Source of the DNA: Candidatus Moranbacteria bacterium UBA4824
GTDB taxonomy: Bacteria; Patescibacteriota; Minisyncoccia; Moranbacterales; UBA2206
DNA: 64,000 bases
NCBI GenBank assembly: GCA_002400405.1
Contig: DHFM01000046.1
Coordinates: 11,722-75,721 of the forward strand
Reading direction: 5' to 3'
Position numbers and translations under genes: made by a program. This document shows positions 1-64,000 of the stretch, piece after piece. Below the pieces are notes generated by a model. That model ran no database searches, was not told where the DNA came from, and saw only the letters and a list, made by a program, of their open reading frames with translations. Position 1 is the first letter of the stretch; each line of letters starts with the position of its first letter.

Positions 1-31
1 TCATTTTCTGTGGTATAATTTATTTGCAATT

Positions 32-1063
32 ATGAAACTAAAAAACATCAACGCGACTCTACTTATATTAGTGGGCTTATTATGTTTAAGCTTAGCTTTT
101 TTTGTGAACGCCACTGAAAACTCCAATGGTACAAAAAACATTTTTCTTGACTCTGATCAAGATGGACTCACTGACGCGGAAGAAAAAACCTATGGCACTA
201 ATCCACAAAAAGCCGACACAGACGGTGATGGATACACGGATGGAGCCGAAGTTAAAGCTGGTTATGACCCGCTAAAAAAAGCCCCCGGTGATAAACTTTC
301 CACTTCTCAAACAGCTAGCGTTAAAGGTGAAAGTGTTTCTGAAAAACAAGTTGTAAGCGAAGAAAAACCCAATCTAACTCAAGAAACAGCGCAAAAAATA
401 TCCACCCTCACAAATGAATCTGCTATCCAAAATCAAGAAATTGGCACAGAAGAAATTCAAACACTTCTCGATTCTATTATGAACGGCGAAGATTTCAAAA
501 ATGAACTACCAGAAATTTCTCCAGATGAGATAAAAATTTTGAAACAAAATTATAGCAGTCTAAGCAAAGAAAAAGCCCAAGAAAAAATGAAAGAAGACGC
601 CGTTAACTATTCTGTGGCCATTCTCTATATTTTTGCCAGCAATTCTCCAGAACCACTCACATCTTCTACTGATGCGATTTCAATTCTAAATAAAACCGTT
701 CAAAAAATTATAACTTCTTTTGCCTCTGGCAATCCGGATGTTCTTAATGATTTAAGCATAAGTGGCGAAAAAATTTATGAACAATTAAAGGAAGTAAAGG
801 TACCGGAAGATATGGTTGATACCCAAATAAAAGCTTTGCAATATGCCTCTTATGCTCAAGATTTGAAAAATTTAATCAAGCTTGATCCGACTGATCCACT
901 GGCTAATTTGTCCAACTATTCCAAAATTTCAACTTTCGTAGGCAGTCTAAATGAATTTTATGATGAAATAAAAAGTAAGTTGGAAAGTTATGGTGTCGAT
1001 TATGGCGAAGTGCAAGATAAATTGGAAGACAAAGGAATTTCCGGAGATATTTTCGGAAGCTAA
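32..1063 (+). CDS. Secreted Asp-rich protein with thrombospondin-type-3-like calcium-binding repeats
   Basis: Long ORF. N-terminal signal peptide (MKLKNINATLLILVGLLCLSLAFFVNA). DxDxDG-type motifs (DSDQDGLTDAEE, DTDGDGYTDGAEV). Otherwise hydrophilic. Confidence 0.5.
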   Translation: MKLKNINATLLILVGLLCLSLAFFVNATENSNGTKNIFLDSDQDGLTDAEEKTYGTNPQKADTDGDGYTDGAEVKAGYDPLKKAPGDKLSTSQTASVKGESVSEKQVVSEEKPNLTQETAQKISTLTNESAIQNQEIGTEEIQTLLDSIMNGEDFKNELPEISPDEIKILKQNYSSLSKEKAQEKMKEDAVNYSVAILYIFASNSPEPLTSSTDAISILNKTVQKIITSFASGNPDVLNDLSISGEKIYEQLKEVKVPEDMVDTQIKALQYASYAQDLKNLIKLDPTDPLANLSNYSKISTFVGSLNEFYDEIKSKLESYGVDYGEVQDKLEDKGISGDIFGS

Positions 1064-1115
1064 GGTATGGCTACAAAATTACAAATTTTTACAAAAATAC
1101 AAAAGTACAAAAAAT

Positions 1116-2129
1116 ATGTTGTTTCGTTTTAGAAATAAACTCTCAAAAATAATATTCACCTTTCTAATATTGGGATTTTTTTGCTTTTCCGGCGCACCAA
1201 AATCTCAAGCAGCTTTTTGGCCAGCAGTTGACCCCGGAATTACCTCCGGTTTGCAAAAAATATTAGATATGGTTAATGGTCTTATCGTTGGCACCCTAAA
1301 ACAGCAAGCTGTGCGAATGCTCAGTATGCAAGTTGATATGTTAGCGGGGAATGGTTCCGGAGGTGAAGCATCTTTTATTGTCCATTGGGAAACTTATTTA
1401 AAAGATGAACCACAAAATGCCACCAACATCTATATGAATGACTACCTCAGTCAAATGACTCTGGGAAGAAACACCTCTTCACTCTATTCTGCCGAAGGTT
1501 TTTCTGGTGGCGCTGGCGGTAGTTATGCGTCACAACTAGGACAACTTAATCAAGTCCTAGCTAATGCAAAAAATCCCAATTCAGTTCCTAAATTGACCTA
1601 TGAAGGCGAACCCTCACAAATGCTTCAAAGTGGCAATTTCAAAAATATGGAACTCTATCTTTCCGGCGTAAATAATCCTTGGAGCTTCAAAATTGCGGTT
1701 AAAAGTGAACAACAAAAAATATACAAAGAAAAACAAAACGAAGCTATGGTAAAAGCTATGGCCTACCAAGGTTTTCGCGGAACTTTAAGCGATGCCAATG
1801 GCTCCATTTCCAATCCCGGAAGTTTAGTCAAGTCGGCTTTGGAAAATGCTCAAGATATGCCTAACAGAATCCTGCAAAGTGCTTCCACCATTCCCGAAGT
1901 AGCCACCGCTCTCGTCACTCAGATGATCAATCAAACCATCACCCAAGGTTTTGTGAGCGTTCGCAATAAAACCGCCAAATCCACCGCCAATGTCACCAAA
2001 TATACCAATGCTACTAATCAAGCTATGAATCAATACGGTCCGGCTGTGAGATTTGGAGCAAATACTGCTCAAGACATTCAAAATAAACAAGCTCAAAAAG
2101 CCCAAGATGACGCAGTGGCGAATCAATAG
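1116..2129 (+). CDS. Hypothetical secreted/membrane-anchored Gly-rich protein (T4SS-locus associated)
   Basis: ORF track gives 990..2129. The internal ATG at 1116 (MLFRF...FLILGFFCFSGAPKSQA) yields a signal peptide and avoids overlap with the upstream gene. Gly-rich segments present. No recognisable family. Confidence 0.4.
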   Translation: MLFRFRNKLSKIIFTFLILGFFCFSGAPKSQAAFWPAVDPGITSGLQKILDMVNGLIVGTLKQQAVRMLSMQVDMLAGNGSGGEASFIVHWETYLKDEPQNATNIYMNDYLSQMTLGRNTSSLYSAEGFSGGAGGSYASQLGQLNQVLANAKNPNSVPKLTYEGEPSQMLQSGNFKNMELYLSGVNNPWSFKIAVKSEQQKIYKEKQNEAMVKAMAYQGFRGTLSDANGSISNPGSLVKSALENAQDMPNRILQSASTIPEVATALVTQMINQTITQGFVSVRNKTAKSTANVTKYTNATNQAMNQYGPAVRFGANTAQDIQNKQAQKAQDDAVANQ

Positions 2130-2139
2130 AATCAAATAA

Positions 2140-2180
2140 TTTTCAAGTTTCAATTCTCAATTTTCAGTGAATTTTCAAAA
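2140..2180. repeat. Repeat family C half-copy (ttttcaagtttcaattctcaattttcagtgaattttcaa)
   Basis: Left arm of family C only. Immediately 5' of the four-helix-bundle gene. Confidence 0.5.
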
Positions 2181-2197
2181 ATAAAATTTTCAAAAAA

Positions 2198-2572
2198 ATG
2201 CCTGATAATAAAAATAAAACATATGATTTAGAAGAAAGAACGGCACTGTTTTCGGAAGAAGTAATAAAACAAATAAAAACAATTCCAATTACTCCAATTA
2301 ATAAATCCATATTATCCCAAATAGTCAGATCAGCAACATCAGTCGGAGCAAATTATTGTGAAGCCAACAATGCCAGCTCTAAAAGTGATTTTAGAAATAA
2401 AATATATATTTGCAAAAAAGAAATTAATGAAACAAAATATTGGCTAAGAATTCTGTCCAACACTAATCCTGAATTTAAAGAAAAAGCCAGAGAACTCTGG
2501 CAAGAAGCGCAAGAATTAAATTTGATTTTTCAGTCAATAGTAAATACGCTAAATGGGAAGAAGAAGAGCTAG
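2198..2572 (+). CDS. Four-helix-bundle protein (23S rRNA intervening-sequence protein family)
   Basis: 124 aa. Hallmark motifs of the family (RSATSVGANYCEAN..S..DF..K..I..KE..ET.YWLRIL). Flanked on both sides by copies of repeat family C. Confidence 0.7.
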   Translation: MPDNKNKTYDLEERTALFSEEVIKQIKTIPITPINKSILSQIVRSATSVGANYCEANNASSKSDFRNKIYICKKEINETKYWLRILSNTNPEFKEKARELWQEAQELNLIFQSIVNTLNGKKKS

Positions 2573-2573
2573 T

Positions 2574-2673
2574 TTGCAATTTTCAAGTTTCAATTTTCAA
2601 TTACCAATGTTTCTAGTTTGAAAATTTATTTATTGAAAATTCATTGAAAATTGAAACTTGTGAATTGAAAATT
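2574..2673. repeat. Repeat family C copy (inverted repeat arms ttttcaagtttcaattttcaat ... attgaaaattgaaacttgtgaattgaaaatt)
   Basis: Arms reverse-complementary over about 20 bp. Half-copy at 2140..2180 on the other side of the four-helix-bundle gene. Full copy at 13386..13503. Confidence 0.6.
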
Positions 2674-2686
2674 TTTTATAATACAC

Positions 2687-4807
2687 ATGCCCCAACAAAC
2701 ACAAAAAAAAACAAATCCCCGCAAAATTTTCCTAACTATCATTTTCATCTTAGTGATTGGTTTTGGTTTTGGGTTTGGGAAAGGAACTGAAGCACTGGCT
2801 GAAAATCTTGGAAGTCCGATACAAGATATCAACACTCTTAAAGAGGCAACTGGTGATGGTAATGCCGATTCCTGTGATTTTTTGTTTCATCCTATAGATT
2901 GCACTCTACTTGCTCTTTTAGATCTTTTTGTAAAGCTAACAACCTTAGCCAGCACTCTTTTCAAATGGATAATGGGACCTAATAATATTTCTTCTATTCT
3001 TAGTAGTAAAGCCATCTATGAAGGCTGGGCTTTGGTACGCGACGCTCTCAATGTTTCATTTATTATGTTTTTGCTTTTTTCCGCGTTTGCTACTGTTTTT
3101 CAAATTGACAAATATAGCTACAAAAAAACTCTTCTCACTATCGTCATTATGGCCTTGCTGGTCAATTTTAGTTTTCCTATTTCTCGTTTCATTATTGATG
3201 TTTCCAATATGATGATGTATTATTTTGCCGATACTCTAAGTATTGGCTCTGACAAAAAAGACATCATTGTTGGTTTTGCCGATATCGCCGATTTACCAAA
3301 CATACTGCATCCAAAAGTAGGCAATGACACAACCAGTCTTTTGGCAGCGGTCGTTTTTGCTTTTATCTTTATGATAACTATGCTCACTATTTCCGTTCTT
3401 TTTGTGATTCGTACTCTCGCCTTGGCAGTTTTGATTATTTTTTCTTCCTTGGCTTTTGTCGGCACGGCTGTTCCACCCCTAGCCAAACATTCCGGCGATT
3501 GGTGGAAAAAACTTTTCGACTATTCTTTTTTTGGTCCGATTATGCTTTTTATGATGTATATCGCCTCTTCTCTTATGAATGAAATTCAAAAAGATGGACT
3601 TATAAATATGACAGAATTATCTATTCAAAATACCAAATCGGGAGCTTATGTTGCTTCGCTGGCCTTTTTCTTTCTTCCAATTATTATCCTTTGGATCGGT
3701 CTCGGCATTGCTAAAGAAATGAGTGGCTCCGCCGGAAGCGCCATCGTCGGCAAAGCACAAGGGTTTATGAAAGGGGCAGGGAAGTGGACGGCGAGTCCAA
3801 TTACTAGTGCATATAAGGCTGGAAAATTTGGTGCTGGCGCATTGGTTAAAAAAATTGATCGTGATCACATCGGCGTTAGAGGATTTATCAAGGCTTGGAA
3901 AGATAGGTCAAGTGAAATCGATACAGATAAAGTTGCTACTCAAGCAGCTAAATCAAGAGATCGCATTAGTAATTTTCCTTTATTTTTCGATAAAGACAAA
4001 AGAGATCCTAATTATTATCGTGATGTTGATGATGCAAATAAAATCGCAAAATACAAAAAAGAACAAGATCTTTATTCCACAACTGATGTTGATTTGGTTG
4101 AAGGTATAAGAAAATTATCTGGGAAAAAAGATACCGAATCTGGACAAAGAATGCAGGCATTTTTTCAGACTTTGGCTGGAAACAAGGATCTTAATGAATT
4201 TGGAAAACTAAAATATGGTTATTTCGATCCAAATTTAACGAAAAACGATATCGCTAACACACTCAGAGAAAGTTTAAATGAAGAAGATGTTGTATCGGCA
4301 ATGCATGACCTTGAAGATATTAATATTATGAATGGTGTTTATTCTATGTATGGATTAACAACAATCGATAAAGAAACAGGAAAAAGAAGATTGACTAAGA
4401 GTAGCACGGAACAGGAAGAAGCTGTTATGGGAAAACTTAAAAATATTGACTATCAGAAGTTTATGATAAATTTCCACCCAGATTCAGTTATAACTGAAGC
4501 TAAGGATGGCAGTCCAACTGGTATTAGTAATATCGGAAAATCTATTTTAGAATATGTAGAATCAAGAGATGCTGAATTTGTATCTAGACTTCGAGGTGAT
4601 GCTAGAGATAAGATAAAAGAAGCCATCAGAATACACGATGAAAAAGCTGAGCCTGCAGATAAAATATCCACAAAAAATCCTGTGCTTATGTTTGAATTAA
4701 GCGGAGGGAAAAAAGGACAAGAGGCTAGAAAAGCAGCTATTTTAGCTAGAGAAGAAGTAAAACAAAAAGAAACTGAGCCTGTAGTTAAGATCAATAGCAA
4801 AAAATAA
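2687..4807 (+). CDS. Polytopic membrane protein, VirB6/TrbL-like candidate, with long hydrophilic C-terminal domain
   Basis: 706 aa. N-terminal signal/TM followed by at least 6 hydrophobic helices in the first ~350 aa, then a charged C-terminal half. Position is in a locus with VirB3/VirB4/pilin homologs. The family assignment is an inference. Confidence 0.35.
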   Translation: MPQQTQKKTNPRKIFLTIIFILVIGFGFGFGKGTEALAENLGSPIQDINTLKEATGDGNADSCDFLFHPIDCTLLALLDLFVKLTTLASTLFKWIMGPNNISSILSSKAIYEGWALVRDALNVSFIMFLLFSAFATVFQIDKYSYKKTLLTIVIMALLVNFSFPISRFIIDVSNMMMYYFADTLSIGSDKKDIIVGFADIADLPNILHPKVGNDTTSLLAAVVFAFIFMITMLTISVLFVIRTLALAVLIIFSSLAFVGTAVPPLAKHSGDWWKKLFDYSFFGPIMLFMMYIASSLMNEIQKDGLINMTELSIQNTKSGAYVASLAFFFLPIIILWIGLGIAKEMSGSAGSAIVGKAQGFMKGAGKWTASPITSAYKAGKFGAGALVKKIDRDHIGVRGFIKAWKDRSSEIDTDKVATQAAKSRDRISNFPLFFDKDKRDPNYYRDVDDANKIAKYKKEQDLYSTTDVDLVEGIRKLSGKKDTESGQRMQAFFQTLAGNKDLNEFGKLKYGYFDPNLTKNDIANTLRESLNEEDVVSAMHDLEDINIMNGVYSMYGLTTIDKETGKRRLTKSSTEQEEAVMGKLKNIDYQKFMINFHPDSVITEAKDGSPTGISNIGKSILEYVESRDAEFVSRLRGDARDKIKEAIRIHDEKAEPADKISTKNPVLMFELSGGKKGQEARKAAILAREEVKQKETEPVVKINSKK

Positions 4808-4812
4808 AATTT

Positions 4813-6081
4813 ATGATTTCATCTATTCTAGAACAACAAATAAAAAACTTTTCACAACTTTCTAATGAAGAATGTGCTTTGATAATTAAAAATAATTTAT
4901 TAGAAGCGTTAGAAAGTGATTTATATATCGACTGGGAAATCGTTGCTAAATTTATTATGACTCCCTATGCTGATAGAGAAGCACTTTGCAAAATTTTAAA
5001 TTCCTCTATTAGAAAAAACATTCAACTAATCGGTAATTTTACCATAAGCGACTGGATTAGAAAATATCAAGATCAGTATTTAGGAAAAGAGAGAAATCCA
5101 AATACATTTTTTGAATATGTTAATAATAATCCTGAGGTTAAAAAATTATCAAAAAAAGATCAATTAAAACTTGCTAGAATTCTAAGGATCTATGATTATC
5201 TTTTAGTTATTCCTATTGCTGACCTTGATGGTCCAGTATCAAATATTTTAAGATTTTCAATGCAATCAGAATCTACGCCTGAAGAAAAATTAGCACAGAG
5301 TAAATCTGAAAACCTAGACCAATTTATTCCGCAAAAAATAACTCTTGAAAAACTATCAATTTCTGAAGCGCTGAAAAAATTCCCTGAAATCGGCGAACAA
5401 CTTATCACCTCAACACATATCAAACTCAAAAGTTTTCCAGAGCCTGTTCGACCATCAATCAATAATTGGCTTTCTGACTACACTTTCAATCTAGGTTTTG
5501 AATCACATAGCGCCATGGATCGCGGGACATATTTGTTCCGCAATGAAAATGCCAAAGTTTTGAACTCAACTGACCGCGAAAAAATTTCCTATATTTTAAA
5601 AGCCTACGATGAAAATTCGTTGGTAGATGTGAATGTCAACACTAAACAAGTTGTTTTTCCAAAACGCGAGCAAGCTAAAATAATTTCCAATTTCTCCGCC
5701 AAAGGCGGATCCGCCTCGGGCGGACAATATCCAATATCCAATAAAATTTCTAATAATGAAATTTCCAATATCAAAACTCCTACAAAAAGTCAATTCCAAG
5801 AAATATATAATGCAAAAAAACAAACAGAACAACCAAAAGATATCTTCAAAGAAGAAAGAATTGCCACAGAAAACAGAAATGCAGGCAATATAAATTTCAG
5901 CTCTCCACAAAGAATGCCCTATGAAAAACAAACCATCCAGCCAATTCAACCCCAAAAACCAGCCCCAGCCCCCCAACCAATGCGAATTTCCTCGCAAAAC
6001 CTCCGAAATAATAGTGATAAACCCCGAACCAATCCTAATGTGCCAACAGGAAACATAGTTAATTTAAAAGACAAACAATAA
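4813..6081 (+). CDS. Hypothetical protein with Pro/Gln-rich C-terminal tail (T4SS-locus associated)
   Basis: 422-aa ORF 6 nt after the VirB6-like gene stop. No TM segments. C-terminal low-complexity region (QPIQPQKPAPAPQPM). Confidence 0.4.
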   Translation: MISSILEQQIKNFSQLSNEECALIIKNNLLEALESDLYIDWEIVAKFIMTPYADREALCKILNSSIRKNIQLIGNFTISDWIRKYQDQYLGKERNPNTFFEYVNNNPEVKKLSKKDQLKLARILRIYDYLLVIPIADLDGPVSNILRFSMQSESTPEEKLAQSKSENLDQFIPQKITLEKLSISEALKKFPEIGEQLITSTHIKLKSFPEPVRPSINNWLSDYTFNLGFESHSAMDRGTYLFRNENAKVLNSTDREKISYILKAYDENSLVDVNVNTKQVVFPKREQAKIISNFSAKGGSASGGQYPISNKISNNEISNIKTPTKSQFQEIYNAKKQTEQPKDIFKEERIATENRNAGNINFSSPQRMPYEKQTIQPIQPQKPAPAPQPMRISSQNLRNNSDKPRTNPNVPTGNIVNLKDKQ

Positions 6082-6187
6082 TCAGAACCACTGATTATCA
6101 CATGAGCTCACTTGATTTCACTGAACAGAAATTTCATTCATGTGTAATCAGTATAATCAGTGCTAATCAGTGGTTCAGACATTTATG
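6079..6187. repeat. Repeat family D copy 1 (about 105-bp structured intergenic leader 'cagaaccactgattatcac...taatcagtggttcagacatttATG')
   Basis: Near-identical to 6584..6693, with 2 substitutions. Fills the whole intergenic space from the stop codon to the ATG of the next gene. Internal inverted repeats (aaccactgatta / taatcagtggtt). Confidence 0.7.
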
Positions 6188-6583
6188 CTATTTAATGTGC
6201 CACAATTCATCGACATCGAAGACAAGATTGTCGGTCCGCTCACAGCCAAACAACTTGGCTGGCTTGGAATTGCTGGTGTTTTACTCTTGATTTTTTGGAG
6301 CACTCTGGTTTTTTCAACTTTTGTCCCTGTCGCTCTCATCACCTTGGCAATTTTTGGCGCCTTGGCCTTCTACCGACCCTACAACCAACCCCTTTTAAAT
6401 TTTCTAATGTCTGGTGTTAATTTTTTTATGAAGCCCAAGGTCTATGTTTGGAAACGATTTTATGATAATATAAAAACAGTCAACCGAACACCACAAAAAC
6501 CTAAAGAAGAAATTATCGTTAAGAGAAAAGTTTTAGATAATGAAAAAATTAGAGAATTGACGGAAAGACTAAATAGAAAATAA
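6185..6583 (+). CDS. PrgI family / VirB3-like small membrane protein
   Basis: About 132 aa. Motif F.VP..I...DKI.GPLTAKQL followed by two TM helices, typical of PrgI/VirB3-like proteins. The ORF-track GTG start at 6170 lies inside repeat D, so ATG 6185 is preferred. Confidence 0.55.
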   Translation: MLFNVPQFIDIEDKIVGPLTAKQLGWLGIAGVLLLIFWSTLVFSTFVPVALITLAIFGALAFYRPYNQPLLNFLMSGVNFFMKPKVYVWKRFYDNIKTVNRTPQKPKEEIIVKRKVLDNEKIRELTERLNRK

Positions 6584-6693
6584 ATAATCAGAACCACTGA
6601 TTATCACATGAGCTCACTTGATTTCACTGAACGGAAATTTCGTTCATGTGTAATCAGTATAATCAGTGCTAATCAGTGGTTCAGACATTTATG
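6584..6693. repeat. Repeat family D copy 2
   Basis: Direct repeat of 6079..6187, again running from a stop codon to the next ATG. Confidence 0.7.
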
Positions 6694-7377
6694 GAAATAT
6701 TACACTCAAAAAAACTCTCCACCGAACCATCATCTTCGCCAACGCAGAAGTATTTGGATGTGGCGGAGGTTAAAGATGATACGATTATCTTGAAATCAGG
6801 CGCGCTTCGCTCTGTTTTAGCTGTGTCAGCCATCAATTTTGATTTGAAATCCACCGATGAACAAACAGCCATCATCAACCAATACCAAAATTTTCTCAAT
6901 TCTGTGGATTTTCCCATTCAAATACTTGTGAGCTCGCGAAAACTGGATATGCGAACTTATTTCGACTATATAACCAGCAAAGAAAAAACCCAACACAGTG
7001 AATTGCTTCGGATGCAGTTGGCAGAATACAAAAATTTCATTGAACAACTCGTGAGTGGTTCCAATATTATGGAAAAAAATTTCTATATTATCGTGCCTTT
7101 TTCTCCGATTGAGAATAAGGATAAAGGATTTTTTTCTAATATCGGGAGTCTAATGAATCCGCAAAAAAATATTATTGAAAAAAACACCAATTTTGAAACT
7201 TACAAAAACCAGCTTTTTCAAAGAGTTGACCATATCATCGCCGCTCTTTCCGGCATTGGACTACGCATCGCCCCGCTCAAAACCGAAGAACTGATTGAAC
7301 TATTATTCAATTCATATAACCCGGAAATTTTCAACGCATCAGAATTGAAGGATGTGGAGAAATTAGAATTACAATAA
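6691..7377 (+). CDS. virB4: VirB4/TrbE-family protein, N-terminal fragment (split gene, part 1)
   Basis: DDTIILKSGALRSVLAVSAINFDLKSTDEQ matches the conserved N-terminal segment of Gram-positive-type VirB4 (PrgJ/TcpF-like). Ends at a stop 92 nt before the ATPase-part ORF. Confidence 0.55.
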   Translation: MEILHSKKLSTEPSSSPTQKYLDVAEVKDDTIILKSGALRSVLAVSAINFDLKSTDEQTAIINQYQNFLNSVDFPIQILVSSRKLDMRTYFDYITSKEKTQHSELLRMQLAEYKNFIEQLVSGSNIMEKNFYIIVPFSPIENKDKGFFSNIGSLMNPQKNIIEKNTNFETYKNQLFQRVDHIIAALSGIGLRIAPLKTEELIELLFNSYNPEIFNASELKDVEKLELQ

Positions 7378-7379
7378 AA

Positions 7380-7445
7380 TTTACGAAAATACGAATCTAG
7401 CGAAAGTACGAATTCGTAATTTAGTTTAATTCGTATTTTCGTAAA
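7380..7445. repeat. Repeat family A copy (66-bp element with perfect 17-bp terminal inverted repeats tttacgaaaatacgaat/attcgtattttcgtaaa and central palindrome tacgaattcgta) separating the two VirB4 ORFs
   Basis: Terminal inverted repeats confirmed by reverse-complementing. Near-identical copy at 63549..63614. Related TACGAAT arrays at 21939, 37855 and 52368. Confidence 0.65.
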
Positions 7446-7468
7446 TAATAAAACACAAAAAAACATCC

Positions 7469-9286
7469 ATGTTTAATTTTCTTAAAAAAAACCCAACCAC
7501 CCAAGCCAAGACCAATGAAATTCTTGAGGGTGAAAAATACTATCAAGAAGGTGTTTCGCGACTCAATGATCTTTTGGCTCCCTCTGCGATAAAAATAATG
7601 CCGAAATTTATCCGTGTGGGAGAAACACTGGCGCAAACTATTTTTGTGGTGGCTTATCCGAGATTTCTCAATAGCAATTGGTTCTCTCCGATTATAAACA
7701 TTGATTTACCAATTGACATTTCGATGTTTATCCACCCAATTGAAACTTACGACATCTTGAAAGATCTCAAAAAAAATGCCACCAGAGTTGAATCACAAAT
7801 TCATATCGAACAAGAAAAAGGTATGATTCGCGATCCCGCCCTTGAAACTGCCATCCAAGATATTGATGAACTGCGAAGCAACTTACAACAAGGCACCGAA
7901 AAATTCTTTCGTTTTGGACTCTATATCACTGCTTACGGCGAAAATGAAAAAGAACTTTCTGATATTACTCGCTCAATCGAAGCAATTCTAGAAGCCCAAT
8001 TAGTCTATGTAAAACCAGCAATTTTCAAGTCTGAACAAGGCTTTAATTCAACTTTGCCGTTAGCTAACGACGAACTAGACATAGGATCGAGCATGAACAG
8101 CGCTCCGCTTTCCACCACTTTTCCTTTTGTTTCTTCCACTCTATCTTCCAATGAAGGAATTCTTTATGGAATAAATCGTCACAACAACAGTTTGATTATT
8201 TTTGACCGCTTCAAAATGGAAAATGCCAATATGGTGGTTTTTGCCAAATCCGGTGCTGGAAAAAGTTATACTATAAAGCTGGAAGTTTTGCGCTCTTTGA
8301 TGATGGGCACTGATGTGATTATTATCGACCCAGAAAATGAATATAAGCATCTTTGTGAAACAGTGGACGGAACCTTTGTTAAAATTTCTCTTAATTCCAA
8401 CAATCACATCAACCCTTTTGACTTGCCTCACATCAAAGAAGATGAGGATCCGGAAGATGTACTGCGAAACAACATTGCCAATTTACTTGGATTGCTTCAC
8501 ATCATGCTGGGCAACATTACTCCTGAAGAAGATTCCATTTTAGGTCGAGCTATCAAAGAAACCTATGCTGTTCGTGATATCTCCGCTGAAACTAATTTCA
8601 ATTCTCTTAACAAAGAATCCTACCCAACAATGTCTGATCTCTATCAAATCTTGCGCAGTATGGATGGTGGAGAAAACTTGGCTATTCGCATGGAAAAATA
8701 TACCGAGGGAATTTTTTCCGGCTTCTTGAATAATTCTACTAATGTGAGCGTTGACAATCCAATGATGGTTTTCAATATCCGCGATATGGAAGAGGAACTT
8801 CGACCGATTGCTATGTATATGGTAATGCAATTTATCTGGAATGAAATGAGAACTACGCTCAAGCGAAGATTAGTTTTGGCTGATGAAGCTTGGGTAATGA
8901 TGAAATATGATGACGCCGCTTCTTTTCTTTTTGGAATTGCCAAACGATGTCGAAAATATTATACCGGGCTCACTACCGTCACTCAAGATGTGAATGACTT
9001 TTTGAGCTCTCGTTATGGCAAGGCCATTGTCACCAACTCCTCTATTCAATTACTTTTAAAACAATCTCCCGCAGCTGTGGATGTAATTAGCGAAACATTC
9101 TATCTCACCGACCAAGAAAAATTTCTTCTCTTGGAATCAAATGTGGGAGAAGGAATTTTTTTCGCCGGCACCAACCACGTTGCCATCAAAGTTGTAGCTT
9201 CCTATTCCGAAGATCAAATCATCACCACTGATCCAGCCCAGATGCTGGAAATTGAAAAAGCGAAGAAAGAATTTAGTGAAGAATAA
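7469..9286 (+). CDS. virB4: VirB4/TrbE/CagE-family conjugation ATPase, central and C-terminal part (split gene, part 2)
   Basis: 605 aa. Walker A (VVFAKSGAGKSYT), Walker B (RLVLADEAWVMM). The N-terminal region (YPRFLNSNWFSPIINIDLPIDISMFIHP) is typical of VirB4. Confidence 0.8.
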   Translation: MFNFLKKNPTTQAKTNEILEGEKYYQEGVSRLNDLLAPSAIKIMPKFIRVGETLAQTIFVVAYPRFLNSNWFSPIINIDLPIDISMFIHPIETYDILKDLKKNATRVESQIHIEQEKGMIRDPALETAIQDIDELRSNLQQGTEKFFRFGLYITAYGENEKELSDITRSIEAILEAQLVYVKPAIFKSEQGFNSTLPLANDELDIGSSMNSAPLSTTFPFVSSTLSSNEGILYGINRHNNSLIIFDRFKMENANMVVFAKSGAGKSYTIKLEVLRSLMMGTDVIIIDPENEYKHLCETVDGTFVKISLNSNNHINPFDLPHIKEDEDPEDVLRNNIANLLGLLHIMLGNITPEEDSILGRAIKETYAVRDISAETNFNSLNKESYPTMSDLYQILRSMDGGENLAIRMEKYTEGIFSGFLNNSTNVSVDNPMMVFNIRDMEEELRPIAMYMVMQFIWNEMRTTLKRRLVLADEAWVMMKYDDAASFLFGIAKRCRKYYTGLTTVTQDVNDFLSSRYGKAIVTNSSIQLLLKQSPAAVDVISETFYLTDQEKFLLLESNVGEGIFFAGTNHVAIKVVASYSEDQIITTDPAQMLEIEKAKKEFSEE

Positions 9287-9292
9287 TATTCT

Positions 9293-9784
9293 ATGTACGA
9301 TACCCAAAAAAAACAAGAGTTAGAAAATAATCAGCAAGAAGCTCGTGAGCAAAAAGAAGCCCAGAAAAAAGAACAAGCCGAAAAAAATGCCTTGTCTTTT
9401 GAAAATTTAAAAAAACCGAAAAAAAAATCTCGCTTTTCTCAAATTAAAAAATCCGATCCGGTTTTTGCTGTTGCCTTTATGGCCGCAGGACTAAAGGACT
9501 TGCTTGACCTTTTTCAAGCCACAGGAGTGGGGTATGCTATAGTGATTATTATGACTATTTTGATTTTTATCTTTATCGGATTTATGATAATGATCGGGGT
9601 TTCTATGGGCGGAGGTGGGGGGATAAATATACTGCTGATGCTTTTTGGCGGAACCGCCGTGGAAATTCTCCCTGGGATAAGTTTTTTGCCAATGACTATG
9701 GGATTAGTAGCTATGATATATTTATCAGTTTTGAAAAAAAGAAAAAAGAATGCTCAAAAAATTCAAGAACAAAACTACGCCTAA
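9293..9784 (+). CDS. Small membrane protein (charged N-terminus, C-terminal TM helices), T4SS-associated
   Basis: 163-aa ORF 7 nt after virB4. K/E/Q-rich N-terminus, then 2-3 hydrophobic helices with a Gly-rich loop. Confidence 0.4.
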   Translation: MYDTQKKQELENNQQEAREQKEAQKKEQAEKNALSFENLKKPKKKSRFSQIKKSDPVFAVAFMAAGLKDLLDLFQATGVGYAIVIIMTILIFIFIGFMIMIGVSMGGGGGINILLMLFGGTAVEILPGISFLPMTMGLVAMIYLSVLKKRKKNAQKIQEQNYA

Positions 9785-9945
9785 ATAGTGGACTTACACA
9801 TTTTCCTGAAAATCTATTTACATAGCCAGTGCAATGCTAGGATTACAACTAAGTAACCTCTGTCTTTAATCTTAGTTTTATCTTTTGGTAATTTCAGCGA
9901 ATAATAGATTTGAAGGAAGATGCGTAAGTCCTATAACAATAAATA

Positions 9946-10614
9946 ATGCGCTATTATCACAAAAGAAAATTGTCCACTCGCTTAGTCGAGAATAAAGAAA
10001 CTGCCATTACTTTCTTGGTGATTGTTTTTTGCCTGTTTTTGTCTATTTTTTTCCCTGCACAAAACTCTATTCAACTTATTACTAAAAACATTTTCTTTCT
10101 AATTATCGTTCCAATTCTTTATTATAAGCTAATCCTCAAAAAAAATATTTCTGATTTCGGTCTAACTTTGGGCGACAAAAAATCCGGAATTTTTTGGGGA
10201 GTATCGATGTTTTTAGTCACCATTTTGACTTTTTTTCTACTCTATTCCTATACGGATTTCAAAAAAAATTATCTACTTTCATCTTATGTCGTCCATAATT
10301 TCTGGATTTTTTTGCTTTATGAGCTTATTGTCGCCAATTTATTTGTTTTTATTCAAGAATTTTTTTGGCGAGGATTTATTTTGCTTTATTTTTCCAAAAA
10401 AATCAACTCTCTTGCAATTTTTTTGCAATTTATTATTTTCATATTAATTGCAATTCCAATAGAGAATTCCTTTTGGCAGATGGCGCCGACTCTCGTAATT
10501 TCTCTATTTTCTGGTATAATAGTTTATAAGAGTCGCTCTATTTTCTATTCTTGGCTCTCAGCTCTGTTTTCACTGATAATTTTAGACAGTTTTATAATTT
10601 ATCATCTAAAATGA
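9946..10614 (+). CDS. CPBP-family (CAAX-protease-like) intramembrane metalloprotease
   Basis: 222 aa, multi-TM. Motif QEFFWRG (EExxxR-like) and FIIYH (FxxxH). Stop overlaps the ATG of the next gene (ATGA). Confidence 0.45.
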   Translation: MRYYHKRKLSTRLVENKETAITFLVIVFCLFLSIFFPAQNSIQLITKNIFFLIIVPILYYKLILKKNISDFGLTLGDKKSGIFWGVSMFLVTILTFFLLYSYTDFKKNYLLSSYVVHNFWIFLLYELIVANLFVFIQEFFWRGFILLYFSKKINSLAIFLQFIIFILIAIPIENSFWQMAPTLVISLFSGIIVYKSRSIFYSWLSALFSLIILDSFIIYHLK

Positions 10615-13379
10615 AAAATCAAAAGTTCAAAAAAAATCAATTTTTCTTCAATATTATACTTGTTGCTGTTTTCTTTTTTTCTCAAACTGGAATAGTTCAA
10701 GCAATTTCCGTTGACAATGTTATGGGAGTTAAATCTCCTCCTAATTTTTTGGATTCTATACTGGATGGTTATGGGATAGATAAAAATAAAGTCAAACAAC
10801 AAGCTCAAATTCTTAATTATGAAGATCAAAAAAAAGCTGCGCCCCAAGTTTCACTTTTCTTTGTTCCTGCTAATCCGGATGAGGGAGAAAAAATAACCGT
10901 AACCGCTTCGCCAACATATTTCATGAATGATCCCAAAGATCTATATTACACTTGGTTTTTAAAAAGCAAAGATTGCACTGACAAAAAATCAGATGATGAA
11001 AAATATTCCTATAATTCAAATTGCGACCTAAATAACGATGGGGAAGTTGATATAAAAGATTATAAAATAAAAGCCACAAGAATCATTGTTAATGGAGGCT
11101 TTATTATAAGTTCCGATGATATCTATAAATCATCCTCTGATAACGACGGCTATACGGCTTCTTCTGGTGGTAATGATCAAAAAGAAAAAATTCCTCATTG
11201 TTATATTCGCAATATAACCTCAGGCAAGGAATATGAGATTGATTGTACCAACGAAGAAGATAGTCATTTGTTTCCTCGTGCTGAATTTGAAAATTTTGTT
11301 GATTATAAGGGAAACGAAATAGATCTAGATAAACCAACCGGTGATGGAGATTTTGGCAGAGATGAAGAAAAATTTTGGCATACTGATCCTAACAGCAATG
11401 ATACGGCCAATCTGGGTCATCCTGACGAAGCTAATGTAACCGGTTTAGGAGTTACTAGTTTTACTTGGAGTTACCAAAAAGGCGACAAAGTTGGAGTAGC
11501 GGTAGAGGGAGTTTCCACTGAACCACCACCAACAGATGATTCTTCTTATAAAACCACCTGGGCAATGAATGAGGTAGTAGGTGATTTTGATGCTGATTTT
11601 ACTAATGATGATTATCCACAAACAACTGATGAAATTATCTCTACCACAATTGATCCATCTGAACCTACGCAAACGATTTATTTAACCAAAACAACTCTCC
11701 GAGAAATTGATGGCGAGGTTATTGATGGCATAGGCAATATCAAAATTACTGAAACAATGCACAATGTCGTGAGAGTCACTGCTACTCAAGTTTTGGTAAG
11801 TGACACTAATGTAGCTGAAACTGAAGAAACTCCCAATCCAATTATCACTTATTCTACGGCTTCCTTTTCCTCTGACGATTTTGAACTTGATGATGGCAAA
11901 ATAGAAAAACCATCCGATCTTGATGAATTTTTATACGACTCATTGGTTTCTCCCCAAGAAAACAGTGCTGGAAGCAACAAGCTTGATATTAACCTTTCTT
12001 TTTATCCTAACAACCCCATGAATGATCCGGCTGGAATTTCTGGAGATGGGGACATACTTACCATCCATTCTTCCATTTCCAATGCTAAAGACACTAATTA
12101 TCTACAATACGATTGGAAAGTTTTTGCTGGAGCGGATATTAGTTCTGATGTGTGGGGTGAACCCCTTCTAAAAAAAGATCTATTAGAATCAACTCAATCA
12201 GTTGGCTTAGGAATTGATACTTTTAAATTCAAATTAGGCTTTTCTGATCCTGATACAGTCAAGTTTCTCAAGGTTGTTTTAACTGTCACGGAAAACACCG
12301 GAGAAGAGCATCCTCGTAAAAACACTCAGGATGTTATTATACCGATTAATTCCACTACGGAAAAAATTAAAGTGTCTAATGTTTCAATGACAGACTTAAC
12401 CGACCCCGCTGTTGATCCAAATAATTTATCTCGAGTAAAACTTACTCAAGGAGATGAAATTTGCAACTCTAATGATTTGGAAAAAGCTCTTTGCGCTGTG
12501 GCTAAAAATCAAATTATCGCAATTTCTGTTCCAAAAGATAATTTTGAAGACACTGCCGCTAATAATCCCGATTTTCTTTGGACAATTGACGGCAAACCCT
12601 TTTCCTATCCCTATTGTTTTTTTGAAGATTGTAAGGAGGAAAAGCAAACTTACGTGGCGTATTTCCCAATTCTCAAGGAAGTTGGTGAACAATATTCTAT
12701 AAATTTAACCGCTACCAATGAAGATGGAGAGAAAATAAATTTAACCCGAAATTTCAAAGTAGTTGATCCGGAAATTACCATTATTTCCGACGACACAAAA
12801 AATTGCGATCAAGTTATGCTAGGGGAGTATTTTGATGTCAATGGTCAATCATTTCCTGATTTAAGTCAACTTAATTTTTGGGCTTATACTAATTCCCCTA
12901 TAAAATTGCGAGTTGCCCTGACCGGTTTTTCTGTTTTACCGGAAAATTTAAGTTGGCAAGTTGATAATAACTCTATAAATTCATCCAATGCTGGTGTTTA
13001 TAATTTTAATATTGATAATACTGGAATTCTAACTTTACCTCCCAAAGAAAAACAAGGGGAAAGCTATAATATCTCAGTTGGTACGCTTTATACGCAAAAT
13101 AATTTAGCCAAAAAAGCCCTTAACGCTATTTGGGGAGTGACGTACAATCAATTTTATGAAAAAATCGTCTCTGATGATGCTATTATCACCATGCAAGACG
13201 CCCCAACCACCACTGCTAGTAAAAAATCAAAAAAAATATTCGCCACTATCTATTCATCCACTCCCGCCTATCTAGCTTTTCTTCTGCGAATAGTTCTCAC
13301 AATTTCTCTGATTCTGTTTATAACTAAATTGATTTTTTCATTTTCTCCGGAGACTATTTCGAGAGAAGAAGACTACTAA
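10611..13379 (+). CDS. Large secreted Asp-rich surface protein with C-terminal membrane anchor
   Basis: About 922 aa from ATG 10611. Signal peptide (FFFNIILVAVFFFSQTGIVQA). Many D/N/T-rich and Cys-pair segments. C-terminal hydrophobic anchor (AYLAFLLRIVLTISLILFITKLIF). Confidence 0.45.
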   Translation: MKNQKFKKNQFFFNIILVAVFFFSQTGIVQAISVDNVMGVKSPPNFLDSILDGYGIDKNKVKQQAQILNYEDQKKAAPQVSLFFVPANPDEGEKITVTASPTYFMNDPKDLYYTWFLKSKDCTDKKSDDEKYSYNSNCDLNNDGEVDIKDYKIKATRIIVNGGFIISSDDIYKSSSDNDGYTASSGGNDQKEKIPHCYIRNITSGKEYEIDCTNEEDSHLFPRAEFENFVDYKGNEIDLDKPTGDGDFGRDEEKFWHTDPNSNDTANLGHPDEANVTGLGVTSFTWSYQKGDKVGVAVEGVSTEPPPTDDSSYKTTWAMNEVVGDFDADFTNDDYPQTTDEIISTTIDPSEPTQTIYLTKTTLREIDGEVIDGIGNIKITETMHNVVRVTATQVLVSDTNVAETEETPNPIITYSTASFSSDDFELDDGKIEKPSDLDEFLYDSLVSPQENSAGSNKLDINLSFYPNNPMNDPAGISGDGDILTIHSSISNAKDTNYLQYDWKVFAGADISSDVWGEPLLKKDLLESTQSVGLGIDTFKFKLGFSDPDTVKFLKVVLTVTENTGEEHPRKNTQDVIIPINSTTEKIKVSNVSMTDLTDPAVDPNNLSRVKLTQGDEICNSNDLEKALCAVAKNQIIAISVPKDNFEDTAANNPDFLWTIDGKPFSYPYCFFEDCKEEKQTYVAYFPILKEVGEQYSINLTATNEDGEKINLTRNFKVVDPEITIISDDTKNCDQVMLGEYFDVNGQSFPDLSQLNFWAYTNSPIKLRVALTGFSVLPENLSWQVDNNSINSSNAGVYNFNIDNTGILTLPPKEKQGESYNISVGTLYTQNNLAKKALNAIWGVTYNQFYEKIVSDDAIITMQDAPTTTASKKSKKIFATIYSSTPAYLAFLLRIVLTISLILFITKLIFSFSPETISREEDY

Positions 13380-13385
13380 AAAATT

Positions 13386-13503
13386 TCCAAGTTTCAAGTT
13401 TCAATTTTCAATGAATTTTCAATATAAAAATTTTCAAAATTAAAGATATTGTAAATTGAAAATTAATCATTCACTGAAAATTGAGAATTGTAAATTGAAA
13501 ATT
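13386..13503. repeat. Repeat family C copy (inverted-repeat element, arms 'caagtttcaattttcaat' / 'attgaaaattga')
   Basis: Same arms as 2574..2673 and the half-copy at 2140..2180. Intergenic between the surface protein and the pilin gene. Confidence 0.6.
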
Positions 13504-13517
13504 AAAATAAAATTCCC

Positions 13518-14492
13518 ATGAAATTCACAAAAACAAAAATAATATTTCTACTTTTATTATTCATCAATTTGATTCCTGTTTTTTGTTTGGCTCAAACTTA
13601 TAAGCCAATGGAAGGAATTCCGGGGTTTATTACTCCCGGTCAAGATGTTAATTTTCCAGATTATTTAATGGCGATCTATAAATTCGGTCTTTGGGCGATT
13701 GGAATTTCGGCCGTTTTTATGATTATGATCGGTGGCTATATGTATCTCACTTCCGCTGGCAATAACGCCCAAACCGGCAAAGCCAAAGGAATCATCACCG
13801 ACGCTATTGCGGGAGTTATCTTAGCGCTAGTGTCCTATCTTCTTCTCTACACCATCAATCCAGAACTGGTTCAATTCAAACCGCTTAATGGAATAACCTC
13901 ATCTACGTCTTCATCTTCTGGAACAGGTACAGGAGGCAGTGGAGGCAGCACTGACGGCACAGATAAATACTACAAAAAAGCTTGTCCAGATACATCTTCA
14001 ACCTCTCCAATTGTTTTTTCTGGAGCTACTGATATTAACTTAAATCATGATTGTGATAAATATGATTCTCTTTTTAATTCTTATGGACAACAATATCAAA
14101 TTGATCCTAAAATATTAAAAACAATCGCTCAAATAGAGTCGATTTGCGGAAAATTAACAAAAAGCGACGCCGGAGCCTGTGGATTAATGCAACTCATGGA
14201 AGATACCGCACATAAAACTTGCGCTGAATTACTAGCCAGCGACGCTTTATCCGTAGAATCAGCCGCCAAATACATAAGCAATAACAAATCTGCGCACGGA
14301 GGAAATGTTGAAAAAATTCTAGCTGGATATAATAGTGGTTATGCAACAACCGGAACTGGAGGGCTTGCACCAAGCGAAGATTGCAAAAGCACGCCCGGAA
14401 CCCTAAAATATCAATGTTGCGTAAAGCCCGACGAACTCGATGAAACAATTGGATATGTTTGGAAAGGTATGGGAGTAATGAAAAAACAATAA
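13518..14492 (+). CDS. CPR-type T4SS pilin (TrbC/VirB2-like) fused to a C-terminal lytic transglycosylase (SLT/VirB1-like) domain
   Basis: Signal peptide. Pilin core (LWAIGISAVFMIMIGGYMYLTSAGN...AKGIITDAIAGVILALVSYLLLYTINP). Ser/Gly-rich linker. C-terminal segment with family-1 lytic transglycosylase motifs (IAQIES, GLMQL, AGYNSGY). Confidence 0.6.
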   Translation: MKFTKTKIIFLLLLFINLIPVFCLAQTYKPMEGIPGFITPGQDVNFPDYLMAIYKFGLWAIGISAVFMIMIGGYMYLTSAGNNAQTGKAKGIITDAIAGVILALVSYLLLYTINPELVQFKPLNGITSSTSSSSGTGTGGSGGSTDGTDKYYKKACPDTSSTSPIVFSGATDINLNHDCDKYDSLFNSYGQQYQIDPKILKTIAQIESICGKLTKSDAGACGLMQLMEDTAHKTCAELLASDALSVESAAKYISNNKSAHGGNVEKILAGYNSGYATTGTGGLAPSEDCKSTPGTLKYQCCVKPDELDETIGYVWKGMGVMKKQ

Positions 14493-14510
14493 TTTTTTAA
14501 AAAATTTATT

Positions 14511-14987
14511 ATGCTCACTAAATTAAAAATCACAATTTTTTTGTTATTCATCGGAATCTTTTTGCCAATTTTTTCTGCCAATGCCGGCCTTGTTCCTTGC
14601 GGACTAAGCAATGATGATTCATCAACTCCAAATATTAAAGAGGATCAGCCTTGCACGCTTTGTCATTTGATTATTGGGATACAGAATATCGTTTCCTTTG
14701 GCTTGAAATTGCTCATCACTGTGGCCGCGGTGGGAATTTTCATTTCCGGAGTAATGTATATCATTTCTTCCGGTAGTGAAGAAATGATGAAAAATGCTAA
14801 AGCCTTTCTCACTGCCAGCCTCACAGGTTTCACCATCACGCTAATGGCTTGGTTTTTTGTTTATACCGTAATGTGGATTCTTTCCGCCGATCCGGAATCG
14901 ATAACCGATCCTAATGAAAAAGTTCTCATAGAACGCAAAGCTTGGAATAAGTTCGAATGTAGCACAGAAAGTTCCGCCCTAAAATAA
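14511..14987 (+). CDS. CPR-type T4SS pilin (TrbC/VirB2-like)
   Basis: 158 aa. Signal peptide, conserved LVPCG and C..C motifs, two hydrophobic helices (VAAVGIFISGVMYIISSG / ASLTGFTITLMAWFFVYTV). Confidence 0.6.
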   Translation: MLTKLKITIFLLFIGIFLPIFSANAGLVPCGLSNDDSSTPNIKEDQPCTLCHLIIGIQNIVSFGLKLLITVAAVGIFISGVMYIISSGSEEMMKNAKAFLTASLTGFTITLMAWFFVYTVMWILSADPESITDPNEKVLIERKAWNKFECSTESSALK

Positions 14988-15003
14988 TAAACAAATAGAA
15001 AAA

Positions 15004-16161
15004 ATGTCTACTCTCAAGAAAATATTCTTTCTTTCCCTTTTTATCTTTTTTCTTTCCCTGCTTTTTTGGGGAATTTATGTTTTGTCTTTTAAAAAAACCG
15101 AACCGACTAAAAATACTATTCTCCCGCTAAATAATTCCAATAGTAATTTAACTTTACCAGAAAAAATTTCCCCTGCCTCAAGCACACAAAAAATTTCCTT
15201 AGTCTCAAAGGAGCCTGTTATTTCCCCAACAATTTCATCTAATGGAGGAAATATTCGATACTACTCAACTTCCGGAGAACTGAAAGAAACTGATTTTTCC
15301 GGCAGTACTTCAAAAAAAATAACTGATAAAACTATTTTTGGCCTAATAAGCGGAGTTTGGTCACCGGACAAATCAAAAATTCTCCTAAAAACCAAAAAAG
15401 GCGCTAGTCCATATTTTTTGCTTTTTGACACCAAAACCAATCAGCTCACTATGCTCAACAGTAATATCAATGAAATTTCTTGGCAGACCATATCCTCTAA
15501 AATATTCTATAAGTATTTTGATTCAAATGGAAAAAAGAGCTCTCTAAATGTTTCTGATGCCAATGGGGAAAATTGGAAAAAAATAATTGACTTGCCTCAT
15601 GAAAAAATATCCTTTGCTCAAATTCCTCGTTCAGGACTGGTTTCTTTTTGGAATAATGGCGATGCTAATTATCAAACCAATCTTCAAACAGCCTCCCTTA
15701 TCGGAGAAGATATTAAAACTATCTACCAGAGCGGTTTTGGCGCTGATTATCTTTGGGATAATTCCGGCAATCATTGTTTGGTGAGTCAAACGGACACTAA
15801 GGGTGGCACAAAATTACAGCTTGGCATTATAAATTATAACGGCGAAGGCTACAAAATTCTTGGATTGCCTACGATTGTTTCAAAATGTACTTGGTCAAAA
15901 GACAATGCAACCATTTATTGTGCTCTTCCAGGAAACATTCCCGAAAATTCAATCTTGCCCAATGATTATAAGACTGGAAAATTTACCACTGTCGATACTT
16001 TTTGGAAAATTAACACTGATACTGGCGAAAAAACTCGTTTAGTAGAAACCAGCGACATCTCCCAAGACTTTGATGCTTCTGAATTTTTTCTCAATACCGA
16101 CGAAAGCTTGCTATTTTTTGTGAATAAAATAGATAAGAAGTTATATAAAATAATCCTTTAG
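15004..16161 (+). CDS. Membrane-anchored protein with TolB-like beta-propeller-like repeats
   Basis: 385 aa. N-terminal TM. Repeated segments reminiscent of TolB/WD-like blades (SWSPDKSKILL; SDANGENWKKI). Weak assignment. Confidence 0.3.
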   Translation: MSTLKKIFFLSLFIFFLSLLFWGIYVLSFKKTEPTKNTILPLNNSNSNLTLPEKISPASSTQKISLVSKEPVISPTISSNGGNIRYYSTSGELKETDFSGSTSKKITDKTIFGLISGVWSPDKSKILLKTKKGASPYFLLFDTKTNQLTMLNSNINEISWQTISSKIFYKYFDSNGKKSSLNVSDANGENWKKIIDLPHEKISFAQIPRSGLVSFWNNGDANYQTNLQTASLIGEDIKTIYQSGFGADYLWDNSGNHCLVSQTDTKGGTKLQLGIINYNGEGYKILGLPTIVSKCTWSKDNATIYCALPGNIPENSILPNDYKTGKFTTVDTFWKINTDTGEKTRLVETSDISQDFDASEFFLNTDESLLFFVNKIDKKLYKIIL

Positions 16162-16222
16162 CTTAACCTAAAAGAGAGCTTGCGCATTTGGATATATCGA
16201 GAGCTTACGTAGTTGACTCCAG

Positions 16223-16308
16223 CAGGTTCAATCGTCTCGATTGAAACGCATAGTTCTGATAATTTTTATATTCTGCCAGAAAATAAAAGTTCAGGCGAGA
16301 CGCCTGAA
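16223..16308. repeat. Repeat family B copy 1 (two hairpins ttcaatcgTCTCgattgaa and ttcaggcgAGACgcctgaa)
   Basis: Reverse complement of the copy at 21990..22081. Lies downstream of the 3' end of the glycosylation gene cassette. Confidence 0.65.
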
Positions 16309-16331
16309 ATTGCAAAGTACAAGCCCCGAAT

Positions 16332-17555
16332 TTATTTCAAAACCAAGAAATTCAACCAAAAAATAATCGCTAGATCATTCTTAAAATAAGTTGTGTCAAA
16401 AATTCCATGAATTAGAATGATTAGCATTATCCCAAGAGCCACGAATAAAACATCGTTAGGCTCTTTTTTTACCCTATGGAATAAATTTTGCTTTGTAAAA
16501 TTATCCCGCATAGCGGGATATTCCATAGGGTGAACCTCCCTGGAGACATCTCGCAAAAAGAAAAATGCCAAACCTAAAAAACCAACCATACCCATAATTC
16601 CGCCATAAAGCCACCAAGTTAAATATAAATTATTTGGATGTGGTACTGCCCATTCCAGATAGGGCGGATAGAATTTTTGATATTCCAGATATGTCTTTTG
16701 AAAATTCCCCGGTCCAATACCGAAAATAAAATTATCTTCAATTATTTTTACTGAAGCTTTCCAAATCATCATTCGAGAAGCTAATGAAGACCGAGAATTG
16801 GCTGTTAATAGATCAATCATCTTTTTGTTATTTAACTGCGAAAGAAAAAGCGCCAAAATTATTATTCCTATTATGGCTATTTTCTTGGAAATATTTTTAT
16901 TTTTTATTAAAACCAGAATTATAAGCGATGTTAGAATTGAAAACCAAGCCGAATAAGAGTAGGTAAGAAACAATACCATCACTATTGGAACAAAAAACAA
17001 AAAATATCCACTCTTAACTTTATTTTTTTGAAAAATGAAAATAACAATTGCCGGCGCCAAATACATTGCCAGATAATTTGGAGAGTTAAATATTCCAGCT
17101 AATCGATTATCATAAGTAAGAAAATTAGCCAAATAATATCCGCAAGAAATCAGTGCCACAAAAAACGCGGAAAAAAAATACGCCATAAAAATTCGATTTA
17201 TTTTCTCTTTTTCTATCACCTGCCAAGCGAGAAAAAATAGGATTAATGGCACTAAAAACCAACTTTTCACTATTCCCCAAGAAACTAAACTGTTTCCACT
17301 GAGAAAAGTTGAAAGCAATGTTCCAAAAAGCATTAAACTGCCAAAAATTATATAATTTTTATATCTAGAAAAAAATTCTTTGATTTTGATTTTTATTTTT
17401 TCCCTGTCAGTAAAAAACCAAAATAAAAAAATTACTCCGATTATTATTTCCAAAACATTAGTCGGCAAAAACCATAATTTTATCTTCACTAAATACAGCG
17501 GGATAAAAAACACCACCAAATAAATTAAATTTTCTAATATATTATTCTTTTTCAT
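16332..17555 (-). CDS. O-antigen ligase (Wzy_C) family membrane protein
   Basis: Polytopic. Motif PHPNNLYLTWWLYGGIMG matches the Wzy_C H.hN.yL...G signature. The ORF track extends to 17606. Internal ATG at 17555 preferred, giving a 14-nt overlap with the upstream gene. Confidence 0.55.
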   Translation of the reverse strand: MKKNNILENLIYLVVFFIPLYLVKIKLWFLPTNVLEIIIGVIFLFWFFTDREKIKIKIKEFFSRYKNYIIFGSLMLFGTLLSTFLSGNSLVSWGIVKSWFLVPLILFFLAWQVIEKEKINRIFMAYFFSAFFVALISCGYYLANFLTYDNRLAGIFNSPNYLAMYLAPAIVIFIFQKNKVKSGYFLFFVPIVMVLFLTYSYSAWFSILTSLIILVLIKNKNISKKIAIIGIIILALFLSQLNNKKMIDLLTANSRSSLASRMMIWKASVKIIEDNFIFGIGPGNFQKTYLEYQKFYPPYLEWAVPHPNNLYLTWWLYGGIMGMVGFLGLAFFFLRDVSREVHPMEYPAMRDNFTKQNLFHRVKKEPNDVLFVALGIMLIILIHGIFDTTYFKNDLAIIFWLNFLVLK

Positions 17556-18912
17556 AATGAGAAAAACGCGTAAGTCCGAAAAGCATAAGTAAAAGCGAAA
17601 GAACAATCGGAGAATAAAGACCAGTTTCCACCATTGAATGAGCTGAAAAGATAATCACACTTGTAAATATTCCAGCATAGATCATATCCTCCTTAGCCAA
17701 AATCCAAAAATTCCAAAGAGTTACGAGTAAAATAAAAATCCAAACTAAACTAGCTAAGATGCCTTGCTCAACAGCGATATCCAAATAAGTATTATGTGCA
17801 TAAATAGGATTACGATAATCAATCTTACCATCCACCGCCAAAGAAAAATTACCAATCCCTGTGCCAAACAAAGGCTTATGCTTGATTGTTTCTAAAGATT
17901 TTTGCCAAATGCTAATTCGTCCGGCGTTTGATCCTTCTTGCAAATCAAAACTAGAGTCAAATCGCTGTGAGACTGGCCCCGGGATAGTGAGCATTAAAAA
18001 AAGAAATATCACTGCCAAACTCGCCATTATTTTATGTTTTGTTTGTGTTTTATTCCAAAAAACAAGAATAAAAATTGTAATACCCGCTATAATCGCCAAA
18101 TATCCCCCTCGAGCAAAAGTCAATATATTTGCCAAAAAGATAGTCACAAAAGAAAGACCCCCGATAATTTTATTCTTTGAAATAAAAAACAATATCACCG
18201 AAATTGGTAGAATCATTCCCAAAAACAACGAGAAAGAGTGCGGATCAGGAAATGTTCCAATGGCACGAAAATAATTTTGTCCGGAAACGCCCACCAACCA
18301 ACTCGGATAATTCCTTACCATTTGCGTCAAATTTTCTCCCCAAAAAACCGGCCCGATAAAACTTAAATAGACTTTGAAAATTTCTTCATAATTCCAAATA
18401 AATTGCGAAAAAAATTGCACAATTCCGATAATTGCCACTATGGCACCAGCCCAAACCAAACTCGCTAGAGTCTTTATAACTTTTTCTTTGCTATTTAAAA
18501 TATCCTTGGTTATAAAATAAAGCGGGAAAATGGAGAATAAATAGGCTAGTTTTCTTACTGACCAAAAATAATTTTGAGCAAAAAACAAAGAAATGAAACT
18601 TAGAAACAAAAAAAACAAGATCAATTTTGTTTGCACATCAAAAATAAAGATGTTTTTTTTACCCCCACACCAACTAAACCAATTTCTTTCTTTTTTATCA
18701 AATTGTTCTTGCTCATCAATATTACTTAAATCATCGATTTTATTTTTGTTTAGTTGGTGTGGGGGTTTATTTTTAATTCTATCATAAACCCAAACAGAAA
18801 AAAGGATTAGAATAAAAATCCTTAAAGAAGCTAGATCAACCCCCTGCGCCGGATTAAGCGCAATTTGAAAAGGTAGATAAAAACATAACAATAAGAAAAA
18901 ATTAGATATCAT
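17542..18912 (-). CDS. O-antigen ligase (Wzy_C) family membrane protein
   Basis: 456 aa, polytopic. Motif YAHNTYLDIAVEQGILASL matches the Wzy_C signature. Confidence 0.6.
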   Translation of the reverse strand: MISNFFLLLCFYLPFQIALNPAQGVDLASLRIFILILFSVWVYDRIKNKPPHQLNKNKIDDLSNIDEQEQFDKKERNWFSWCGGKKNIFIFDVQTKLILFFLFLSFISLFFAQNYFWSVRKLAYLFSIFPLYFITKDILNSKEKVIKTLASLVWAGAIVAIIGIVQFFSQFIWNYEEIFKVYLSFIGPVFWGENLTQMVRNYPSWLVGVSGQNYFRAIGTFPDPHSFSLFLGMILPISVILFFISKNKIIGGLSFVTIFLANILTFARGGYLAIIAGITIFILVFWNKTQTKHKIMASLAVIFLFLMLTIPGPVSQRFDSSFDLQEGSNAGRISIWQKSLETIKHKPLFGTGIGNFSLAVDGKIDYRNPIYAHNTYLDIAVEQGILASLVWIFILLVTLWNFWILAKEDMIYAGIFTSVIIFSAHSMVETGLYSPIVLSLLLMLFGLTRFSHYEKE

Positions 18913-18916
18913 TATT

Positions 18917-19651
18917 TTATTTTTTAAACTGTCTTTTTATTAGATAATAAAAGGATGATTTAAAAAATTGAATTTTTTGTTTAATTAAGCTCTTTCTGCT
19001 CTTGCCTCCACTATGCAAAATAGTGAGCTCTGGGGAATATAAAATATCATACCCTAGCTCTCTTGCTTGAGCACACAAATCCATATCCTCTCCATACATA
19101 AAAAAATTTTCATCAAATCCTCCTATCTTGTCAAAAATATCCTTTTTGATAAACATCGCTGCTCCACTCACCCAATCAACGAAGATATCTTTTTTGCTTT
19201 CCCAAAAATATCGACTTTCTGTTATCCATAGATTATTTTTTATTATTTGAGTAAAGGTTGTTTCTTTGCCAGTACTCCATTCTTGCGTTTTTCCAGCATC
19301 AGTTACCAGCCTTGGACCTATTATAATAACCTTTTTATATTGTTTTATTTTAATTAGAATTTCTTTTATATAATTATCCATAAATTGAGTATCCGGATTC
19401 AAAAATAGGAAATTCTCTCCTTGAGCTTTTTGTGCCCCAAGATTACAAGCAGAACCAAATCCAATATTTTTTTTATTTTTATATAGTTTAACCCTTGAAT
19501 ATTTATCAACTAAGTCCGTCAAGTCCTCTTTTTGATCATTATTAACAATAATGATTTCAAAATCCTCATCAAAAGAATACTTGCTTATTGAAAACAAACA
19601 CTTATCTAAATATGCCTTACTGCGATAATTAACAATTATAATTGAGACCAT
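18917..19651 (-). CDS. Family-2 glycosyltransferase
   Basis: MVSIIIVNYRSKAYLDKCL...EIIIVNNDQKED...NIGFGSACNLG. GT2 DxD-type fold motifs. Confidence 0.7.
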   Translation of the reverse strand: MVSIIIVNYRSKAYLDKCLFSISKYSFDEDFEIIIVNNDQKEDLTDLVDKYSRVKLYKNKKNIGFGSACNLGAQKAQGENFLFLNPDTQFMDNYIKEILIKIKQYKKVIIIGPRLVTDAGKTQEWSTGKETTFTQIIKNNLWITESRYFWESKKDIFVDWVSGAAMFIKKDIFDKIGGFDENFFMYGEDMDLCAQARELGYDILYSPELTILHSGGKSRKSLIKQKIQFFKSSFYYLIKRQFKK

Positions 19652-19657
19652 TAAAAA

Positions 19658-20515
19658 TTAATTTATCTCTTTAAAATCTCTATATGCTTTTTGCACTGCT
19701 TCATTGATAGAATTTTTTTCTTTTTTTATATCTTTTCTATTTTTTATTTTTCTAAGTAATACATAGAAAAAAATCCAAGGACGAAGATACGCCGGAGAAT
19801 TTTTTTTGAAAAAAATCAGTCCTGACAACACCAACCAATAAATTTTATTAGTCTTTTTTTCTTGGCTTTTTTCAAGATGCCTAATTCGACTGCCCGCGCA
19901 AACTGCTAATTTATATCCAACCCTCTTAACTCTAACACTGAAATCCGCGTCCTCCCAGTATAAAAAATAATCTTCATCTAACAAGCCTACCTTCCTAAAA
20001 ACTTCTTTTCTAATTATCATCGCGCAACCCGTAATATAATCTGAATGAAAATAGTTTTCCTTTAGTTTATCTTTTTTATGCTCAGTTTTCATTTTAAACC
20101 AATTAATCTTTCCGCCCGAAAACCAGACATTCGAACTTTCTCCTTTTAAAATAATAGGACTAGCAATGCCAATTTTTTTGTCGTCCTCCATCATCTTAAC
20201 TAATGGCCAAAGAAAATCTTTTTCGACTATTGTGTCGTAATTTAAAAGTAAAATGTAGTCCGCCGAGCGCTCCAACGCATACTCAATGCCAATATTATTC
20301 CCAGCGGAAAAACCAAGATTCTCACTGTTTTTTATGCAAACTATTTTAGGAAAAACTCTGCGAACTAATTCCAGAGAGCCATCCTTGGAATTGTTATCCA
20401 CTAAAACTATTTCAAAATTAGGATAATCCACCTGAAAAACACTGGCGAGTGTTTTTCTTAAAAATTCTTGCCCGTTATAATTTAGAATTATTATAAAAAC
20501 TTTTGGTGTGCTCAT
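19658..20515 (-). CDS. Family-2 glycosyltransferase
   Basis: IIILNYNGQEFLRKTLASV...EIVLVDNNSKDGS...NLGFSAGNNIG. Canonical GT2 N-terminal domain. Confidence 0.75.
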   Translation of the reverse strand: MSTPKVFIIILNYNGQEFLRKTLASVFQVDYPNFEIVLVDNNSKDGSLELVRRVFPKIVCIKNSENLGFSAGNNIGIEYALERSADYILLLNYDTIVEKDFLWPLVKMMEDDKKIGIASPIILKGESSNVWFSGGKINWFKMKTEHKKDKLKENYFHSDYITGCAMIIRKEVFRKVGLLDEDYFLYWEDADFSVRVKRVGYKLAVCAGSRIRHLEKSQEKKTNKIYWLVLSGLIFFKKNSPAYLRPWIFFYVLLRKIKNRKDIKKEKNSINEAVQKAYRDFKEIN

Positions 20516-20518
20516 TTA

Positions 20519-21934
20519 TTATTTTTTACTGATTATACTGGCAATTTCCTCAATCTTAACTGCTTTAAATAACCAGATAAAAAGAATATAGACGGCTGTT
20601 GCTGAAAAAGCTAATAGAAAAAAATTGATCTTGGAAAAAATGAAAAAATAAATTGCCATAATAATTCCGGAAAAAACAATCGCCCAAAACTTTTCCACTT
20701 TTGGAAAATATTTTAAATCCTTAATTATCACATACAAAGTAGCCAGCGTTACAAAAAGCTCCGTCCCAACAGAAATTAAAGCTGAGGCCATATAGGAAAA
20801 CATTGGGATAAAAATTAGATTAGCGCTCACATTAAAAATCGCCGCTATCGCCATAATAATCATTAATTTTTTTTGCTTATTACCGGAAATTAAAACAATA
20901 TTAAAAAGATTACTAAAAAATATACAGCTCAAGGAAAAAACAAGGATTTGAAGAACCGTACTGGATGCAGAAAACCCCTTCCCACCAATAAGTTCTACAA
21001 TACCATCAGCAAGAAACATCGTTCCTACTATGAGAGGAATAACAAATAACCAAAAAACCTTGAAAGTCTTATTGGAGATATCCCAGAAACGCTTTCTGTC
21101 CGAAAAAATATTTTTTGATATAATTGGAAAAACCAATCCTACAATCATCGCCGGAAAGAAAGTGATATTTTCAATTACCTTGTAGGCTACGTTATATACT
21201 CCCACTTCTGCGCCAGTTTTCAAAACAGACAAAAGGATTGTATCTATTTTAAAGTAAATAAAACTAATGATTGCCGCAATTCCCAATGGATAAGACTCTT
21301 TTATGAATTTTTTCCAATAAGCTGTATCGAATTTCAAAGAAAAAGAAATATATTTTTTAGAAAAAAAGTATATTAAAGAAAAACTAATTATCATATTAAT
21401 AAGAAGCGAAACAATTATCCAAAGAAAGCTTAGGTTAAACTTTATAGCAAAAAAAATAAACAGCACCTGAATAACTTTTCCGGTTAATTCGGAAATTGCC
21501 ACTCGGTCCATAGCTAGATTTTTTTGAAATACCCCATTTAATACTTGATAGGAGGAAGAAAAAAGGAAAGCCAAGGCCACTATCATAATTGCTTGTTTAA
21601 CTTCCGTTGGATATGGAAAGAAAAAAACAATTATCGGCGATAATAACAAAACAATACTTGAAATAATTATACGTAAAGTAAAAATATTACCAATTATTTT
21701 CTTTTCATCAGCTCCTTCGCGAGAAATCTCCCGAGTAACTGTAGAATAAAGCCCAAGATCAGCAATGGCGGTGAAAAAAGATAAAAACGCCAACACTGTG
21801 GCGTAATTTCCAAATCCAACCTGTCCTAAATATCGAGTAATAAGCCCGATTGAAACTAAAGCTAAAATAGTTGAAAGAATTTTAGAAAAACTGCTAACTA
21901 AAACATTGTACGCGATTTTTCTTGCAATAACCAT
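20519..21934 (-). CDS. Wzx-like polysaccharide flippase (MOP superfamily)
   Basis: 471 aa with about 12-14 hydrophobic helices. Position is in the glycosyltransferase/ligase cassette. Confidence 0.6.
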   Translation of the reverse strand: MVIARKIAYNVLVSSFSKILSTILALVSIGLITRYLGQVGFGNYATVLAFLSFFTAIADLGLYSTVTREISREGADEKKIIGNIFTLRIIISSIVLLLSPIIVFFFPYPTEVKQAIMIVALAFLFSSSYQVLNGVFQKNLAMDRVAISELTGKVIQVLFIFFAIKFNLSFLWIIVSLLINMIISFSLIYFFSKKYISFSLKFDTAYWKKFIKESYPLGIAAIISFIYFKIDTILLSVLKTGAEVGVYNVAYKVIENITFFPAMIVGLVFPIISKNIFSDRKRFWDISNKTFKVFWLFVIPLIVGTMFLADGIVELIGGKGFSASSTVLQILVFSLSCIFFSNLFNIVLISGNKQKKLMIIMAIAAIFNVSANLIFIPMFSYMASALISVGTELFVTLATLYVIIKDLKYFPKVEKFWAIVFSGIIMAIYFFIFSKINFFLLAFSATAVYILFIWLFKAVKIEEIASIISKK

Positions 21935-21938
21935 ACAC

Positions 21939-21978
21939 TTACGAATTACGAATTAGTACGAATGTACGAATTACGAAT
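21939..21978. repeat. Repeat family A copy (tandem TACGAAT units: ttacgaattacgaattagtacgaatgtacgaattacgaat) immediately 5' of the wzx start
   Basis: 33 of its bases are identical to 52368..52400. Begins 5 nt from the wzx start codon. Confidence 0.6.
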
Positions 21979-21989
21979 AATACACATTA

Positions 21990-22081
21990 CAGGTTCAGGC
22001 GTCTCGCCTGAATCGCATAGCTCTTACTAATAAAATTATTTTTTCAGAAACATCACGGTTCAATCGAGACGACTGAACCTG
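21990..22081. repeat. Repeat family B copy 2 (inverted orientation relative to 16223..16308)
   Basis: Reverse complement of copy 1 matches hairpin for hairpin. Confidence 0.65.
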
Positions 22082-22128
22082 CATAATAATTCGAGTTAAT
22101 TTCGAAAAAAATAATTCTTTAATCGGCG

Positions 22129-22617
22129 CTAAGCCAAGTTAGCTGGCTTAATTACCACCCGCCTATCTTCTCCTTCGCCGATACTTTCAGTTTGAATTTG
22201 ATCATTTTTAGCCAGTTCCATATGCACAAGCCTTCTTTCATAGGGCGACATTGGTCGCATCACGATTGCACGTCCTTCGCGAAGAGCTGTTTCGGACATA
22301 TTTTTTGCCAGAGCAAAAACAGATTCATTTTTTTCTTGTCGATAAGAATTAACATCTAAGGTAAAATTGGCTTTGTTTTCCGTTTTTCCACGAAAAATTA
22401 TTCTGGCCATATGTTGCAAGGCCTGAAGATTCACTCCATATTGTCCGATTAGATAACTTGATTCTTCTGTTTTAATATTAAAAACTAATTCTTCCTGCTC
22501 TTGATTTTGGGTTTCTATAATCTCAACCTCACAAGAAAATCCCATTTTTAAAACTAATTCTTCAATAGCTTTTTTTATCTCTTCTTTTATTTCTGGCGTT
22601 ATATTCTCGTTTTCCAT
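22129..22617 (-). CDS. jag: Jag/KhpB RNA-binding protein (KH + R3H domains)
   Basis: Conserved Jag N- and C-terminal motifs (LIGQYGVNLQALQHMARII; ERRLVHMELAKNDQIQTES). Position downstream of yidC. Confidence 0.75.
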   Translation of the reverse strand: MENENITPEIKEEIKKAIEELVLKMGFSCEVEIIETQNQEQEELVFNIKTEESSYLIGQYGVNLQALQHMARIIFRGKTENKANFTLDVNSYRQEKNESVFALAKNMSETALREGRAIVMRPMSPYERRLVHMELAKNDQIQTESIGEGEDRRVVIKPANLA

Positions 22618-22631
22618 ATTATTTAAAAATA

Positions 22632-23393
22632 TTAACTATTAGTCTTTTCTTTTTCTAATACTTTCGTCTGCTGAATTATAGCAAAAATCGTTGAAACAAG
22701 CCAATAGAGAGCCAGGCCGGCCGGAAATTTTATCCCAATAAACAAGGTCAGAATCGGCCCAAGATACATCATTTGTTTTGACATTATCTGCGACATATCC
22801 GGCTGAGCATTTTTATTTTGCACAGCCATCTTAGGTATCATCATCTTTATTTGCACATATTGAGCCAGAGCTGCCAAAACAATAAGAATTATTTGAGGAA
22901 CAACTCTAATATTTAACTGACTAAAGTCAATAGTTTTGGAAAGATCAATAATTCCCAAGAAATATTGATTAATTTGTCCTGGGTTTGAAATAAATGAATA
23001 TAATTCTTTTGGATCTACCAGTAATCCTGCCTTAGAAATATTAAATAATACTTGGTAGATAGCAATTAGAAAAATAAGTTGGAAAATTGTGGGCAAGCAA
23101 CCAGAAAAAGGGTTAGTTTTATTTGTTTTATAAAATTCCATCAAGGCTCGGCTTTGCTTTTCCTTATCATTTTTATGTTTTTCTTGAATTTCCTTGATTT
23201 TTGGTTGCATTTCCTGCATTTTTTTCTGCGACTGAATTTGCTTTTTACTCAGTGGGATTAAAAGAAACTTCAAAACCAAAGTCACCACAATGATCGCTAT
23301 GCCGAAATCATGTAGTGGGATAATATTATAAATAAAGATAAGAAAGTTATAAATTGGCCTATAAACAGTTTCCCCAAATAAAAAAGATATCAT
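22632..23393 (-). CDS. yidC: YidC/Oxa1-family membrane protein insertase (short form)
   Basis: KKMQEMQPKIKEIQEKHKNDKEKQSRALMEFYKTNKTNPFSGCLP is the canonical YidC loop. Polytopic. Confidence 0.8.
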   Translation of the reverse strand: MISFLFGETVYRPIYNFLIFIYNIIPLHDFGIAIIVVTLVLKFLLIPLSKKQIQSQKKMQEMQPKIKEIQEKHKNDKEKQSRALMEFYKTNKTNPFSGCLPTIFQLIFLIAIYQVLFNISKAGLLVDPKELYSFISNPGQINQYFLGIIDLSKTIDFSQLNIRVVPQIILIVLAALAQYVQIKMMIPKMAVQNKNAQPDMSQIMSKQMMYLGPILTLFIGIKFPAGLALYWLVSTIFAIIQQTKVLEKEKTNS

Positions 23394-23411
23394 ATATACT
23401 GTGCAAATTAA

Positions 23412-23753
23412 TTATATTAGTTTTGCTTTTTTTAATACTTCCAAAAGACTGTTTTTCAACTCTTGACTGGAAAATTCTTTTTTAGTCTTTTTTTTCACAG
23501 AAATCACCGCGTCATAACCTTTTTTGATATTTTTTATCTCTTTTCTGACTATTTCTCGTAATTGACGCTTTATTCTGTTTCTTACTACAGCCTTAGGGGA
23601 GAATTTAATTCCAATAGAAAAGCCTATTCGGGTTTTTTTAAGATTATTCTCCCTTATTTTCAAAAAAATATCCTCGGAAGAAAAAGAACCGCCAAAGCGA
23701 TAGACTAATTCAAAATCTTTTGCTTCTAAGAGTCTGTTTTCAACAGGAAGCAT
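23412..23753 (-). CDS. rnpA: Ribonuclease P protein component
   Basis: MLPVENRLLEAKDFELVY...RNRIKRQLRE signature. The shorter start at 23753 avoids overlap with rpmH. The ORF-track long form to 23816 was rejected. Confidence 0.75.
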   Translation of the reverse strand: MLPVENRLLEAKDFELVYRFGGSFSSEDIFLKIRENNLKKTRIGFSIGIKFSPKAVVRNRIKRQLREIVRKEIKNIKKGYDAVISVKKKTKKEFSSQELKNSLLEVLKKAKLI

Positions 23754-23757
23754 AAAT

Positions 23758-23892
23758 TTATACTGATAGTTTTTTTCGACCAGCCTGTCTTCTTCTTTTG
23801 AGGACAGCTTTCCCATTTTTAGTGCTGTTTCTTTCGATAAAACCGTGTCTTTTTTTTCTTCGACCTGCTTTTGGTTGGTATGTTACGCTCAT
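23758..23892 (-). CDS. rpmH: 50S ribosomal protein L34
   Basis: [44 protein letters not shown] is near-consensus L34. Internal ATG of ORF 23758..23949. Confidence 0.8.
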
Positions 23893-23949
23893 TTTATTAT
23901 TATTAGTTAATTCAATTAAAATTCTAACAGTTAAAAGACTATAAGTCAA

Positions 23950-24045
23950 TCTATTTATCCCACCCCTATTTACATTTTTTTTGTTTTATATTATATGTTA
24001 ATTATAGTCATCCACAGTTTGTCAACATCTTTATCCACTTTTTCC
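23950..24045. other. DnaA-box cluster upstream of dnaA (oriC left part)
   Basis: ttatcccac (23955), tcatccaca (24009), ttatccact (24031). AT-rich. Confidence 0.5.
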
Positions 24046-24115
24046 CTTAGACTAGCTTTTGTGACTATGTTATACTTTTTTTAGTGAAACTTTCTTTATT
24101 AATTTAATTAAAAAA

Positions 24116-25492
24116 ATGACCAACGAGGAACTTTGGCAAACAGCCCTTGGAGAAATAGAGCTTTCTATTTCTAAGGCTAATTTTATCACTTGGTTTAAAA
24201 ACACCTCTATTCTTTCCCTTAAGGACGGCCATGTAGTTATTGGTGTTCCTAATGGTTTTGCCAAAGAATGGCTAGAAAACAAATACGATCTCTATATTTT
24301 ACGCGCCCTAAAAAATATTCAGGGTGATATCAAGTCTGTTTCTTGTATAATTTCCTCCGAACAAATTCAAAATTTTCCACAAACCACTAAGGAAATCACC
24401 GTGGATGCAGTGCAAGCGCCAAAAAAATCAACTGTTTTTTATGAAAAAAAGCCTCTGATAAGCCAAGAAAATAATTTAAATCAAAAATATACCTTTGAAA
24501 ATTTTGTTATCGGGGGTAGTAATGAACTAGCTCGCGCCGCTTGCTATGCTGTCTCAAAAAGCCTTGGTAATGTCTATAATCCGCTATTTATCTATGGTGG
24601 AGTAGGATTAGGAAAAACTCACCTCATTCAATCTATTGGCAATGAAGCCCTAAAAATAAACCCTCAAACTCGAGTGAAATATATTTCTTCTGAAAGATTT
24701 ACCAGTGATTTGATAAATTCGATAAAAACTCAAAAAATTCAAGAATTTAAAGAATATTATCAAAAAATAGACCTACTTATTATTGATGATATTCAATTTA
24801 TCTCAGGAAAAGAGAAGACTCAAGAGGAGTTTTTCCATATTTTCAATTATCTCTACCAACTTAATAAACAAATAGTCCTTTCTAGTGATCGTGCCCCAAA
24901 AGCCATTCAAATTCTTGAAGAGAGACTACGCTCACGCTTTGAAGGAGGGATGATTGCTGATGTTTCTAAGCCCGATCTTGAAACAAGACTTGCTATTCTT
25001 AAGATAAAAGCCGCCCAAAATAGAGTAGAGATCACTGAAGAAGCCCTGGAATTTATCGCTACTAACATTAAAAATAATATACGCGAGCTTGAAGGAGCCT
25101 TAAATAGAGTATCCGTGAGTGCCCAACTTACTAAAAAATCTCTAGATTCAGCTTATACAAAGCAAATTTTATCCGATATTATCTCAAGTGGCAAGAAAAA
25201 AGGAGTTAATTATAAACATATACTAAAGGCCGTTTCTGATTTTTATGAAATATCTCCCGCTGATTTAGTAGCTAAAAACAGAAAAAGAGAGGTAGTAAAA
25301 CCCCGTCAAATAGCGATGTTTCTTATGAGAACTGAACTTTCTTTCTCTTACCCAGGAATTGGCGATAAATTAGGTGGGCGAGATCATACTACCGCTATTC
25401 ATGCTTATGAGAAAATTTCTGAAGCTCTAAAATTTGATGAAAGGCTCAATGAAGAATTAGTTCAAATTAAAGATATTCTACACACTATATAG
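24116..25492 (+). CDS. dnaA: Chromosomal replication initiator DnaA
   Basis: AAA+ Walker A (GGVGLGKTHL). Box VII. C-terminal DNA-binding domain (RQIAMFLMRTELSFSYPGIGDKLGGRDHTTAIHA). Confidence 0.95.
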   Translation: MTNEELWQTALGEIELSISKANFITWFKNTSILSLKDGHVVIGVPNGFAKEWLENKYDLYILRALKNIQGDIKSVSCIISSEQIQNFPQTTKEITVDAVQAPKKSTVFYEKKPLISQENNLNQKYTFENFVIGGSNELARAACYAVSKSLGNVYNPLFIYGGVGLGKTHLIQSIGNEALKINPQTRVKYISSERFTSDLINSIKTQKIQEFKEYYQKIDLLIIDDIQFISGKEKTQEEFFHIFNYLYQLNKQIVLSSDRAPKAIQILEERLRSRFEGGMIADVSKPDLETRLAILKIKAAQNRVEITEEALEFIATNIKNNIRELEGALNRVSVSAQLTKKSLDSAYTKQILSDIISSGKKKGVNYKHILKAVSDFYEISPADLVAKNRKREVVKPRQIAMFLMRTELSFSYPGIGDKLGGRDHTTAIHAYEKISEALKFDERLNEELVQIKDILHTI

Positions 25493-25779
25493 TTAATTTC
25501 CTGCATAACCTGTGGATAAATATACTATAAACATCCTTATAACTATGTGCCTAGAATATTAAGAATCCTGTTTTTAATCTGAAATATTTCTAAAATATAT
25601 TTTTATTAAATAAATTATACCCCCTATAAAACACTCCATAAAAACACTTATCCAGTTATTATCCACACATATTTAGTTTTATATAAAGCAAAAAACAAGC
25701 TTATCCACTATTATTTTACTCTCTAATAATAGTAATAACATTATATTATTAATAATAAATTAAATACTAAATAAAAAAT
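25493..25779. other. oriC: dnaA-dnaN intergenic DnaA-box cluster plus AT-rich unwinding region
   Basis: tgtggataa (25511, reverse-complement box), ttatccagt (25648), ttatccaca (25658), ttatccact (25701). Then an AT-only stretch at 25741-25779. Gene orientation switches here (minus to the left, plus to the right). Confidence 0.7.
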
Positions 25780-26937
25780 ATGAAATTAATTTGTACAGGA
25801 GAAAATTTAAAGAAAGCAGTTTTTAATTGTGAAAGAGTAGTTTCAAAGAAAAATACTCTTCCTATACTAAATAATATTCTTTTTGAAACAGAAAAAGGAG
25901 GGTTAAAATTATCTGCGACTAATTTAGAAATTGGAGTTTCTTCTAAAATTGGAGCAAAAATAGAAAAAGAAGGGCGAATAACTATTCCCGCAAAACTAAT
26001 TAGTAATTTTTCTAATAATCTTTCGGGTAATGAAAATATCTCCCTTGAACTTGTAGATAATAATTTAAAAATAAAAAGTGGGATAAATAAAGCTATAATA
26101 AAAGGAATTTCTGCAGAAGATTTTCCTCTTTTACCTCTTCGAAAAACCGAATATCTATTAGATATACCTATATTAAATTTAAAAATGGCTATTTTAAAAG
26201 TTATGCCAGCAGTAGCTTTTAATGAATCACGTCAAGAACTTACCGGAATTAATCTTATTTTAAGAGAAAAAGAACTCATTTTTGCTGCTACAGATAGTTT
26301 TCGTCTTTCAGAATGTCAGATTAAGTTAAATGAAATTGATAAAAATATTGAAAATTACAATATTTTTATTGAAAAAAATGAAAATGTTATTATTCCCGCA
26401 AATGTTTTAGTGGAGTTAAATCGGATATTAGCGTCGGATGCAAATAATAAAGTAAAAATAACTATTGAAGAGGGACAAATATTTTTTGAAGTAGATGGTA
26501 TTAAATTAGTCTCACGGCTTATAAATGGGAAATATCCTGAATATAAACATATAATGCCGGCGGAATATAAAACGAGAATAGTGGGAGAAAAACAGATTTT
26601 GCAAAATGCTATTAGGATGGCAAGTGTTTTTTCCTTAAGTGGATCAAATGAGATAACGCTCAAAATTAACCAAGAAGAAGGAAAAATTTTTATACTATCT
26701 TCCAGTGCTGAAGTTGGGGAAAACTCAACTGAACTTAAATTTGACATTACAGGACCATCTCAGGAAGTTGTTTTTAATGCTAAATATCTTTTAGATGGAA
26801 TTAATGCTACTACCACTTCCCAAGTGGCAATTTTGCTAAACAGCGAAGCTACGCCTGTGGCAGTTCGTGAAATAAATGAAAAATCCGGAGAGGTTTTGGA
26901 AGATTTTACCTATATTGTGATGCCGATAAAAAACTAA
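25780..26937 (+). CDS. dnaN: DNA polymerase III beta sliding clamp
   Basis: 385 aa, three-domain beta-clamp pattern. Conserved position after dnaA. Confidence 0.9.
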   Translation: MKLICTGENLKKAVFNCERVVSKKNTLPILNNILFETEKGGLKLSATNLEIGVSSKIGAKIEKEGRITIPAKLISNFSNNLSGNENISLELVDNNLKIKSGINKAIIKGISAEDFPLLPLRKTEYLLDIPILNLKMAILKVMPAVAFNESRQELTGINLILREKELIFAATDSFRLSECQIKLNEIDKNIENYNIFIEKNENVIIPANVLVELNRILASDANNKVKITIEEGQIFFEVDGIKLVSRLINGKYPEYKHIMPAEYKTRIVGEKQILQNAIRMASVFSLSGSNEITLKINQEEGKIFILSSSAEVGENSTELKFDITGPSQEVVFNAKYLLDGINATTTSQVAILLNSEATPVAVREINEKSGEVLEDFTYIVMPIKN

Positions 26938-26940
26938 AAA

Positions 26941-26970
26941 CATGAAACATATAGCATGAAACATGAAACA
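26941..26970. repeat. Repeat family F half-copy (catgaaacatatagcatgaaacatgaaaca) overlapping the trxB start
   Basis: Same catgaaacatgaaaca core as 44197..44275 and 54430..54503. Encodes the MKHETE N-terminus of trxB. Confidence 0.5.
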
Positions 26971-27903
26971 GAAGGTAAAATTCTTGATTTAATAATAATT
27001 GGTGCGGGGCCGGCGGGGCTTAGTGCTTCAATTTATGCTTCGCGTTATGGAGTGCAACATAAAATTGTGGGCGCGCTTTTAGGTGGACAAATTAGTGAGA
27101 CACATAAAATTGACAATTATCCAGGAATGGAAGATATGAGCGGATTTGAATTTAGTCAAAAATGGGGAAATCACGCTAAAAAATATGGGGTGGAAATTTT
27201 GCCAAACATGGTGGAAAAAATAAACAAAGAAGAGGATACTTTTTCTATAACTCTCGCGGATAAAAATATTTTGCGCTCAAAAACAATTCTTTTGGCTACT
27301 GGGACAAAAAAAAGAAAATTAAATATTATTGGCGAAAAAGAATTTATTGGAAAAGGTGTGTCATATTGCGCTACTTGTGATGGATTTTTTTATAAAAATA
27401 AAATCGTGGGCGTAATTGGTGGATCAGATAGCGCGGCGACCGCTACATTATATCTAGCGGATTTAGCGCAGAAAGTTTATTTAATTTATCGAAAAGCTGA
27501 ATTACGTGCTGAACCATTTTGGGTAAATTTAATTTTAAAAAATCCAAAAATAGAAGTGCTTTATGAAATAAATGTGGTGGAAATTTTAGGCCAACAAAAA
27601 TTGGAAAAAGTAAAACTAGACCGAGAATATAAAAACTCAAAAGAGCTAAATTTGGATGGACTTTTTATCGAAGCTGGCTCAGATCCGGCGACGGAATATT
27701 TTAGTGAACTAAGAATTGAATTAGATGAAAGCGGTTATATTAAAATTCAAAAAAATGGTGCGACAAATGTGGCAGGAGTTTTTTCAGCCGGCGACATCAC
27801 AGATGGTTCCGACAAATTCCGCCAAGTCATCACCGCTGCTTCCGAGGGTGCAATCTCCGCGCGCGCTATTTATGATTTTCTTAAGAAAAATAAAATGCAA
27901 TAA
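26956..27903 (+). CDS. trxB: Thioredoxin-disulfide reductase
   Basis: FAD motif IIGAGPAGLSASIYASRYG. Redox-active CATCDG. NADPH-binding GGSDSAATATLYLA. C-terminal GDITDG. Confidence 0.85.
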   Translation: MKHETEGKILDLIIIGAGPAGLSASIYASRYGVQHKIVGALLGGQISETHKIDNYPGMEDMSGFEFSQKWGNHAKKYGVEILPNMVEKINKEEDTFSITLADKNILRSKTILLATGTKKRKLNIIGEKEFIGKGVSYCATCDGFFYKNKIVGVIGGSDSAATATLYLADLAQKVYLIYRKAELRAEPFWVNLILKNPKIEVLYEINVVEILGQQKLEKVKLDREYKNSKELNLDGLFIEAGSDPATEYFSELRIELDESGYIKIQKNGATNVAGVFSAGDITDGSDKFRQVITAASEGAISARAIYDFLKKNKMQ

Positions 27904-28080
27904 AATTTTTATGATGCAATATTATTAACAAAAATGTTAACAATTATGCATCATTAAAATAATTTGCAATAATCAATATTATATACACATAGAAAGTGGT
28001 TATGGGGTTTGAATATTTTTTTGATTTTTTCTTCGTATAGAAGTTATTGGCTTAATTGAGCCTGTTTTGATGAAAAAAGA

Positions 28081-28109
28081 TTGACAAAAAAGTTGGTGTT
28101 TGATATAAT
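28081..28109 (+). promoter_or_regulatory. Sigma70-like promoter (TTGACA-17-TATAAT) upstream of the abiEi-like gene
   Basis: ttgacaaaaaagttggtgtttgatataat. Exact consensus hexamers with 17-nt spacer. Confidence 0.45.
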
Positions 28110-28145
28110 AATGTCATAAATCATAAAAATTTATGAATTACGACA

Positions 28146-28775
28146 ATGAATTATATTGAATTTAGGCAAAAAATGGAGGAATTTCCGCTTTTTAGCACAA
28201 AAGAATTGCGATTAATTTTGGGAGCTGAATTTAAGCGGTCATTTCTGAATAATCTGGAAAATTGGAAGAAAAAAGAGTATCTTTTGCAACTCAGAAAAGG
28301 CTTATATTTACTGGGTTATCTAAAACATGCAGTCGATCCAATGATTTTGGCTTCAAAGATTTATGCGCCTTCCTATGTGAGCCTAGAAACGGCCTTGGGG
28401 TATTATGGAATTATTCCAGAAGCGGTTTTCACCACCACCTGCGTGACCAGTCGAGAAACAAAAGATTTTTTCAATGATTTTGGAAAATTTACTTTTCGCA
28501 AAATTAAAAAAACAGCTTTTGGTGGATATGAAACAATTCAAAAAAGAGAATTCGGAATTTCATTTAATTTGGCTTTGCCGGAAAAGGCCTTGGTGGATTT
28601 TTTTTATCTGAATAAGAATATTTTAGATGGTAGTCAGCTTCAATTTGAGAGTTATCGATTCAGTGATGATTTTAGATATGATAAAAATAAACTGATGAGA
28701 TTTGCCAAAGCTTTTGAGAATAAAAAAGTTTTGGAATTAACTAATAATTTTATTAAATTTTATGTTGCCGGATAA
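28146..28775 (+). CDS. AbiEi-like antitoxin / transcriptional regulator (wHTH)
   Basis: 209 aa. The LRKGLYLL motif resembles the AbiEi R-G-Y signature. Immediately upstream of, and overlapping, an AbiEii-like nucleotidyltransferase. Confidence 0.5.
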   Translation: MNYIEFRQKMEEFPLFSTKELRLILGAEFKRSFLNNLENWKKKEYLLQLRKGLYLLGYLKHAVDPMILASKIYAPSYVSLETALGYYGIIPEAVFTTTCVTSRETKDFFNDFGKFTFRKIKKTAFGGYETIQKREFGISFNLALPEKALVDFFYLNKNILDGSQLQFESYRFSDDFRYDKNKLMRFAKAFENKKVLELTNNFIKFYVAG

Positions 28776-29559
28776 AAAATATTTTAGGGATTATTGTCAA
28801 GAGAAAAACATTCCTTGGCGAGAAAGAGATATTCTGAGAGAATATTTGCAAACGCAAATTCTCAAAGTTCTTTCAATGAGTGAATTTAATGACGCAGTTT
28901 CTTTTCTAGGCGGGACTAGTCTGCGTTTTATTCATAATATCGAAAGATTCTCTGAGGATTTGGATTTTGATTTATTGAAAAAAGAAAATTTTGATATCAA
29001 TCAAATGGGCAAAGAGATTGCTGGAAAGCTGGAGCTTTTAGGATTTAGTTTGGATACAAAAATCAAGACGACAGACAATATTTATATTATTTATTTTAAA
29101 TTTAAGAACGTTTTGCAAGAATTTGGGTTTAATGTTCAGGAGAATGAAAAAATAACTATCAAATTCGAAATTGATTTTGATCCATATAAAAATATCAAAT
29201 TTGAAACAAAATTTGTGGATAGTTTTGGAGAAAGATTTCCAATTTTGATTAATACTTTACCCACGCTTTTTGCGCAAAAAATTATCGCTCTGAAATTTAG
29301 ACCCTATCAAAAAGGGCGGGATTTCTATGATCTAGTTTGGTTTTTGGCGCAAAAAAACATCGAGCCAAATTATGCAATTTTTAAGGAGAAAAATATCGAT
29401 GTAAAAAACAAAAAAGAATTAATTATTGAGCTTGAAAAAATTATTTCCGCTTCTAATTTAGAACAAGCGATTAAAGATGTTTCACCTTTTATTTTCCAAA
29501 GCGAACAAGCTAAATGGATTTTAAGTTTACCAGAATTTATGAAAAATTTTAAAGAGTAA
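28762..29559 (+). CDS. AbiEii/AbiGii-family nucleotidyltransferase toxin (DUF1814)
   Basis: LGGTSLRFIHNIERFSEDLDFDL nucleotidyltransferase motif. C-terminal region (RPYQKGRDFYDLVWFL). Confidence 0.65.
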   Translation: MLPDKKYFRDYCQEKNIPWRERDILREYLQTQILKVLSMSEFNDAVSFLGGTSLRFIHNIERFSEDLDFDLLKKENFDINQMGKEIAGKLELLGFSLDTKIKTTDNIYIIYFKFKNVLQEFGFNVQENEKITIKFEIDFDPYKNIKFETKFVDSFGERFPILINTLPTLFAQKIIALKFRPYQKGRDFYDLVWFLAQKNIEPNYAIFKEKNIDVKNKKELIIELEKIISASNLEQAIKDVSPFIFQSEQAKWILSLPEFMKNFKE

Positions 29560-29564
29560 TTATT

Positions 29565-29846
29565 ATGAAATCCCTAAAAAACCTTTTATACAAAAGAAAA
29601 GAGACTAAAAAAATATCCTTAACGGATAAAGATTTTTTCTATATTTTTAATCGAGTTATAAAGGAAGAATTTGGTAATGTCGGTGCGTCGCGTCTTCAGG
29701 CGGATTATTACAAGAATGGGACTATTTTTATAAAACTCACTAGCTCCGCCTGGGCGAGTGAGCTTTTTATGAATAGAAATACGATCATTAAAAAAATAAA
29801 TAAGGAGTTGGGAGAGGGCGCGATAAAAGAAATAAAAATAAAATAG
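29565..29846 (+). CDS. DUF721 / DciA-like protein (putative helicase-loader family)
   Basis: 93 aa. NGTIFIKLTSSAWASELFMNRNTIIKKINKELG fits the DUF721 C-terminal pattern. DUF721 genes are typically origin-proximal. Confidence 0.4.
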   Translation: MKSLKNLLYKRKETKKISLTDKDFFYIFNRVIKEEFGNVGASRLQADYYKNGTIFIKLTSSAWASELFMNRNTIIKKINKELGEGAIKEIKIK

Positions 29847-29891
29847 GGTTTTTTTTATGGTTCTTTAACGAATAGTGTGTTGAATTTTTAA

Positions 29892-30035
29892 TTGTCATTC
29901 TGAGCGGAATCGAATCCGTTTAGGATGAGATGTAGTCGAAGAATCTGCTTTGTGGCTTAATTACGTTGACTTACTAAGTAGATCCTTCGACTGCGTTCGT
30001 CGCCTAATCGGCGACTCACTTCGCTCAGGATGACA
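29892..30035. repeat. Repeat family G element (144 bp, terminal inverted repeats ttgtcattctgagcg / cgctcaggatgacaa, nested internal stems). MITE-like or structured ncRNA.
   Basis: Ends are reverse complements with 1 mismatch. Internal stems gtcgaagaatctgc/tagatccttcgac and gtcgcc-taat-cggcgac. A related 78-bp element with the same terminal inverted repeats lies at 54755..54832. Confidence 0.5.
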
Positions 30036-30291
30036 AACTTCTGTGTTTTTGTGGAAAATCATAAAGGAACTTTTAATTAAAGCAAAAATTAAACTTATCC
30101 ACCACACTATTTATTGTAGAGCCTTTTTATTTTGCTGATTTTAAAAAATATTGTATAATAAAAAAAGAAAAAAACAACCCCATGGAATACGGATGTGTAA
30201 AATAATGATAAATAAAAATAAATTCAATTTACAAAATCATTTTATATACATTGTAAAATTATTCCACGGGGTAAAAAATAAAAAATTTATT

Positions 30292-30738
30292 ATGAAAAAG
30301 AAAATAAAAACTAAGGATTGGCAAATTGCTCTAATTTATTGGATGCTGGCGGGAATTTTTGCGCCATTTCTATTTAGTGCAATTTTTGGTCATATCGTAA
30401 AAGGTATAGCTAATAATTTTGGAATGATTGTTTGGTTGGCAATCATTGGAGAAACATTGAAATTTTTTCTTGTTTGGATAAGTATAATTTATTCAGCAAG
30501 ATTTATAACCAAAACTTTTATTATAAAAAACAATATAAATATTGTGAGAATTTCCACTTTTATTTTGTGTTTATCTTTGGTTAGTTTTAGAATATTTTTC
30601 TTCGATTCAAGTGATTTAATGGGATATATTTTTTCCCTAATGCATATAATTTCTCTGCTTGTTATAACTCCATTTTTCTATTTTTTTAGCAAAAAACAGA
30701 TTGGCAGTACGGACAAATTGATTGAAAATGAGCCTTAG
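30292..30738 (+). CDS. Hypothetical polytopic membrane protein
   Basis: About 148 aa from ATG 30292 (MKKKIKTKDWQIALIYWMLAGIF...). 4-5 hydrophobic helices. Confidence 0.4.
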   Translation: MKKKIKTKDWQIALIYWMLAGIFAPFLFSAIFGHIVKGIANNFGMIVWLAIIGETLKFFLVWISIIYSARFITKTFIIKNNINIVRISTFILCLSLVSFRIFFFDSSDLMGYIFSLMHIISLLVITPFFYFFSKKQIGSTDKLIENEP

Positions 30739-30754
30739 GATGAAAACTTGAAAA

Positions 30755-30794
30755 CAAAAAACTTCGGAAATCTTCCGAAGTTTTTTGTTTTTTT
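30755..30794. terminator. Bidirectional rho-independent terminator
   Basis: aaaaaa-cttcggaa-atc-ttccgaag-ttttttgttttttt. Sits between convergent genes 30292..30738 (+) and 30815..33370 (-). Confidence 0.65.
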
Positions 30795-30814
30795 AAAACC
30801 TACATGTTTGCTTT

Positions 30815-33370
30815 TTAAGAATTTATTTTCACTGAAACGCTATCGGAATCACTATCTCCATTTTTATCTTTGACGGTGGCTTCGATTGAAAGAGTGGTGT
30901 TTTTCTTGGAATCAGAAACGGAATAAACAAAACTAAAAGAAGATTCGGAAGATGATTTAACCTCCTTTCCATCAACAGACAAAGTTATCTTATCCACCCC
31001 AAATGGCGCGTCTGCCTTTATTTTTATAGTAAAAGAAGAAGCACTAGTGCTAGAAGGGGCGGAGATTTTTATGCTTGGGTCAAAATTATCAAAATCATCT
31101 GAGCGACATTCTTTTTCTGGAGTTGGCCGAGAAGAATAACCTTCTTTTTTGTCCAACCACTTCTCGATAGCTTTTTCCCAATTTTTAAATTGCGGGTCGT
31201 CTTCGGGTTTTTCTGGTTTATCTCCGCGGGGATCATCTTTTTGGACATAATATAAGATAGAATGTGCATCGGCAAATTTCTTTTTCTCTCTTTCAGATTC
31301 TGGGCAATTATCATTAGCTAGGCAATAATCATCCGAGTCGGGAATTTTGCAAACGCGGATTTCTTTTTTATCATCAAGTTTTCCATCCAACACATCCTTG
31401 CCAGTTTCCTCCTCGTCTTTTTTGTATTCTGGAAATTTTTCAATATCATAATTAACTAAAGATTTTTCTATAAATTCACGCCAAATCGGCGCAGCGACAT
31501 AGGAACCATCTGCCCCTTCGGCCATTATAGAATTGTCATTGTTCCCTGCCCAAACACCCGCGACTAAAGATGGAGTATACCCCATTGTCCAACCATCGCG
31601 CCATTCATTGGTGGTGCCAGTTTTAGCCGCTACAGGACGGTTGTCAAATTTAAGTGGATTGTTTTCTCCAAATACGGGAGCACGAAGTTCATTGGTGGAT
31701 AGAACGTAGTCTATCATGGCAATGTGTTTTTCTTCAATTACTCTTTGTCCGTCGCTCGGTTTATATTCTTCTAAGATTTCACCTGATCCACTTTCAACTT
31801 TTAAAACAGAAACAGTAGAGTGATGAATTCCACCTGTGGCAAAAGTAGAAAAAGCATTAACATGATCAAGTAATTTTACTTCGCCTCCACCTAAAACCAA
31901 AGATAATCCATAATCAGCAGTTTTATTGAGGGTTGTGATGCCCATCTTGTGAGCAGTGTCAATTGAATTTTGTACTCCGGCGAGGTAGAGCGTTTTCACT
32001 GCAGGAACATTCAGCGACATTGCCAGTGCATCTTTCATTTTCAAAAGACCCTGGTTCTTTCCGTCATAATTTTTTGGATTATAGTCTTTTCCATCATCAG
32101 TGGAAAAATTAGTGTCCACATCCCAAAGGTTGGTTTCTGGAGTGTAGCCTTTTTCAAAAGCGGTGAGATACACATAAGGTTTAAAAGATGATCCTGGTTG
32201 ACGAAGGGCAGTAGCCACATTGAAGTTGCCTTCAAATGTGCAATTTTTTCCAGACACACAACCAGTAGGAACGGCTTTGCCAAAATAATCCTTTGAACCT
32301 ACCATGGCTAAAATTTGGCCTGTTTTTGGATCCATTGCCACGAGCGCTTGATTATTAGCCTTGTAAGTAGTGGCATTTTTTTCGCTGTGATTTCGAATAG
32401 CTTCCTCGGCAATTTTTTGTTTATCCCAGTCAAGCGTGGTATAAACTTTTAGCCCGCCTTGTTCAACCGCTTCAGCTCCATATTTTTTTTCCAAAGATTC
32501 CTTGATATACATCACAAAATGGGGAGCGCTAATGTTATCGGAAAAGGTTTTTATCTTGGAAAAAATATCTACTGCTTTTGCTGTTTCGGCTTGTTCCTCT
32601 GTAATGTAGCCTAAGCGAGCCATTTGACTCAGGGCATATTCTTGACGAGCCTTGAGATTTTCGGTGTGCGTTCCATAGGGTGAATAGCGAGAAGGGGCTT
32701 GAGGTAGCGAGGCTAAAATAGCGGATTCGTCTAGTGTGAGCTCACTGGCATGTTTGCCAAAAAAAGTTTGGGCGGCCGCTTCAATTCCATAAGCATTGGA
32801 TCCATAGGGAATTTCATTAAGATACATTGCTAAAATTTCATCCTTAGAAAATTTCTGTTCCAATTCGATGGCCAAAATAACCTCCTTTATTTTCCTTGTG
32901 AAAGTTTTTTCTGAGGTCAAAAGTGATTGCTTGATAAGTTGCTGGGTGATAGTTGAGCCACCCTGAGAGGCACCTAATTTGAAAACATCCTTAAGAGCAG
33001 CCCGTAAAATACTTTTTGGCTGAATGCCGATATGATCATAGAAGCTTTGATCTTCCAATGCGATAGTGGCGTAGCGCAAACTTTCTGGCATTTGGGAAAA
33101 GGGGATTTCCGTTCTTTTTTCTTCTCCGTGAACTTCATAAAGGATATGATTTCCGGTGCGGTCATAAATTTTGGTCGATTGAATAACCACGCGATTTTTC
33201 AGATTTCCAGGACTTGGAAGATCCTTGGCAAACCAAGCAAAAACCGCGATAACAAAAAGTAAAATAGCGCCAAAAAAAATCAAAGCTGATTTTTGTAGGA
33301 GCTTCCAATTAATCTTAAAACGTTTTTTGCCAGATGACCCGGTAGAATTTTTAGGGTTGAAAATATACAT
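30815..33370 (-). CDS. Class A penicillin-binding protein 1A (GT51 transglycosylase + transpeptidase) with C-terminal Ser/Asp-rich extension
   Basis: N-terminal TM. GT51 motifs (EDQSFYDHIGI; GGSTITQQLIK; RKIKEVILAIELE). Transpeptidase SxxK (GSSFKP), SLN, KTG (AKTGTT). Confidence 0.85.
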   Translation of the reverse strand: MYIFNPKNSTGSSGKKRFKINWKLLQKSALIFFGAILLFVIAVFAWFAKDLPSPGNLKNRVVIQSTKIYDRTGNHILYEVHGEEKRTEIPFSQMPESLRYATIALEDQSFYDHIGIQPKSILRAALKDVFKLGASQGGSTITQQLIKQSLLTSEKTFTRKIKEVILAIELEQKFSKDEILAMYLNEIPYGSNAYGIEAAAQTFFGKHASELTLDESAILASLPQAPSRYSPYGTHTENLKARQEYALSQMARLGYITEEQAETAKAVDIFSKIKTFSDNISAPHFVMYIKESLEKKYGAEAVEQGGLKVYTTLDWDKQKIAEEAIRNHSEKNATTYKANNQALVAMDPKTGQILAMVGSKDYFGKAVPTGCVSGKNCTFEGNFNVATALRQPGSSFKPYVYLTAFEKGYTPETNLWDVDTNFSTDDGKDYNPKNYDGKNQGLLKMKDALAMSLNVPAVKTLYLAGVQNSIDTAHKMGITTLNKTADYGLSLVLGGGEVKLLDHVNAFSTFATGGIHHSTVSVLKVESGSGEILEEYKPSDGQRVIEEKHIAMIDYVLSTNELRAPVFGENNPLKFDNRPVAAKTGTTNEWRDGWTMGYTPSLVAGVWAGNNDNSIMAEGADGSYVAAPIWREFIEKSLVNYDIEKFPEYKKDEEETGKDVLDGKLDDKKEIRVCKIPDSDDYCLANDNCPESEREKKKFADAHSILYYVQKDDPRGDKPEKPEDDPQFKNWEKAIEKWLDKKEGYSSRPTPEKECRSDDFDNFDPSIKISAPSSTSASSFTIKIKADAPFGVDKITLSVDGKEVKSSSESSFSFVYSVSDSKKNTTLSIEATVKDKNGDSDSDSVSVKINS

Positions 33371-33444
33371 ACAATTTATTTAGCTTATTTATAAAGCATC
33401 TTATATTCTATTATAAAAGAGAAAAGATATCAAGGCAAAAAAAA

Positions 33445-34716
33445 TTATTTCACGAAAGATGCTTTAAAATATTTCTTAATATAACTAATTGTTTTTTTGT
33501 GATCGTCTCCACAAATAATAATAACAGTATCTCCTGGATTAGCAATTTCAGCAGCTTTTTTGATAGCATTTTCTTCTATGATAATCCGAACAGCATTTTT
33601 TTTGCTTTGCTTTGATAAAATTCCTTGTAAAAATAATTTTGAAACATCACCCTTTTCTCTTGTTGGCGTAAGACCAGTAGAGACATATCTCTTTTTAGAA
33701 ATTCCATCAATTTTATCATAAACAATAAAAGAATCAAAACTATCAGCTATAAATTGACCAGTTTCTACTATCATTTTATCTGTTCGATCAGGTGCTAGAC
33801 GTACTACTCCAATAGTTTTACCGTTGCTATTTTTTTTTACTAGGGTAGCTACTTCATTTAGGGAATATTTTTCATGAGCATAGTCAACCATAATCTTTAC
33901 ACCTTGTTTATTTTCCAGAAGAGTTAACCTCCCACCATGTTTTGCAGGTTTATAATTTTTAAGCACAGTAATACATTTCTTGGTCTTAGGTAAATTTCCT
34001 TCATTAAAAGAATAAAGCCCTCCCAAGATTAACATCAAATTATAAATAGAAGGATTGAAATTTCCCTTAAATGTCCAATCTATATCATGAATGTCTAGTA
34101 AATTGATAGTTTTATTTTTTGATTTCAAGATTAAATAGTTATCTTTTTTTGTAATGACAATTCCATTATTATCTAAGTGTTTTTTTGTATTGAAAAAATT
34201 TAGATTATAGCCTACAGGCACAAGGGTTACTTTTCTTTTAGTTGAGATGCAATTTAATTGAGAGCAAACTAGCTTATCGTCTGCATTAAATACAGCATAG
34301 CCATTTTCTCCGCCTATAGCAGAAAAAATAAAATTTTTTGCCTTAGCTATATCTTTTCTTGTTTTTAATCTTTTGGATGCACCTAAGTGATCCTCAAAAA
34401 CATTTGAAAAAATACCTATATTGTGTTTTCGATATCCCAGTCCTCCTTTGCCACTACTACCAATAGCTGTTTCTAGGATTGCTGTGTAATTGGGGCAATA
34501 TTTTTTCATGGCCAGGAGATATTTTCCTGGACACACTGTCGGAACTAGTCCAAAAAGTTGTTTACTTTCTAAAAGAGTGCTTTTTTGTTTTTCATTTACA
34601 TAATGTCCATCAGTATCAACGCGGAGTGTATTTTCTCCATAATTTTTTAATGTATAACTTATAGCTCTGGTTATGGTTGTTTTTCCTTTAGTTCCAGTTA
34701 TCGATATGATTTTCAT
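33445..34716 (-). CDS. Mur-ligase-family amide ligase (cyanophycin-synthetase C-terminal-like / MurE-CapB-like)
   Basis: P-loop ITGTKGKTTIT at the N-terminus, typical of the Mur ligase central domain. 423 aa. Directly downstream (4-nt gap) of an ATP-grasp gene. Confidence 0.6.
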   Translation of the reverse strand: MKIISITGTKGKTTITRAISYTLKNYGENTLRVDTDGHYVNEKQKSTLLESKQLFGLVPTVCPGKYLLAMKKYCPNYTAILETAIGSSGKGGLGYRKHNIGIFSNVFEDHLGASKRLKTRKDIAKAKNFIFSAIGGENGYAVFNADDKLVCSQLNCISTKRKVTLVPVGYNLNFFNTKKHLDNNGIVITKKDNYLILKSKNKTINLLDIHDIDWTFKGNFNPSIYNLMLILGGLYSFNEGNLPKTKKCITVLKNYKPAKHGGRLTLLENKQGVKIMVDYAHEKYSLNEVATLVKKNSNGKTIGVVRLAPDRTDKMIVETGQFIADSFDSFIVYDKIDGISKKRYVSTGLTPTREKGDVSKLFLQGILSKQSKKNAVRIIIEENAIKKAAEIANPGDTVIIICGDDHKKTISYIKKYFKASFVK

Positions 34717-34720
34717 TAGA

Positions 34721-35677
34721 TTAATTTTCTTGATTAAGCTTTAAAATGAATTCAAGAATATCCTTAACTACATTTCTTGTTTTCCCATGAGTTGGATTGT
34801 AATGAATATACAGATCTGGTTTTCCATTTATTTCTAAAATATTAAATTTTTGCTTGGAAGGATCTTTGCTTATATCTTCACAGATAATATCAATTCCAGC
34901 TAGTAATTTACCAGTAGCTTTAGCAGCTCTTTCGCAAACTTTTTTAAGGGTAGGATTTATCAAGTCAGTCACATCTTTTGTTTCTCCTCCTTCAGCTAAG
35001 CAAGAATTTTTCTTTATAAATATTTCTTGATCTTTTTTAAGTATAGTGTTGAGCTTAACATTTTGTTCTTCTAGGATTTTCTTAAGATATTTATTGAATA
35101 TCGTTTTTTGTTTTTTGTTTAATTGTTTTTTTTCTATTAATTTTTTAACAGTGCTTTTCCCATCACCAAAAATTCTAGGAGGAATCATTTCAAGAACGCC
35201 GATAGCTTCTTTTGCTAAAATTAAAACACGATATTCTTTTCCAAATACCATTTCTTGAGCAATAAGAAAAGGGAAATTTTTAATTTCTTGGGTAAGGAGT
35301 TTTTTAGCCTCAGATAATGTTTCTATATTAGTGAAAACGCCTTTGCTATTAGATCCATTAGCATCTTTTAATACAATCGGGTAAGTAAGAGAGGCTAATT
35401 TTTTTGCTGAATCGTTTGTATTCAGGGTTTTTTTGTAAAAACAAACAGTTTTAGGTGTTGGAATATTATTTTCTTTTAGCGCTACGTAAGTAAGATCCTT
35501 ATATGCCGTAAGAGCTTTTCCAGAAAGAAAATCACTAGCGATTTGAAATTTTCTAGAAACAAAAATTTTCTCCCCCTTTAAATTAATAAGAAAGCACCCT
35601 CTTTCTGGGACTATTTTATCAATAGTTCCTCCCATTTCTTCAACAACGCGCTTTATTAGTGGTGGATTTTTTATCAT
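34721..35677 (-). CDS. ATP-grasp family ligase (cyanophycin-synthetase N-terminal-like / D-Ala-D-Ala-ligase-like)
   Basis: 318 aa. Pattern of an ATP-grasp fold (PIVLKDANGSNSKGVF..., EYRVLIL..., C-terminal ILEINGKPDL). The assignment is from motif resemblance only. Confidence 0.5.
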   Translation of the reverse strand: MIKNPPLIKRVVEEMGGTIDKIVPERGCFLINLKGEKIFVSRKFQIASDFLSGKALTAYKDLTYVALKENNIPTPKTVCFYKKTLNTNDSAKKLASLTYPIVLKDANGSNSKGVFTNIETLSEAKKLLTQEIKNFPFLIAQEMVFGKEYRVLILAKEAIGVLEMIPPRIFGDGKSTVKKLIEKKQLNKKQKTIFNKYLKKILEEQNVKLNTILKKDQEIFIKKNSCLAEGGETKDVTDLINPTLKKVCERAAKATGKLLAGIDIICEDISKDPSKQKFNILEINGKPDLYIHYNPTHGKTRNVVKDILEFILKLNQEN

Positions 35678-35681
35678 AATT

Positions 35682-37088
35682 TTATTTATTTACATCAATT
35701 AAAAATTTATTCAAATCTCTTCGCCCTATAAGTAATGGGTAAGACAATCCTTCTCGATTAGCGATGGAAAGTTTAGAAGATATTTGTTGTTCATCGATTA
35801 CGATAGGTAGTTTAATCTCGATTCGATAAGTTGCTCCATGGGAGGAAAAAGTTTTTGCTACGCCAACAATATCAGGATGTTTTTCTAATTCTTTCCATGT
35901 TTCATTTTGGCTCAATATTTTTATTTCTTCTTCAGTTAAAACTTTATCAAGGTGAAAATCTTCCCAAATTTTTACCGCCTCTCCGAAACCTAAATCTTTA
36001 GCAAGATTTTTATCAATTGCTGAGATGCCAGCTCCAGTATCTATGCGAGCTTCCACTTCAATTTCTTTTCCATCCTTTCCGATAAGTTTTACTTTTTCCA
36101 CGGTGCCGATAACTTTACGCCCAGAAATTTCTTCCAGTTCTTCTTCGATTTCCCCACCGAAAAGGTCTTTGCCTACGCGGATACCTTTTTCTACGGTTTT
36201 GATTTTTATCCCAGCAGCTTTTTTGAGTCGTTCTTTGAGACCAGATAGATTAGCTACCTGGATAGAAAGGCCAGGGCGAGCGTTTAGTTCAATGATAGTT
36301 GGGCCGTTGATTTTATCAATGGCAATGTCTGCCCCTAAAAAGCCAAGGCCGGAAATTTCTTGGGCGCGTACAGCTAATTTTAAAACATCATTCCAATAGG
36401 GAAGCTTAATTCCGGAAAGCAGAAGACGAGTACCAGGAATATATTCAATTATTCTATTTTTCCCAAGAACTGCAGTGGTGGTTGTGCCCGTGGCAATGTC
36501 GATGCCTACGCCAATAGCGCCTTGTTGCAAATTGGCTTTGCCTTCTGATGATTTGGTTGGCAGGCGAAGCATGGCCATCAGCGGAACCTTATTGAAAACA
36601 ATGACACGAATATCAGGAATACCTTTATATGAATAGGGTTTGAAAAGTTTCAAAAGTTGCAAACGCTCTTCAAAAAAAGCAATGTCGGGTGTGCCGGAAA
36701 GAGAAAAAGATCCATCTAGTATGTTTCGAATATGTGTTTTTAAATCTTCTGTAGAAATTAGAGATCGGTCAGCTTTTATCCAAATATTATCGAAATTCTT
36801 TTTTTTACCATAAACTACCACAATACCTTCACCACCAAAACCACGATTAGGTTTCAGCGCAAAACCTTCCGGCAAGCTTTGCCAATCAAAATTTTCCAGT
36901 TCTTCCACGGTGCGAATTTTTGCAATCAGTTTTGGAACAGAGATATCATTTTTAGCGAGAATTTTTTTGCTCAGTAGTTTATTGTCAGCTAGTTTTTTAG
37001 CGCGCGATCGATTAAATGGCCGGATATAATCCAGATTCCGCGCATTCATCCCGAGTATTTGCCGGCTTAATTTAAAAAATTCAAACAT
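35682..37088 (-). CDS. Fusion protein: RimK-like ATP-grasp amidoligase (alpha-L-glutamate-ligase-related) + C-terminal retropepsin-like ('ATP-dependent zinc protease') domain
   Basis: N-terminus MNARNLDYIRPFN...KPNRGFGGEGIVVV...ELNARPGLSIQ (ATP-grasp). C-terminus EVEARIDTGAGISAID...YPLLIGRRDLNKFLIDV matches the retropepsin-like domain known as a RimK partner. Confidence 0.6.
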   Translation of the reverse strand: MFEFFKLSRQILGMNARNLDYIRPFNRSRAKKLADNKLLSKKILAKNDISVPKLIAKIRTVEELENFDWQSLPEGFALKPNRGFGGEGIVVVYGKKKNFDNIWIKADRSLISTEDLKTHIRNILDGSFSLSGTPDIAFFEERLQLLKLFKPYSYKGIPDIRVIVFNKVPLMAMLRLPTKSSEGKANLQQGAIGVGIDIATGTTTTAVLGKNRIIEYIPGTRLLLSGIKLPYWNDVLKLAVRAQEISGLGFLGADIAIDKINGPTIIELNARPGLSIQVANLSGLKERLKKAAGIKIKTVEKGIRVGKDLFGGEIEEELEEISGRKVIGTVEKVKLIGKDGKEIEVEARIDTGAGISAIDKNLAKDLGFGEAVKIWEDFHLDKVLTEEEIKILSQNETWKELEKHPDIVGVAKTFSSHGATYRIEIKLPIVIDEQQISSKLSIANREGLSYPLLIGRRDLNKFLIDVNK

Positions 37089-37126
37089 AATGTTTTTTAC
37101 TCATTAATCGTTCGTAAAGCCACGCT

Positions 37127-37168
37127 ACCCGCCTCGCGTCGACAAGTGGTCTCCACGAGTCGAGGCGG
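37127..37168. repeat. Repeat family J: GC-rich hairpin (cccgcctcgcgtcgac...gtcgaggcggg) between the 7TM gene and the ATP-grasp fusion gene
   Basis: Perfect 9-bp outer stem. A related copy at 54668..54712 lies inside the tsaE 3' end. Confidence 0.45.
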
Positions 37169-37197
37169 GCGAATGTGGCACATGCGAATTAATTTAA

Positions 37198-37848
37198 TTA
37201 TAAGTTTTTCATTATCTTGCGAAAACGAAAGTATTCGCTAACGCGTAGCCCTGTCCATTTGCCAAGCATTACATTAATTGGAATGGTAAGAAATACTATC
37301 CAAGGATAAAGAGCTAAAAAGTGAATGAGGGTGCTGGAGCTGGCGATAAAAAAACCTAAAATAGAAATGATTAAAGTTTCAATGGCTAAAATTATTGCAG
37401 CTTTGTCTCCTTTTTCAATTTGCACGGTCACAAATTTTTCCACCAAGGTAATCATAATTAGAATTGGAAAAATTGATACCGATGCCAAGCCCGTTCTTTT
37501 GAATTCTCCACCAATAACTAGGATTCCCAAAATTAACATTGCCACCGCAGTGAGCATGATGGCCACGCGCGGAAGATAGAGCAAGCGAAAAGGTTTAAGA
37601 ACAAAACGCATCAGCATGCCAGAAAAGATAACGGTGACAAAAATTGCAATGCCGTATTTGAGTCCATTAGTGGCAAGAAAAGCAAAAGTCACGATCAGCG
37701 GAGCATAAATTCCAAAAGCTTTGATTCCGACTACTTGGCGCAAAAATGCGATGAAAGTAGCAATTATCGGAAGCATAAGAATCAAAATAACTGTGGCAAA
37801 AGGTACGCCTTGGCCGAGAAAGAAATCAATTATTGGACTAGTGTTCAT
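37198..37848 (-). CDS. 7-TM membrane protein (7TM domain of the '7TM-transglutaminase' family, which partners RimK-like/retropepsin-like systems)
   Basis: 216 aa with about 6-7 hydrophobic helices and no soluble domain. Directly upstream of the ATP-grasp::retropepsin gene. The family call is inferred from gene neighbourhood. Confidence 0.4.
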   Translation of the reverse strand: MNTSPIIDFFLGQGVPFATVILILMLPIIATFIAFLRQVVGIKAFGIYAPLIVTFAFLATNGLKYGIAIFVTVIFSGMLMRFVLKPFRLLYLPRVAIMLTAVAMLILGILVIGGEFKRTGLASVSIFPILIMITLVEKFVTVQIEKGDKAAIILAIETLIISILGFFIASSSTLIHFLALYPWIVFLTIPINVMLGKWTGLRVSEYFRFRKIMKNL

Positions 37849-37854
37849 AATTAT

Positions 37855-37950
37855 ACCGATTCGAATCTTCGAATGTATGCGAATTCTCGAATCTACGAAT
37901 TTTTATTTAGCTTATTCGTAGATTCGAATGCATTTGTAGATTCGAATCGC
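37855..37950. repeat. Repeat family A variant array (multiple ATTCGAAT / TACGAAT units in direct and inverted orientation)
   Basis: attcgaatcttcgaatgtatgcgaattctcgaatctacgaat...ttattcgtagattcgaatgcatttgtagattcgaatcgc. Lies 5' of the 7TM gene ATG and also encodes the C-terminal tail of ruvC. Confidence 0.55.
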
Positions 37951-38467
37951 GGTTAAGGTTATTAATTTTTCTACTATTAATGTGGCAAAGCGCAATTGCA
38001 ATCGCATCGGCTGTGTCATCCGGTTTTGGTAAATTTGCTAAATTCAAAATATTCTTAGTCATCAACTGCACTTGCTTTTTTTCCGCTCGGCCGTAGCCCG
38101 TTAGAGCTTGTTTGACTTGGAGTGGAGTGTAGCTAGCTACTCTAACATTATTTTGGCATAAAGTCAAGAGAATTGCCCCCCTGGCTTGGGCGACGGTGAT
38201 AACCGTTTTTTGATTTTTAAAGAAGAAGATTTCTTCTACGCCTGCTTCTTGGGGTTGATATTTTTCAATTATATCTTTCAAATCACGAGATATTTCAAAA
38301 ATTCTATCCTCGTCAGATTTTTCAGGAGAAGTGGCGATGTGGCCATATGCCAAAGGTTTCATTTCCCCATCTTTTTCTTCTAATATAGCCCAGCCAGTTG
38401 TAGCCGTCCCAGGATCAATTCCAAGTACTCGCAAAGTTTTTTTTGAAGTTTCAGCTTTCTTTTTCAT
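37907..38467 (-). CDS. ruvC: Holliday junction resolvase RuvC
   Basis: LGIDPGTATTGWAIL...PQEAGVEEIFFFKN...DDTADAIAIALCH. C-terminal 20 aa encoded by the repeat A array. Confidence 0.85.
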   Translation of the reverse strand: MKKKAETSKKTLRVLGIDPGTATTGWAILEEKDGEMKPLAYGHIATSPEKSDEDRIFEISRDLKDIIEKYQPQEAGVEEIFFFKNQKTVITVAQARGAILLTLCQNNVRVASYTPLQVKQALTGYGRAEKKQVQLMTKNILNLANLPKPDDTADAIAIALCHINSRKINNLNRDSNLQMHSNLRIS

Positions 38468-38606
38468 ATCTATATTATAGCTTAAAAGGAAATTTTTTTG
38501 AAGGGCTTGGATTTTTTTCGTCTGCTATGGACAAAATTCTACGAATATGATTAGATGTAGTATTCAGTAGTGATAGAATTTTTCACAACCAATAAGGAGG
38601 TGCACA

Positions 38607-39095
38607 TTGAAAAGAGGAATAGTGCCGTTTGCATTTGGAGTTCCATGGATGATTTTGTCGAATCATCGAATCGCCCTTATAGCCTCAAAAAAAGCTCACA
38701 AACTTGGGGCGCCGGTATATACTCAGCTTGATATTCGAATTGAGGCGGGTATCGAAGTTGAGTTTACCGAGGAACAGCCTGGCAATCCGCCACCAACTTT
38801 ACGATTTGCAAGAGGAGCGGTGCAGTGGGCTCTGCGCAAAAACCTCACAGATTTGTGGATTGTCGCCGCAAAACCTCACCTATGGCGTTGTGTTCGAGAC
38901 CTTACTTGCGCTATTCAGGAGGAGAAAGCGCAAATTAAAATTCATGTCTGTGAAGAAATAAATCAATATCCTGAAGATGAGTGGTTTTGTGCCGACTCGA
39001 TGCAGGAGTGGACACAATCGCGGAAGAATTGGCAAAGCAGGGAGCGAATCATAAAGATCATCCCGTTCTTTATTTACAAACTCATTGCAAGCTGA
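38607..39095 (+). CDS. Hypothetical protein encoded by a high-GC (about 50%) foreign-looking gene
   Basis: 162-aa ORF with TTG start, 7 nt after a perfect AAGGAGG Shine-Dalgarno (38594-38600). Composition clearly GC-richer than neighbours. No recognisable family. Confidence 0.5.
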   Translation: MKRGIVPFAFGVPWMILSNHRIALIASKKAHKLGAPVYTQLDIRIEAGIEVEFTEEQPGNPPPTLRFARGAVQWALRKNLTDLWIVAAKPHLWRCVRDLTCAIQEEKAQIKIHVCEEINQYPEDEWFCADSMQEWTQSRKNWQSRERIIKIIPFFIYKLIAS

Positions 39096-39368
39096 ACAGC
39101 AGAAGCCCCTTATGGAAAATTAATTCCATCGGGGGCTTCTTTATTTCCAAGAAATTCTCCATTAATTAAGTATTTTGAATTTATTATGCTGTATATATAA
39201 GTGCAGTAAAAATCAAAATCACAAAACAATCTCATATCTCGTCGCTTTGTCTTAGCTGATTTTTTATATCACATTTTTATCTATGTGAGTATATGGGAAT
39301 ATATGTGAGGAAGAATTAACAAAAAAACCGCCAGATGGCGGAATTTTGTTTATAGAAAGTGTAATAAA

Positions 39369-39551
39369 TTATTTTTTTAGCTTTCTTTTTTTTATGACTT
39401 TATTGATTAAAGAAAGTTGATCTTTATTGGCTAAATGAATGGCTTTTTTAATAACTTTCTTCTTTTCTCTTGCTGGTAAATCAAAAAACACAGTTGGAGT
39501 GGAGACCTTACCGTAATCGCAACCTATTAATTTTAGTAATTTAGTTACCAT
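39369..39551 (-). CDS. Small basic protein downstream of the zeta-like gene (possible antitoxin/partner)
   Basis: 60-aa K-rich ORF. 8-nt gap from the zeta-like gene stop. Confidence 0.25.
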   Translation of the reverse strand: MVTKLLKLIGCDYGKVSTPTVFFDLPAREKKKVIKKAIHLANKDQLSLINKVIKKRKLKK

Positions 39552-39559
39552 ATATTTAA

Positions 39560-40231
39560 TTATAACATTTTTTTAAGCGTTTGTGGAGTGTAGTCAATTC
39601 TTAGCAATTTGTCAATCGAAGGAATGTTTATTCGGAATTTCTCAACATCGTGCTTAAAATCTTTTTCTATTAAAAATAATATAACTTTATCGCCGAAATC
39701 TTTCTTTATAGCATTTACATTCTCTTTGGCTTTAAAGAAAGTATCTACAAAAACGTCTTTAGTTATTCGACGTCCTTCTATTTCTTCTCGTGCTTTTGTA
39801 AATTCCCAAGCGATTTTTGGATCTTGATAGAGATAGAAAATAGCTACAAGTCTATGATGATCAAGTGCGCGCGATATATTTTTTCTAGCAACACCAATAC
39901 TTGATAGAGTTCCATCTATAATGGCGTCATATTTTTTATGTATTATATGATCATATAAAATTTCAACACCCTTACTGCAAGCCGATTGAAATAGGTGCGA
40001 GTTTGATCCTGTGTAATCTGGAAATAATTCTCTGATTTCATCAGCATCAATTCTAACTAGAGGTTTCTTGAGTATTTCTATTAAGTTTTTTGAGAATTCT
40101 GTTTTTCCAGCACCAGGAGATCCAGCCATAAAAATAGTTGCAGGAATTTTTTTCGATTCGTAAATAGCCGGATTGGCAAATTTTTGAATCAAAATCTTTT
40201 TATTAGACTTGATATATTCAACGGGGTTCAT
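39560..40231 (-). CDS. Zeta-toxin-family P-loop kinase-like protein
   Basis: 223 aa. Walker A FMAGSPGAGKTEF. Layout RIDADEIR...DAIIDGTL consistent with zeta/UNAG-kinase-like fold. Confidence 0.5.
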   Translation of the reverse strand: MNPVEYIKSNKKILIQKFANPAIYESKKIPATIFMAGSPGAGKTEFSKNLIEILKKPLVRIDADEIRELFPDYTGSNSHLFQSACSKGVEILYDHIIHKKYDAIIDGTLSSIGVARKNISRALDHHRLVAIFYLYQDPKIAWEFTKAREEIEGRRITKDVFVDTFFKAKENVNAIKKDFGDKVILFLIEKDFKHDVEKFRINIPSIDKLLRIDYTPQTLKKML

Positions 40232-40273
40232 TTTTTAAGTAAAAATTTCTATAAATTATCAAAAATTTTTTAA

Positions 40274-40408
40274 TATCGCCCAGCCAGTCGTGGCCGTACC
40301 AGGATCGATCCCAAGAATTCGCAGAGTTGATTTTGAAGTTTCAGATTTATTTTTCATAACTATATTATAGCTTAAAGGGGAATTTTTTTGAAGGGCTTTG
40401 ATTTTAAA
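40274..40408 (-). pseudogene. Duplicated ruvC promoter + 5' fragment (first ~27 codons), about 88% identical to 38384..38520
   Basis: The two segments match along the same strand. The fragment encodes MKNKSETSKSTLRILGIDPGTATTGWAIL and then ends. It sits directly upstream of the zeta-like gene. Confidence 0.6.
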
Positions 40409-40482
40409 AAATAAAAAATAACCCAAGAGGGTTATTGATGAAAATTATAGCATAGCGCGCGACATTTCAAAAAACGGCTGTA

Positions 40483-40890
40483 TTATTTTTTGTAAATAAA
40501 TTTGTAAATAAAAAACATCAAAATTCCCCAAATGATAGTATCTGCGATTATTCCAAATGTTGAAATTTGGTTTACAACTTCACCATCTATACCATTAACA
40601 CCCCAATAGTAATATGCAAAGGGTGCACCTATTGTGTTGCAATCACCAGGGCAACCCACACAACAACCACCACATTGACAGTGTACCATATTTGATAATG
40701 AAATAGGTGATAAGAAAATAATCACAGCAACAATTACCACTATAAAAATTGAGATAATTAAATTTTTATTATTCATATGATTTTGATGTTTCTTTAAGGG
40801 TGTTAATTTTTTAATGATTTTAAATTTATTTGAATTACAGAGGTCTTTTTCTGAATATAAGATAAATATAGCATAATTTTTGTAAATCAC
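40483..40890 (-). CDS. Small Cys-rich membrane protein
   Basis: 135 aa. Central TM. Cys cluster HCQCGGCCVGCPGDC. C-terminal TM. Confidence 0.35.
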   Translation of the reverse strand: MIYKNYAIFILYSEKDLCNSNKFKIIKKLTPLKKHQNHMNNKNLIISIFIVVIVAVIIFLSPISLSNMVHCQCGGCCVGCPGDCNTIGAPFAYYYWGVNGIDGEVVNQISTFGIIADTIIWGILMFFIYKFIYKK

Positions 40891-40933
40891 AAAGCAACCT
40901 CATATCTCGTCGCTTTGCCTTCACTAATTTTTT

Positions 40934-42019
40934 TTATATTTTTTTATACCTCGTGCTTCTGCCTTGGCCTATTCTTTCTATTTTTTTCAACTTCAACAAC
41001 ACTTCCAGCGCCTGTTTGACTGTTGGTCGAGGAATATTTGTTTCGGTTGCAATTTTGCCTGTTCCGGCGACGTCAACTTGCTCGAAAAATTTCCAAACTG
41101 CAAGTTGTTTTTCTGATAGAATTTTTTCGATATTTTCTTTTGACAATAATTCAATAGCTGATTGGGATTGCTTTAGCAAAATCGTAAAAAAGAAATCAAG
41201 CCACGGTGCAATATTTTCATTTCTTGTGTGAAAAGTTTTTTGACTGCGTCTAAGCGCGAGATAATAATCAGTTTTGTTATCTTCAACTAATTTCTCATGT
41301 GAAACATAAGGCATATACAAATAGCCACTTTGAAGAAGTAGTAAATTTGTCAAAATTCTGGAAATTCTTCCATTTCCATCTTGAAAAGGATGGATGGCTA
41401 AAAATTCAACCAAAAAATTGGCGATTATGAGTAGGGGATGGTATTTTTTTTCAGTTAACAAAAAATTAGTCGATCCAATCAGTTCCATCATTTCTTTTGG
41501 CGTGAGATAGGGGGAAGTCGGATTGAAAATTATCCCAACTTCTTTTCCTTCTTGATCATAGGCAACAACTTTATTTTCACCGAATTTATAATCTCCCAAA
41601 TGTCCCTGATCTTTGTCCGAATATTTCAGAAGTTCTTTGTGAAAATGTTTAACGGAACTTTCATTGAATTTCAAACTTCCCCAAGAATTAAAAATATTTT
41701 CTAATAGTTCATAATATCCTTGGACTTCTTGCTTGTCGCGGTCGGCAAATTTTTGAATATTTATGCCTTGCATTACCTTTTCAATATCCTCGTCAGTTAG
41801 TTTCACGCCTTCAATGCGCGTCGATGCGCCAGTAGAAGTTATCAAAACAGATCGCTTGAGACGACCCAACGCTTGTGGGCTCAACTGGGCGCCAGTCACC
41901 CAATTGCCCTTTAATTCATCAATCTTGGCGATTTTCGAAATTATTCCAGCGGGAATATTACTAAGTCTTCTGGAGAACTTATCTGTAATGGTGCTATTTT
42001 TTTGTATTTTTGTAATCAT
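40934..42019 (-). CDS. Fic/Doc-family protein (AMPylase-type) with C-terminal wHTH
   Basis: Canonical Fic motif HPFQDGNGRISR. Confidence 0.8.
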   Translation of the reverse strand: MITKIQKNSTITDKFSRRLSNIPAGIISKIAKIDELKGNWVTGAQLSPQALGRLKRSVLITSTGASTRIEGVKLTDEDIEKVMQGINIQKFADRDKQEVQGYYELLENIFNSWGSLKFNESSVKHFHKELLKYSDKDQGHLGDYKFGENKVVAYDQEGKEVGIIFNPTSPYLTPKEMMELIGSTNFLLTEKKYHPLLIIANFLVEFLAIHPFQDGNGRISRILTNLLLLQSGYLYMPYVSHEKLVEDNKTDYYLALRRSQKTFHTRNENIAPWLDFFFTILLKQSQSAIELLSKENIEKILSEKQLAVWKFFEQVDVAGTGKIATETNIPRPTVKQALEVLLKLKKIERIGQGRSTRYKKI

Positions 42020-42119
42020 ATTATTTGGATATATTAACTATGTCCAATTATATCCAATTAAATCATTATAGTCAAGTATGCCCATTGACTAAAAACCTTA
42101 AGTTTGCTATACTGTACAT

Positions 42120-42707
42120 ATGAGTACAGTAAAAAATGACGTAAAAATAAATAAAGGCTCAAATAAGCAAAGATTTGCTGACTTGGCTAAAATAGGTATT
42201 TCAGTCTTTCACTGCGATGATTTGGCTAATTTATGGCAGATAAAAAACCCTAATACTTTGCATACTACGCTAAAGCGATATGCTAAAGAAGGGCTGATTA
42301 TACGAATTCAAAGAGGGTTATATTCTTTTCAGCCAGTAGAAAAAATTGATTTGTTTCTTTTGGGGGTGAAAATATTGCATCGGTATGCTTATATTAGCAT
42401 GGAAACTATTCTGGCTAGGAATGGGATAATTTTTCAAGAGATTCCAAAAACTTCCATTATCAGTTCTATTTCCAAGAATTTTTCTGTTGCCGGTCGAGAA
42501 TACCACTGCCGTCGTTTGGCGGATAAATATCTATATAATGACGCCGGAATTGTTTTGGAAAACGGAGTACAGGTCGCGTCAACAGAAAGGGCGGTGGCGG
42601 ATATCCTCTATTTCAATCCGCGCTATTATTTTGACGGCGATCGCTTGATTGATTGGAAAAAAGTCCGCGCTATCCAAAGAGAAATAGGTTATCCACAAAA
42701 TCGATAA
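42120..42707 (+). CDS. AbiEi-like antitoxin / transcriptional regulator
   Basis: 195 aa. IQRGLYSF motif. Upstream of and overlapping the frame of an AbiEii-like gene. Paralog of 28146..28775. Confidence 0.5.
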   Translation: MSTVKNDVKINKGSNKQRFADLAKIGISVFHCDDLANLWQIKNPNTLHTTLKRYAKEGLIIRIQRGLYSFQPVEKIDLFLLGVKILHRYAYISMETILARNGIIFQEIPKTSIISSISKNFSVAGREYHCRRLADKYLYNDAGIVLENGVQVASTERAVADILYFNPRYYFDGDRLIDWKKVRAIQREIGYPQNR

Positions 42708-42733
42708 AAATAATAATTAAAAAAAACAAAAAA

Positions 42734-43483
42734 ATGATTACTCCAACTCCAAAAGATGCTGAGCATAAAGCATGGATGTTTCGTCTACTAGGCGCGCTAT
42801 TTGATGACGCTTTTTTATCTAGCGTTCTATTTTTCAAAGGCGGAACTTGCGCAGCTATGCGCGAACTTCTAGATCGATTTTCAGTGGATCTTGATTTTGA
42901 TTATATTAGCGAAAAAGGAGAAATCAAAAAGGTTCAAGAAAAAATGGAAGAAATTTTTCAAAAACTCGGTTTGGAGATAAAAGACAAAAGTCGAAATGTT
43001 CCGCAATATTTTTTGAAATATCCAACCACTGCAGGTGGAAGAAATACGCTAAAAATAGACATCTGCTTTCCTGTACCGCAATTTAATCAATATGAAAGCG
43101 CACAACTTTCTGAGATTGATCGCATTGTGAATTGTCAAACAGTTGAAACGATGATGGCTAATAAGCTAATAGCGCTCATTAATCGATTTGAAAAAAACGG
43201 CCATATTGCTGGTCGAGATGTGTATGATGTCCATTATTTTTTTTGGAATGGTTTTCGTTATGACGCGAAAATCATAGAGGATATAAGAAAATGTTCGGTG
43301 GAAAAATTCTTCGAGAATTTGGTGGTTTTTGTTGCTGACAAAATAAATCAAGAAGTTATCGATCAAGATCTCAATATGCTTTTGCCCAACGACAAATTTC
43401 AAATGATGCGAAAAATTCTCAAGCAAGAAACTCTAATGATGCTCAAAGACGAGTTGGCAAGGATAAAGAATGGAAAGTTATAA
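42734..43483 (+). CDS. AbiEii-family nucleotidyltransferase toxin (DUF1814)
   Basis: FFKGGTCAAMRELLDRFSVDLDFD nucleotidyltransferase motif. ATG at 42734 preferred over the ORF-track start 42653. Confidence 0.6.
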   Translation: MITPTPKDAEHKAWMFRLLGALFDDAFLSSVLFFKGGTCAAMRELLDRFSVDLDFDYISEKGEIKKVQEKMEEIFQKLGLEIKDKSRNVPQYFLKYPTTAGGRNTLKIDICFPVPQFNQYESAQLSEIDRIVNCQTVETMMANKLIALINRFEKNGHIAGRDVYDVHYFFWNGFRYDAKIIEDIRKCSVEKFFENLVVFVADKINQEVIDQDLNMLLPNDKFQMMRKILKQETLMMLKDELARIKNGKL

Positions 43484-44191
43484 ATTATCAAAAATCTCCT
43501 CCACATCTTCTTGATCATCAAGAGTTTCGAGAAGTTTGTCGTAGCTTTCTTGGGTGGATGAGTCAATTTCGACAGTGGATTTTGGAATGAAAGTTAAGTT
43601 GGATTCGGAAATTTTAATATTTTTTTCTTCTAAATTATTTTGCACTTTTTGCAGGTCTTGCGGAGCAGTAAAAATAATTAAATTATTTTCTTCAATTTTG
43701 GTGTCTTTGGCGCCAGCTTCAATAGCGAGCATTTCCAATTCATCGGCATCTTTACCAGATAGATCAATTGTAATGGCGCCGACTTGCTCAAAATTCCACA
43801 TGGAACTGCCGGATTCGCCGAATTTTCCGCCGGCTTTAGTGAGAATGCTTTTAATTTCACTTACAGTACGATTTTTGTTATCGGTAGAAGTTTTGATGAG
43901 CATCATGATATTTCCAGGGCCTTTAGCTTCATAGATAATTTCAACAATTTCTGCGCCACTCATTTCACCTGTTCCTTTCTTGACTGCTTTGTCGATATTA
44001 TCTTTAGGCATATTAAACTCCTGGGCCTTTTTCATGGCCATTCGAAGTTTGAAATTTGTGTCTGGGTTGCCACCGCCTTCACGTGCGGCGATGACGATCG
44101 GCTTGGCAAGTTTAGTGAAAATCTTGGCGCGTTTAGCGTCATTTACCCCTTTTCTTTGTTTTATTCCCGCCCAATGTGAGTGTCCTGACAT
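43478..44191 (-). CDS. yebC: YebC/PmpR-family transcriptional regulator
   Basis: MSGHSHWAGIKQRKGVNDAKRAKIFTKLAKPIVIAAREGGGNPDTNFKLRMAMKKA is near-consensus YebC. The ORF-track N-terminal extension (to 44254) runs into repeat F and was rejected. Confidence 0.85.
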   Translation of the reverse strand: MSGHSHWAGIKQRKGVNDAKRAKIFTKLAKPIVIAAREGGGNPDTNFKLRMAMKKAQEFNMPKDNIDKAVKKGTGEMSGAEIVEIIYEAKGPGNIMMLIKTSTDNKNRTVSEIKSILTKAGGKFGESGSSMWNFEQVGAITIDLSGKDADELEMLAIEAGAKDTKIEENNLIIFTAPQDLQKVQNNLEEKNIKISESNLTFIPKSTVEIDSSTQESYDKLLETLDDQEDVEEIFDNL

Positions 44192-44196
44192 AAGAT

Positions 44197-44275
44197 CATG
44201 AAGCATGAAGCATAAAACATGAAGCAATCCGTATTTTTTTGTTTTATGTTTCATGTTGTATGTTACATGTTACAT
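44197..44275. repeat. Repeat family F copy (palindromic: catgaagcatgaagcataaaacatgaagca ... gttttatgtttcatgttgtatgttacatgttacat)
   Basis: Arms are reverse-complementary. Same catgaaaca/tgtttcatg core as 26941 and 54430. Confidence 0.55.
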
Positions 44276-44292
44276 AATTTAAGCTTAGCAGT

Positions 44293-46167
44293 TTAGATTG
44301 TAATTTTCAAGAGGATATGATTTAAGGAAGAATTTATTTTTAGCCAAAGCGAATCTGAAAAAACCACTATCCAATGTTTTTGAGTGGTTGGGGTGGTGAA
44401 AAGATAGTGATTGTCTTTAGAGACAGGTTTAAAACCTGTCATTACGCCTAAAACCCTTGAATTTTGAGGGATTAACTTTTCGGGAAAAGTTATAGTGGGG
44501 CTTGAATAAGCCAAATTATGGCGTGTTTGTTGCTTTTTTTGCCAAATAGGCGAGGAAGTATATTTTCCAAGGTTGGCTTGGATTTCGGAGTCGGGGATAA
44601 TGAGAATATCTTCTTCTGTTGTGGCGCTGGTTCCCTCATCCGCCCTACGGGCACCTTCTCCCAAAGGGAGAAGGGGATTTTCAGTATTATTCTGTGTTTC
44701 TATCCAGCTCCAGCCATCGTCATTTTTTCCATAAAGCTCATCTTCATTGATTTTGTTTTTTTTCCGATCATATTTAATTTTTTGCACAACTTTCCCAGAG
44801 GGGTCGCGCAGTTCAATTTTTGTTTTTTCATTTCCTAAAGTGAAAGCGCAAATTTTTTTGGTGAGCTTTTTGGTTTTGCCTTTTTTGATTTTGAAATCTT
44901 CACGGATCGGATGATTAATTAGTTTGTCTTTTCCAGTGGCGATTGACCAGCCCTTGAGATTGACTTTGTCCTTGGATTGATTTTTAATTTCGATCCATTC
45001 ATTTTTTGTGTCACTTCCTTTGGGATTGGGGGAAAGACTTATTATGCGAATTTTTGGCGCATTATATTTTTCCACCTTAACACTAAAGTCATAGGTTTTG
45101 TCTTCGCCATCCCCAGTAATTTTTAGACTGCCTTTGAATTTTCCAGTTTTTTCATATTTGTGTTTTGTGGATTTTAGATAGCTTTTGTGGCCATCGCCAA
45201 AATTCCAAGTGAATTTTTTAGCGTCTTTTTCAGCTTTCACACTGAAATAGGCATAGGTGTTTTTGTAGATTTTTTTTGGTAGAATTAGTTTTCCGGACAG
45301 TATTTTATCGAAATTATTTTCTCCGCCAGGAGTAGGCAAAGATGTCCACCGCCAATCCGTTCCAGAAAAAGAATAGGAATAGGCGCTTTTTCCATTGGAA
45401 TATTTTTGGCTAGCGATTAAGTTATCTTTTTTGTCATAAAGAAAAACTGTGTCGCCCTTAGAGTCATTATTAAACGAAAAAGAGCCATAAAAAACAATAA
45501 AATTTCCAGTTTTTTCTTTCTTAGTAATTTTTCCTTTGGCACTTTTGGAATCTTTGATGACATAATTGGAGAAGTCAATTTCTTCTCCAGTTAAATTAAT
45601 TATCTCGACAAACTCTTCCTCGTCATTTTTAGTGTCTGGCGCCGGATAAATTTCGTTGATTCTAATCCCCGAATAATCTTGTGTTTCTTCTTCTTCTTCT
45701 TCTTCTTCTTCTTCTTCTTCTTCTTCCCAATTCAAACTATCAATAATAACCCCAGAATTTGTGTCGCCAAGTATTATAGCAATGCCATTTCCTTCGGAAA
45801 TAACACTACTTTTACTAGTGTTAGTCCAAAGATAAATTCCTTTAGCGGGGACAATATCTTCATTTCCAAATGATTTGAAGCTTGTGCGTGTTCCTGTAGA
45901 GGTTTTTTTAACAAGCCTATAATCATCCAAATTAATTGTTTCATTGGTGGTATTAGTAATTTCGATAAAGTCTTCCTCTGTTTTGCCAGTTCCGCCACTG
46001 TATTGAATATCGGTAATTTTTAAAATCGGCTCAGCCAAGCAAATTTTTTCCCAAATAAAAAAGCTAGCTAAAATAACCAGCCCGAAAATAAAATAATAAT
46101 ATTTTTTATTTTTATTTTTCACCCTAAATTTATCCCCCACCACTTTTAGTCTGCGCCAAAGGCGCAA
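44293..46167 (-). CDS. Secreted surface protein with three lamin-tail-domain-like modules, a PKD-like module and a poly-Glu linker
   Basis: Signal/TM (YYYFIFGLVILASFFIW). LTD-like segments (INEIYPAPDTKNDEEEFVEIINLTGEEIDFSNY; ISLSPNPKGSDTKNEWIEIKNQSKDKVNLKGW). PKD-like WNFGDGHKS. Run of about 15 Glu. Confidence 0.5.
   Translation of the reverse strand: MRLWRRLKVVGDKFRVKNKNKKYYYFIFGLVILASFFIWEKICLAEPILKITDIQYSGGTGKTEEDFIEITNTTNETINLDDYRLVKKTSTGTRTSFKSFGNEDIVPAKGIYLWTNTSKSSVISEGNGIAIILGDTNSGVIIDSLNWEEEEEEEEEEEEEETQDYSGIRINEIYPAPDTKNDEEEFVEIINLTGEEIDFSNYVIKDSKSAKGKITKKEKTGNFIVFYGSFSFNNDSKGDTVFLYDKKDNLIASQKYSNGKSAYSYSFSGTDWRWTSLPTPGGENNFDKILSGKLILPKKIYKNTYAYFSVKAEKDAKKFTWNFGDGHKSYLKSTKHKYEKTGKFKGSLKITGDGEDKTYDFSVKVEKYNAPKIRIISLSPNPKGSDTKNEWIEIKNQSKDKVNLKGWSIATGKDKLINHPIREDFKIKKGKTKKLTKKICAFTLGNEKTKIELRDPSGKVVQKIKYDRKKNKINEDELYGKNDDGWSWIETQNNTENPLLPLGEGARRADEGTSATTEEDILIIPDSEIQANLGKYTSSPIWQKKQQTRHNLAYSSPTITFPEKLIPQNSRVLGVMTGFKPVSKDNHYLFTTPTTQKHWIVVFSDSLWLKINSSLNHILLKITI
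45685..45727. repeat. (GAA)n/(TTC)n trinucleotide microsatellite, about 14 units, inside the surface-protein CDS (encodes poly-Glu)
   Basis: Direct run ttcttcttc... on the plus strand. In-frame unit length permits length variation without frameshift. Confidence 0.8.
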
Positions 46168-46256
46168 AAAACTTTTATTTAAAAGTAATAAAAACCTTTT
46201 AAATATTGCAATTTATATAAAAAAATAAACTAAAAAAGACTAAAAGTGGTGGGGGA

Positions 46257-46850
46257 TTAAGTCGTTTCATGGTGAATTTTTTCTCGAAGCATTTCGCCGA
46301 ATTCATTTTCTTCTTTGCTTTCTAATTCGTTTTGCAGTTTCATAATAGTATCTTTGATTTTGTAGGGATCGGGAACATTTCGAAAGATAAAGCGTTCTCT
46401 TTCACCGGCAGTTTGAATAAGAAGATTGCCGTAATTAAGAAAGGTTGGGATAACTCCACGCACATCCGTTGTGACATCCTGAATTTTTTCCAGTTCTAAC
46501 TCGCTCACTACGCGAGTAAAAAGCCCTTTTTGTTCAATGTTAATAATTCTTTCACTAGTAACTATCCAAACATCAAAATAGTAGTCAATCCAGATGGCAA
46601 AAAACAACAGCCAAAGAAAAGTAAAAAAAAGACTGCGCATAAAAGCGGTGAGATCAAGCAGAAGTTGTTCGCTAAATTCATCAAAGAAAAAGGCGGTGAG
46701 GAAATAACTGCCGAAAAGAAAAAGTACCATAAAGAAAATTATGGAAAAGTGAGTGAGGATGTTGAACCAGTGGCGATGAATAACCATCAGAATTTCTTCG
46801 CCATTTTTTTGTCCGTCGAAATGATAGTGGGTAAAATTGTGTTGTTGCAT
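46257..46850 (-). CDS. Membrane protein with bacterial PH-like (YdbS/YdbT-type) domain
   Basis: 197 aa. Two N-terminal TM helices followed by a soluble domain (ERIINIEQKGLFTRVVSELELEKIQDVTT...GNLLIQTAG), resembling bPH_2. Confidence 0.4.
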   Translation of the reverse strand: MQQHNFTHYHFDGQKNGEEILMVIHRHWFNILTHFSIIFFMVLFLFGSYFLTAFFFDEFSEQLLLDLTAFMRSLFFTFLWLLFFAIWIDYYFDVWIVTSERIINIEQKGLFTRVVSELELEKIQDVTTDVRGVIPTFLNYGNLLIQTAGERERFIFRNVPDPYKIKDTIMKLQNELESKEENEFGEMLREKIHHETT

Positions 46851-46854
46851 AAAA

Positions 46855-47079
46855 TTAAAAAATAAGAAGTTTTGAAATTAGCGCATCCCAATCAACCGAA
46901 AAAAACAACATAATATTGGAAAGAAAAAGCAAAACGGAAACTACCACAAAAATGGGAAGCATTATTTTGTTAGTTTTAGCATTTATGGAATAACGAGCTA
47001 GATGATAGATGATAAAAAAGAAGAGAAAAAGATAGGTGATAAGGATGATGGCATAAAGAGCGAGGGCAATGTAGAACAT
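46855..47079 (-). CDS. Small two-TM membrane protein
   Basis: 74-aa hydrophobic ORF. 4-nt gap to the downstream bPH gene. Confidence 0.3.
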   Translation of the reverse strand: MFYIALALYAIILITYLFLFFFIIYHLARYSINAKTNKIMLPIFVVVSVLLFLSNIMLFFSVDWDALISKLLIF

Positions 47080-47258
47080 AAATTTTAGTTTATTTTTTAT
47101 TTAGGACTTATACATTTGCTTGCGTCAAGATATGCTTGTCGCGAAAGTGATTATAAAATGTAAGAATTTTCCAGTAATCAAGAATTGTTTATGTGAAATG
47201 TTTTTCTGGCGACTGCGTTAATATCTTTTCCACAATCAAATGCATAAGTCCTATATTT

Positions 47259-48266
47259 TTAAAATAATTTTTTCTCTCCAATATATTTTATTCCCAGATG
47301 ATTGTAGGCGCTTTCGGTGGCAATGCGACCGCGCGGAGTACGAGCTAAAAATCCGATTTGAATGAGATATGGCTCATAGACATCTTCGATGGTTTTTATT
47401 TCTTCCGAAGTAGCTGCGGCAACTGTGCCAAGACCGACGGGACCACCACCAAACTTTTCGATGATGACTCGCAAGATATGCTTGTCCGCCGGTTCAAGTC
47501 CAAGTGGATCAACATCAATCATTTCCAGTGCTTCAATTGCTACCGCTTCGTTTATAATATCATGATTTTTTATTTGAGAAAAATCTCGCACCCGTTTCAA
47601 AAGACGATTAGCTACGCGAGGAGTACAACGAGCACACTCGGAAATTTTGGAAAGTCCTGTTTCGTCAGCGACTACCCCCAAAATTTTGGCACTACGCTCA
47701 AGAATTTTTTTGATTTCTGGGTTGGTATAAAATTCCAAACGATGAATGGCGCCAAAACGATTGCGGAGGGGATTGGAAATTGAACCTAACTTAGTGGTAG
47801 CGCCAATCAGGGTGAATTTTGGTAGATCAAGTTGAATAGTTCTGGCAGATGGTCCTTTGCCGATTATAATGTCTAATTTATAATCTTCCATGGCTGGGTA
47901 GAGAATTTCTTCGATGGATTTGTTAAGCCTGTGAATTTCATCGATGAATAGAATGTCACCATCAGAAAGATTAGTGAGAATTGATCCAAAATCACCCACG
48001 CGCTCAATGGCTGGACCAGAGGTAGTTTTAATGTTGACTCCCATTTCTTTGGCGATGATGTTGGCGAGAGTGGTTTTTCCAAGCCCCGCGGGACCATAAA
48101 GCAAAACATGCTCAATAGATTCTTCGCGATGTTTGGCCGCTTGAATCAAAATGTCTAAATTTTTCTTAACCTTAACTTGCCCCACATAATCATTGAAATT
48201 TTGCGGACGCAAAGTGACATCAAAACTAATTTCGTCTGGTTGTTCTTTTGAGCTAGTAATGGTCAT
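47259..48266 (-). CDS. ruvB: Holliday junction branch-migration helicase RuvB
   Basis: [12 protein letters not shown]...[19 protein letters not shown]...[13 protein letters not shown]. Canonical RuvB. Confidence 0.9.
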
Positions 48267-48269
48267 AAT

Positions 48270-48378
48270 AATTTTTAATTTTGTAATTTTTAATTTTATA
48301 AATAAATCTAAAATCTAAATTTTTAAAAATTAGAAATTAAGAAATTATTTAAAAATTAAAAAATTAAAAATTGGAAAT
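48270..48378. repeat. AT-only ~110-bp direct repeat, copy 1 (family H)
   Basis: aatttttaattttgtaatttttaattttataaataaatctaaaatctaaatttttaaaaatta... recurs with a few changes at 49222..49333. Confidence 0.6.
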
Positions 48379-48403
48379 TCGAGTAAATTTAGTATACACC
48401 CAT

Positions 48404-48432
48404 TTGACAAAATTTCCAACTTATGCTATGCT
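48404..48432 (+). promoter_or_regulatory. Sigma70-like promoter (TTGACA-17-TATGCT) at the head of a ~450-nt structured leader
   Basis: ttgacaaaatttccaacttatgctatgct. Confidence 0.35.
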
Positions 48433-48633
48433 CCAAAGTCATCTTGAAACTTTATGTTTTTGAGATGATTAGCAGTAAATTGCAGGCAATTGGTGACTTC
48501 TATCTTTTGTCATCAATATAGAAACATTTTTCAAGATATGGGTAGCTGGGTTTCGGCTCGACTATGCCTCGATGTTGTTTCTTTTTTTGGGCTCTTAGCC
48601 CGAATTCTTGCCTGCAGATTATTGGAACTTCGC

Positions 48634-48680
48634 CATTTCAGAACCACTGATTATCACTGATTATACTGATTTCACTGAAT
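48634..48680. repeat. Repeat family D partial copy (cagaaccactgattatcactgattatactgatttcactgaat)
   Basis: Shares the 5' arm of the 105-bp element at 6079 and 6584. Confidence 0.5.
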
Positions 48681-48879
48681 AAAAAATTTAAAAATTCAAA
48701 GAAGGTATCCGAAAAGTTGAGCTTTAGGGTGGAGCCTAAACTTTTCAAAAAGCTCAACTTTAGAGGAGTAAAATTCTATCAAAGCTAAATGTTTTGTGGG
48801 AAAGTTTTTAGGAGATATTTAGTTTTAATGGAAGGGGAATAAATAAAACAAAAAATTCTTTAAAAAATAGGGAGGGAGT

Positions 48880-49131
48880 ATGAAAATTTCTAAAATAGTA
48901 CTTCGTTTTTTTGGTTATTTTTCAATTGAAGAGATTGAGGCAAAAATTAAATTTGCCGAATTTCAAATCAAAACAATAAAAGACGAAAGCAATTATTACA
49001 TAAATCTTATCAGAAAGGGGGAAGCAGGCACTGCAATATCTGATGATTTGCGTCATAATCGTGGGTTACTTCCTTATTATCAAAATGAGTTGAAATTGTG
49101 GACTAAAAAACTAAAGAAAATAAAAAAATAA
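48880..49131 (+). CDS. Small hypothetical protein (83 aa) with strong Shine-Dalgarno
   Basis: GGGAGGGAG 4 nt upstream of the ATG. N-terminal hydrophobic stretch. Lies inside the segment bounded by the family-H direct repeats. Confidence 0.3.
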   Translation: MKISKIVLRFFGYFSIEEIEAKIKFAEFQIKTIKDESNYYINLIRKGEAGTAISDDLRHNRGLLPYYQNELKLWTKKLKKIKK

Positions 49132-49221
49132 AACCAGGCGTGGAGGAGTATGGTGGGAAAAAGAAAAAGGGTTAGCTTGTCGATATAAGCGCCCTTTTTT
49201 TGTTGTCTGAACCACAAAACA

Positions 49222-49333
49222 ATTTTTAATTTTTGAATTTTTAATTTTATAAATAAATCTTAAATCTAAATTTTTAAAAATTAAAAATTGAAATTTATTT
49301 AAAAATTACAAAAATTATAAAATTAAAAATTTT
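49222..49333. repeat. AT-only ~110-bp direct repeat, copy 2 (family H), abutting the stop of the double-PilB gene
   Basis: See 48270..48378. Confidence 0.6.
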
Positions 49334-52300
49334 CTAAAGATCAGTGACTCGTTCCACTTCTTCAAGTGATGTCCCACCTTCCAAAACTTTCAAAATTCCA
49401 TCTTGTGTCATTGTGAGCATGCCGAGTTCGACGGCTTTTTCTTCTAGTTCGGCGGTGATGGCGCCACGGGTGACGAGGTCTTGAATTTCACGGGTTAGTT
49501 GGAAAACTTCACTAACAGTCATGCGACCTTTGTAACCTAGACCGTTGCATTTTTCGCAACCTTTTGGATGATAAATCTCTAAAACTTTGGGAATGTCCAC
49601 TCCCGCCTTTGGACTAATAGTGGCTAAAACTTTTTCAATCATTTCTTTTTCTTTTTCATTTGGCTGGACTTTTTCTTTGCAATCACAAAGGCGACGCACG
49701 AGGCGTTGCGCCATAAAGGCATTGACGGCGGTGGCGATGTCGGACGGGGAAACGCCCATATTGATCATTCGCGCCACTGCTCCGGCGGCGTTGTTGGTGT
49801 GAATTGTAGAAAGCACCAGATGTCCTGTGAGTGAAGCTTGCACGGCTACTTGGGCAGTTTCATCGTCACGAATTTCACCAATCATCATGATATCCGGATT
49901 TTGACGAAGCAGAGCGCGCAGAGCGGTGGCGAAAGTATAGCCTTCTTTGTCGTTGACTGGAGTTTGCAAAATTCCTGGGAGTTGATATTCGATTGGATCT
50001 TCTACGGTGATTATTTTTACTTCCGGTTTATTAAGCATACTGAGAACACTATAGAGTGTGGTAGTTTTTCCACTGCCTGTTGGGCCGGTGTTTAAAATTA
50101 CACCATTAGGTTTTTTTATTTCTGAAATTATTTTGTCTAAGTTTTGTTGTCTAATACCAAGCTTAGTAAGATCCAATTCCATCGATGAACCGCGGAGGAG
50201 TCGCATCACAATTGTTTCACCATAACCACCCAGGATGATCGAAACACGCACATCAATATTTTTTTCGGAGATTGTGATGTCGTCATCAAATTTTATACTA
50301 AAGCGACTGTCAATCACTCCTTGGCGCACTTCAGTTTTCACACCGGAAAGAATTTTAATTTCGCCAAGTAAGGCCGGATATTCATTGAGTGGAAGAGTGG
50401 CAACATTTTGCAAAATTCCATCAATGCGAAAACGAATTTTGACATCATCTTTTTCTGGTTCGATATGAATGTCGCCAACATTGAGAATGGTAGCGGCTGA
50501 AAAAACAATTTTGTTAATATCAGTAGTTTTGGCTGAGCGTAAAATTTCTTCCAGTTTTTTGAAATCCGCTATATTTTCTTGAGCCGAGGTATATTGACTA
50601 TTTTCAATAAGAATTTTTTTGCCCAAAGTTTGGGACATTAATTTCTCATAAATACTTTCCAAAAATTCTCCTTGTCCTGTCGCACTTTCCACTTCATCAA
50701 TGGAAGTGACTCCGGCAATAGCTTTCAAAATTCCATCTTGAAGCATAGTGATCATTCCGGATTCCAAAGCGGCCATAGCTAATTCTGTTTCGCCGGCCAT
50801 TTCTAAAATTAATTTTTCGATATCTTCATTAATCGTGAGTACTTCAAAAATTCCTACGCGACCCTTATACCCCAAACCATTGCATTTCGGACAACCTTTT
50901 GGGCGATAGAGTTTTTCAATGTCTTTGGGAATTTCTACTTTAGCTTTAGGCGAAATAATGGAGAGAATTTTTTTGATAGATTCTATTGATTCTTTTGCTG
51001 GAACATAGGCTTCCTTGCAATCACAAAGTTTTCGCACCAGCCTTTGACCGATAACAGCATTCATAGCGGGGGACATCAAAGTTGGTTTTACTCCAAGCTC
51101 AATAAATCTTGGAATAGCCCCGACAGCATTATTAGTGTGGAGTGAAGACAAAACTAAATGCCCCGTAAGTGCAGAATTAACCGCGATATCAGCCGTTTCA
51201 TCATCGCGAATTTCACCCACTAAAATAACATCTGGATCCTGACGGACAATAGCGCGCAGGCCTTGAGCGAAAGTATAACCTCGTCCTTTTTCTATTTGAG
51301 TTTGAGAAATGCCGGATAATTCATATTCAATCGGATCTTCAATAGTAATGATTTTTTTGTCCGGAGTGTTGAGTTTGTTGATGATTGAATATAGGGTAGT
51401 AGTTTTTCCCGAACCGGTTGGTCCGGTGTTTAGAATCATTCCATTAGGTGAGAGCATTTGTTTTTGCACAGTTTCATAGGCTAAACCTTGGAGACCTAAA
51501 TTTTCCACGCTTACTTTGATTGAATCAGGATCTAGAAGGCGCATTACAACTGACTCACCAAAATTACCAGGGATAATACTCACACGCAAAGCAATTTTTT
51601 TCTCTGCTAGATTTATCTCAAAAGTTCCGTCTTGGGCGATATCGCGAAGATTGAGTTTCATCTTGGACATCAATTTTATGCGCGAGATGATTGTGTTGAA
51701 AACATTGAGAGGTAAAAAGGCGACATCTTGCAAATTGCCATCAATTCGATAACGCAGACGAATTTCTTTTTCTTGCGGTTCAATGTGGACATCGCTGGCA
51801 CCAAGCTTGTAGGCTCCGGCTAGCATAATATTTAGAACTTGAGTAGTGGGAAGTTCTTTAATACGTTGTTTTAGGGTGATCAAATCTTTCATTTCTTCCT
51901 CAAACTTATTCAAATCATCTCCACTAAGACTCAAACTCATTTGATCAAGGATATCTACAAAAACAATCTGTTTATATTTTTCCCAAACGCGATTGATATT
52001 TGAGGTGGAAACGACAAAAAGTTTTATCTGCCAACCTTTTTCAGTTTTTAGATTTTCTATAAAATCATGAGTTTCTTGATTTCTTGGATCGCGAGATATG
52101 ATAGTGACGACTTTGCCACTTCTGTGAATTAGGGCAATGCCGAATTTTCGCGCTTCCTCCTCGGTTAGGAGACGAATATCATCTTTGGAAATTGGGATTA
52201 GATTAGTGTCGACATAGGGAAGATTAAGTTCGGCTGCTAAGGCGCTAGCCATTTCCTCCTCCTCTTTTTTTCTAAATGTAGAAAGAATTTTGGCGGTTTT

Positions 52301-52363
52301 ATTTTCCTGTTGAATTTCATCAGGTTTTACATTTTGAACTTTTGGTTTGAGAATTTTGATCAT
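49334..52363 (-). CDS. Tandem-fused double PilB/GspE-family secretion ATPase (two complete ATPase units in one 1009-aa polypeptide)
   Basis: Two Walker A sites (both NTGPTGSGKTTTLYS). Two Asp boxes and His boxes. Two tetracysteine motifs (CDCKE...CPKCNGLGYKGR and CDCKE...CEKCNGLGYKGR). Two C-terminal MLQDGILK/MTQDGILK motifs. N-terminal GspE_N-like region before each. Confidence 0.8.
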   Translation of the reverse strand: MIKILKPKVQNVKPDEIQQENKTAKILSTFRKKEEEEMASALAAELNLPYVDTNLIPISKDDIRLLTEEEARKFGIALIHRSGKVVTIISRDPRNQETHDFIENLKTEKGWQIKLFVVSTSNINRVWEKYKQIVFVDILDQMSLSLSGDDLNKFEEEMKDLITLKQRIKELPTTQVLNIMLAGAYKLGASDVHIEPQEKEIRLRYRIDGNLQDVAFLPLNVFNTIISRIKLMSKMKLNLRDIAQDGTFEINLAEKKIALRVSIIPGNFGESVVMRLLDPDSIKVSVENLGLQGLAYETVQKQMLSPNGMILNTGPTGSGKTTTLYSIINKLNTPDKKIITIEDPIEYELSGISQTQIEKGRGYTFAQGLRAIVRQDPDVILVGEIRDDETADIAVNSALTGHLVLSSLHTNNAVGAIPRFIELGVKPTLMSPAMNAVIGQRLVRKLCDCKEAYVPAKESIESIKKILSIISPKAKVEIPKDIEKLYRPKGCPKCNGLGYKGRVGIFEVLTINEDIEKLILEMAGETELAMAALESGMITMLQDGILKAIAGVTSIDEVESATGQGEFLESIYEKLMSQTLGKKILIENSQYTSAQENIADFKKLEEILRSAKTTDINKIVFSAATILNVGDIHIEPEKDDVKIRFRIDGILQNVATLPLNEYPALLGEIKILSGVKTEVRQGVIDSRFSIKFDDDITISEKNIDVRVSIILGGYGETIVMRLLRGSSMELDLTKLGIRQQNLDKIISEIKKPNGVILNTGPTGSGKTTTLYSVLSMLNKPEVKIITVEDPIEYQLPGILQTPVNDKEGYTFATALRALLRQNPDIMMIGEIRDDETAQVAVQASLTGHLVLSTIHTNNAAGAVARMINMGVSPSDIATAVNAFMAQRLVRRLCDCKEKVQPNEKEKEMIEKVLATISPKAGVDIPKVLEIYHPKGCEKCNGLGYKGRMTVSEVFQLTREIQDLVTRGAITAELEEKAVELGMLTMTQDGILKVLEGGTSLEEVERVTDL

Positions 52364-52367
52364 TTCC

Positions 52368-52400
52368 TTACGAATTACGAATTAGTACGAATGTACGAAT
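52368..52400. repeat. Repeat family A copy (ttacgaattacgaattagtacgaatgtacgaat) 5 nt upstream of the double-PilB start codon
   Basis: 33/33 identical to 21939..21971. Confidence 0.6.
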
Positions 52401-52446
52401 AAGAATTATTTTAAAAATCACATCATTATATTACCATAAAAATGAC

Positions 52447-52474
52447 AAATAAAAAAATCCGCTTTGAAGCGGAT
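52447..52474 (-). terminator. Rho-independent terminator of the DHH gene
   Basis: Hairpin atccgctt-tgaa-gcggat followed on the minus strand by a T7 run. Confidence 0.55.
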
Positions 52475-52494
52475 TCAAATAGGAGAAAATTAAA

Positions 52495-53628
52495 TTATTT
52501 TGTCAGCAGATTTTTTATTTTTTCAGCGATAATTTGGCCAACCTCAATAATATTTGGGTTTTCAATCTTAATCTCTAAAAATCCATAGTTAGATTTTCCG
52601 GGAATTTCTGAAAGTATTTTGGTGGTTGTTTCTGGCGTGGAAACTTTTATAATAGCAACAGAACTTTGGGGAGTATCATTATAGACAGCCATAAAAATTT
52701 TTCCTTCGCTATAATTTTCTTCAAGCTTTGAAATGATAATTGGCAAATCATCACTAGTAGAACGACTTTGGACAAAATCTTCCACACTTAAAGTTGACCA
52801 AACTAATTTACTAGTTTCATCCCAATTTATTTTTGCCATCGCCCTTCCCCAAAGCTTCAAAATATGCAGGGGTTGAGTTTTATACATCCAGCGGATAATT
52901 TCTTGTTGATCAGCTCCCTTATCCATAAGAGAAGCGCTAGCCAGGAGAGCTTTGGGCGTGGTATTTTTTTTCTGAAAACTATCCGTGGCGCCAATAAGAC
53001 CCGCTAGAAGACAAGTGGCAATTTTTTTGTCAATTAATTCTGGGTATATTTCTTTAAACGTTTGAGCTAGGATTTCGCAGGAAGAGGAGGCGGTGATATC
53101 AGTGAGATTAATTTGCCCGAAATTATCATTGTCGCTTTTGTGATCAATGTTTATTACAGGCACTTCAAAAAATAGATCTGTGTTTTCTAGGTAAAGCTGG
53201 CCAAGTTTTTCCAAATCAGAGCAATCAATCACAATCACTAAATCATACTTGAATTTAGCTAGGATAAAAGAAAAATCTCGTGGATCAACCGAGCCTTTTT
53301 CCGGTGTAACTAAGATATTGAAAGTGTCACCTTTTTCTTCGTGGCGAACCTGCATTATTTTGTTTTGGGCGGTATTAAAAGAAAGAACAAAATCACGTGC
53401 GCCGGAAATTTCTGAGAGAATATTCTCGGGTCTCGGCAAAAAATTGAATTTTTCTGATAGATGATTAGAGAAAGCAATAGTTGGCAAAATGTTTAATTTT
53501 TCTAAAAAATAATAAAGACCCCAAGCTGAGCCTACCGCGTCAGCCGAAGGATTTTCCGGAATAAGAATCAAAACTTCTTTGGAATTTTCCAGAATTTTTT
53601 TGAATTGTTCTTGAGGATTTAGGGACAT
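52495..53628 (-). CDS. DHH-family phosphoesterase (NrnA-like, DHH + DHHA1)
   Basis: N-terminal LILIPENPSADAVGSAWGLYYFL. DHH-type motif NIDHKSDNDNFG. C-terminal DHHA1-like region. Confidence 0.5.
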   Translation of the reverse strand: MSLNPQEQFKKILENSKEVLILIPENPSADAVGSAWGLYYFLEKLNILPTIAFSNHLSEKFNFLPRPENILSEISGARDFVLSFNTAQNKIMQVRHEEKGDTFNILVTPEKGSVDPRDFSFILAKFKYDLVIVIDCSDLEKLGQLYLENTDLFFEVPVINIDHKSDNDNFGQINLTDITASSSCEILAQTFKEIYPELIDKKIATCLLAGLIGATDSFQKKNTTPKALLASASLMDKGADQQEIIRWMYKTQPLHILKLWGRAMAKINWDETSKLVWSTLSVEDFVQSRSTSDDLPIIISKLEENYSEGKIFMAVYNDTPQSSVAIIKVSTPETTTKILSEIPGKSNYGFLEIKIENPNIIEVGQIIAEKIKNLLTK

Positions 53629-53676
53629 AGAAAATATATTTTAAGTTAGTTAAATAAGGTAGCACTTAGAAATTAT

Positions 53677-53693
53677 ATTGTCAACATTTGACA
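53677..53693. promoter_or_regulatory. Palindromic operator-like site TTGTCAA-cat-TTGACAA in the divergent promoter region
   Basis: Perfect 7-bp inverted repeat between divergently oriented genes 52495..53628 (-) and 53780..54136 (+). Confidence 0.3.
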
Positions 53694-53779
53694 AAAAAGG
53701 AGTTTTTGGAGTATTTTCTTGATATGTATAGTTCTTTGTTTTCACGTTTTATAACCCTTATTAGAAAAAGGAGAAAAGA

Positions 53780-54136
53780 ATGAAAAAGAACGAAGAAGCA
53801 AAAAAGATAAGAAAATTGATTTATATTCTTGAATGCTTAAGAAAAAATCAATTTTGTTGTCTTGAAGATGGGAAAGACTGTTCCGATGAGGAAATTCACA
53901 AGGAGATTTTTAGGATTGGGATAAAAAATTTCCTCATTTCAAAATCCGGACGCAAAGTTAAGAAAGTCGTTAAGGCATTTAAAACGTTGAATAACGGATT
54001 TGAAAAATTCAAAGGAGATATGATAACCCCGCAAATTTTTAATAAAGTCAATGAATTTATGCAGGGATATTTTCCTCAAGATGAATTTTTCAATATGAAG
54101 TTCACAGAACTTCGTGGACCAGAATCACAAAACTAG
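53780..54136 (+). CDS. Hypothetical protein (118 aa)
   Basis: ORF with AAAGGAG Shine-Dalgarno. Followed by two hairpins plus a T-run (54133..54177). Confidence 0.35.
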   Translation: MKKNEEAKKIRKLIYILECLRKNQFCCLEDGKDCSDEEIHKEIFRIGIKNFLISKSGRKVKKVVKAFKTLNNGFEKFKGDMITPQIFNKVNEFMQGYFPQDEFFNMKFTELRGPESQN

Positions 54137-54177
54137 CCGATAAATTTTCTGGCTAGTCGCGGTCGATGTGTTTTTTT
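54133..54177 (+). terminator. Tandem hairpin terminator
   Basis: ctagcc-N12-ggctag followed by gcggtcgatg-T7-aacattgaccgc. Confidence 0.45.
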
Positions 54178-54224
54178 AACATTGACCGCTTTTAATTTTC
54201 CCAAAATCCAGTTAGAATAAAATT

Positions 54225-54749
54225 ATGCAAAAAGAATTTATTACAATTAACTCTAAACAAACCCAAAAATTAGGCGAGCTTTTGGCGCGGGAATTACGAG
54301 GAGGAGAAATTATATGCTTGGATGGTGAATTGGGTGCTGGAAAAACAACTTTCACCCAAGGACTTTTGAAAGGTTTGAAAATTAAGGGGCCGTATACTAG
54401 TCCGACGTTTCTCATTATGAAGCAATATCATATAGCATGTAACATGAAACATGAAACAAAAGAAAAAAAAATGCTTCATGCTTCATGCTGCATGTTTCAT
54501 GACGTTTATCACTTTGATGCGTATCGTGTGGAGGCGCAGGATATTTTGAATTTAGGTTTCGAAGAAATATTGTCGAATAAGAAAAATATTATTATAATAG
54601 AATGGGCGAGTAGAATAGAAAAAATTATTCCAAAAGATAGTTTACGAATAAATTTTGAGTGGTTAGACCCGCCTTGCGTCGATGAGCGAACATCTTCGCA
54701 AGTCGAGGCAGGTGAAAATAAAAGAAAAATAATTTTTAATTCAAAATAA
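54225..54749 (+). CDS. tsaE: tRNA t6A37 biosynthesis protein TsaE (YjeE), carrying two in-frame repeat insertions
   Basis: LGELLARELRGGEIICLDGELGAGKTTFTQGLLKGL...TSPTFLIM. Repeat F (54430..54503) adds about 20 aa between the TSPTF and HFDAYR motifs. Repeat J (54668..54712) forms the C-terminal tail. Confidence 0.8.
   Translation: MQKEFITINSKQTQKLGELLARELRGGEIICLDGELGAGKTTFTQGLLKGLKIKGPYTSPTFLIMKQYHIACNMKHETKEKKMLHASCCMFHDVYHFDAYRVEAQDILNLGFEEILSNKKNIIIIEWASRIEKIIPKDSLRINFEWLDPPCVDERTSSQVEAGENKRKIIFNSK
54430..54503. repeat. Repeat family F copy inserted in-frame in tsaE
   Basis: catatagcatgtaacatgaaacatgaaaca...atgcttcatgcttcatgctgcatgtttcatgac. Encodes HIACNMKHETKEKKMLHASCCMFH. Confidence 0.55.
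54668..54712. repeat. Repeat family J copy (GC-rich hairpin) inside the tsaE 3' end
   Basis: cccgccttgcgtcga...gtcgaggcagg. Ends shared with 37127..37168. Confidence 0.45.
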
Positions 54750-54754
54750 AATTT

Positions 54755-54832
54755 TTGTCATCCTGAACAAGTTTTCAGGATCTCTAGTGCTGATAATTAA
54801 TTAAGATGCTGAAACAAGTTCAGCATGACAAA
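54755..54832. repeat. Repeat family G short element (78 bp, terminal inverted repeats tttgtcatcctgaac / gttcagcatgacaaa, two hairpins)
   Basis: Terminal inverted repeats match those of the 144-bp element at 29892..30035. Confidence 0.5.
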
Positions 54833-54844
54833 TTGCATAAGTCT

Positions 54845-55558
54845 ATGAAAAAGACAATGAGTATAATTTTTTTAGTAAGTACGGTATTTATATTCAGTGC
54901 TTGCTCGCAGAAAAAGGACACTATTTCAGATCCTATTAGTGATCCGGGTGGCTATGTTTCTGATATGGTGGACATTAATAAAAAAGCAGCCCAAGATATT
55001 CAAAGCGCAGTAGACAAAGAAAACGAAAAATTAACTAACGCCTTAAACGAAAACAATATGAATGAAGAAAAAACACAACTCGTGCTAATTAAAACAAACT
55101 TAGGCGATATTAAGGTAGAATTATTCGACAGCGCGCCTAAAACTGCCAAGAATTTTTCCGATCTTGCGCAAAAAGGATTCTACGATGGCACGAAATTTCA
55201 TCGAGTGATCAAAGGTTTTATGATTCAAGCCGGCGATCCACTTTCTAAGGATGATTCGCAAAAATCCATGTGGGGAACTGGTGGACCGGGATATAAATTT
55301 AATGATGAACTGACTGGTAAAGAAAAATATCTTCAAGGAACACTAGCGATGGCCAATTCCGGCCCAAACACTAATGGTAGTCAATTTTTCATCGTTACTG
55401 CGAGTCCCGGCGCGCAACTTCCGCCAGCTTATACGGTTTTTGGCAAAGTAGTTTCGGGAATGGACATCGCCCTAAAAATCGAAAATGTCCAAACCGCTCC
55501 CAATGATCAGCCGATTGAGGATGTGGTGATTGAAAATGTAACGGTTTTGGAGAAATAG
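54845..55558 (+). CDS. Cyclophilin-type peptidyl-prolyl cis-trans isomerase (lipoprotein)
   Basis: Lipobox FIFSAC. KFHRVIKGFMIQAGDP...LAMANSGPNTNGSQFFI. ATG 54845 preferred because the ORF-track start lies in repeat G. Confidence 0.85.
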   Translation: MKKTMSIIFLVSTVFIFSACSQKKDTISDPISDPGGYVSDMVDINKKAAQDIQSAVDKENEKLTNALNENNMNEEKTQLVLIKTNLGDIKVELFDSAPKTAKNFSDLAQKGFYDGTKFHRVIKGFMIQAGDPLSKDDSQKSMWGTGGPGYKFNDELTGKEKYLQGTLAMANSGPNTNGSQFFIVTASPGAQLPPAYTVFGKVVSGMDIALKIENVQTAPNDQPIEDVVIENVTVLEK

Positions 55559-55659
55559 GAAAGCAAGAAAAGTATGATATAATAGAATAAAGATTTGACA
55601 TTTATCATAAAATTTGATATAAATTCAAGTCCTATTGGTATTAATAGTATAAAAAATAT

Positions 55660-55986
55660 ATGTCGATTACAAAAAAAACTAAGGATTATTTGTTGAAAGC
55701 AATTAGTGGAAAAGATTTCGCGCCACAAGGACTTGTTGATATAAACAGGTATTTTAGGCTTTATGGTCCGATTAATTTTGAATTTAAAAAAGAAGGCGAT
55801 GCTATTGTTGGCATAAGTACAAATTTTAGATTTGGTTCTATTGTCACCTCAGGAAAAGATGCCAAAGAATTGGACAAAAATATTAAAGATGCTATTTTGA
55901 CTTCTTTTGAAATTCCTTCTTCGTACGCCAAAGAAGCTAATATAAAAAATATTAACGAACACAACCAAGAATATGCCCTCGCGTAG
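55660..55986 (+). CDS. hicB: HicB-like (UPF0150, RNase-H-fold) antitoxin candidate
   Basis: FEFKKEGDAIVGISTNFRFGSIVTSGKDAKELDKNIKDAILTSFE resembles HicB/UPF0150. Overlaps the HicA-like gene by 14 nt. Confidence 0.45.
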   Translation: MSITKKTKDYLLKAISGKDFAPQGLVDINRYFRLYGPINFEFKKEGDAIVGISTNFRFGSIVTSGKDAKELDKNIKDAILTSFEIPSSYAKEANIKNINEHNQEYALA

Positions 55987-56218
55987 TCAACTTCCGGGAA
56001 ATATAAAAAGAAAGAAGTTTATAAGGGCATTGATGCGTTGTGGATTTAAAATAGACTTAAGCGGTGGAGACGGAAGTCACTACAAAGCAACTTGGCCAGC
56101 GAATCAAAAATCAATCACTATTCAATCGGATATAAGAAAAGATGTTCTATATTATCTGTTGAAAGAGATTGAAAAATATAGTGGCGTCACTTGGGAAGAA
56201 ATTAGAAAAAAAATGTAG
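55973..56218 (+). CDS. hicA: HicA-family mRNA interferase toxin
   Basis: KFIRALMRCGFKIDLSGGDGSHYKATWP fits the HicA (YcfA-like) G-x-GSH pattern. Confidence 0.55.
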   Translation: MPSRSQLPGNIKRKKFIRALMRCGFKIDLSGGDGSHYKATWPANQKSITIQSDIRKDVLYYLLKEIEKYSGVTWEEIRKKM

Positions 56219-56368
56219 AAAAACTATTTTTGAAACAAAAAAAACAGGCAGGGTCGAAATTCTCGACGCCTGCCTTTTTATATCTCGCTTTTTTTAAGAT
56301 TATAGCGATCATTTGAAATTTATAAAAATTTCAAAGGGTCAAAGAATCAAAGAGTCAGAGTTTCAACT

Positions 56369-56908
56369 CTAAGATTCAGAGAGATTACGGAAGAAGAAAC
56401 GATCGCCAGCCTTCCACGCAAGATAAGGATTAGTCCCGTAAGTTTTCCACCAAAGATTGTCGAGAGAAGCGGCTTCCACGCGCCAACCCTCCCGGTCCCA
56501 CATGCAATACACTGCCCAGAGCACTCTGCTCTTGTCGCGAATATAAAAAATATTATTATGATATTCATCAACAAGGAGAGCGCCTTTCTCGCCATTGGGT
56601 TGTTTCTTTAGAGTTGCCCAAAACTCAGCGAGAGTGGTTTCGGTCTTAACTTCACCATCGAGCTCGGCAATGATTCGCCTGTCAAATGCGTCTTCCTTGA
56701 GGTTCCCATAGTGGAGTGTACTGCCAGTAAACAAGTCTTCTTCTTTGTCAAGAAAATATTTACGAAAGCGATTCATCACATAACTGATTTTTACTTTTGC
56801 GTCATCACTAGTGTTAACAATGAAATTTTCACAAGCAATGAATGGTTTTGTGGTTGCCGGCACAACAAAAGTGCCAATAAAATCAATCCAATCATTTTTC
56901 ATCTTCAT
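56369..56908 (-). CDS. Hypothetical protein encoded by a GC-elevated (about 45%) orphan gene
   Basis: 179-aa ORF with W-rich C-terminal half (WAVYCMWDREGWRVEAASLDNLWWKTYGTNPYLAWKAGDRFFFRNL). Composition differs from neighbours. No family recognised. Confidence 0.4.
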   Translation of the reverse strand: MKMKNDWIDFIGTFVVPATTKPFIACENFIVNTSDDAKVKISYVMNRFRKYFLDKEEDLFTGSTLHYGNLKEDAFDRRIIAELDGEVKTETTLAEFWATLKKQPNGEKGALLVDEYHNNIFYIRDKSRVLWAVYCMWDREGWRVEAASLDNLWWKTYGTNPYLAWKAGDRFFFRNLSES

Positions 56909-57128
56909 TCTCCTTATTTTGAGTTTTGTAGCCCGTTAGTGGGCGCTTTGGAATTGTTAATGTGCATTGTTAAGATTTTTATTTTCTGATTTTTATCCTA
57001 ACAAAGCATTATATATTAAATTTCATAAATTGTCATTAATAAAGACTTGCTTATTGTATAAGCATAAACTATTTGCTTTATTTCAAGCAATATGCTACAA
57101 TAATAATGTTGACATAATTGACGACACT

Positions 57129-57872
57129 ATGAAAAATGAACTACAAAAAGAGCTTTTAGCAACAGGACTAAGCGAAAATGAATCGGCTATATATTTATCT
57201 GCTTTGGAGATGGGCGAGACAACCGTGAGTCGACTGGCGAAAAAGGCTGGAGTTAAGCGAACCACGGCCTATTTAGTGCTTGAATCTTTGAAGGAAAAAG
57301 GCTTAATCAGTTCACTCAAAAAAGAATCGGCCTCAGTTTTCTTTGCCGAAGATCCAAAAAAACTTCACGATATCCTAGAAGAACGCCAAGAAAAAATTGA
57401 CAAAATAATGCCACAACTCTTAGCGTTTACAAATATGATTGATAAGAAACCAGAAATCCGCTATTTTGATGGGGATGAAGGAATCAAAGAGGTGTATCGT
57501 GATTCACTAAAATATCCTGATTCAGAGATACTAACTTGGTATGCCCAAAATTTTTTCACTCATTTTGAGGAAAATTTTTTCTTGGAAGAATATATTCCCA
57601 AAAGATTGAAAAAGAAAATTTGGGTGCGCGCGATTTTGCCAGATAGCAAGCTTATTCGCGAATGGATCAAGAATGATCAAGAGCATCTTCGAAAATCAAA
57701 ATTAATATCAGCAGAAAAATATCCAATTTCAATTGAATTAAACGTTTACGGAAAAAATAAGGTAGGAATTGTATCTTATGAAGAAGAATTTGCCATCATA
57801 ATTGAAAGTCAAAAAATTCACAGCAGTCTAAAGAGTATTTTTGAGGCTATGTGGGATTCATGGCCGGAATAA
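57129..57872 (+). CDS. TrmB-family transcriptional regulator
   Basis: N-terminal wHTH (LSENESAIYLSALEMGETTVSRLAKKAGVKRTTAYLVLESLKEKGLI) plus C-terminal TrmB-like domain. ATG 57129 preferred over ORF-track 56967. Confidence 0.6.
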   Translation: MKNELQKELLATGLSENESAIYLSALEMGETTVSRLAKKAGVKRTTAYLVLESLKEKGLISSLKKESASVFFAEDPKKLHDILEERQEKIDKIMPQLLAFTNMIDKKPEIRYFDGDEGIKEVYRDSLKYPDSEILTWYAQNFFTHFEENFFLEEYIPKRLKKKIWVRAILPDSKLIREWIKNDQEHLRKSKLISAEKYPISIELNVYGKNKVGIVSYEEEFAIIIESQKIHSSLKSIFEAMWDSWPE

Positions 57873-57915
57873 TTCTAATTTTGTAATATTTTATACTTAG
57901 CGATATACTAATACT

Positions 57916-60627
57916 ATGTTAAACAAACCAAAAAAACTCATTCTAATTGACGGCAATGCGATCATTCATCGGTCATATCATGCGCTTCCGCCACTAACGA
58001 CCAAAAGTGGGGAATTGGTCAACGCAGTTTATGGATTTGCGTCCACAATGCTCAGTGTCATTTCCAAATTCCAGCCGGACTATATTCTGGCGACTTTTGA
58101 TTTGGCGGGACCGACTTTTCGTCATGAGGAATATAAGGAATATAAGGCGACACGAACAAAAGCGCCAGATGAACTTTATGCGCAAATTGAGCGAGTAAAA
58201 GAAGTGGTGCGGGCGATGGGCATTCCAATTTATGAAAAGGCGGGGTTTGAGGCGGATGACGTGATTGGGACGATGATTAGAAAATCAGAAAATGAACATG
58301 AAGACATTGAAAATATAATCGTGACGGGGGATCTGGACACAGTGCAACTAGTGAGTCCGAAAACTCAAGTGTACACCATGCGTCGAGGGCTCACGGATTC
58401 GGTGATGTATGATGAGGCGAAAGTTTTTGAAAGATATGGACTGAAACCTAATCAGATTATTGATTATAAAGGTCTGCGCGGAGATCCGTCGGATAATATT
58501 TTAGGTGTCAAAGGGATTGGAGAAAAAACCGCTTCCTCTTTGCTTCAAAAATATGGGACAATTGAGGGAGTGTATGAAAATATTGCTGAAATCAAAGGGT
58601 CAGTCAAAGAAAAATTGGAACGGGACAAAATGCAAGCTATTCAAAGTAAACGCTTAGCAACAATTCGCACGGATGTTCCAGTGGAATTGAACTTGGAAGA
58701 AGCGAAAACGCATGAATTTGATCGAACAAAACTAATTAGGCTTTTTCAAGAATTGACTTTCTACTCGCTAATAAAACGTATCCCAGAGTCGAAAGATTTT
58801 AATACTACAAATTTACAAATCAATTACAAATCTACAAATAATTCCGGAATTAAGGATTTTAAATATGAACTGATTACGGATGATAAGGCGGAAGAATTTT
58901 TCAAGAATTTAAATGCGCAAAAAGAAGTTGCGATTACACTCAGAACCTCACCCCAACCCTCTCCTTATCAAGGAGAGGGGGTTAAAGGCATAGCATTTTC
59001 TTGGAAAACTGGGCGAGCCGGATATATAGAAAAAGTCGAAAGTCAGAAGTCGAAAGTCAAAAGTATTTTAGAAAATAATGGAATCAAAAAAATTGGGTAT
59101 GATTTGAAAAATAGTATAAAAATTTTAAAAGAAAATGATATTGAGCTAAAAGGTGAATTGTACGATGTAATGCTTTCAGCTTATGTGCTAAATCCGGGGG
59201 CAAAAATGGATCTTGCGAGATTAGTTTTAGAGCAATTGGGCGAGGAGGTGCATGAAGAAAAAAAGAAGGGACAGCTGGGATTGGATATGGAAACACAAGA
59301 AGAAATTGCCAACAAGGAATGCAAAGTAGCTGATTATATTTTTAAGTTAAAAGAAATTTTTTCAGAAAAAATTGAAAAAATTTCTGGGGATCAAGGTAAG
59401 GATAATAATTTGGAAAATGTTTTTTCAAAAATTGAAATGCCACTCGTTGAAATTTTAGCAGAAATGGAAATTCATGGAGTAAAACTAAATACAGTTATTT
59501 TTAAAGGTATTGTAGAAAAGATAAATGCGCGGATAATTAATTTGGAAAAAAGTATCTATGCCTTAGCTGGAATTGAATTTAATATCAATTCTCCTAAACA
59601 ATTGGCGGAAATTCTTTTTGTGAAACTTAAAATTTCAACGGATAACATTAAGAAGGGAAAGACTGGATATTCAACTGCATCAGCGGAATTACAAAAAATT
59701 AAGGGGGAATATAAAATTGCGGAAAAAATTGAAGAATACCGAGAAATTTTCAAATTGAAAACTACCTATCTAGATGCGCTACCGCTGTTAGTGGATGAAA
59801 AATCACGCATTCACACCACTTTCAACCAAGCCGTCACCGCTACAGGGCGTTTGTCCTCTTCGGAACCTAATTTGCAAAACATTCCAATTCGTACTGATCT
59901 TGGACAACTTTTGCGCGTCGCTTTTGAAGCCGAACAAGGATATAAATTAGTAGCGGCTGACTATTCACAAATTGATCTTCGCGCCGTGGCCCATGTTTCG
60001 GGGGATAAAAAAATGATTGAACTTTTTCATGTTGGGTCTGATATTCATACTGCTACCGCTTCTGAAATCAACAAGGTTTCAATTTCGCAAGTGACTCAGA
60101 AAATGCGAAGTTCGGCCAAAGCTTTGAATTTTGGTGTGATATATGGGATGAGCGTTTTTGGTTTTTCTGTCTCAGCTGGAATTTCCAGAGATGACGCCAA
60201 AAAATTTATCGACGCATATTTTGAAAAATTTACCGGTGTGGCGCAGTATATGAAATCAACCAAAGAATTTGCGAAAATTAATGGTTATGTCGAAACCGAA
60301 ATGGGTCGCCGTCGTTATATCCCAGAGATAAATTCTTCAAATTTTATGGTGCAAAATTCAGCTGAGCGAATGGCAATTAATATGCCGATTCAAGGCATGT
60401 CAGCTGATATCGTGAAGCTCGCAATGCTCGCGGTTGCCCAAGTTTATAAAAATAATCCAGATGTAAAAATAATTTTACAAGTGCATGATGAAATAATTTT
60501 GGAAGTAAAAGAAAATTTAGCGCAGGAAGTGGCCAAAAAAGTCAAAGAAATTATGGAAGGTGTTTATAAACTTAAAGTCCCGCTAGTGGTGGATGTGAAG
60601 GTGGGGGATAATTGGGGGGAAATTTAA
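57916..60627 (+). CDS. polA: DNA polymerase I
   Basis: 5'-3' exonuclease N-terminus (LILIDGNAIIHRSYHA). Polymerase motifs A/B/C (DYSQIDLRAVAHVS; RSSAKALNFGVIYG; QVHDEIILEV). Confidence 0.95.
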   Translation: MLNKPKKLILIDGNAIIHRSYHALPPLTTKSGELVNAVYGFASTMLSVISKFQPDYILATFDLAGPTFRHEEYKEYKATRTKAPDELYAQIERVKEVVRAMGIPIYEKAGFEADDVIGTMIRKSENEHEDIENIIVTGDLDTVQLVSPKTQVYTMRRGLTDSVMYDEAKVFERYGLKPNQIIDYKGLRGDPSDNILGVKGIGEKTASSLLQKYGTIEGVYENIAEIKGSVKEKLERDKMQAIQSKRLATIRTDVPVELNLEEAKTHEFDRTKLIRLFQELTFYSLIKRIPESKDFNTTNLQINYKSTNNSGIKDFKYELITDDKAEEFFKNLNAQKEVAITLRTSPQPSPYQGEGVKGIAFSWKTGRAGYIEKVESQKSKVKSILENNGIKKIGYDLKNSIKILKENDIELKGELYDVMLSAYVLNPGAKMDLARLVLEQLGEEVHEEKKKGQLGLDMETQEEIANKECKVADYIFKLKEIFSEKIEKISGDQGKDNNLENVFSKIEMPLVEILAEMEIHGVKLNTVIFKGIVEKINARIINLEKSIYALAGIEFNINSPKQLAEILFVKLKISTDNIKKGKTGYSTASAELQKIKGEYKIAEKIEEYREIFKLKTTYLDALPLLVDEKSRIHTTFNQAVTATGRLSSSEPNLQNIPIRTDLGQLLRVAFEAEQGYKLVAADYSQIDLRAVAHVSGDKKMIELFHVGSDIHTATASEINKVSISQVTQKMRSSAKALNFGVIYGMSVFGFSVSAGISRDDAKKFIDAYFEKFTGVAQYMKSTKEFAKINGYVETEMGRRRYIPEINSSNFMVQNSAERMAINMPIQGMSADIVKLAMLAVAQVYKNNPDVKIILQVHDEIILEVKENLAQEVAKKVKEIMEGVYKLKVPLVVDVKVGDNWGEI

Positions 60628-60628
60628 T

Positions 60629-60654
60629 CTTTCCTAAAGCGAAGCTTTAGGAAG
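60629..60654. repeat. REP-like palindrome copy 1 (ctttcctaaagcgaagctttaggaag)
   Basis: Perfect hairpin. Starts 2 nt after the polA stop. Copies at 61896, 62128 and 62602. Confidence 0.65.
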
Positions 60655-60676
60655 GTAAAATAGCAGAAGCATATTT

Positions 60677-61417
60677 TTACGGTTCTATAATCTTACCACT
60701 GTTCCAAATTATTTCAAAAATTTGTTTCTGCACTCTGGCAACTTCTTTATCTTCAATTACCATTCCAAATTCATCTTTGTAATTAACAATATAAACTTTT
60801 TCAGCTCCGATTATCATTTCTATTTCAGAATGAAATGTATCTTTGGGTAATATTCTGGTTTCTCTTAATTCATTTTTATCTTTTTTCTTTATTTCTAGTA
60901 TCTCATTACTCATTTCTCCAATAACCCTCACTTTTTTTCCAATATCCTTTCTTCTTTTGATATAATCATCACTAAGTTTTTTCTCGTCCGCTGAAATAAA
61001 ACGAGGAGTAGTAAAGCCGACCAATTCCGATTCGCTTGTTCTAAGCGTAGCATTATTTATTTCCTCAATCCCTCTTTTGCCTTCATAATAATATACTTTT
61101 GGCTTTTTTTCTTTTAAATTATTTATGGCGTTTAATTCTGGAATAGATTTCTTCAATTCATCAATTTTCTGTTCTTCCATTTTTAAAATTTTTTCAGGTG
61201 CCTCGGCAGAAAAATAAGTCTTCCTTCCTTTTTTTGATTGTTTAATAAAGCCTTTTTGTATGAGGTCTTTAACGATATCATAAAAATATGTTCGGTGCAG
61301 TCCTGTTTTCTCAGTTATTTGACTAGCTGTGGACACGCCTAATTCCAAGGAAGCTAAATATATATCTGCTTCTTTTTGATTTAATCCAATTTTCTCAAAA
61401 ATATTTCGCATGCTCAT
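60677..61417 (-). CDS. TrmB-family transcriptional regulator (paralog of 57129..57872)
   Basis: wHTH (LNQKEADIYLASLELGVSTASQITEKTGLHRTYFYDIVKDLIQKGFI) plus C-terminal domain. Same architecture as the other TrmB gene. Confidence 0.6.
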   Translation of the reverse strand: MSMRNIFEKIGLNQKEADIYLASLELGVSTASQITEKTGLHRTYFYDIVKDLIQKGFIKQSKKGRKTYFSAEAPEKILKMEEQKIDELKKSIPELNAINNLKEKKPKVYYYEGKRGIEEINNATLRTSESELVGFTTPRFISADEKKLSDDYIKRRKDIGKKVRVIGEMSNEILEIKKKDKNELRETRILPKDTFHSEIEMIIGAEKVYIVNYKDEFGMVIEDKEVARVQKQIFEIIWNSGKIIEP

Positions 61418-61521
61418 ATTTGTCGTAAATTATAATACTAAACTTATTTTAACATAGTGGCTTAAATAAGTCAATAAATGCTTAGTTAGTTAATATATCC
61501 TAAAATTTTTGTCTTTAAATA

Positions 61522-61550
61522 TTGACTATGAATATTGATAGTGTTATATT
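61522..61550 (+). promoter_or_regulatory. Sigma70-like promoter (TTGACT-17-TATATT) for the 62-aa mini-gene
   Basis: ttgactatgaatattgatagtgttatatt. Confidence 0.35.
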
Positions 61551-61632
61551 TTTTGAAACTTAGATAGGTTCTATTAACTAAGTTTTCTTGTTCCTTAGAA
61601 AATGACATTAAATCAAAAAAAGGAGAATTAAA

Positions 61633-61821
61633 ATGAAGAAATTCAAGATTAGCATCAGTGTTTACAATTCGGAAGCGGACAAGTTTTTCTCATGCTCCGA
61701 AGTTGTGGAGGCGAATGATCTTAAGGATGCGAGAATGAAGGGGGGTGAGGCGATAGAACGTCTCAAGAAAGAAAATCCCGCTCGCCATTGCACAATAGGT
61801 CAGATAGCGCCTCAAAAATAG
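61633..61821 (+). CDS. Small hypothetical protein (62 aa) in a self-contained promoter-SD-ORF-terminator unit
   Basis: AAGGAG Shine-Dalgarno 8 nt upstream. GC elevated (about 43%). Canonical terminator follows. Confidence 0.35.
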   Translation: MKKFKISISVYNSEADKFFSCSEVVEANDLKDARMKGGEAIERLKKENPARHCTIGQIAPQK

Positions 61822-61846
61822 CTTTATTCCCCGTCTGGTATTTAGT

Positions 61847-61883
61847 GGCCTCTTTGAAAAGTAATATCAAAGAGGCCGTTTTT
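61847..61883 (+). terminator. Rho-independent terminator
   Basis: ggcctctttga-aaagtaatatc-aaagaggcc followed by gttttt. Confidence 0.65.
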
Positions 61884-61895
61884 AAATTTTGTAAT

Positions 61896-61919
61896 CTTTC
61901 CTAAAGCTCGGCTTTAGGG
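61896..61919. repeat. REP-like palindrome copy 2 (divergent: ctttcctaaagctcggctttaggg)
   Basis: Sits 13 nt upstream of the RAYT gene. Confidence 0.55.
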
Positions 61920-61931
61920 TACAATTGCATT

Positions 61932-62600
61932 ATGAGAAAAATAGAATTTGCTAATGAGGAATATTATCATATATTTAATCGCGGAGTAGATAAGCGCGAA
62001 ATATTTTTAAGCTCTCAAGAATACGAGAGATTTATTTTGGCGATGCAATTATTAAATGATAAAGAAGGCGGACTAATGATCAAATGGAGGGATTACAAAA
62101 AAGCCAATCCAACCGCTAAATTAGAGTCTTTCCTAAAGCGAAGCTTTAGGAAGAGGGAACCGCTGGTTGAGATTATTGCATATTGTCTAAATCCAAATCA
62201 TTATCATTTTATTTTGAAACAAATTGAAGATAATGGTATTGAAAGGTTTATGCATAAAATTGGGACAAGTTATACAAAATATTTTAATAAGAAAAATAAG
62301 CGAAGCGGAGTTTTGTTTCAAGGAGTTTTCAAATCAGTTCATATTGATTCCAATGAATACTTATTGTATCTTTCGGCTTATGTGAATAAAAATAATTTTA
62401 TTCACAGATACAATAAAAATGATGACTGGTCATATTCCAGTTTATTGGATTATTTAGGTAAGAAAAAAAGCGGATTTTTAAATATGAATGCAGTTTTAGG
62501 ACAATTTAAAAGTATAAATGAATATGAAGAATATTTGAAAAATAATGCTTTATATATGAAAGAAAAAAAGGAAATGGAGGAATATTTAATTGAAGAATAA
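61932..62600 (+). CDS. IS200/IS605-like Y1 (HuH) transposase of the REP-associated (RAYT) type
   Basis: N-terminal YHIFNRG motif. HuH motif HYHFIL. Downstream Tyr region (YLSAYVNKNN). Flanked by, and internally carrying, the REP-like palindrome. Confidence 0.6.
   Translation: MRKIEFANEEYYHIFNRGVDKREIFLSSQEYERFILAMQLLNDKEGGLMIKWRDYKKANPTAKLESFLKRSFRKREPLVEIIAYCLNPNHYHFILKQIEDNGIERFMHKIGTSYTKYFNKKNKRSGVLFQGVFKSVHIDSNEYLLYLSAYVNKNNFIHRYNKNDDWSYSSLLDYLGKKKSGFLNMNAVLGQFKSINEYEEYLKNNALYMKEKKEMEEYLIEE
62128..62153. repeat. REP-like palindrome copy 3, in-frame inside the RAYT CDS (encodes SFLKRSFRK)
   Basis: Identical 26-mer to copy 1. No stop codon introduced. Confidence 0.65.
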
Positions 62601-62601
62601 C

Positions 62602-62627
62602 TTTCCTAAAGCTTCGCTTTAGGAAGA
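62602..62627. repeat. REP-like palindrome copy 4 (loop inverted, i.e. opposite orientation) between the RAYT stop and the mutM start
   Basis: ctttcctaaagcttcgctttaggaag. Confidence 0.65.
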
Positions 62628-62632
62628 AAAAT

Positions 62633-63529
62633 ATGCCGGAATTACCTGAGGTACAAACAGTCGTAAGTGACTTAAATGAAAAAATAAAGGGCGACACAAT
62701 TATGGGTTTTTGGAGTGAGTGGGGAAAAGCGATTAAGAATAAGAGCTTAGAGAAATTTAAAAAAGAAATTCAAAACAGAAAAATTTTGGGGGCGAGGAGA
62801 ATTGGAAAAAATATTTTTATTGATCTGTCAGGTGGAAAAACTTTGTATATACATTTGAAGATGACAGGGCATCTTCTAATCAAGGAACAAGAAACAAGAG
62901 ACAAGGAACAAAAAAATCACAAATTACAAAATCCAAAATCAAAAATACAAAATTATTTTTCTGATCGAGTTAATCAATATATTCGACATAAGTTTTATCT
63001 TAAATCTGGACGAACACTGGAATTTTCGGATATGAGGAAGTTTGCGAAGATTGTTTTGAATGATACAGAAAAAATAAATAATTTGAAAGAAATAAAAAAC
63101 TTAGGAATTGATGCACTCGATCCGAAATTTACTTTTAAAAAGTTTCAAGAAATTTTAGGAAAAAAACCCAATTCAAAAATAGGAATAATTTTGATGGATC
63201 AGAACATAATTTCCGGTATTGGTAATATCTATCGCAGTGAAATTTTGTTCGATGCGAAAGTTTTACCAGAAAGAATAGTGAAGTCAATCTCAAAAAAAGA
63301 TTTAGAAAAAATATACAAAGCGATGATAAAAATCCTAAAAAAAGCTGTGAAAATGCGAGGAACTTCCGACTCGGATTATCGTGACACTTCTGGCGCTCCG
63401 GGGAATTTCCAAAAAGTTTTAATGGTGTATAATAAAGAAAAGCAGGAATGCAAAGTTTGTGGTACAATAATTAAAAGAGAAACGCTGGGACAGAGAAGTG
63501 TTTTTATTTGCTCAAGTTGTCAGAAGTAA
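62633..63529 (+). CDS. mutM: Formamidopyrimidine-DNA glycosylase (Fpg/MutM) with low-complexity insert
   Basis: MPELPEV N-terminus. H2TH region. C-terminal zinc finger CKVCGTIIKRETLGQRSVFICSSCQ. K/Q-rich insert KEQETRDKEQKNHKLQNPKSKIQ. Confidence 0.85.
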   Translation: MPELPEVQTVVSDLNEKIKGDTIMGFWSEWGKAIKNKSLEKFKKEIQNRKILGARRIGKNIFIDLSGGKTLYIHLKMTGHLLIKEQETRDKEQKNHKLQNPKSKIQNYFSDRVNQYIRHKFYLKSGRTLEFSDMRKFAKIVLNDTEKINNLKEIKNLGIDALDPKFTFKKFQEILGKKPNSKIGIILMDQNIISGIGNIYRSEILFDAKVLPERIVKSISKKDLEKIYKAMIKILKKAVKMRGTSDSDYRDTSGAPGNFQKVLMVYNKEKQECKVCGTIIKRETLGQRSVFICSSCQK

Positions 63530-63548
63530 TTTTTTATAAATAATTTTA

Positions 63549-63614
63549 ATTTACTAAAGTACGAATCGAGCGAAAGTACGAATTCGTAATTTAGTTTAAT
63601 TAGTATTTTCGTAA
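63549..63614. repeat. Repeat family A copy (near-identical to 7380..7445), ending 1 nt before the next ATG
   Basis: agcgaaagtacgaattcgtaatttagtttaatt(a/c)gtattttcgtaaa shared with the copy at 7380. Confidence 0.65.
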
Positions 63615-63615
63615 A

Positions 63616-64000
63616 TATGACTAAAAAACAAAAAATAATTATTGCTGTTCTTGCGATAGCAATCGTGGCGGGGGGATTTTATTTTTTCAAAAAAACAAAT
63701 ACTTCCAATGTTAAACAAATAGATCTAAATAACACAAAGTCAAATTCAGGCCCAACTAATACTGGGCCAGTGAGTCCAATTTCGGGGTTAAATTGTGAAG
63801 ATTGGAATCGCCGTCCCGTAGCGGTGATGCAACCATCAGACGTGCAAGCTCGTCCGGCCGCTGGTTTTTCCGAGGCGGATATGGTGATTGAACTTCCTGC
63901 TTATACATCTTCCAATACGCGTCTTTTAGGTGTTTATATTTGTAATATTCCTAAAGAAGTCGGCGCCATTAGAAGTGCTCGCCATGATCACATTGCTTTA
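63616..64000 (+). CDS. DUF3048 (YerB-like) lipoprotein/membrane-anchored protein, 5' partial (continues beyond window)
   Basis: N-terminal TM (IIIAVLAIAIVAGGFYFF). RRPVAVMQPSDVQARPAAGFSEADMVIELPAYTSSNTRLLGVYICNIPKEVGAIRSARHDHIAL matches the DUF3048 N-terminal domain. No stop before the window end. Confidence 0.5.

What the first reader, a model, noticed from the sequence alone, without database searches (positions are those of the whole stretch)
54225..54749. tsaE carrying two different repeat elements in-frame (palindromic repeat F in its core and GC-hairpin repeat J forming its C-terminal tail)
TsaE motifs (GAGKTT P-loop, TSPTF, HFDAYR) are intact. Between TSPTF...Y and HFDAYR there is an extra segment encoded by the palindromic element catgaaacatgaaaca...catgtttcatg (54430..54503; protein HIACNMKHETKEKKMLHASCCMFH). 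Copies of the same element form the N-terminal codons of trxB (MKHETE) and lie upstream of yebC (44197..44275).

The last ~25 codons of tsaE are encoded by a GC-rich hairpin repeat (54668..54712) whose sister copy is intergenic at 37127..37168. The ruvC C-terminal tail is likewise encoded by a TACGAAT array.

In this genome, short structured repeats have repeatedly inserted into essential-gene coding sequences without breaking the frame. That implies strong selection on insert length and phase, or a targeting mechanism.
Basis: partly seen in the sequence, partly recalled or inferred. Interest (0 to 1): 0.6.

Follow-up and report, generated by a model that had tools for sequence, protein, structure and literature searches.

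The report
Hairpin repeats embedded in-frame in tsaE
An intact tRNA-modification gene (tsaE) of a tiny-genome CPR bacterium carries two of the genome's own hairpin repeats in frame inside surface turns, one case of a lineage-wide pattern in which such repeats come, go and replace each other at the same spots in conserved proteins, much as in Rickettsia.

Summary
tsaE (54225-54749) is an intact TsaE gene. It contains a 75-nt palindrome of CATGAAA heptamers (F, 54428-54502) and a 45-nt GC-rich hairpin (J, 54668-54712). Both have sister copies in the window. J is not the C-terminal tail. It is a clean 15-codon insertion between Asp148 and Glu164, and the native last 10 codons are kept.

Comparison with about 120 Moranbacteria orthologues shows the inserts are nucleic-acid elements, not native protein sequence. 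Nearly identical TsaE cores carry F, two other hairpins or nothing at loop 1. J is present or absent at two different sites, with at least 7 gain/loss events at the C-terminal site. F shows no codon periodicity, and between close relatives it is more conserved than synonymous sites.

Consensus J copies are a multiple of 3 in length and stop-free in all six frames. The same elements sit in frame in polA, fpg and a Y1-transposase gene. Heptamer arrays are a genome-wide feature (20 found versus 0.4 expected).

Best reading: Rickettsia-RPE / intragenic-REP-like repeats tolerated in beta-turns, possibly mobilised as hairpins and possibly under host-level constraint. This is a new variant of a known kind. 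Interest is moderate.

The parts
54225..54749 (+). tsaE coding sequence (174 aa), intact, carrying both inserts
   Evidence: ORF list. Pfam TsaE at 115.5 bits. AF2 core pLDDT >90, and Foldseek TM 0.70-0.77 (normalised by target length) to solved TsaE structures. An identical protein on a 100% identical 10.6-kb contig comes from an independent sample.
54428..54502 (+). Repeat F: 75-nt palindrome. Left arm of CATGAAA-type heptamers (54428-54458), A-rich loop (54459-54471), inverted arm (54472-54502). It encodes residues ~69-92 in the beta-hairpin turn between the SPTF strand and the YHFDAYR strand.
   Evidence: DNA fold z = -3.6 on the minus strand and -2.0 on the plus strand. Absent in L168/L169 and replaced in L166/L083. 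pLDDT 52-57.
54668..54712 (+). Repeat J: 45-nt GC-rich hairpin. It encodes (D)PPCVDERTSSQVEAG, inserted between Asp148 and Glu164.
   Evidence: Clean insertion relative to the empty site TTAGA^TGAAAAT. 45/45 identical in L166/L167. DNA fold z = -3.3.
44195..44275 (-). Sister copy of F in the spacer between the upstream gene and yebC. It ends 5 nt before the true yebC start. The same reading frame is open (MKHKTKKYGLLHVLCFMLHDL).
   Evidence: Present at the orthologous position in L163 and absent in L169.
26934..26974 (+). Half copy of F (direct heptamer array only). It fills the dnaN-trxB spacer and supplies the trxB start codon and first 5 codons.
37128..37169 (+). Sister copy of J (42 nt), intergenic, inserted at TA^CGAAT next to TACGAAT-type repeats.
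   Evidence: DNA fold -16.8 kcal/mol, z = -3.9.
61932..62600 (+). Y1 (IS200-like / RAYT-like) transposase gene. It is a candidate trans-acting enzyme for hairpin repeats. It is flanked by hairpin K (61895-61921, 62600-62626) and carries one K copy in frame inside itself (62127-62153).
   Evidence: Pfam Y1_Tnp at 32 bits, above the cut-off of 23. Sequence. Repeat family D10. Syntenic in L166.
62879..62953 (+). Heptamer arrays (CAAGAAA, AAAATMC) in frame inside fpg. The peptide KEQETRDKEQKNHKLQNPKSKIQNY contains the same QNPKSKIQN motif that fills TsaE loop 1 in other Moranbacteria.
   Evidence: L166 Fpg has a different array, KSYKLKAKSY, at the same loop..
58957..58979 (+). Hairpin B (CCCTCTCCTTATCAAGGAGAGGG) in frame inside polA (PSPYQGEG). 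The same element fills TsaE loop 1 in L083/P0037. L001 has J at this polA site.
37907..37949 (-). ruvC C-terminal ~14 codons (RDSNLQMHSNLRIS) read into one arm of a CGAATCT/TACGAAT palindrome (37857-37949).
   Evidence: The RuvC Pfam domain ends at residue 162 of 186.

Best explanation
tsaE here is a working TsaE gene that carries two independent in-frame copies of dispersed, hairpin-forming repeat elements of this Moranbacteria (CPR/Patescibacteria) lineage.

F is a palindrome built from tandem heptamers. It is the same kind of element that fills most short spacers between co-directional genes in this genome. J is a 39-45-nt GC-rich REP-like hairpin. Its length is always a multiple of three, and its consensus copies have no stop codon in any frame, so it cannot break a reading frame.

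Both elements sit in beta-turns of the P-loop fold, where extra residues protrude as low-confidence loops.

Shown:
- The inserts behave as nucleic-acid elements. They have no codon periodicity, and their substitutions are mostly non-synonymous.
- They are present, absent or swapped among nearly identical orthologues.
- They have sister copies elsewhere in the genome and inside other genes.

Inferred:
- J-type hairpins are moved as single-stranded hairpins by a Y1 (IS200/RAYT-like) transposase. This would explain insertion without target duplication next to a short motif (3' of TTC).
- Heptamer palindromes grow and change by slippage and template switching.
- Only in-frame, stop-free copies in permissive turns survive.

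Their higher-than-synonymous conservation suggests the hairpins may also be kept by the host as DNA/RNA signals. That is not required for this explanation.
For: IDENTITY AND INTEGRITY
-.

REPEAT MEMBERSHIP
-.
- J is conserved across genomes, and its inner stem covaries: GTGG/CCAC, GCGG/CCGC, GCGA/TCGC.

INSERTION POLARITY
- The empty J site is present in 6 relatives. F is absent in L168/L169 and replaced by other hairpins in L166/L089 and L083.
- Four insert combinations occur on cores that differ by only 4-7% in BLOSUM62 distance.
- J at the C-terminal site needs at least 7 events on an NJ tree.

NUCLEOTIDE-LEVEL BEHAVIOUR
- Window vs L163: core identity at codon positions 1/2/3 is 83/94/50, but in the insert it is 88/92/96.
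- Codon differences in the insert are 5 non-synonymous against 1 synonymous. Fisher p = 6.5e-5.
- Orthologous elements are more conserved than their 150-nt flanks.

GENERALITY
- Period-7 arrays: 20 found versus 0.4 in shuffles.
- In-frame copies occur in polA, fpg and the Y1 gene.
- 8 of 9 J copies in 450 kb are intragenic: 5 in tsaE and 3 in polA.
- In several genomes the tsaE insert matches that genome's own repeats elsewhere.

TOLERANCE
- The inserts have pLDDT ~52-57 while the core is >90.
- TsaE loop 1 is 12-13 aa in ordinary bacteria and 9-38 aa in CPR.

J PROPERTIES
- Length is a multiple of 3, and consensus copies are stop-free in 6 frames.
- There is no target-site duplication.
- A Y1_Tnp gene is present.

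PRECEDENT
- Intragenic REPs and RPEs, notably in replication/repair and tRNA genes (PMC3733652; PMC10969869).
Against: - No transposition event, excision polymorphism or enzyme-element link was shown. The Y1 gene is flanked by hairpin K, not by J or F.
- Copy numbers seen are small: F 3 and J 2 in 64 kb.
- Individual copies of a purely selfish element should decay neutrally. Instead, orthologous copies are more conserved than synonymous sites and flanks, and orthologues (92-97%) are more alike than paralogues (79%). This points to host-level constraint or very recent exchange.
- The event counts rest on a 125-column NJ tree.
- The orthologue sample is biased towards F-bearing sequences, because the searches used words from the insert.
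- The J site lies 2-4 residues before the adenine-contacting residues of TsaE. Neutrality for function is therefore assumed, not shown.
Confidence: 0.7

Rival explanations
1. The hairpins are host-functional nucleic-acid signals that overlap the coding sequence. Candidates are RNA processing, stability or termination hairpins, or binding sites for a heptamer-reading protein. On this view the tsaE copies are kept by selection on DNA/RNA rather than merely tolerated. This is compatible with an origin by insertion.
For: - Third codon positions in F are 92-100% identical between relatives whose core third positions are 50-73% identical.
- Orthologous F, TACGAAT, J and K copies are more conserved than their flanks. 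The loop of the yebC copy is free to vary.
- Orthologues are more alike than paralogues, which argues against within-genome homogenisation.
- In L171/L172 the hairpin register is kept in 20-22 of 28 pairs, with 4-5 double-sided changes, at only 57% identity in the paired columns.
- Heptamer palindromes occupy nearly every short co-directional spacer, from stop codon to next start.
- Heptamer repeats upstream of start codons have been proposed as translational regulators in Beggiatoaceae (PMC4679880).
Against: - Close relatives lack the tsaE hairpin altogether (L168, L169) or carry unrelated ones.
- Many orthologues have direct-only arrays with no fold (z about 0).
- There is no Rfam family.
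- No obvious role exists for a signal in the middle of tsaE.
- Conservation could reflect recent exchange between populations.
Confidence: 0.3
2. F arose in place rather than by insertion. On this view, slippage and quasi-palindrome template switching expanded a short A-rich loop of tsaE into a heptamer palindrome, and similar arrays elsewhere arose independently or were copied from it.
For: - Heptamer arrays are the dominant slippage period here: 20 found versus 0.4 expected.
- Loop 1 holds tandem heptamers of many different units across CPR, some with no inverted arm.
- The insert length is a constant 25 codons in ten orthologues chosen for that length, whose sequences range from near-identical (92-97%) to unrelated (25-45%).
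Against: - The tsaE copy shares irregular, non-unit details with the trxB and yebC copies (CATATAGCATG; 77 nt at 79%).
- The same peptide-coding arrays recur in different genes of different genomes: QNPKSKIQN in fpg here and in TsaE elsewhere; KSYKLKA in L166 Fpg and in L091/L106 TsaE.
- Hairpins A, B and J, which are not heptamer arrays, occupy the same site.
Confidence: 0.15
3. The extra segments are lineage-specific functional protein loops of TsaE, for example extra contacts with TsaB/TsaD or tRNA, selected at the amino-acid level.
For: - The F-type peptide is recognisably conserved in many orthologues.
- The inserts are rich in Lys/Asn/His.
- The J site is next to the adenine-binding residues.
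Against: - There is no codon periodicity, and non-synonymous changes outnumber synonymous ones inside the insert.
- Nearly identical cores carry unrelated peptides or none.
- pLDDT is low.
- The same peptides occur in unrelated proteins (polA, fpg).
Confidence: 0.05
4. The feature is an assembly or annotation artefact, a pseudogene, or a chance resemblance.
For: - The source is a metagenome-derived sequence.
- Palindromes can be assembly artefacts.
- The yebC 'extension' is indeed an ORF-calling artefact.
Against: - An identical 10.6-kb sequence comes from an independent sample.
- The same inserts are found in independently assembled relatives.
- The ORF is intact with all motifs.
- The repeat matches are far above shuffled expectation.
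Confidence: 0.02

Closest known systems
[quoted passage not shown]
   Same: - Dispersed palindromic repeats inserted in frame into conserved, unrelated housekeeping genes of a reduced genome.
- The encoded peptide is predicted to sit on the protein surface.
- Some genes are hit more than once.
   Different: - RPEs are ~100-150 bp and belong to a few sequence families of alphaproteobacteria. Here the elements are 23-75 nt, unrelated in sequence, in CPR.
- F is built from tandem heptamers.
- Different elements replace one another at the same codon among near-identical orthologues.
Intragenic REPs (GTAG- and CGTC-tagged palindromic repeats; Di Nocera et al. 2013, PMC3733652) and REPIN-RAYT systems
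   Same: - Short GC-rich stem-loops, mostly extragenic, with a minority inside genes.
- The intragenic copies favour replication/repair and tRNA-related genes. Here they are in polA, fpg, ruvC and tsaE.
- A single-copy Y1 transposase gene is flanked by hairpins (element K).
   Different: - J has neither a GTAG nor a CGTC terminal tag. CGTC is internal.
- J does not flank the Y1 gene.
- J is mostly intragenic in the sample (8 of 9 copies).
- J length is always a multiple of 3, and its consensus copies are open in all six frames.
Tandem heptanucleotide repeats of cyanobacteria (STRR; from memory: Mazel 1990) and TAACTGA repeats of Beggiatoaceae (PMC4679880)
   Same: - Tandem 7-nt units.
- Mainly intergenic and directly upstream of start codons.
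- Several unit families per genome.
- Function unknown. Translational regulation or heptamer-binding OB-fold proteins have been proposed.
   Different: - Unit sequences differ.
- Here the arrays usually come as inverted pairs forming long hairpins.
- Here they are found translated inside conserved genes.
IS200/IS605-derived hairpin MITEs (palindrome-associated transposable elements) - from general knowledge
   Same: - Insertion without target-site duplication.
- Dependence on a DNA hairpin.
- Insertion next to a short specific motif. J copies have a left flank ending in A and a right flank of (N)GAA, that is, 3' of TTC on the other strand.
   Different: - The link to a transposase is not shown.
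- The target motif rests on 8 copies.
- J is much shorter than typical members.
GC clusters of yeast mitochondrial genomes - from memory
   Same: GC-rich palindromic mobile elements in an AT-rich compact genome, occasionally inserted in frame in a coding gene.
   Different: - Organellar and eukaryotic.
- Unrelated in sequence.
- Not tested here.

Membership tests
TsaE (PF02367 / TIGR00150), t6A ATPase subunit | Profile match above the curated cut-off | tested here: met
   Pfam 115.5 bits (cut-off 26.6). TIGR00150 99.3 bits (cut-off 60.1).
TsaE (PF02367 / TIGR00150), t6A ATPase subunit | Walker A GxxGxGKT, the SPTF peptide, the YHxDxYR motif, the Glu-Trp (EW) dipeptide and the C-terminal adenine-stacking Arg | tested here: met
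   G37-T42, S59PTF, Y95HFDAYR, E126W and R167 are invariant in alignment A1. They align to TmTsaE residues described in PMC6009658.
TsaE (PF02367 / TIGR00150), t6A ATPase subunit | P-loop fold of solved TsaE structures | tested here: met
   AF2 mean pLDDT 82.6, core >90. Foldseek hits 5np9, 6s84_E and 1htw_A at E 1e-11 to 1e-13, with TM 0.75-0.77 normalised by target.
In-frame palindromic repeat insertions (RPE-like / intragenic REP) | The element belongs to a multi-copy dispersed family in the same genome | tested here: met
   F: 3 loci in 64 kb. J: 2 loci, plus copies in 6 other Moranbacteria loci.
In-frame palindromic repeat insertions (RPE-like / intragenic REP) | Palindromic / hairpin-forming | tested here: met
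   DNA folds with z from -2.0 to -3.9. RNA folds with z = -5.9 for F. J inner-stem covariation.
In-frame palindromic repeat insertions (RPE-like / intragenic REP) | Orthologues without the insert show a clean, frame-preserving insertion | tested here: met
   J: empty site TTAGA^TGAAAAT in 6 relatives. F: absent in L168/L169.
In-frame palindromic repeat insertions (RPE-like / intragenic REP) | The insert lies in a surface loop compatible with the fold | tested here: inconclusive
   Both inserts are in beta-turns with pLDDT 52-57. The position relative to the TsaB/TsaD interface was not computed. The J site is adjacent to adenine-binding residues.
Rickettsia RPE families proper | Sequence homology to RPE-1..10 and the alphaproteobacterial lineage | tested here: not met
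   The host is CPR/Moranbacteria. There is no Rfam or other match. The elements are 23-75 nt, not ~100-150 bp.
REP / REPIN-RAYT | Conserved GTAG or CGTC tetranucleotide at one end of the palindrome | tested here: not met
   J starts CCCGCC and ends GGCGGG. CGTC occurs only internally. Criterion from PMC3733652.
REP / REPIN-RAYT | Repeats flank a single-copy RAYT (Y1 transposase) gene | tested here: not met
   For J and F this is not met. The Y1_Tnp gene at 61932-62600 is flanked by hairpin K, not J or F. It is met for K.
REP / REPIN-RAYT | High copy number (tens to hundreds per genome) | not testable with these tools
   Only a 64-kb window and 6-20-kb flanks are available.
IS200/IS605-type hairpin MITE | No target-site duplication, and insertion 3' of a fixed short motif | tested here: inconclusive
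   No TSD at the tsaE site. The flanks of 8 copies share ...A^ and ^(N)GAA. The sample is too small to establish a motif.
Classical MITE | Terminal inverted repeats plus a target-site duplication | tested here: not met
   J inserts without duplication.
Tandem heptamer repeat systems (STRR / TAACTGA type) | Arrays of 7-nt units in excess over other periods, mainly intergenic and near gene starts | tested here: met
   Period 7: 20 arrays versus 0.4 expected; other periods are near background. 12 of 16 arrays/palindromes lie in spacers, many abutting start codons.
Tandem heptamer repeat systems (STRR / TAACTGA type) | The same unit sequences as the described families | tested here: not met
   The units here are CATGAAA, TACGAAT, TTTCAAK, AAAATCC and others. 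None is TAACTGA.

The most novel reading that the evidence does not exclude
In gene-dense CPR genomes a set of hairpin elements has become 'coding-compatible'. J is a multiple of 3 in length and, in its consensus form, open in six frames. These elements re-insert at specific sites, or into pre-existing hairpins. As a result the same codon of tsaE, polA and fpg is repeatedly occupied by different elements. In addition, the heptamer palindromes are host-constrained nucleic-acid signals read by a heptamer-specific factor, kept even when they overlap an essential coding sequence. If so, a second, non-protein code is embedded in protein loops across a whole phylum-level radiation.
Probability: 0.2. 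Interest if true: 0.8.

Novelty: new variant of a known kind. Interest (0 to 1): 0.55.

Why it matters

It also has practical consequences for annotation of CPR proteins:
- Lineage-specific 'insertions' may be repeat DNA.
- Gene starts may be mis-called through repeats, as for yebC.

It gives a tractable case for two open questions:
- What tandem heptamer repeats do in bacteria.
- Whether short hairpin repeats are purely selfish or host-maintained.

Here one essential gene has four repeat-accepting sites, many natural insert/empty alleles, and nucleotide-level conservation that exceeds synonymous sites.

Tried and rejected
- Genome-contig scan with the orthologue alignment. I relied instead on the metagenome scan and on exact-protein look-ups.
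- 14-mer probes of each orthologue's insert against its own 6-12-kb flank. Mostly empty, because the flanks are shorter than the spacing between copies. Only longer loci were informative.
- First hairpin scan with +1/-2 scoring. It missed F because of its A.C/G.T positions.
- Rfam. There was nothing at gathering thresholds. At the E-value threshold only sub-threshold animal miRNA hairpins appeared, which I treat as chance.
- Viral-contig scan for J. It gave one match in a high-GC phage ORF with no hairpin, which I treat as chance.
- CGTC-tagged REP membership. Rejected, because the tag is internal.
- Programmed translational bypass (T4 gene 60 / mitochondrial byp-like). Considered and set aside. 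J and F are stop-free in the used frame, are a multiple of 3 in length, and lack matching take-off/landing codons.
- Within-genome homogenisation as the cause of F conservation. Disfavoured, because orthologous copies (92-97%) are more alike than paralogous ones (79%).
- Intragenic recombination as the origin of the F+J combination. The window is closest to L170 in the 5' part (89%) and to L166/L083 in the middle part (92%). The signal is too weak to conclude.
Full report
WHAT IS THERE

The ORF at 54225..54749 (+) encodes a 174-aa protein. It matches TsaE strongly: Pfam PF02367 at 2.1e-33 and TIGR00150 at 1.5e-28. The TIGR00150 match is split into two stretches. The Walker A motif, SPTF, YHFDAYR, the Glu-Trp dipeptide and the C-terminal Arg are all present, and they are invariant in an alignment with 30 orthologues. 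An AlphaFold2 model has a core pLDDT above 90. It superposes on solved TsaE structures with TM 0.70-0.77, normalised by target length. The identical protein lies on a 100% identical 10.6-kb contig from an independent sample, so it is not an assembly artefact. The best homologues are all Patescibacteria, mostly Candidatus Moranbacteria/Moraniibacteriota.

REPEAT F

Positions 54428-54502 form a 75-nt palindrome. It has a left arm of CATGAAA-type heptamers, an A-rich loop, and the inverted arm. It matches 44196-44272 over 77 nt at 79%. Its left arm matches 26936-26980 at 78%, including the irregular CATATAGCATG unit.

A 16-mer of two units finds 19 sites with up to 3 mismatches, against 1.5 expected. 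Fourteen of them lie in these three loci.

The half copy fills the dnaN-trxB spacer and provides the trxB start. The 44195-44275 copy ends 5 nt before the real yebC start. Its only open frame runs into yebC, so ORF callers extend yebC to 258 aa, against 237 aa in relatives.

F is open in one frame per strand, and every coding-overlapping copy uses that frame.

REPEAT J

Positions 54668-54712 are a 45-nt GC-rich hairpin with a sister copy at 37128-37169.

J is a 15-codon insertion (PPCVDERTSSQVEAG) between WLD and ENKRKIIFNSK. The last ten codons are native and conserved. Six close relatives have the empty site TGGTTAGA^TGAAAAT. The insertion is therefore exact and has no target duplication.

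J is conserved almost unchanged in other Moranbacteria genomes. Its inner stem covaries: GTGG/CCAC, GCGG/CCGC and GCGA/TCGC. All copies are 39, 42 or 45 nt long. The consensus copies have no stop in any of the six frames.

THE INSERTS ARE NUCLEIC-ACID ELEMENTS, NOT NATIVE PROTEIN

Relatives at about 82-86% DNA identity over the flanking genes carry different contents at the same two sites:

- F only: L163, L164, L170.
- A different GC hairpin plus the identical J (45/45): L166/L167.
- A third hairpin, plus J in reverse orientation at a different, N-terminal site: L083.
- Nothing at either site: L168, L169.

On insert-stripped sequences the window's three nearest neighbours have three different insert combinations. 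J at the C-terminal site has 9 carriers among 120 sequences and needs at least 7 gains or losses on an NJ tree.

Inside F there is no codon periodicity. For window vs L163 the core is 83/94/50% identical at codon positions 1/2/3, but the insert is 88/92/96%. The insert has 5 non-synonymous and 1 synonymous codon differences (Fisher p = 6.5e-5).

More distant orthologues with the same 25-codon insert length keep a hairpin made of other heptamers. L171 and L172 keep the same register, with 4-5 double-sided changes. L174 and L103 are unrelated in sequence. In several genomes the tsaE insert matches that genome's own repeats elsewhere:

- L171 at 8535.
- L086 at 315.
- L166 inside polA.
- L098 and L021.

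THE SITE AND THE FOLD

Between SPTF and YHxDxYR, ordinary bacteria have 12-13 residues. CPR loci have 9-38, nearly always encoded by tandem heptamers or GC hairpins of lineage-specific sequence.

By alignment to Thermotoga TsaE, F replaces the four-residue turn PGLK. AF2 extends the beta-hairpin and leaves the tip at pLDDT about 52-57.

J lies in the last beta-turn, two and four residues before the positions whose main chain and Arg side chain hold the adenine ring in TmTsaE (PMC6009658). J is also modelled with low confidence.

Two further sites in TsaE accept elements in other genomes:

- J reversed at ELxGG^EVICL: P0025, P0099, L100, L101.
- NPPAGG at IIP^: P0021, P0076, P0096.

GENERALITY

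Period-7 arrays number 20 in the window, against 0.4 in shuffles. Other periods are near background. Twelve of sixteen arrays or palindromes fill short spacers, typically running from a stop codon to within about 10-30 nt of the next start.

In-frame copies also occur in other genes:

- fpg (62879-62953). Its QNPKSKIQN peptide is what fills TsaE loop 1 in other genomes, and L166 has a different array in the same Fpg loop.
- polA, at three sites. One is hairpin B, at a position where L001 has J instead.
- The Y1-transposase gene itself, which carries hairpin K at 62127-62153.
- The ruvC tail.

Of nine J copies found in 450 kb of Moranbacteria DNA, five are in tsaE, three in polA and one is intergenic. 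Only two of the six possible reading frames are used. All copies have a left flank ending in A and a right flank of (N)GAA. These counts come from loci centred on tsaE and from small numbers.

CONSERVATION

Where an element is present at the orthologous place, it is more conserved than its 150-nt flanks:

- F in tsaE: 92-93% against 79-84%.
- The TACGAAT array at 52368: 97% against 78-81%.
- J: 45/45 against 83%.
- K: 26/27 against 89%.

Otherwise the element is absent or replaced. Orthologous F copies (92-97%) are more alike than the paralogous tsaE and yebC copies (79%). This does not fit neutral decay of selfish copies or within-genome homogenisation. It fits host-level constraint on the nucleic acid, or very recent exchange.

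INTERPRETATION

Shown: two dispersed hairpin repeats lie in frame in beta-turns of an intact tsaE. They evolve as DNA/RNA elements. They are gained, lost and swapped at a few fixed sites in several conserved proteins of this lineage.

Inferred:

- J-type hairpins move as single-stranded hairpins through a Y1 transposase. The supporting points are the absence of a target duplication, the flank motif, and the presence of a Y1 gene with its own hairpins.
- Heptamer palindromes change by slippage and template switching.
- Selection lets only frame-preserving copies in tolerant turns survive.

A host function for the hairpins (rival 1) is a serious possibility and is compatible with this origin.

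COMPARISON WITH KNOWN SYSTEMS

The closest precedents are:

- Rickettsia RPEs (PMC10969869).
- Intragenic REPs, which also favour replication/repair and tRNA-related genes (PMC3733652).
- Tandem heptamer repeats upstream of start codons, known from Beggiatoaceae and cyanobacteria (PMC4679880).

J fails two REP criteria: it lacks the terminal tag, and it does not flank the Y1 gene. None of the elements is homologous to RPEs. Literature searches found no description of such elements in CPR, though the library searched is incomplete.

VERDICT

- This is a new variant of a known kind.
- Interest is moderate (0.55).

Noticed in passing
window 61895-62626: A Y1 (IS200/RAYT-like) transposase gene (61932-62600) is flanked by hairpin K (CCTAAAGC-NNNN-GCTTTAGG). 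It carries a perfect K copy in frame inside its own coding sequence (62127-62153, SFLKRSFRK). A fourth K copy follows the polA stop at 60628. The gene and the internal K copy are syntenic in L166 (26/27 identical).
   Followed up: partly
window 62879-62953 (fpg): Two heptamer arrays lie in frame in a loop of Fpg/MutM. The relative L166 has a different, shorter array (KSYKLKAKSY) at the same loop. This is the same 'one site, different repeat' behaviour as in TsaE loop 1.
   Followed up: partly
window 58806-58843, 58957-58979, 59031-59064 (polA): Three repeat-derived segments lie in frame in PolA linker regions. At the second site L001 carries J instead of hairpin B. L088 and L089 carry J at two further PolA sites. 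In L089, J is nested inside an in-frame TACGAAT array.
   Followed up: partly
window 43478-44254 (yebC): The longest ORF for yebC (258 aa) runs 21 codons upstream through repeat F. Relatives and the Pfam domain indicate the true start is at 44191 (237 aa). This is a repeat-induced start-codon mis-call.
   Followed up: yes
window, many spacers (e.g. 2138-2166, 2571-2673, 7379-7446, 13382-13508, 48267-48379, 49220-49344, 52368-52400, 63529-63636): Palindromes built from tandem heptamers of several unit families occupy most short spacers between co-directional genes, from the stop codon to just before the next start. Their function is unknown.
   Followed up: partly
window 54752-54836: A nested hairpin structure lies between tsaE and the peptidyl-prolyl isomerase gene: an outer stem TTTGTCAT/ATGACAAA enclosing two CTGAA..TTCAG hairpins. 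It is absent in L166, where the two genes abut.
   Followed up: no
window 49334-52363: The 1009-aa T2SSE-type ATPase contains an internal tandem duplication (49352-49734 vs 50687-51072, 71-74% identical), that is, two fused ATPase modules. This is conserved in all relatives.
   Followed up: no
window 6066-6187 / 6572-6693, and 48635-48675: A 122-nt direct repeat (95%) flanks a small ORF. It contains CTGATTA-type arrays that also match, inverted, a site at 48635-48675.
   Followed up: no
window 38378-38515 / 40268-40405, and 39216-39269 / 40884-40937: Two pairs of longer direct repeats (138 nt and 54 nt, 87% identical) lie about 1.7-1.9 kb apart. They suggest a local duplication.
   Followed up: no
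window 45685-45726: A perfect (TTC)14 microsatellite sits inside the 624-aa ORF on the minus strand, giving a poly-Glu run.
   Followed up: no
orthologues P0065, P0112, P0091, P0057: Further small GC hairpins (e.g. LPEVATSLQAG, LPTGRQ, NPPAGG) are nested inside the F-type or IPNPK-type loop-1 insert. Elements therefore insert into elements.
   Followed up: no
window 54472-54502 vs 44197-44226: The T/C differences between the arms of F leave A.C mismatches on the sense strand but G.T wobbles on the antisense strand. This holds for both the tsaE and the yebC copies. The hairpin is accordingly more stable on the strand antisense to the adjacent gene (z = -3.6 versus -2.0).
   Followed up: partly

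Follow-up and report, generated by a model that had tools for sequence, protein, structure and literature searches.

The gene directly upstream of mutM in the 64-kb stretch of Moranbacteria DNA analysed here (the window, to which all coordinates refer) probably belongs to a REPtron-like locus of the CPR/Patescibacteria, in which a vertically inherited, low-copy gene for a predicted RAYT-like nuclease is associated with a cognate short REP hairpin. The arrangement is unusually regular, with one hairpin copy at the putative promoter, one in frame within the gene and one after the stop codon. Comparison of homologs showed that the in-gene hairpin is an ancestral feature of the clade at a fixed site (codons ~63–75, before the HuH strand) and not damage. 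It matches the flanking copies even where the hairpins of different lineages are unrelated and are read in a different codon phase.

The Y1 HuH gene and its hairpins in the window

The assignment of the 222-aa ORF to the Y1/HuH transposases in the original prediction was borne out, since it scores 32 bits against Pfam Y1_Tnp (PF01797; cut-off 23) and the best Foldseek match of its AF2 model (moderate confidence, pLDDT 73) is the E. coli RAYT-REP complex (4ER8_A, E 1.4e-3, prob 1.0), followed by IS608 TnpA. The NCBIfam model REP_Tyr_transpos (NF047646) gave 29.5 bits, under its equivalog cut-off of 80, and a sequence search of PDB with the protein returned no match. The HuH motif is H90-Y-H92 (62199–62207), the catalytic residue is Tyr150 (62379–62381), and H90, H92, Y150, and N154 are invariant among homologs. 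In class-2 TnpAY1 proteins, the Tyr motif is Y---NP, the Asn serving as a metal ligand (PMC6006769). The motif found here, Y150-V-N-K-N154-N155, has the invariant Asn at +4 and a second invariant Asn at +5, where the class-2 motif has Pro. The tail of ~70 aa contains a conserved SS motif (S169, S170; both invariant), and no C-terminal HTH/DnaA-like domain was detected in the 222-aa protein by Pfam search. The gene is under strong purifying selection (dN/dS 0.06–0.14), and all catalytic residues are present. The ORF is thus predicted to encode an intact RAYT-like Y1 HuH protein, probably a domesticated hairpin-cutting "transposase."

Coordinates of the features in the window
Feature	Position	Strand	Characteristics
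Degenerate REPIN-like inverted doublet	48708..48764	.	Related hairpin variant, 5-nt loop: AAAGTTGAGCTTTAGG ... AAAGCTCAACTTTAG
Solo REP-like hairpin	60629..60654, core 60631-60653	.	Loop GAA; exact match; ssDNA fold -8.6 kcal/mol
Upstream REP copy	61898..61920	.	Degenerate: loop TCG, 3' arm GCTTTAGGGT, effective 8-bp stem
-10-like hexamer TACAAT	61920..61925	+	Ends 6 nt before ATG
Predicted RAYT-like Y1 HuH nuclease gene, 222 aa	61932..62600	+	Pfam Y1_Tnp, invariant residues, fold match, dN/dS
In-frame putative cognate REP hairpin	62130..62152	+	Loop GAA; codons 67-74 (F-L-K-R-S-F-R-K)
Downstream REP copy	62603..62625 (flanked unit 62601-62626)	.	Loop TTC; starts 2 nt past stop codon

The hairpin TTCCTAAAGC-NNN-GCTTTAGGAA is present in four copies in 2 kb, and its core was not found elsewhere in the 64-kb window; no core match appeared in 100 dinucleotide-preserving shuffles. 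It had been described as a 26-bp perfect palindrome occurring four times. The four copies of the core stand, but the unit consists of a perfect 10-bp stem, a 3-nt loop, and asymmetric flanks (5' CT, 3' G), and the exact 26-mer is found only at 60629–60654 and 62128–62153. In ssDNA folding, the three perfect copies reached −8.6 kcal/mol each and the degenerate upstream copy −6.6 kcal/mol, with z-scores of −3.8 to −5.3. The opposite orientation proposed for the copy at 62602 does not follow, because its CT...G flanks are the same as those of the others and its loop alone is inverted. Loop orientation was rejected as a marker of element orientation, the loops flipping independently of the flanks; across homologs, both complementary loop forms occur at all three positions (upstream, internal, and downstream).

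The solo hairpin lies directly 3' of the polA stop codon, between the convergent polA and TrmB-like genes; it is found at the same place in the relatives L004 and L102 and is decayed in L007. The upstream copy ends 11 nt before the Y1 ATG, and its final base is the first T of the −10-like hexamer. A TATAAT-like hexamer ending exactly 6 nt before the ATG was found in 26 of 73 homologs, other offsets being rare, and in most homologs a hairpin ends ~11 nt before the ATG irrespective of its sequence. The argument for a −10 box is based on this offset count across homologs and not on a consensus promoter scan, which did not pick up TACAAT because there is no −35 match. These positions suggest a leaderless or near-leaderless Y1 transcript, with the upstream hairpin within the promoter spacer. 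In the downstream copy, the 3' arm carries AGGAAG, a probable SD-like sequence, 5–10 nt before the mutM ATG (62633). A related nested palindrome had also been noted at about 48700–48770. A related hairpin is indeed present there, in the form of a degenerate inverted doublet, and the hairpin variant with the TTGAG/CTCAA loop is the cognate hairpin of homolog L140.

The in-gene hairpin across the protein family

The internal copy is read in frame as SFLKRSFRK, in agreement with the original prediction, which further supposed that the palindrome had colonized and interrupted the RAYT gene. The internal copy is not a recent 9-aa insertion of this kind: the closest homologs are mostly 220–226 aa long, the hairpin-encoded segment aligns without gaps (consensus FLKxxFRK, F67 and R73 being invariant in these homologs), and the presence of the hairpin is family-wide. 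Intact homologs proposed for comparison with a 9-aa "insert" carry the same segment ungapped. Given the homolog length, the gap-free segment, and the purifying selection, nothing is interrupted, and whether an interrupted RAYT is still active is the wrong question. Such genes should not be annotated as "interrupted transposases."

The family comprises 766 clusters at 50% identity (E ≤ 1e-30). A perfect hairpin centred at gene nucleotides 180–240 was found in 62 of 77 distinct homologous genes (49 in the 180–210 bin and 13 in the 210–240 bin), while other 30-nt bins mostly contained 0–3 hairpin genes each, with one secondary bin of 15. In the AF2 model, this hairpin corresponds to the end of the alphaB region, 16 residues before HuH. 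It is retained in most family members, down to ~48% identity; about 11 of the 77 genes, for example L149, have no perfect hairpin of ≥7 bp at the hot spot, and no copy was found at nt ~200 in the distant relative L199. In about 17 family members, the in-frame element is a complete inverted doublet (REPIN-like). The fixed site tolerates any palindrome-encoded peptide, from ~8 to ~17 residues.

A second palindrome, which is AT-rich, GTGAATAAAA-ATAA-TTTTATTCAC (62382–62405), encodes the conserved peptide VNKNNFIH and is present in 15 of the 77 genes.

The palindromy of the main hairpin could in principle follow, by chance or through codon usage, from conservation of the peptide FLK..FRK in an AT-rich genome, as may be the case for the second palindrome. 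This explanation was refuted, and its probability is practically nil: the peptide at the hot spot is highly variable across the family and palindromy is the conserved part, non-coding DNA on either side of the gene contains the same nucleotide sequence again, and covariation is significant. In 31 in-register hairpins, 96.5% of the cells pair and double-sided (compensatory) changes are seen at 8 of 10 stem pairs, a level reached by none of 500 shuffles. Moreover, the rare codons CTA, CGA, and AGG are fixed in the segment, and its third codon positions are 100% conserved, whereas they are saturated in the rest of the gene.

The hairpins of different lineages are unrelated in sequence (TTGGACAC/GTGTCCAA, CCCGAAGC/GCTTCGGG, CGACGGGAG/CTCCCGTCG, and ACTTGGGAAT/ATTCCCAAGT), and each recurs at its own gene in three places, upstream (~11 nt before the ATG), within, and downstream. 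An exact word of ≥10 nt is shared by the internal segment with the upstream 60 nt in 58 of 74 genes (78%) and with the downstream 60 nt in 54 of 72 (75%); for control gene segments, such words were found in ~4%–5% of cases. Downstream copies lie within ~30 nt of the stop codon in most homologs, and the three-part layout is also present in homologs with other genomic contexts. The in-gene copy therefore changes together with the outside copies and is an old, family-wide feature. A path of random mutations between unrelated palindromes inside a reading frame is implausible, and this, along with the consistent agreement of internal and external copies in the different lineages, provides indirect evidence for replacement or homogenization of REPs in vivo. 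The finding bears on the mechanism by which RAYTs copy REPs.

The internal palindrome might be regarded as a passive passenger. On this view, a single ancient REP insertion settled in frame in a tolerant loop and stays similar to the outside copies only through occasional gene conversion, without serving any function or engaging the enzyme. Many proteins are documented to accommodate in-frame REPs and RPEs in tolerant loops (PMC3733652; PMC6006769), the segment belongs to a part of the protein that is specific to this family, between alphaA and the HuH strand, where the model confidence is moderate, and the encoded peptide is, as noted, highly variable. We consider this explanation rather unlikely: decay or loss of a passenger would be expected, yet a perfect stem is present at the same spot in about 85% of 77 diverged genes, and unrelated hairpins that match the flanks, some read in another codon phase and some forming doublets, have taken its place. 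Gene conversion of unlinked short repeats would not be expected to work this efficiently on tracts of ~20 nt. A function of the in-gene hairpin as a selected cis-element is possible and can be proposed tentatively. It would be a heritable "master" copy co-inherited and co-evolving with the enzyme, and/or, in concert with the promoter copy, an autoregulatory site at which the protein detects or nicks its gene. If so, the family would have undergone repeated wholesale swaps of a HuH target written in the enzyme's own reading frame. It would also offer a natural series of matched enzyme–hairpin pairs for following the evolution of ssDNA-hairpin specificity, in CPR bacteria, from which no such system is known.

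Dispersed copies and inheritance of the gene

The hairpin is not confined to one locus: matches were found in 105 stretches of 8 kb in genome_contigs, almost all of them belonging to Moranbacteria or Parcubacteria MAGs, with at least 1–10 exact-stem matches per MAG (a lower bound, as counted on the scanned strand only). A Y1 homolog is present in only ~13 of the 105 stretches. Of 120 copies, 105 (at least 88%) lie outside long ORFs, compared to 20% of random positions, and the copies sit just past stop codons or just before starts. The Y1 gene and mutM remain adjacent in relatives with a Y1 protein ~69%–90% identical to that of the window, and in more distant genomes the gene is found in different contexts. 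Some MAGs contain two Y1 paralogs, which are diverged and have their own hairpin variants. The gene thus appears to be low-copy and vertically inherited. The original reading of the locus as a RAYT gene with REP-like palindromes gained support, as the palindromes flank the gene, co-vary between genomes, and have further dispersed, extragenic copies; they seem to behave as cognate REPs of the Y1 protein.

The hairpin–gene–hairpin unit (~730 bp) could alternatively be an active IS200-like insertion sequence, with the flanking hairpins forming its two termini, left and right, and solo copies representing footprints or miniature derivatives. Its size and layout resemble IS200, with a single Y1 gene bounded on either side by subterminal hairpins, and the different gene contexts in distant genomes and the paralog pairs are in line with mobility. 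Such an element is nevertheless very unlikely. The site directly upstream of mutM is kept over the identity range given above, most hairpins are solo and far from any Y1 gene, and the best fold match is a RAYT rather than IS608 TnpA. Near-identical multiple copies, as in IS200/IS605 elements, were not found, the within-MAG paralogs being diverged and having their own hairpins. The Tyr motif is Y---N (class 2, RAYT-like) and not Y---Q as in IS200 transposases (PMC6006769). Filled and empty sites were compared in search of the limits of the mobile unit and the position of the cut, and no clean pair was found. L102 and L042 lack the Y1 gene and retain polA, mutM, and the hairpin after polA, but no unit boundary can be read there because the interval is rearranged. 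For the hairpin upstream of the homolog of the gene at window position 43472 in L035/L025, no alignable empty site was found in the window.

The location of copies right after stops or right before starts is also consistent with a role mainly as RNA or transcription signals (terminators, mRNA stabilizers, RBS-sequestering stems, or an in-ORF translational pause) selected by the host, with the Y1 protein uninvolved. Secondary roles of this sort are known for classical REPs (PMC3733652). The 3' arm TAGGA(G/A) is SD-like, the mutM start is 7 nt past the downstream core, and one copy, that at 62603, is terminator-like. However, by the intrinsic-terminator criterion (GC-rich stem and T-tract), the latter copy alone scores, on the minus strand only, while the others lack a T-tract. 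The upstream copy, adjoining the −10 box that ends 6 nt before the ATG, is probably not transcribed. Both complementary loop forms occur at every position, and the hairpin differs between lineages and follows one particular gene, a linkage that would not be required of an RNA signal. A search of Rfam yielded nothing relevant, with a single sub-threshold snoRNA match. A primary role of this kind is therefore quite unlikely; a secondary, exapted RNA role is compatible with the REPtron reading.

Possible mechanism and comparison with known systems

By analogy with the family, the Y1 protein of the REPtron-like locus would recognize the hairpin in single-stranded DNA, cut beside it using Tyr150 and a HuH-bound metal, and rejoin the strands. 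Hairpins would thus be copied or replaced at a low rate in extragenic DNA, with the downstream and solo copies placed at gene ends, like classical REPs. Since the in-gene copy matches the flanks across unrelated hairpins, it may be overwritten or homogenized by the same process as the external copies and would then be a real in vivo substrate. This process could also be ordinary gene conversion and not RAYT-catalysed exchange. Binding or hairpin extrusion at the upstream copy could autoregulate the Y1 gene, because this copy lies in the promoter, next to the −10 box.

RAYT/REP systems have so far been described mainly in Proteobacteria, Cyanobacteria, and Bacteroidetes. The Moranbacteria locus extends this range to CPR/Patescibacteria genomes of ~1 Mb and to a large family, which provides dozens of matched protein–hairpin pairs for specificity studies and HuH-tag engineering. 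We found no literature linking Y1 transposases to the candidate phyla radiation, and no CPR taxa were found in the supplements of PMC6006769.

Rolling-circle HuH initiators, such as phiX174 gene A and pT181 repC, have their nick site within their own gene. They share with the Moranbacteria system the embedding of a HuH enzyme's DNA target in its own coding sequence, but their targets are the replication origins of autonomous replicons, whereas the Moranbacteria hairpin is a putative REP.

REPtrons and TnpAREP were reportedly described by Nunvar in 2010, Bertels and Rainey in 2011, and Ton-Hoang in 2012. REPtrons are RAYT genes flanked by cognate REPs (PMC6006769), and TnpAREP performs REP cleavage and strand transfer (PMC8266576, Corneloup 2021). 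The Moranbacteria locus has in common with them the Y1 HuH fold with the HuH and Tyr-xxx-Asn motifs (E. coli TnpAREP, PDB 4ER8), a low-copy, vertically inherited gene, and gene-flanking hairpins that are also dispersed in extragenic DNA and whose type co-varies with the gene. Its stem is short and perfect (10 bp, 3-nt loop, no bulge), the GT[AG]G foot is missing (the flank consensus before the stem is C-T-T, with no GTAG/GTGG), and the number of copies, ~1–10 per genome, is far below that of classical REPs; these features speak against the REPtron reading. Other differences are Y---NN in place of Y---NP, the CPR/Patescibacteria host, the precise spacing (~11 nt to the start, fused to the −10 box, and ~1–10 nt to the stop), and the third copy inside the ORF.

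In-frame REPs within RAYT genes are already known, at another position and with other motifs, in TnpAY1 subclass 2.4 (Bertels group 4; Quentin, Siguier, Chandler, and Fichant 2018, PMC6006769), and the phenomenon as such is not new. In both cases, cognate REPs in the RAYT coding sequence leave the frame unbroken and are accompanied by flanking copies, and the encoded segment is variable and peripheral. However, the insertions in subclass 2.4, whose hosts are Cyanobacteria and Bacteroidetes, differ in length and mostly fall in the beta3:alphaC loop, between HuH and Tyr, while here the site is fixed and precedes HuH. The REPs of subclass 2.4 are long, of GT[AG]G or "double-foot" type, in contrast to the short, footless REP of Moranbacteria. 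As compared by eye with Table 1 of PMC6006769, the motifs NH[IFV]H/WQ/YIxNNP of subclass 2.4 correspond here to NHYH/FQ/YVNKNN with the SS tail, and where subclass 2.4 has no C-terminal tail domain, the protein here has a tail of ~70 aa with the invariant SS. Subclass 2.1 (Bertels group 1; TIRYT) shares, also by eye (PMC6006769), NH[YF]H, FQ instead of WQ/WE, the SS tail, and a length of ~220–240 aa, but it is reported to have no associated REPs and to contain a C-terminal HTH/DnaA-like domain, whereas the Moranbacteria protein has cognate hairpins and no such domain was detected in it. Palindromic elements translated in frame and tolerated in loops of functional proteins are also represented by Rickettsia RPEs and intragenic REPs (De Nocera et al. 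2013, PMC3733652). Those are scattered insertions in unrelated genes, while in the family described here the host gene encodes the presumed enzyme of the repeat, and the site is conserved across hundreds of clusters.

Intact Y1 gene and its hairpins in the window

The 222-aa product of the ORF matched the Pfam profile Y1_Tnp (32 bits, above the cut-off of 23) and scored 29.5 bits against the NCBIfam model REP_Tyr_transpos, under the model cut-off of 80. A PDB search with the protein sequence gave no matches. The closest solved structure to an AlphaFold model (26-sequence input, pLDDT 73, pTM 0.73) was the E. coli RAYT with its REP hairpin (4ER8_A, probability 1.0), followed by the TnpA proteins of IS608 and ISDra2. 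The protein contains the motifs NHYH, FQ, and YVNKNN, and the family alignment shows no variation at residues H90 and H92 (HuH), Y150, N154, or the two serines of the tail SS motif. The Y1/RAYT-type assignment of the original prediction was therefore borne out. Its description of the gene as interrupted was not, since the gene is intact and evolves under purifying selection (dN/dS of 0.06–0.14 versus relatives).

The repeated hairpin at this RAYT-like gene was confirmed. It had been described as a 26-bp perfect palindrome present four times; four copies of a core were indeed found, but the actual structure consists of a perfectly paired stem of 10 bp and a loop of 3 nt. The exact 26-mer CTTTCCTAAAGCGAAGCTTTAGGAAG starts at 60629 and 62128, and the 23-nt core TTCCTAAAGC-NNN-GCTTTAGGAA matched at all four sites, nowhere else in the 64-kb window, and never in 100 shuffled sequences. 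Folding energies of the single-stranded DNA were −8.6 kcal/mol for the three perfect copies and −6.6 kcal/mol for the degenerate one, with z-scores from −3.8 to −5.3. The downstream copy (at 62601), previously assigned the opposite orientation, has a flipped loop, but its CT...G flanks are identical to those of the other copies.

Features of the window
Feature	Position	Sequence	Remark
Solo hairpin core	60631-60653	loop GAA	directly 3' of polA stop
Upstream hairpin core	61898-61920	loop TCG	degenerate, GGGT at end of 3' arm
In-gene hairpin core	62130-62152	loop GAA	within Y1 ORF
Downstream hairpin core	62603-62625	loop TTC	2 nt past Y1 stop
−10-like box	61920-61925	TACAAT	6 nt upstream of Y1 ATG (61932)
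Y1 ORF	61932-62600
Second in-gene palindrome	62382-62405	GTGAATAAAA-ATAA-TTTTATTCAC	10-bp stem; codes VNKNNFIH just past catalytic Tyr150
TrmB-family paralogs flanking polA	56967-57872 (+), 60677-61417 (−)
62-aa ORF	61633-61821		called in relatives
GC-rich stem and T-run	61848-61880	GGCCTCTTTGA...TCAAAGAGGCC	follows 62-aa ORF; classical terminator shape, just 5' of promoter-proximal REP
Inverted doublet	48708-48764	5-nt loop (TTGAG/CTCAA)	degenerate
Unrelated palindromic repeat, ~68 nt	7379-7446, 63550-63618	TTTACGAAAATACGAATCTAGCGAAAGTACGAATTCGTAATTTAGTTTAATTCGTATTTTCGTAAAT	one copy directly past mutM stop

The Y1 gene is immediately followed by mutM both in the window and in the homologous loci L004, L007, L112/L132, L129, L093/L120/L121, and L043, whose Y1 proteins are about 69–90% identical to that of the window. 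More distant members occupy other genomic contexts. Where one MAG has paralogs, these have diverged from one another, and each has a hairpin variant of its own. The retained mutM adjacency and the divergence of same-MAG paralogs argue that the gene is RAYT-like, that is, domesticated and vertically inherited, rather than IS-like. L004, the locus of the P0001 genome, whose Y1 protein is 90% identical to that of the window, has an IS110-family transposase gene (8429–9547) inserted between the TrmB-like and Y1 genes near the upstream REP; REPs are known IS targets according to literature cited in PMC3733652. Relative L102 carries the second TrmB-family gene in inverted orientation, together with a different ORF of 191 aa.

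In 26 of 73 homologs, exactly 6 nt separate a TATAAT-like hexamer from the ATG, and in the window the upstream hairpin extends with its 3' arm into the −10-like box. This arrangement suggests that the Y1 transcript is leaderless and that the hairpin occupies the spacer of the promoter, and leaderless transcription of this gene family appears to be common in CPR bacteria. The 3' arm of the downstream hairpin carries the SD-like AGGAAG just 5' of the mutM ATG (62633). Among the window hairpins, only the copy at 62603 had a terminator-like score, on the minus strand only, and an Rfam search returned no family match. No Pfam or NCBIfam family was found for the 62-aa ORF.

Two other palindromic elements were noticed. 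The TTTACGAAAATACGAATCTAGCGAAAGTACGAATTCGTAATTTAGTTTAATTCGTATTTTCGTAAAT repeat, also present in L007 (9577–9663) and ~90% conserved in a related genome, may represent a further REPIN- or MITE-like family, for which the window encodes no obvious enzyme. The doublet at 48708–48764 resembles a REPIN that is decaying and belongs to a sister REP family; its hairpin variant is the cognate one of homolog L140.

The in-gene hairpin as a family feature

The segment SFLKRSFRK had been proposed to be a 9-aa in-frame insertion relative to intact homologs. Of 3646 Y1 relatives in the database search, the best 120 (62–90% identity, mostly 220–226 aa) came from Moranbacteria, Parcubacteria, and other Patescibacteria. 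The segment aligned gaplessly with the family consensus FLKxxFRK, in which F67 and R73 are invariant, and the homolog alignment contained no member of this clade without such a segment. Since homologs are also of like length, there is no 9-aa insert relative to "intact" homologs. Thus, the RAYT/REP reading stands, but sequence comparison does not support a disruptive insertion.

Homologs (80 distinct genes, 48–100% identity) were collected by exact protein look-up and by scanning GTDB genomes for the hairpin pattern and metagenome contigs at the protein level. Bins of 30 nt were used to count perfect hairpins (stem ≥ 7 bp, loop 3–7 nt) in 77 genes; 62 genes had one centred at gene nt 180–240, and the remaining bins mostly contained 0–3, with a secondary bin of 15 at nt 450–480. 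The hot-spot sequences are diverse, the two arms varying jointly and the encoded peptide following; examples among the arm pairs present are TTCCTAAAGC/GCTTTAGGAA, TTTCTAAAGC/GCTTTAGAAA, TTCCTAAAGG/CCTTTAGGAA, TTCCTAGAAC/GTTCTAGGAA, TTCCGAAGG/CCTTCGGAA, TTCCTAACAT/ATGTTAGGAA, TTGGACAC/GTGTCCAA, CCCGAAGC/GCTTCGGG, GACAAGAG/CTCTTGTC, and CGACGGGAG/CTCCCGTCG. In about 17 family members, an entire REPIN-like inverted doublet is encoded in frame. Across 31 in-register hairpins, 96.5% of cells were paired, with double-sided changes in 8 of 10 stem pairs; none of 500 shuffles scored as high, and slid registers gave only 26–69% pairing. Third-codon identity of the window gene to L043 or L009 was 100% within the hairpin versus 54–60% across the rest of the gene.

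Local duplications occur at the in-gene hairpin of L129 (gene nt ~199–230) and L186 (gene nt ~213–250), with repeated TTCCTAAA in FLNFLKLRFRK and a tandem doublet spaced by GGCGCC, which suggests that rearrangement at this site is still ongoing. The second in-gene palindrome has a perfect counterpart in 15 of 77 homologs and is probably a by-product of the conserved peptide and AT-rich codons.

Matching copies around the gene and across genomes

An exact word of ≥ 10 nt was shared with the in-gene segment by the 60 nt upstream of the ATG in 58 of 74 genes (median 18 nt) and by the 60 nt downstream of the stop in 54 of 72 (median 16.5 nt), versus 4–5% of cases for control gene segments (median 7 nt). 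Each lineage repeats its own in-gene hairpin sequence outside the gene; upstream, the hairpin typically ends 11 nt from the ATG, and downstream it starts 1–10 nt past the stop. The divergent relative P0150 (E 2e-53) has the identical three-part layout with yet another hairpin sequence. In the more distant P0237 (E 1e-43, 273 aa; locus L199), the hairpin occurs before the ORF, which is longer, and within its 3' end, where the palindrome (3727–3770, gene nt 727–770) encodes a Gly/Ser/Asp-rich C-terminal extension of the annotated ORF; none was found at gene nt ~200, and this site is therefore a clade trait. At E ≤ 1e-30, the family comprises 766 clusters at 50% identity.

The palindrome is not confined to this locus. 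Pattern TTCCTAAARCNNNGYTTTAGGA matched 105 8-kb stretches in the GTDB species set, almost all of them in MAGs of Moranbacteria or Parcubacteria, against ~17 hits expected by chance (our own estimate). Only ~13 of the 105 stretches contained a Y1 homolog. When the + strand was rescanned, 1–10 matches to the exact stem were counted per MAG, which are minimum values. In the P0001 genome, which is among the two closest relatives found, four hairpins lie at the locus, and the collection scan found further matching stretches on other contigs of this MAG. Outside long ORFs lay 105 of 120 copies, versus 80% of random positions falling inside them; the hairpins are therefore repetitive extragenic palindromes, though of low copy number. 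Many copies are located 2–18 nt past a stop codon or right before a start codon. A few fall within long non-Y1 ORFs (L062 7306, L099 2967, L018 1193, L056 1555–1601); these may represent REPs carried in frame by other proteins, or the ORFs may be spurious.

Proposed REP replacement and comparison with known systems

The RAYT-like gene is accompanied by its cognate hairpin at three fixed places and by dispersed extragenic copies, and in-gene and outside hairpins co-vary across unrelated sequences and codon phases. By analogy with TnpAREP of E. coli and others, for which processing of REPs as ssDNA has been shown (PMC8266576), the Y1 enzyme would process these hairpins as ssDNA. The in-gene hairpin would be a real substrate, overwritten in frame, because point mutation from one palindrome to an unrelated one with still matching flanks is implausible. 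This copy may be selected (autoregulation, "master" copy) or merely tolerated. The regular three-part layout is indirect evidence for REP replacement in vivo and is relevant to mobile DNA and HuH enzymes.

A literature search found no paper linking Y1 transposases and CPR bacteria, and no CPR taxa were found in the supplements of PMC6006769, where TnpAY1 proteins are divided into 12 subclasses (Quentin et al. 2018). By eye, the motifs of the present family are closest to subclass 2.1, in which no REPs were found (PMC6006769). In-frame REPs and RPEs are known in other genes (PMC3733652); within tnpAREP genes, they were reported as unique to subclass 2.4 of Cyanobacteria and Bacteroidetes, lying mostly between HuH and Tyr, with variable length and long GT[AG]G or double-foot REPs (PMC6006769). 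In-gene REPs in RAYT genes are thus already known, but the present family differs from subclass 2.4 in position (a fixed site preceding HuH), motifs (NHYH/FQ/YVNKNN and the SS tail), REP type (short, perfect, and footless), copy number, and host.
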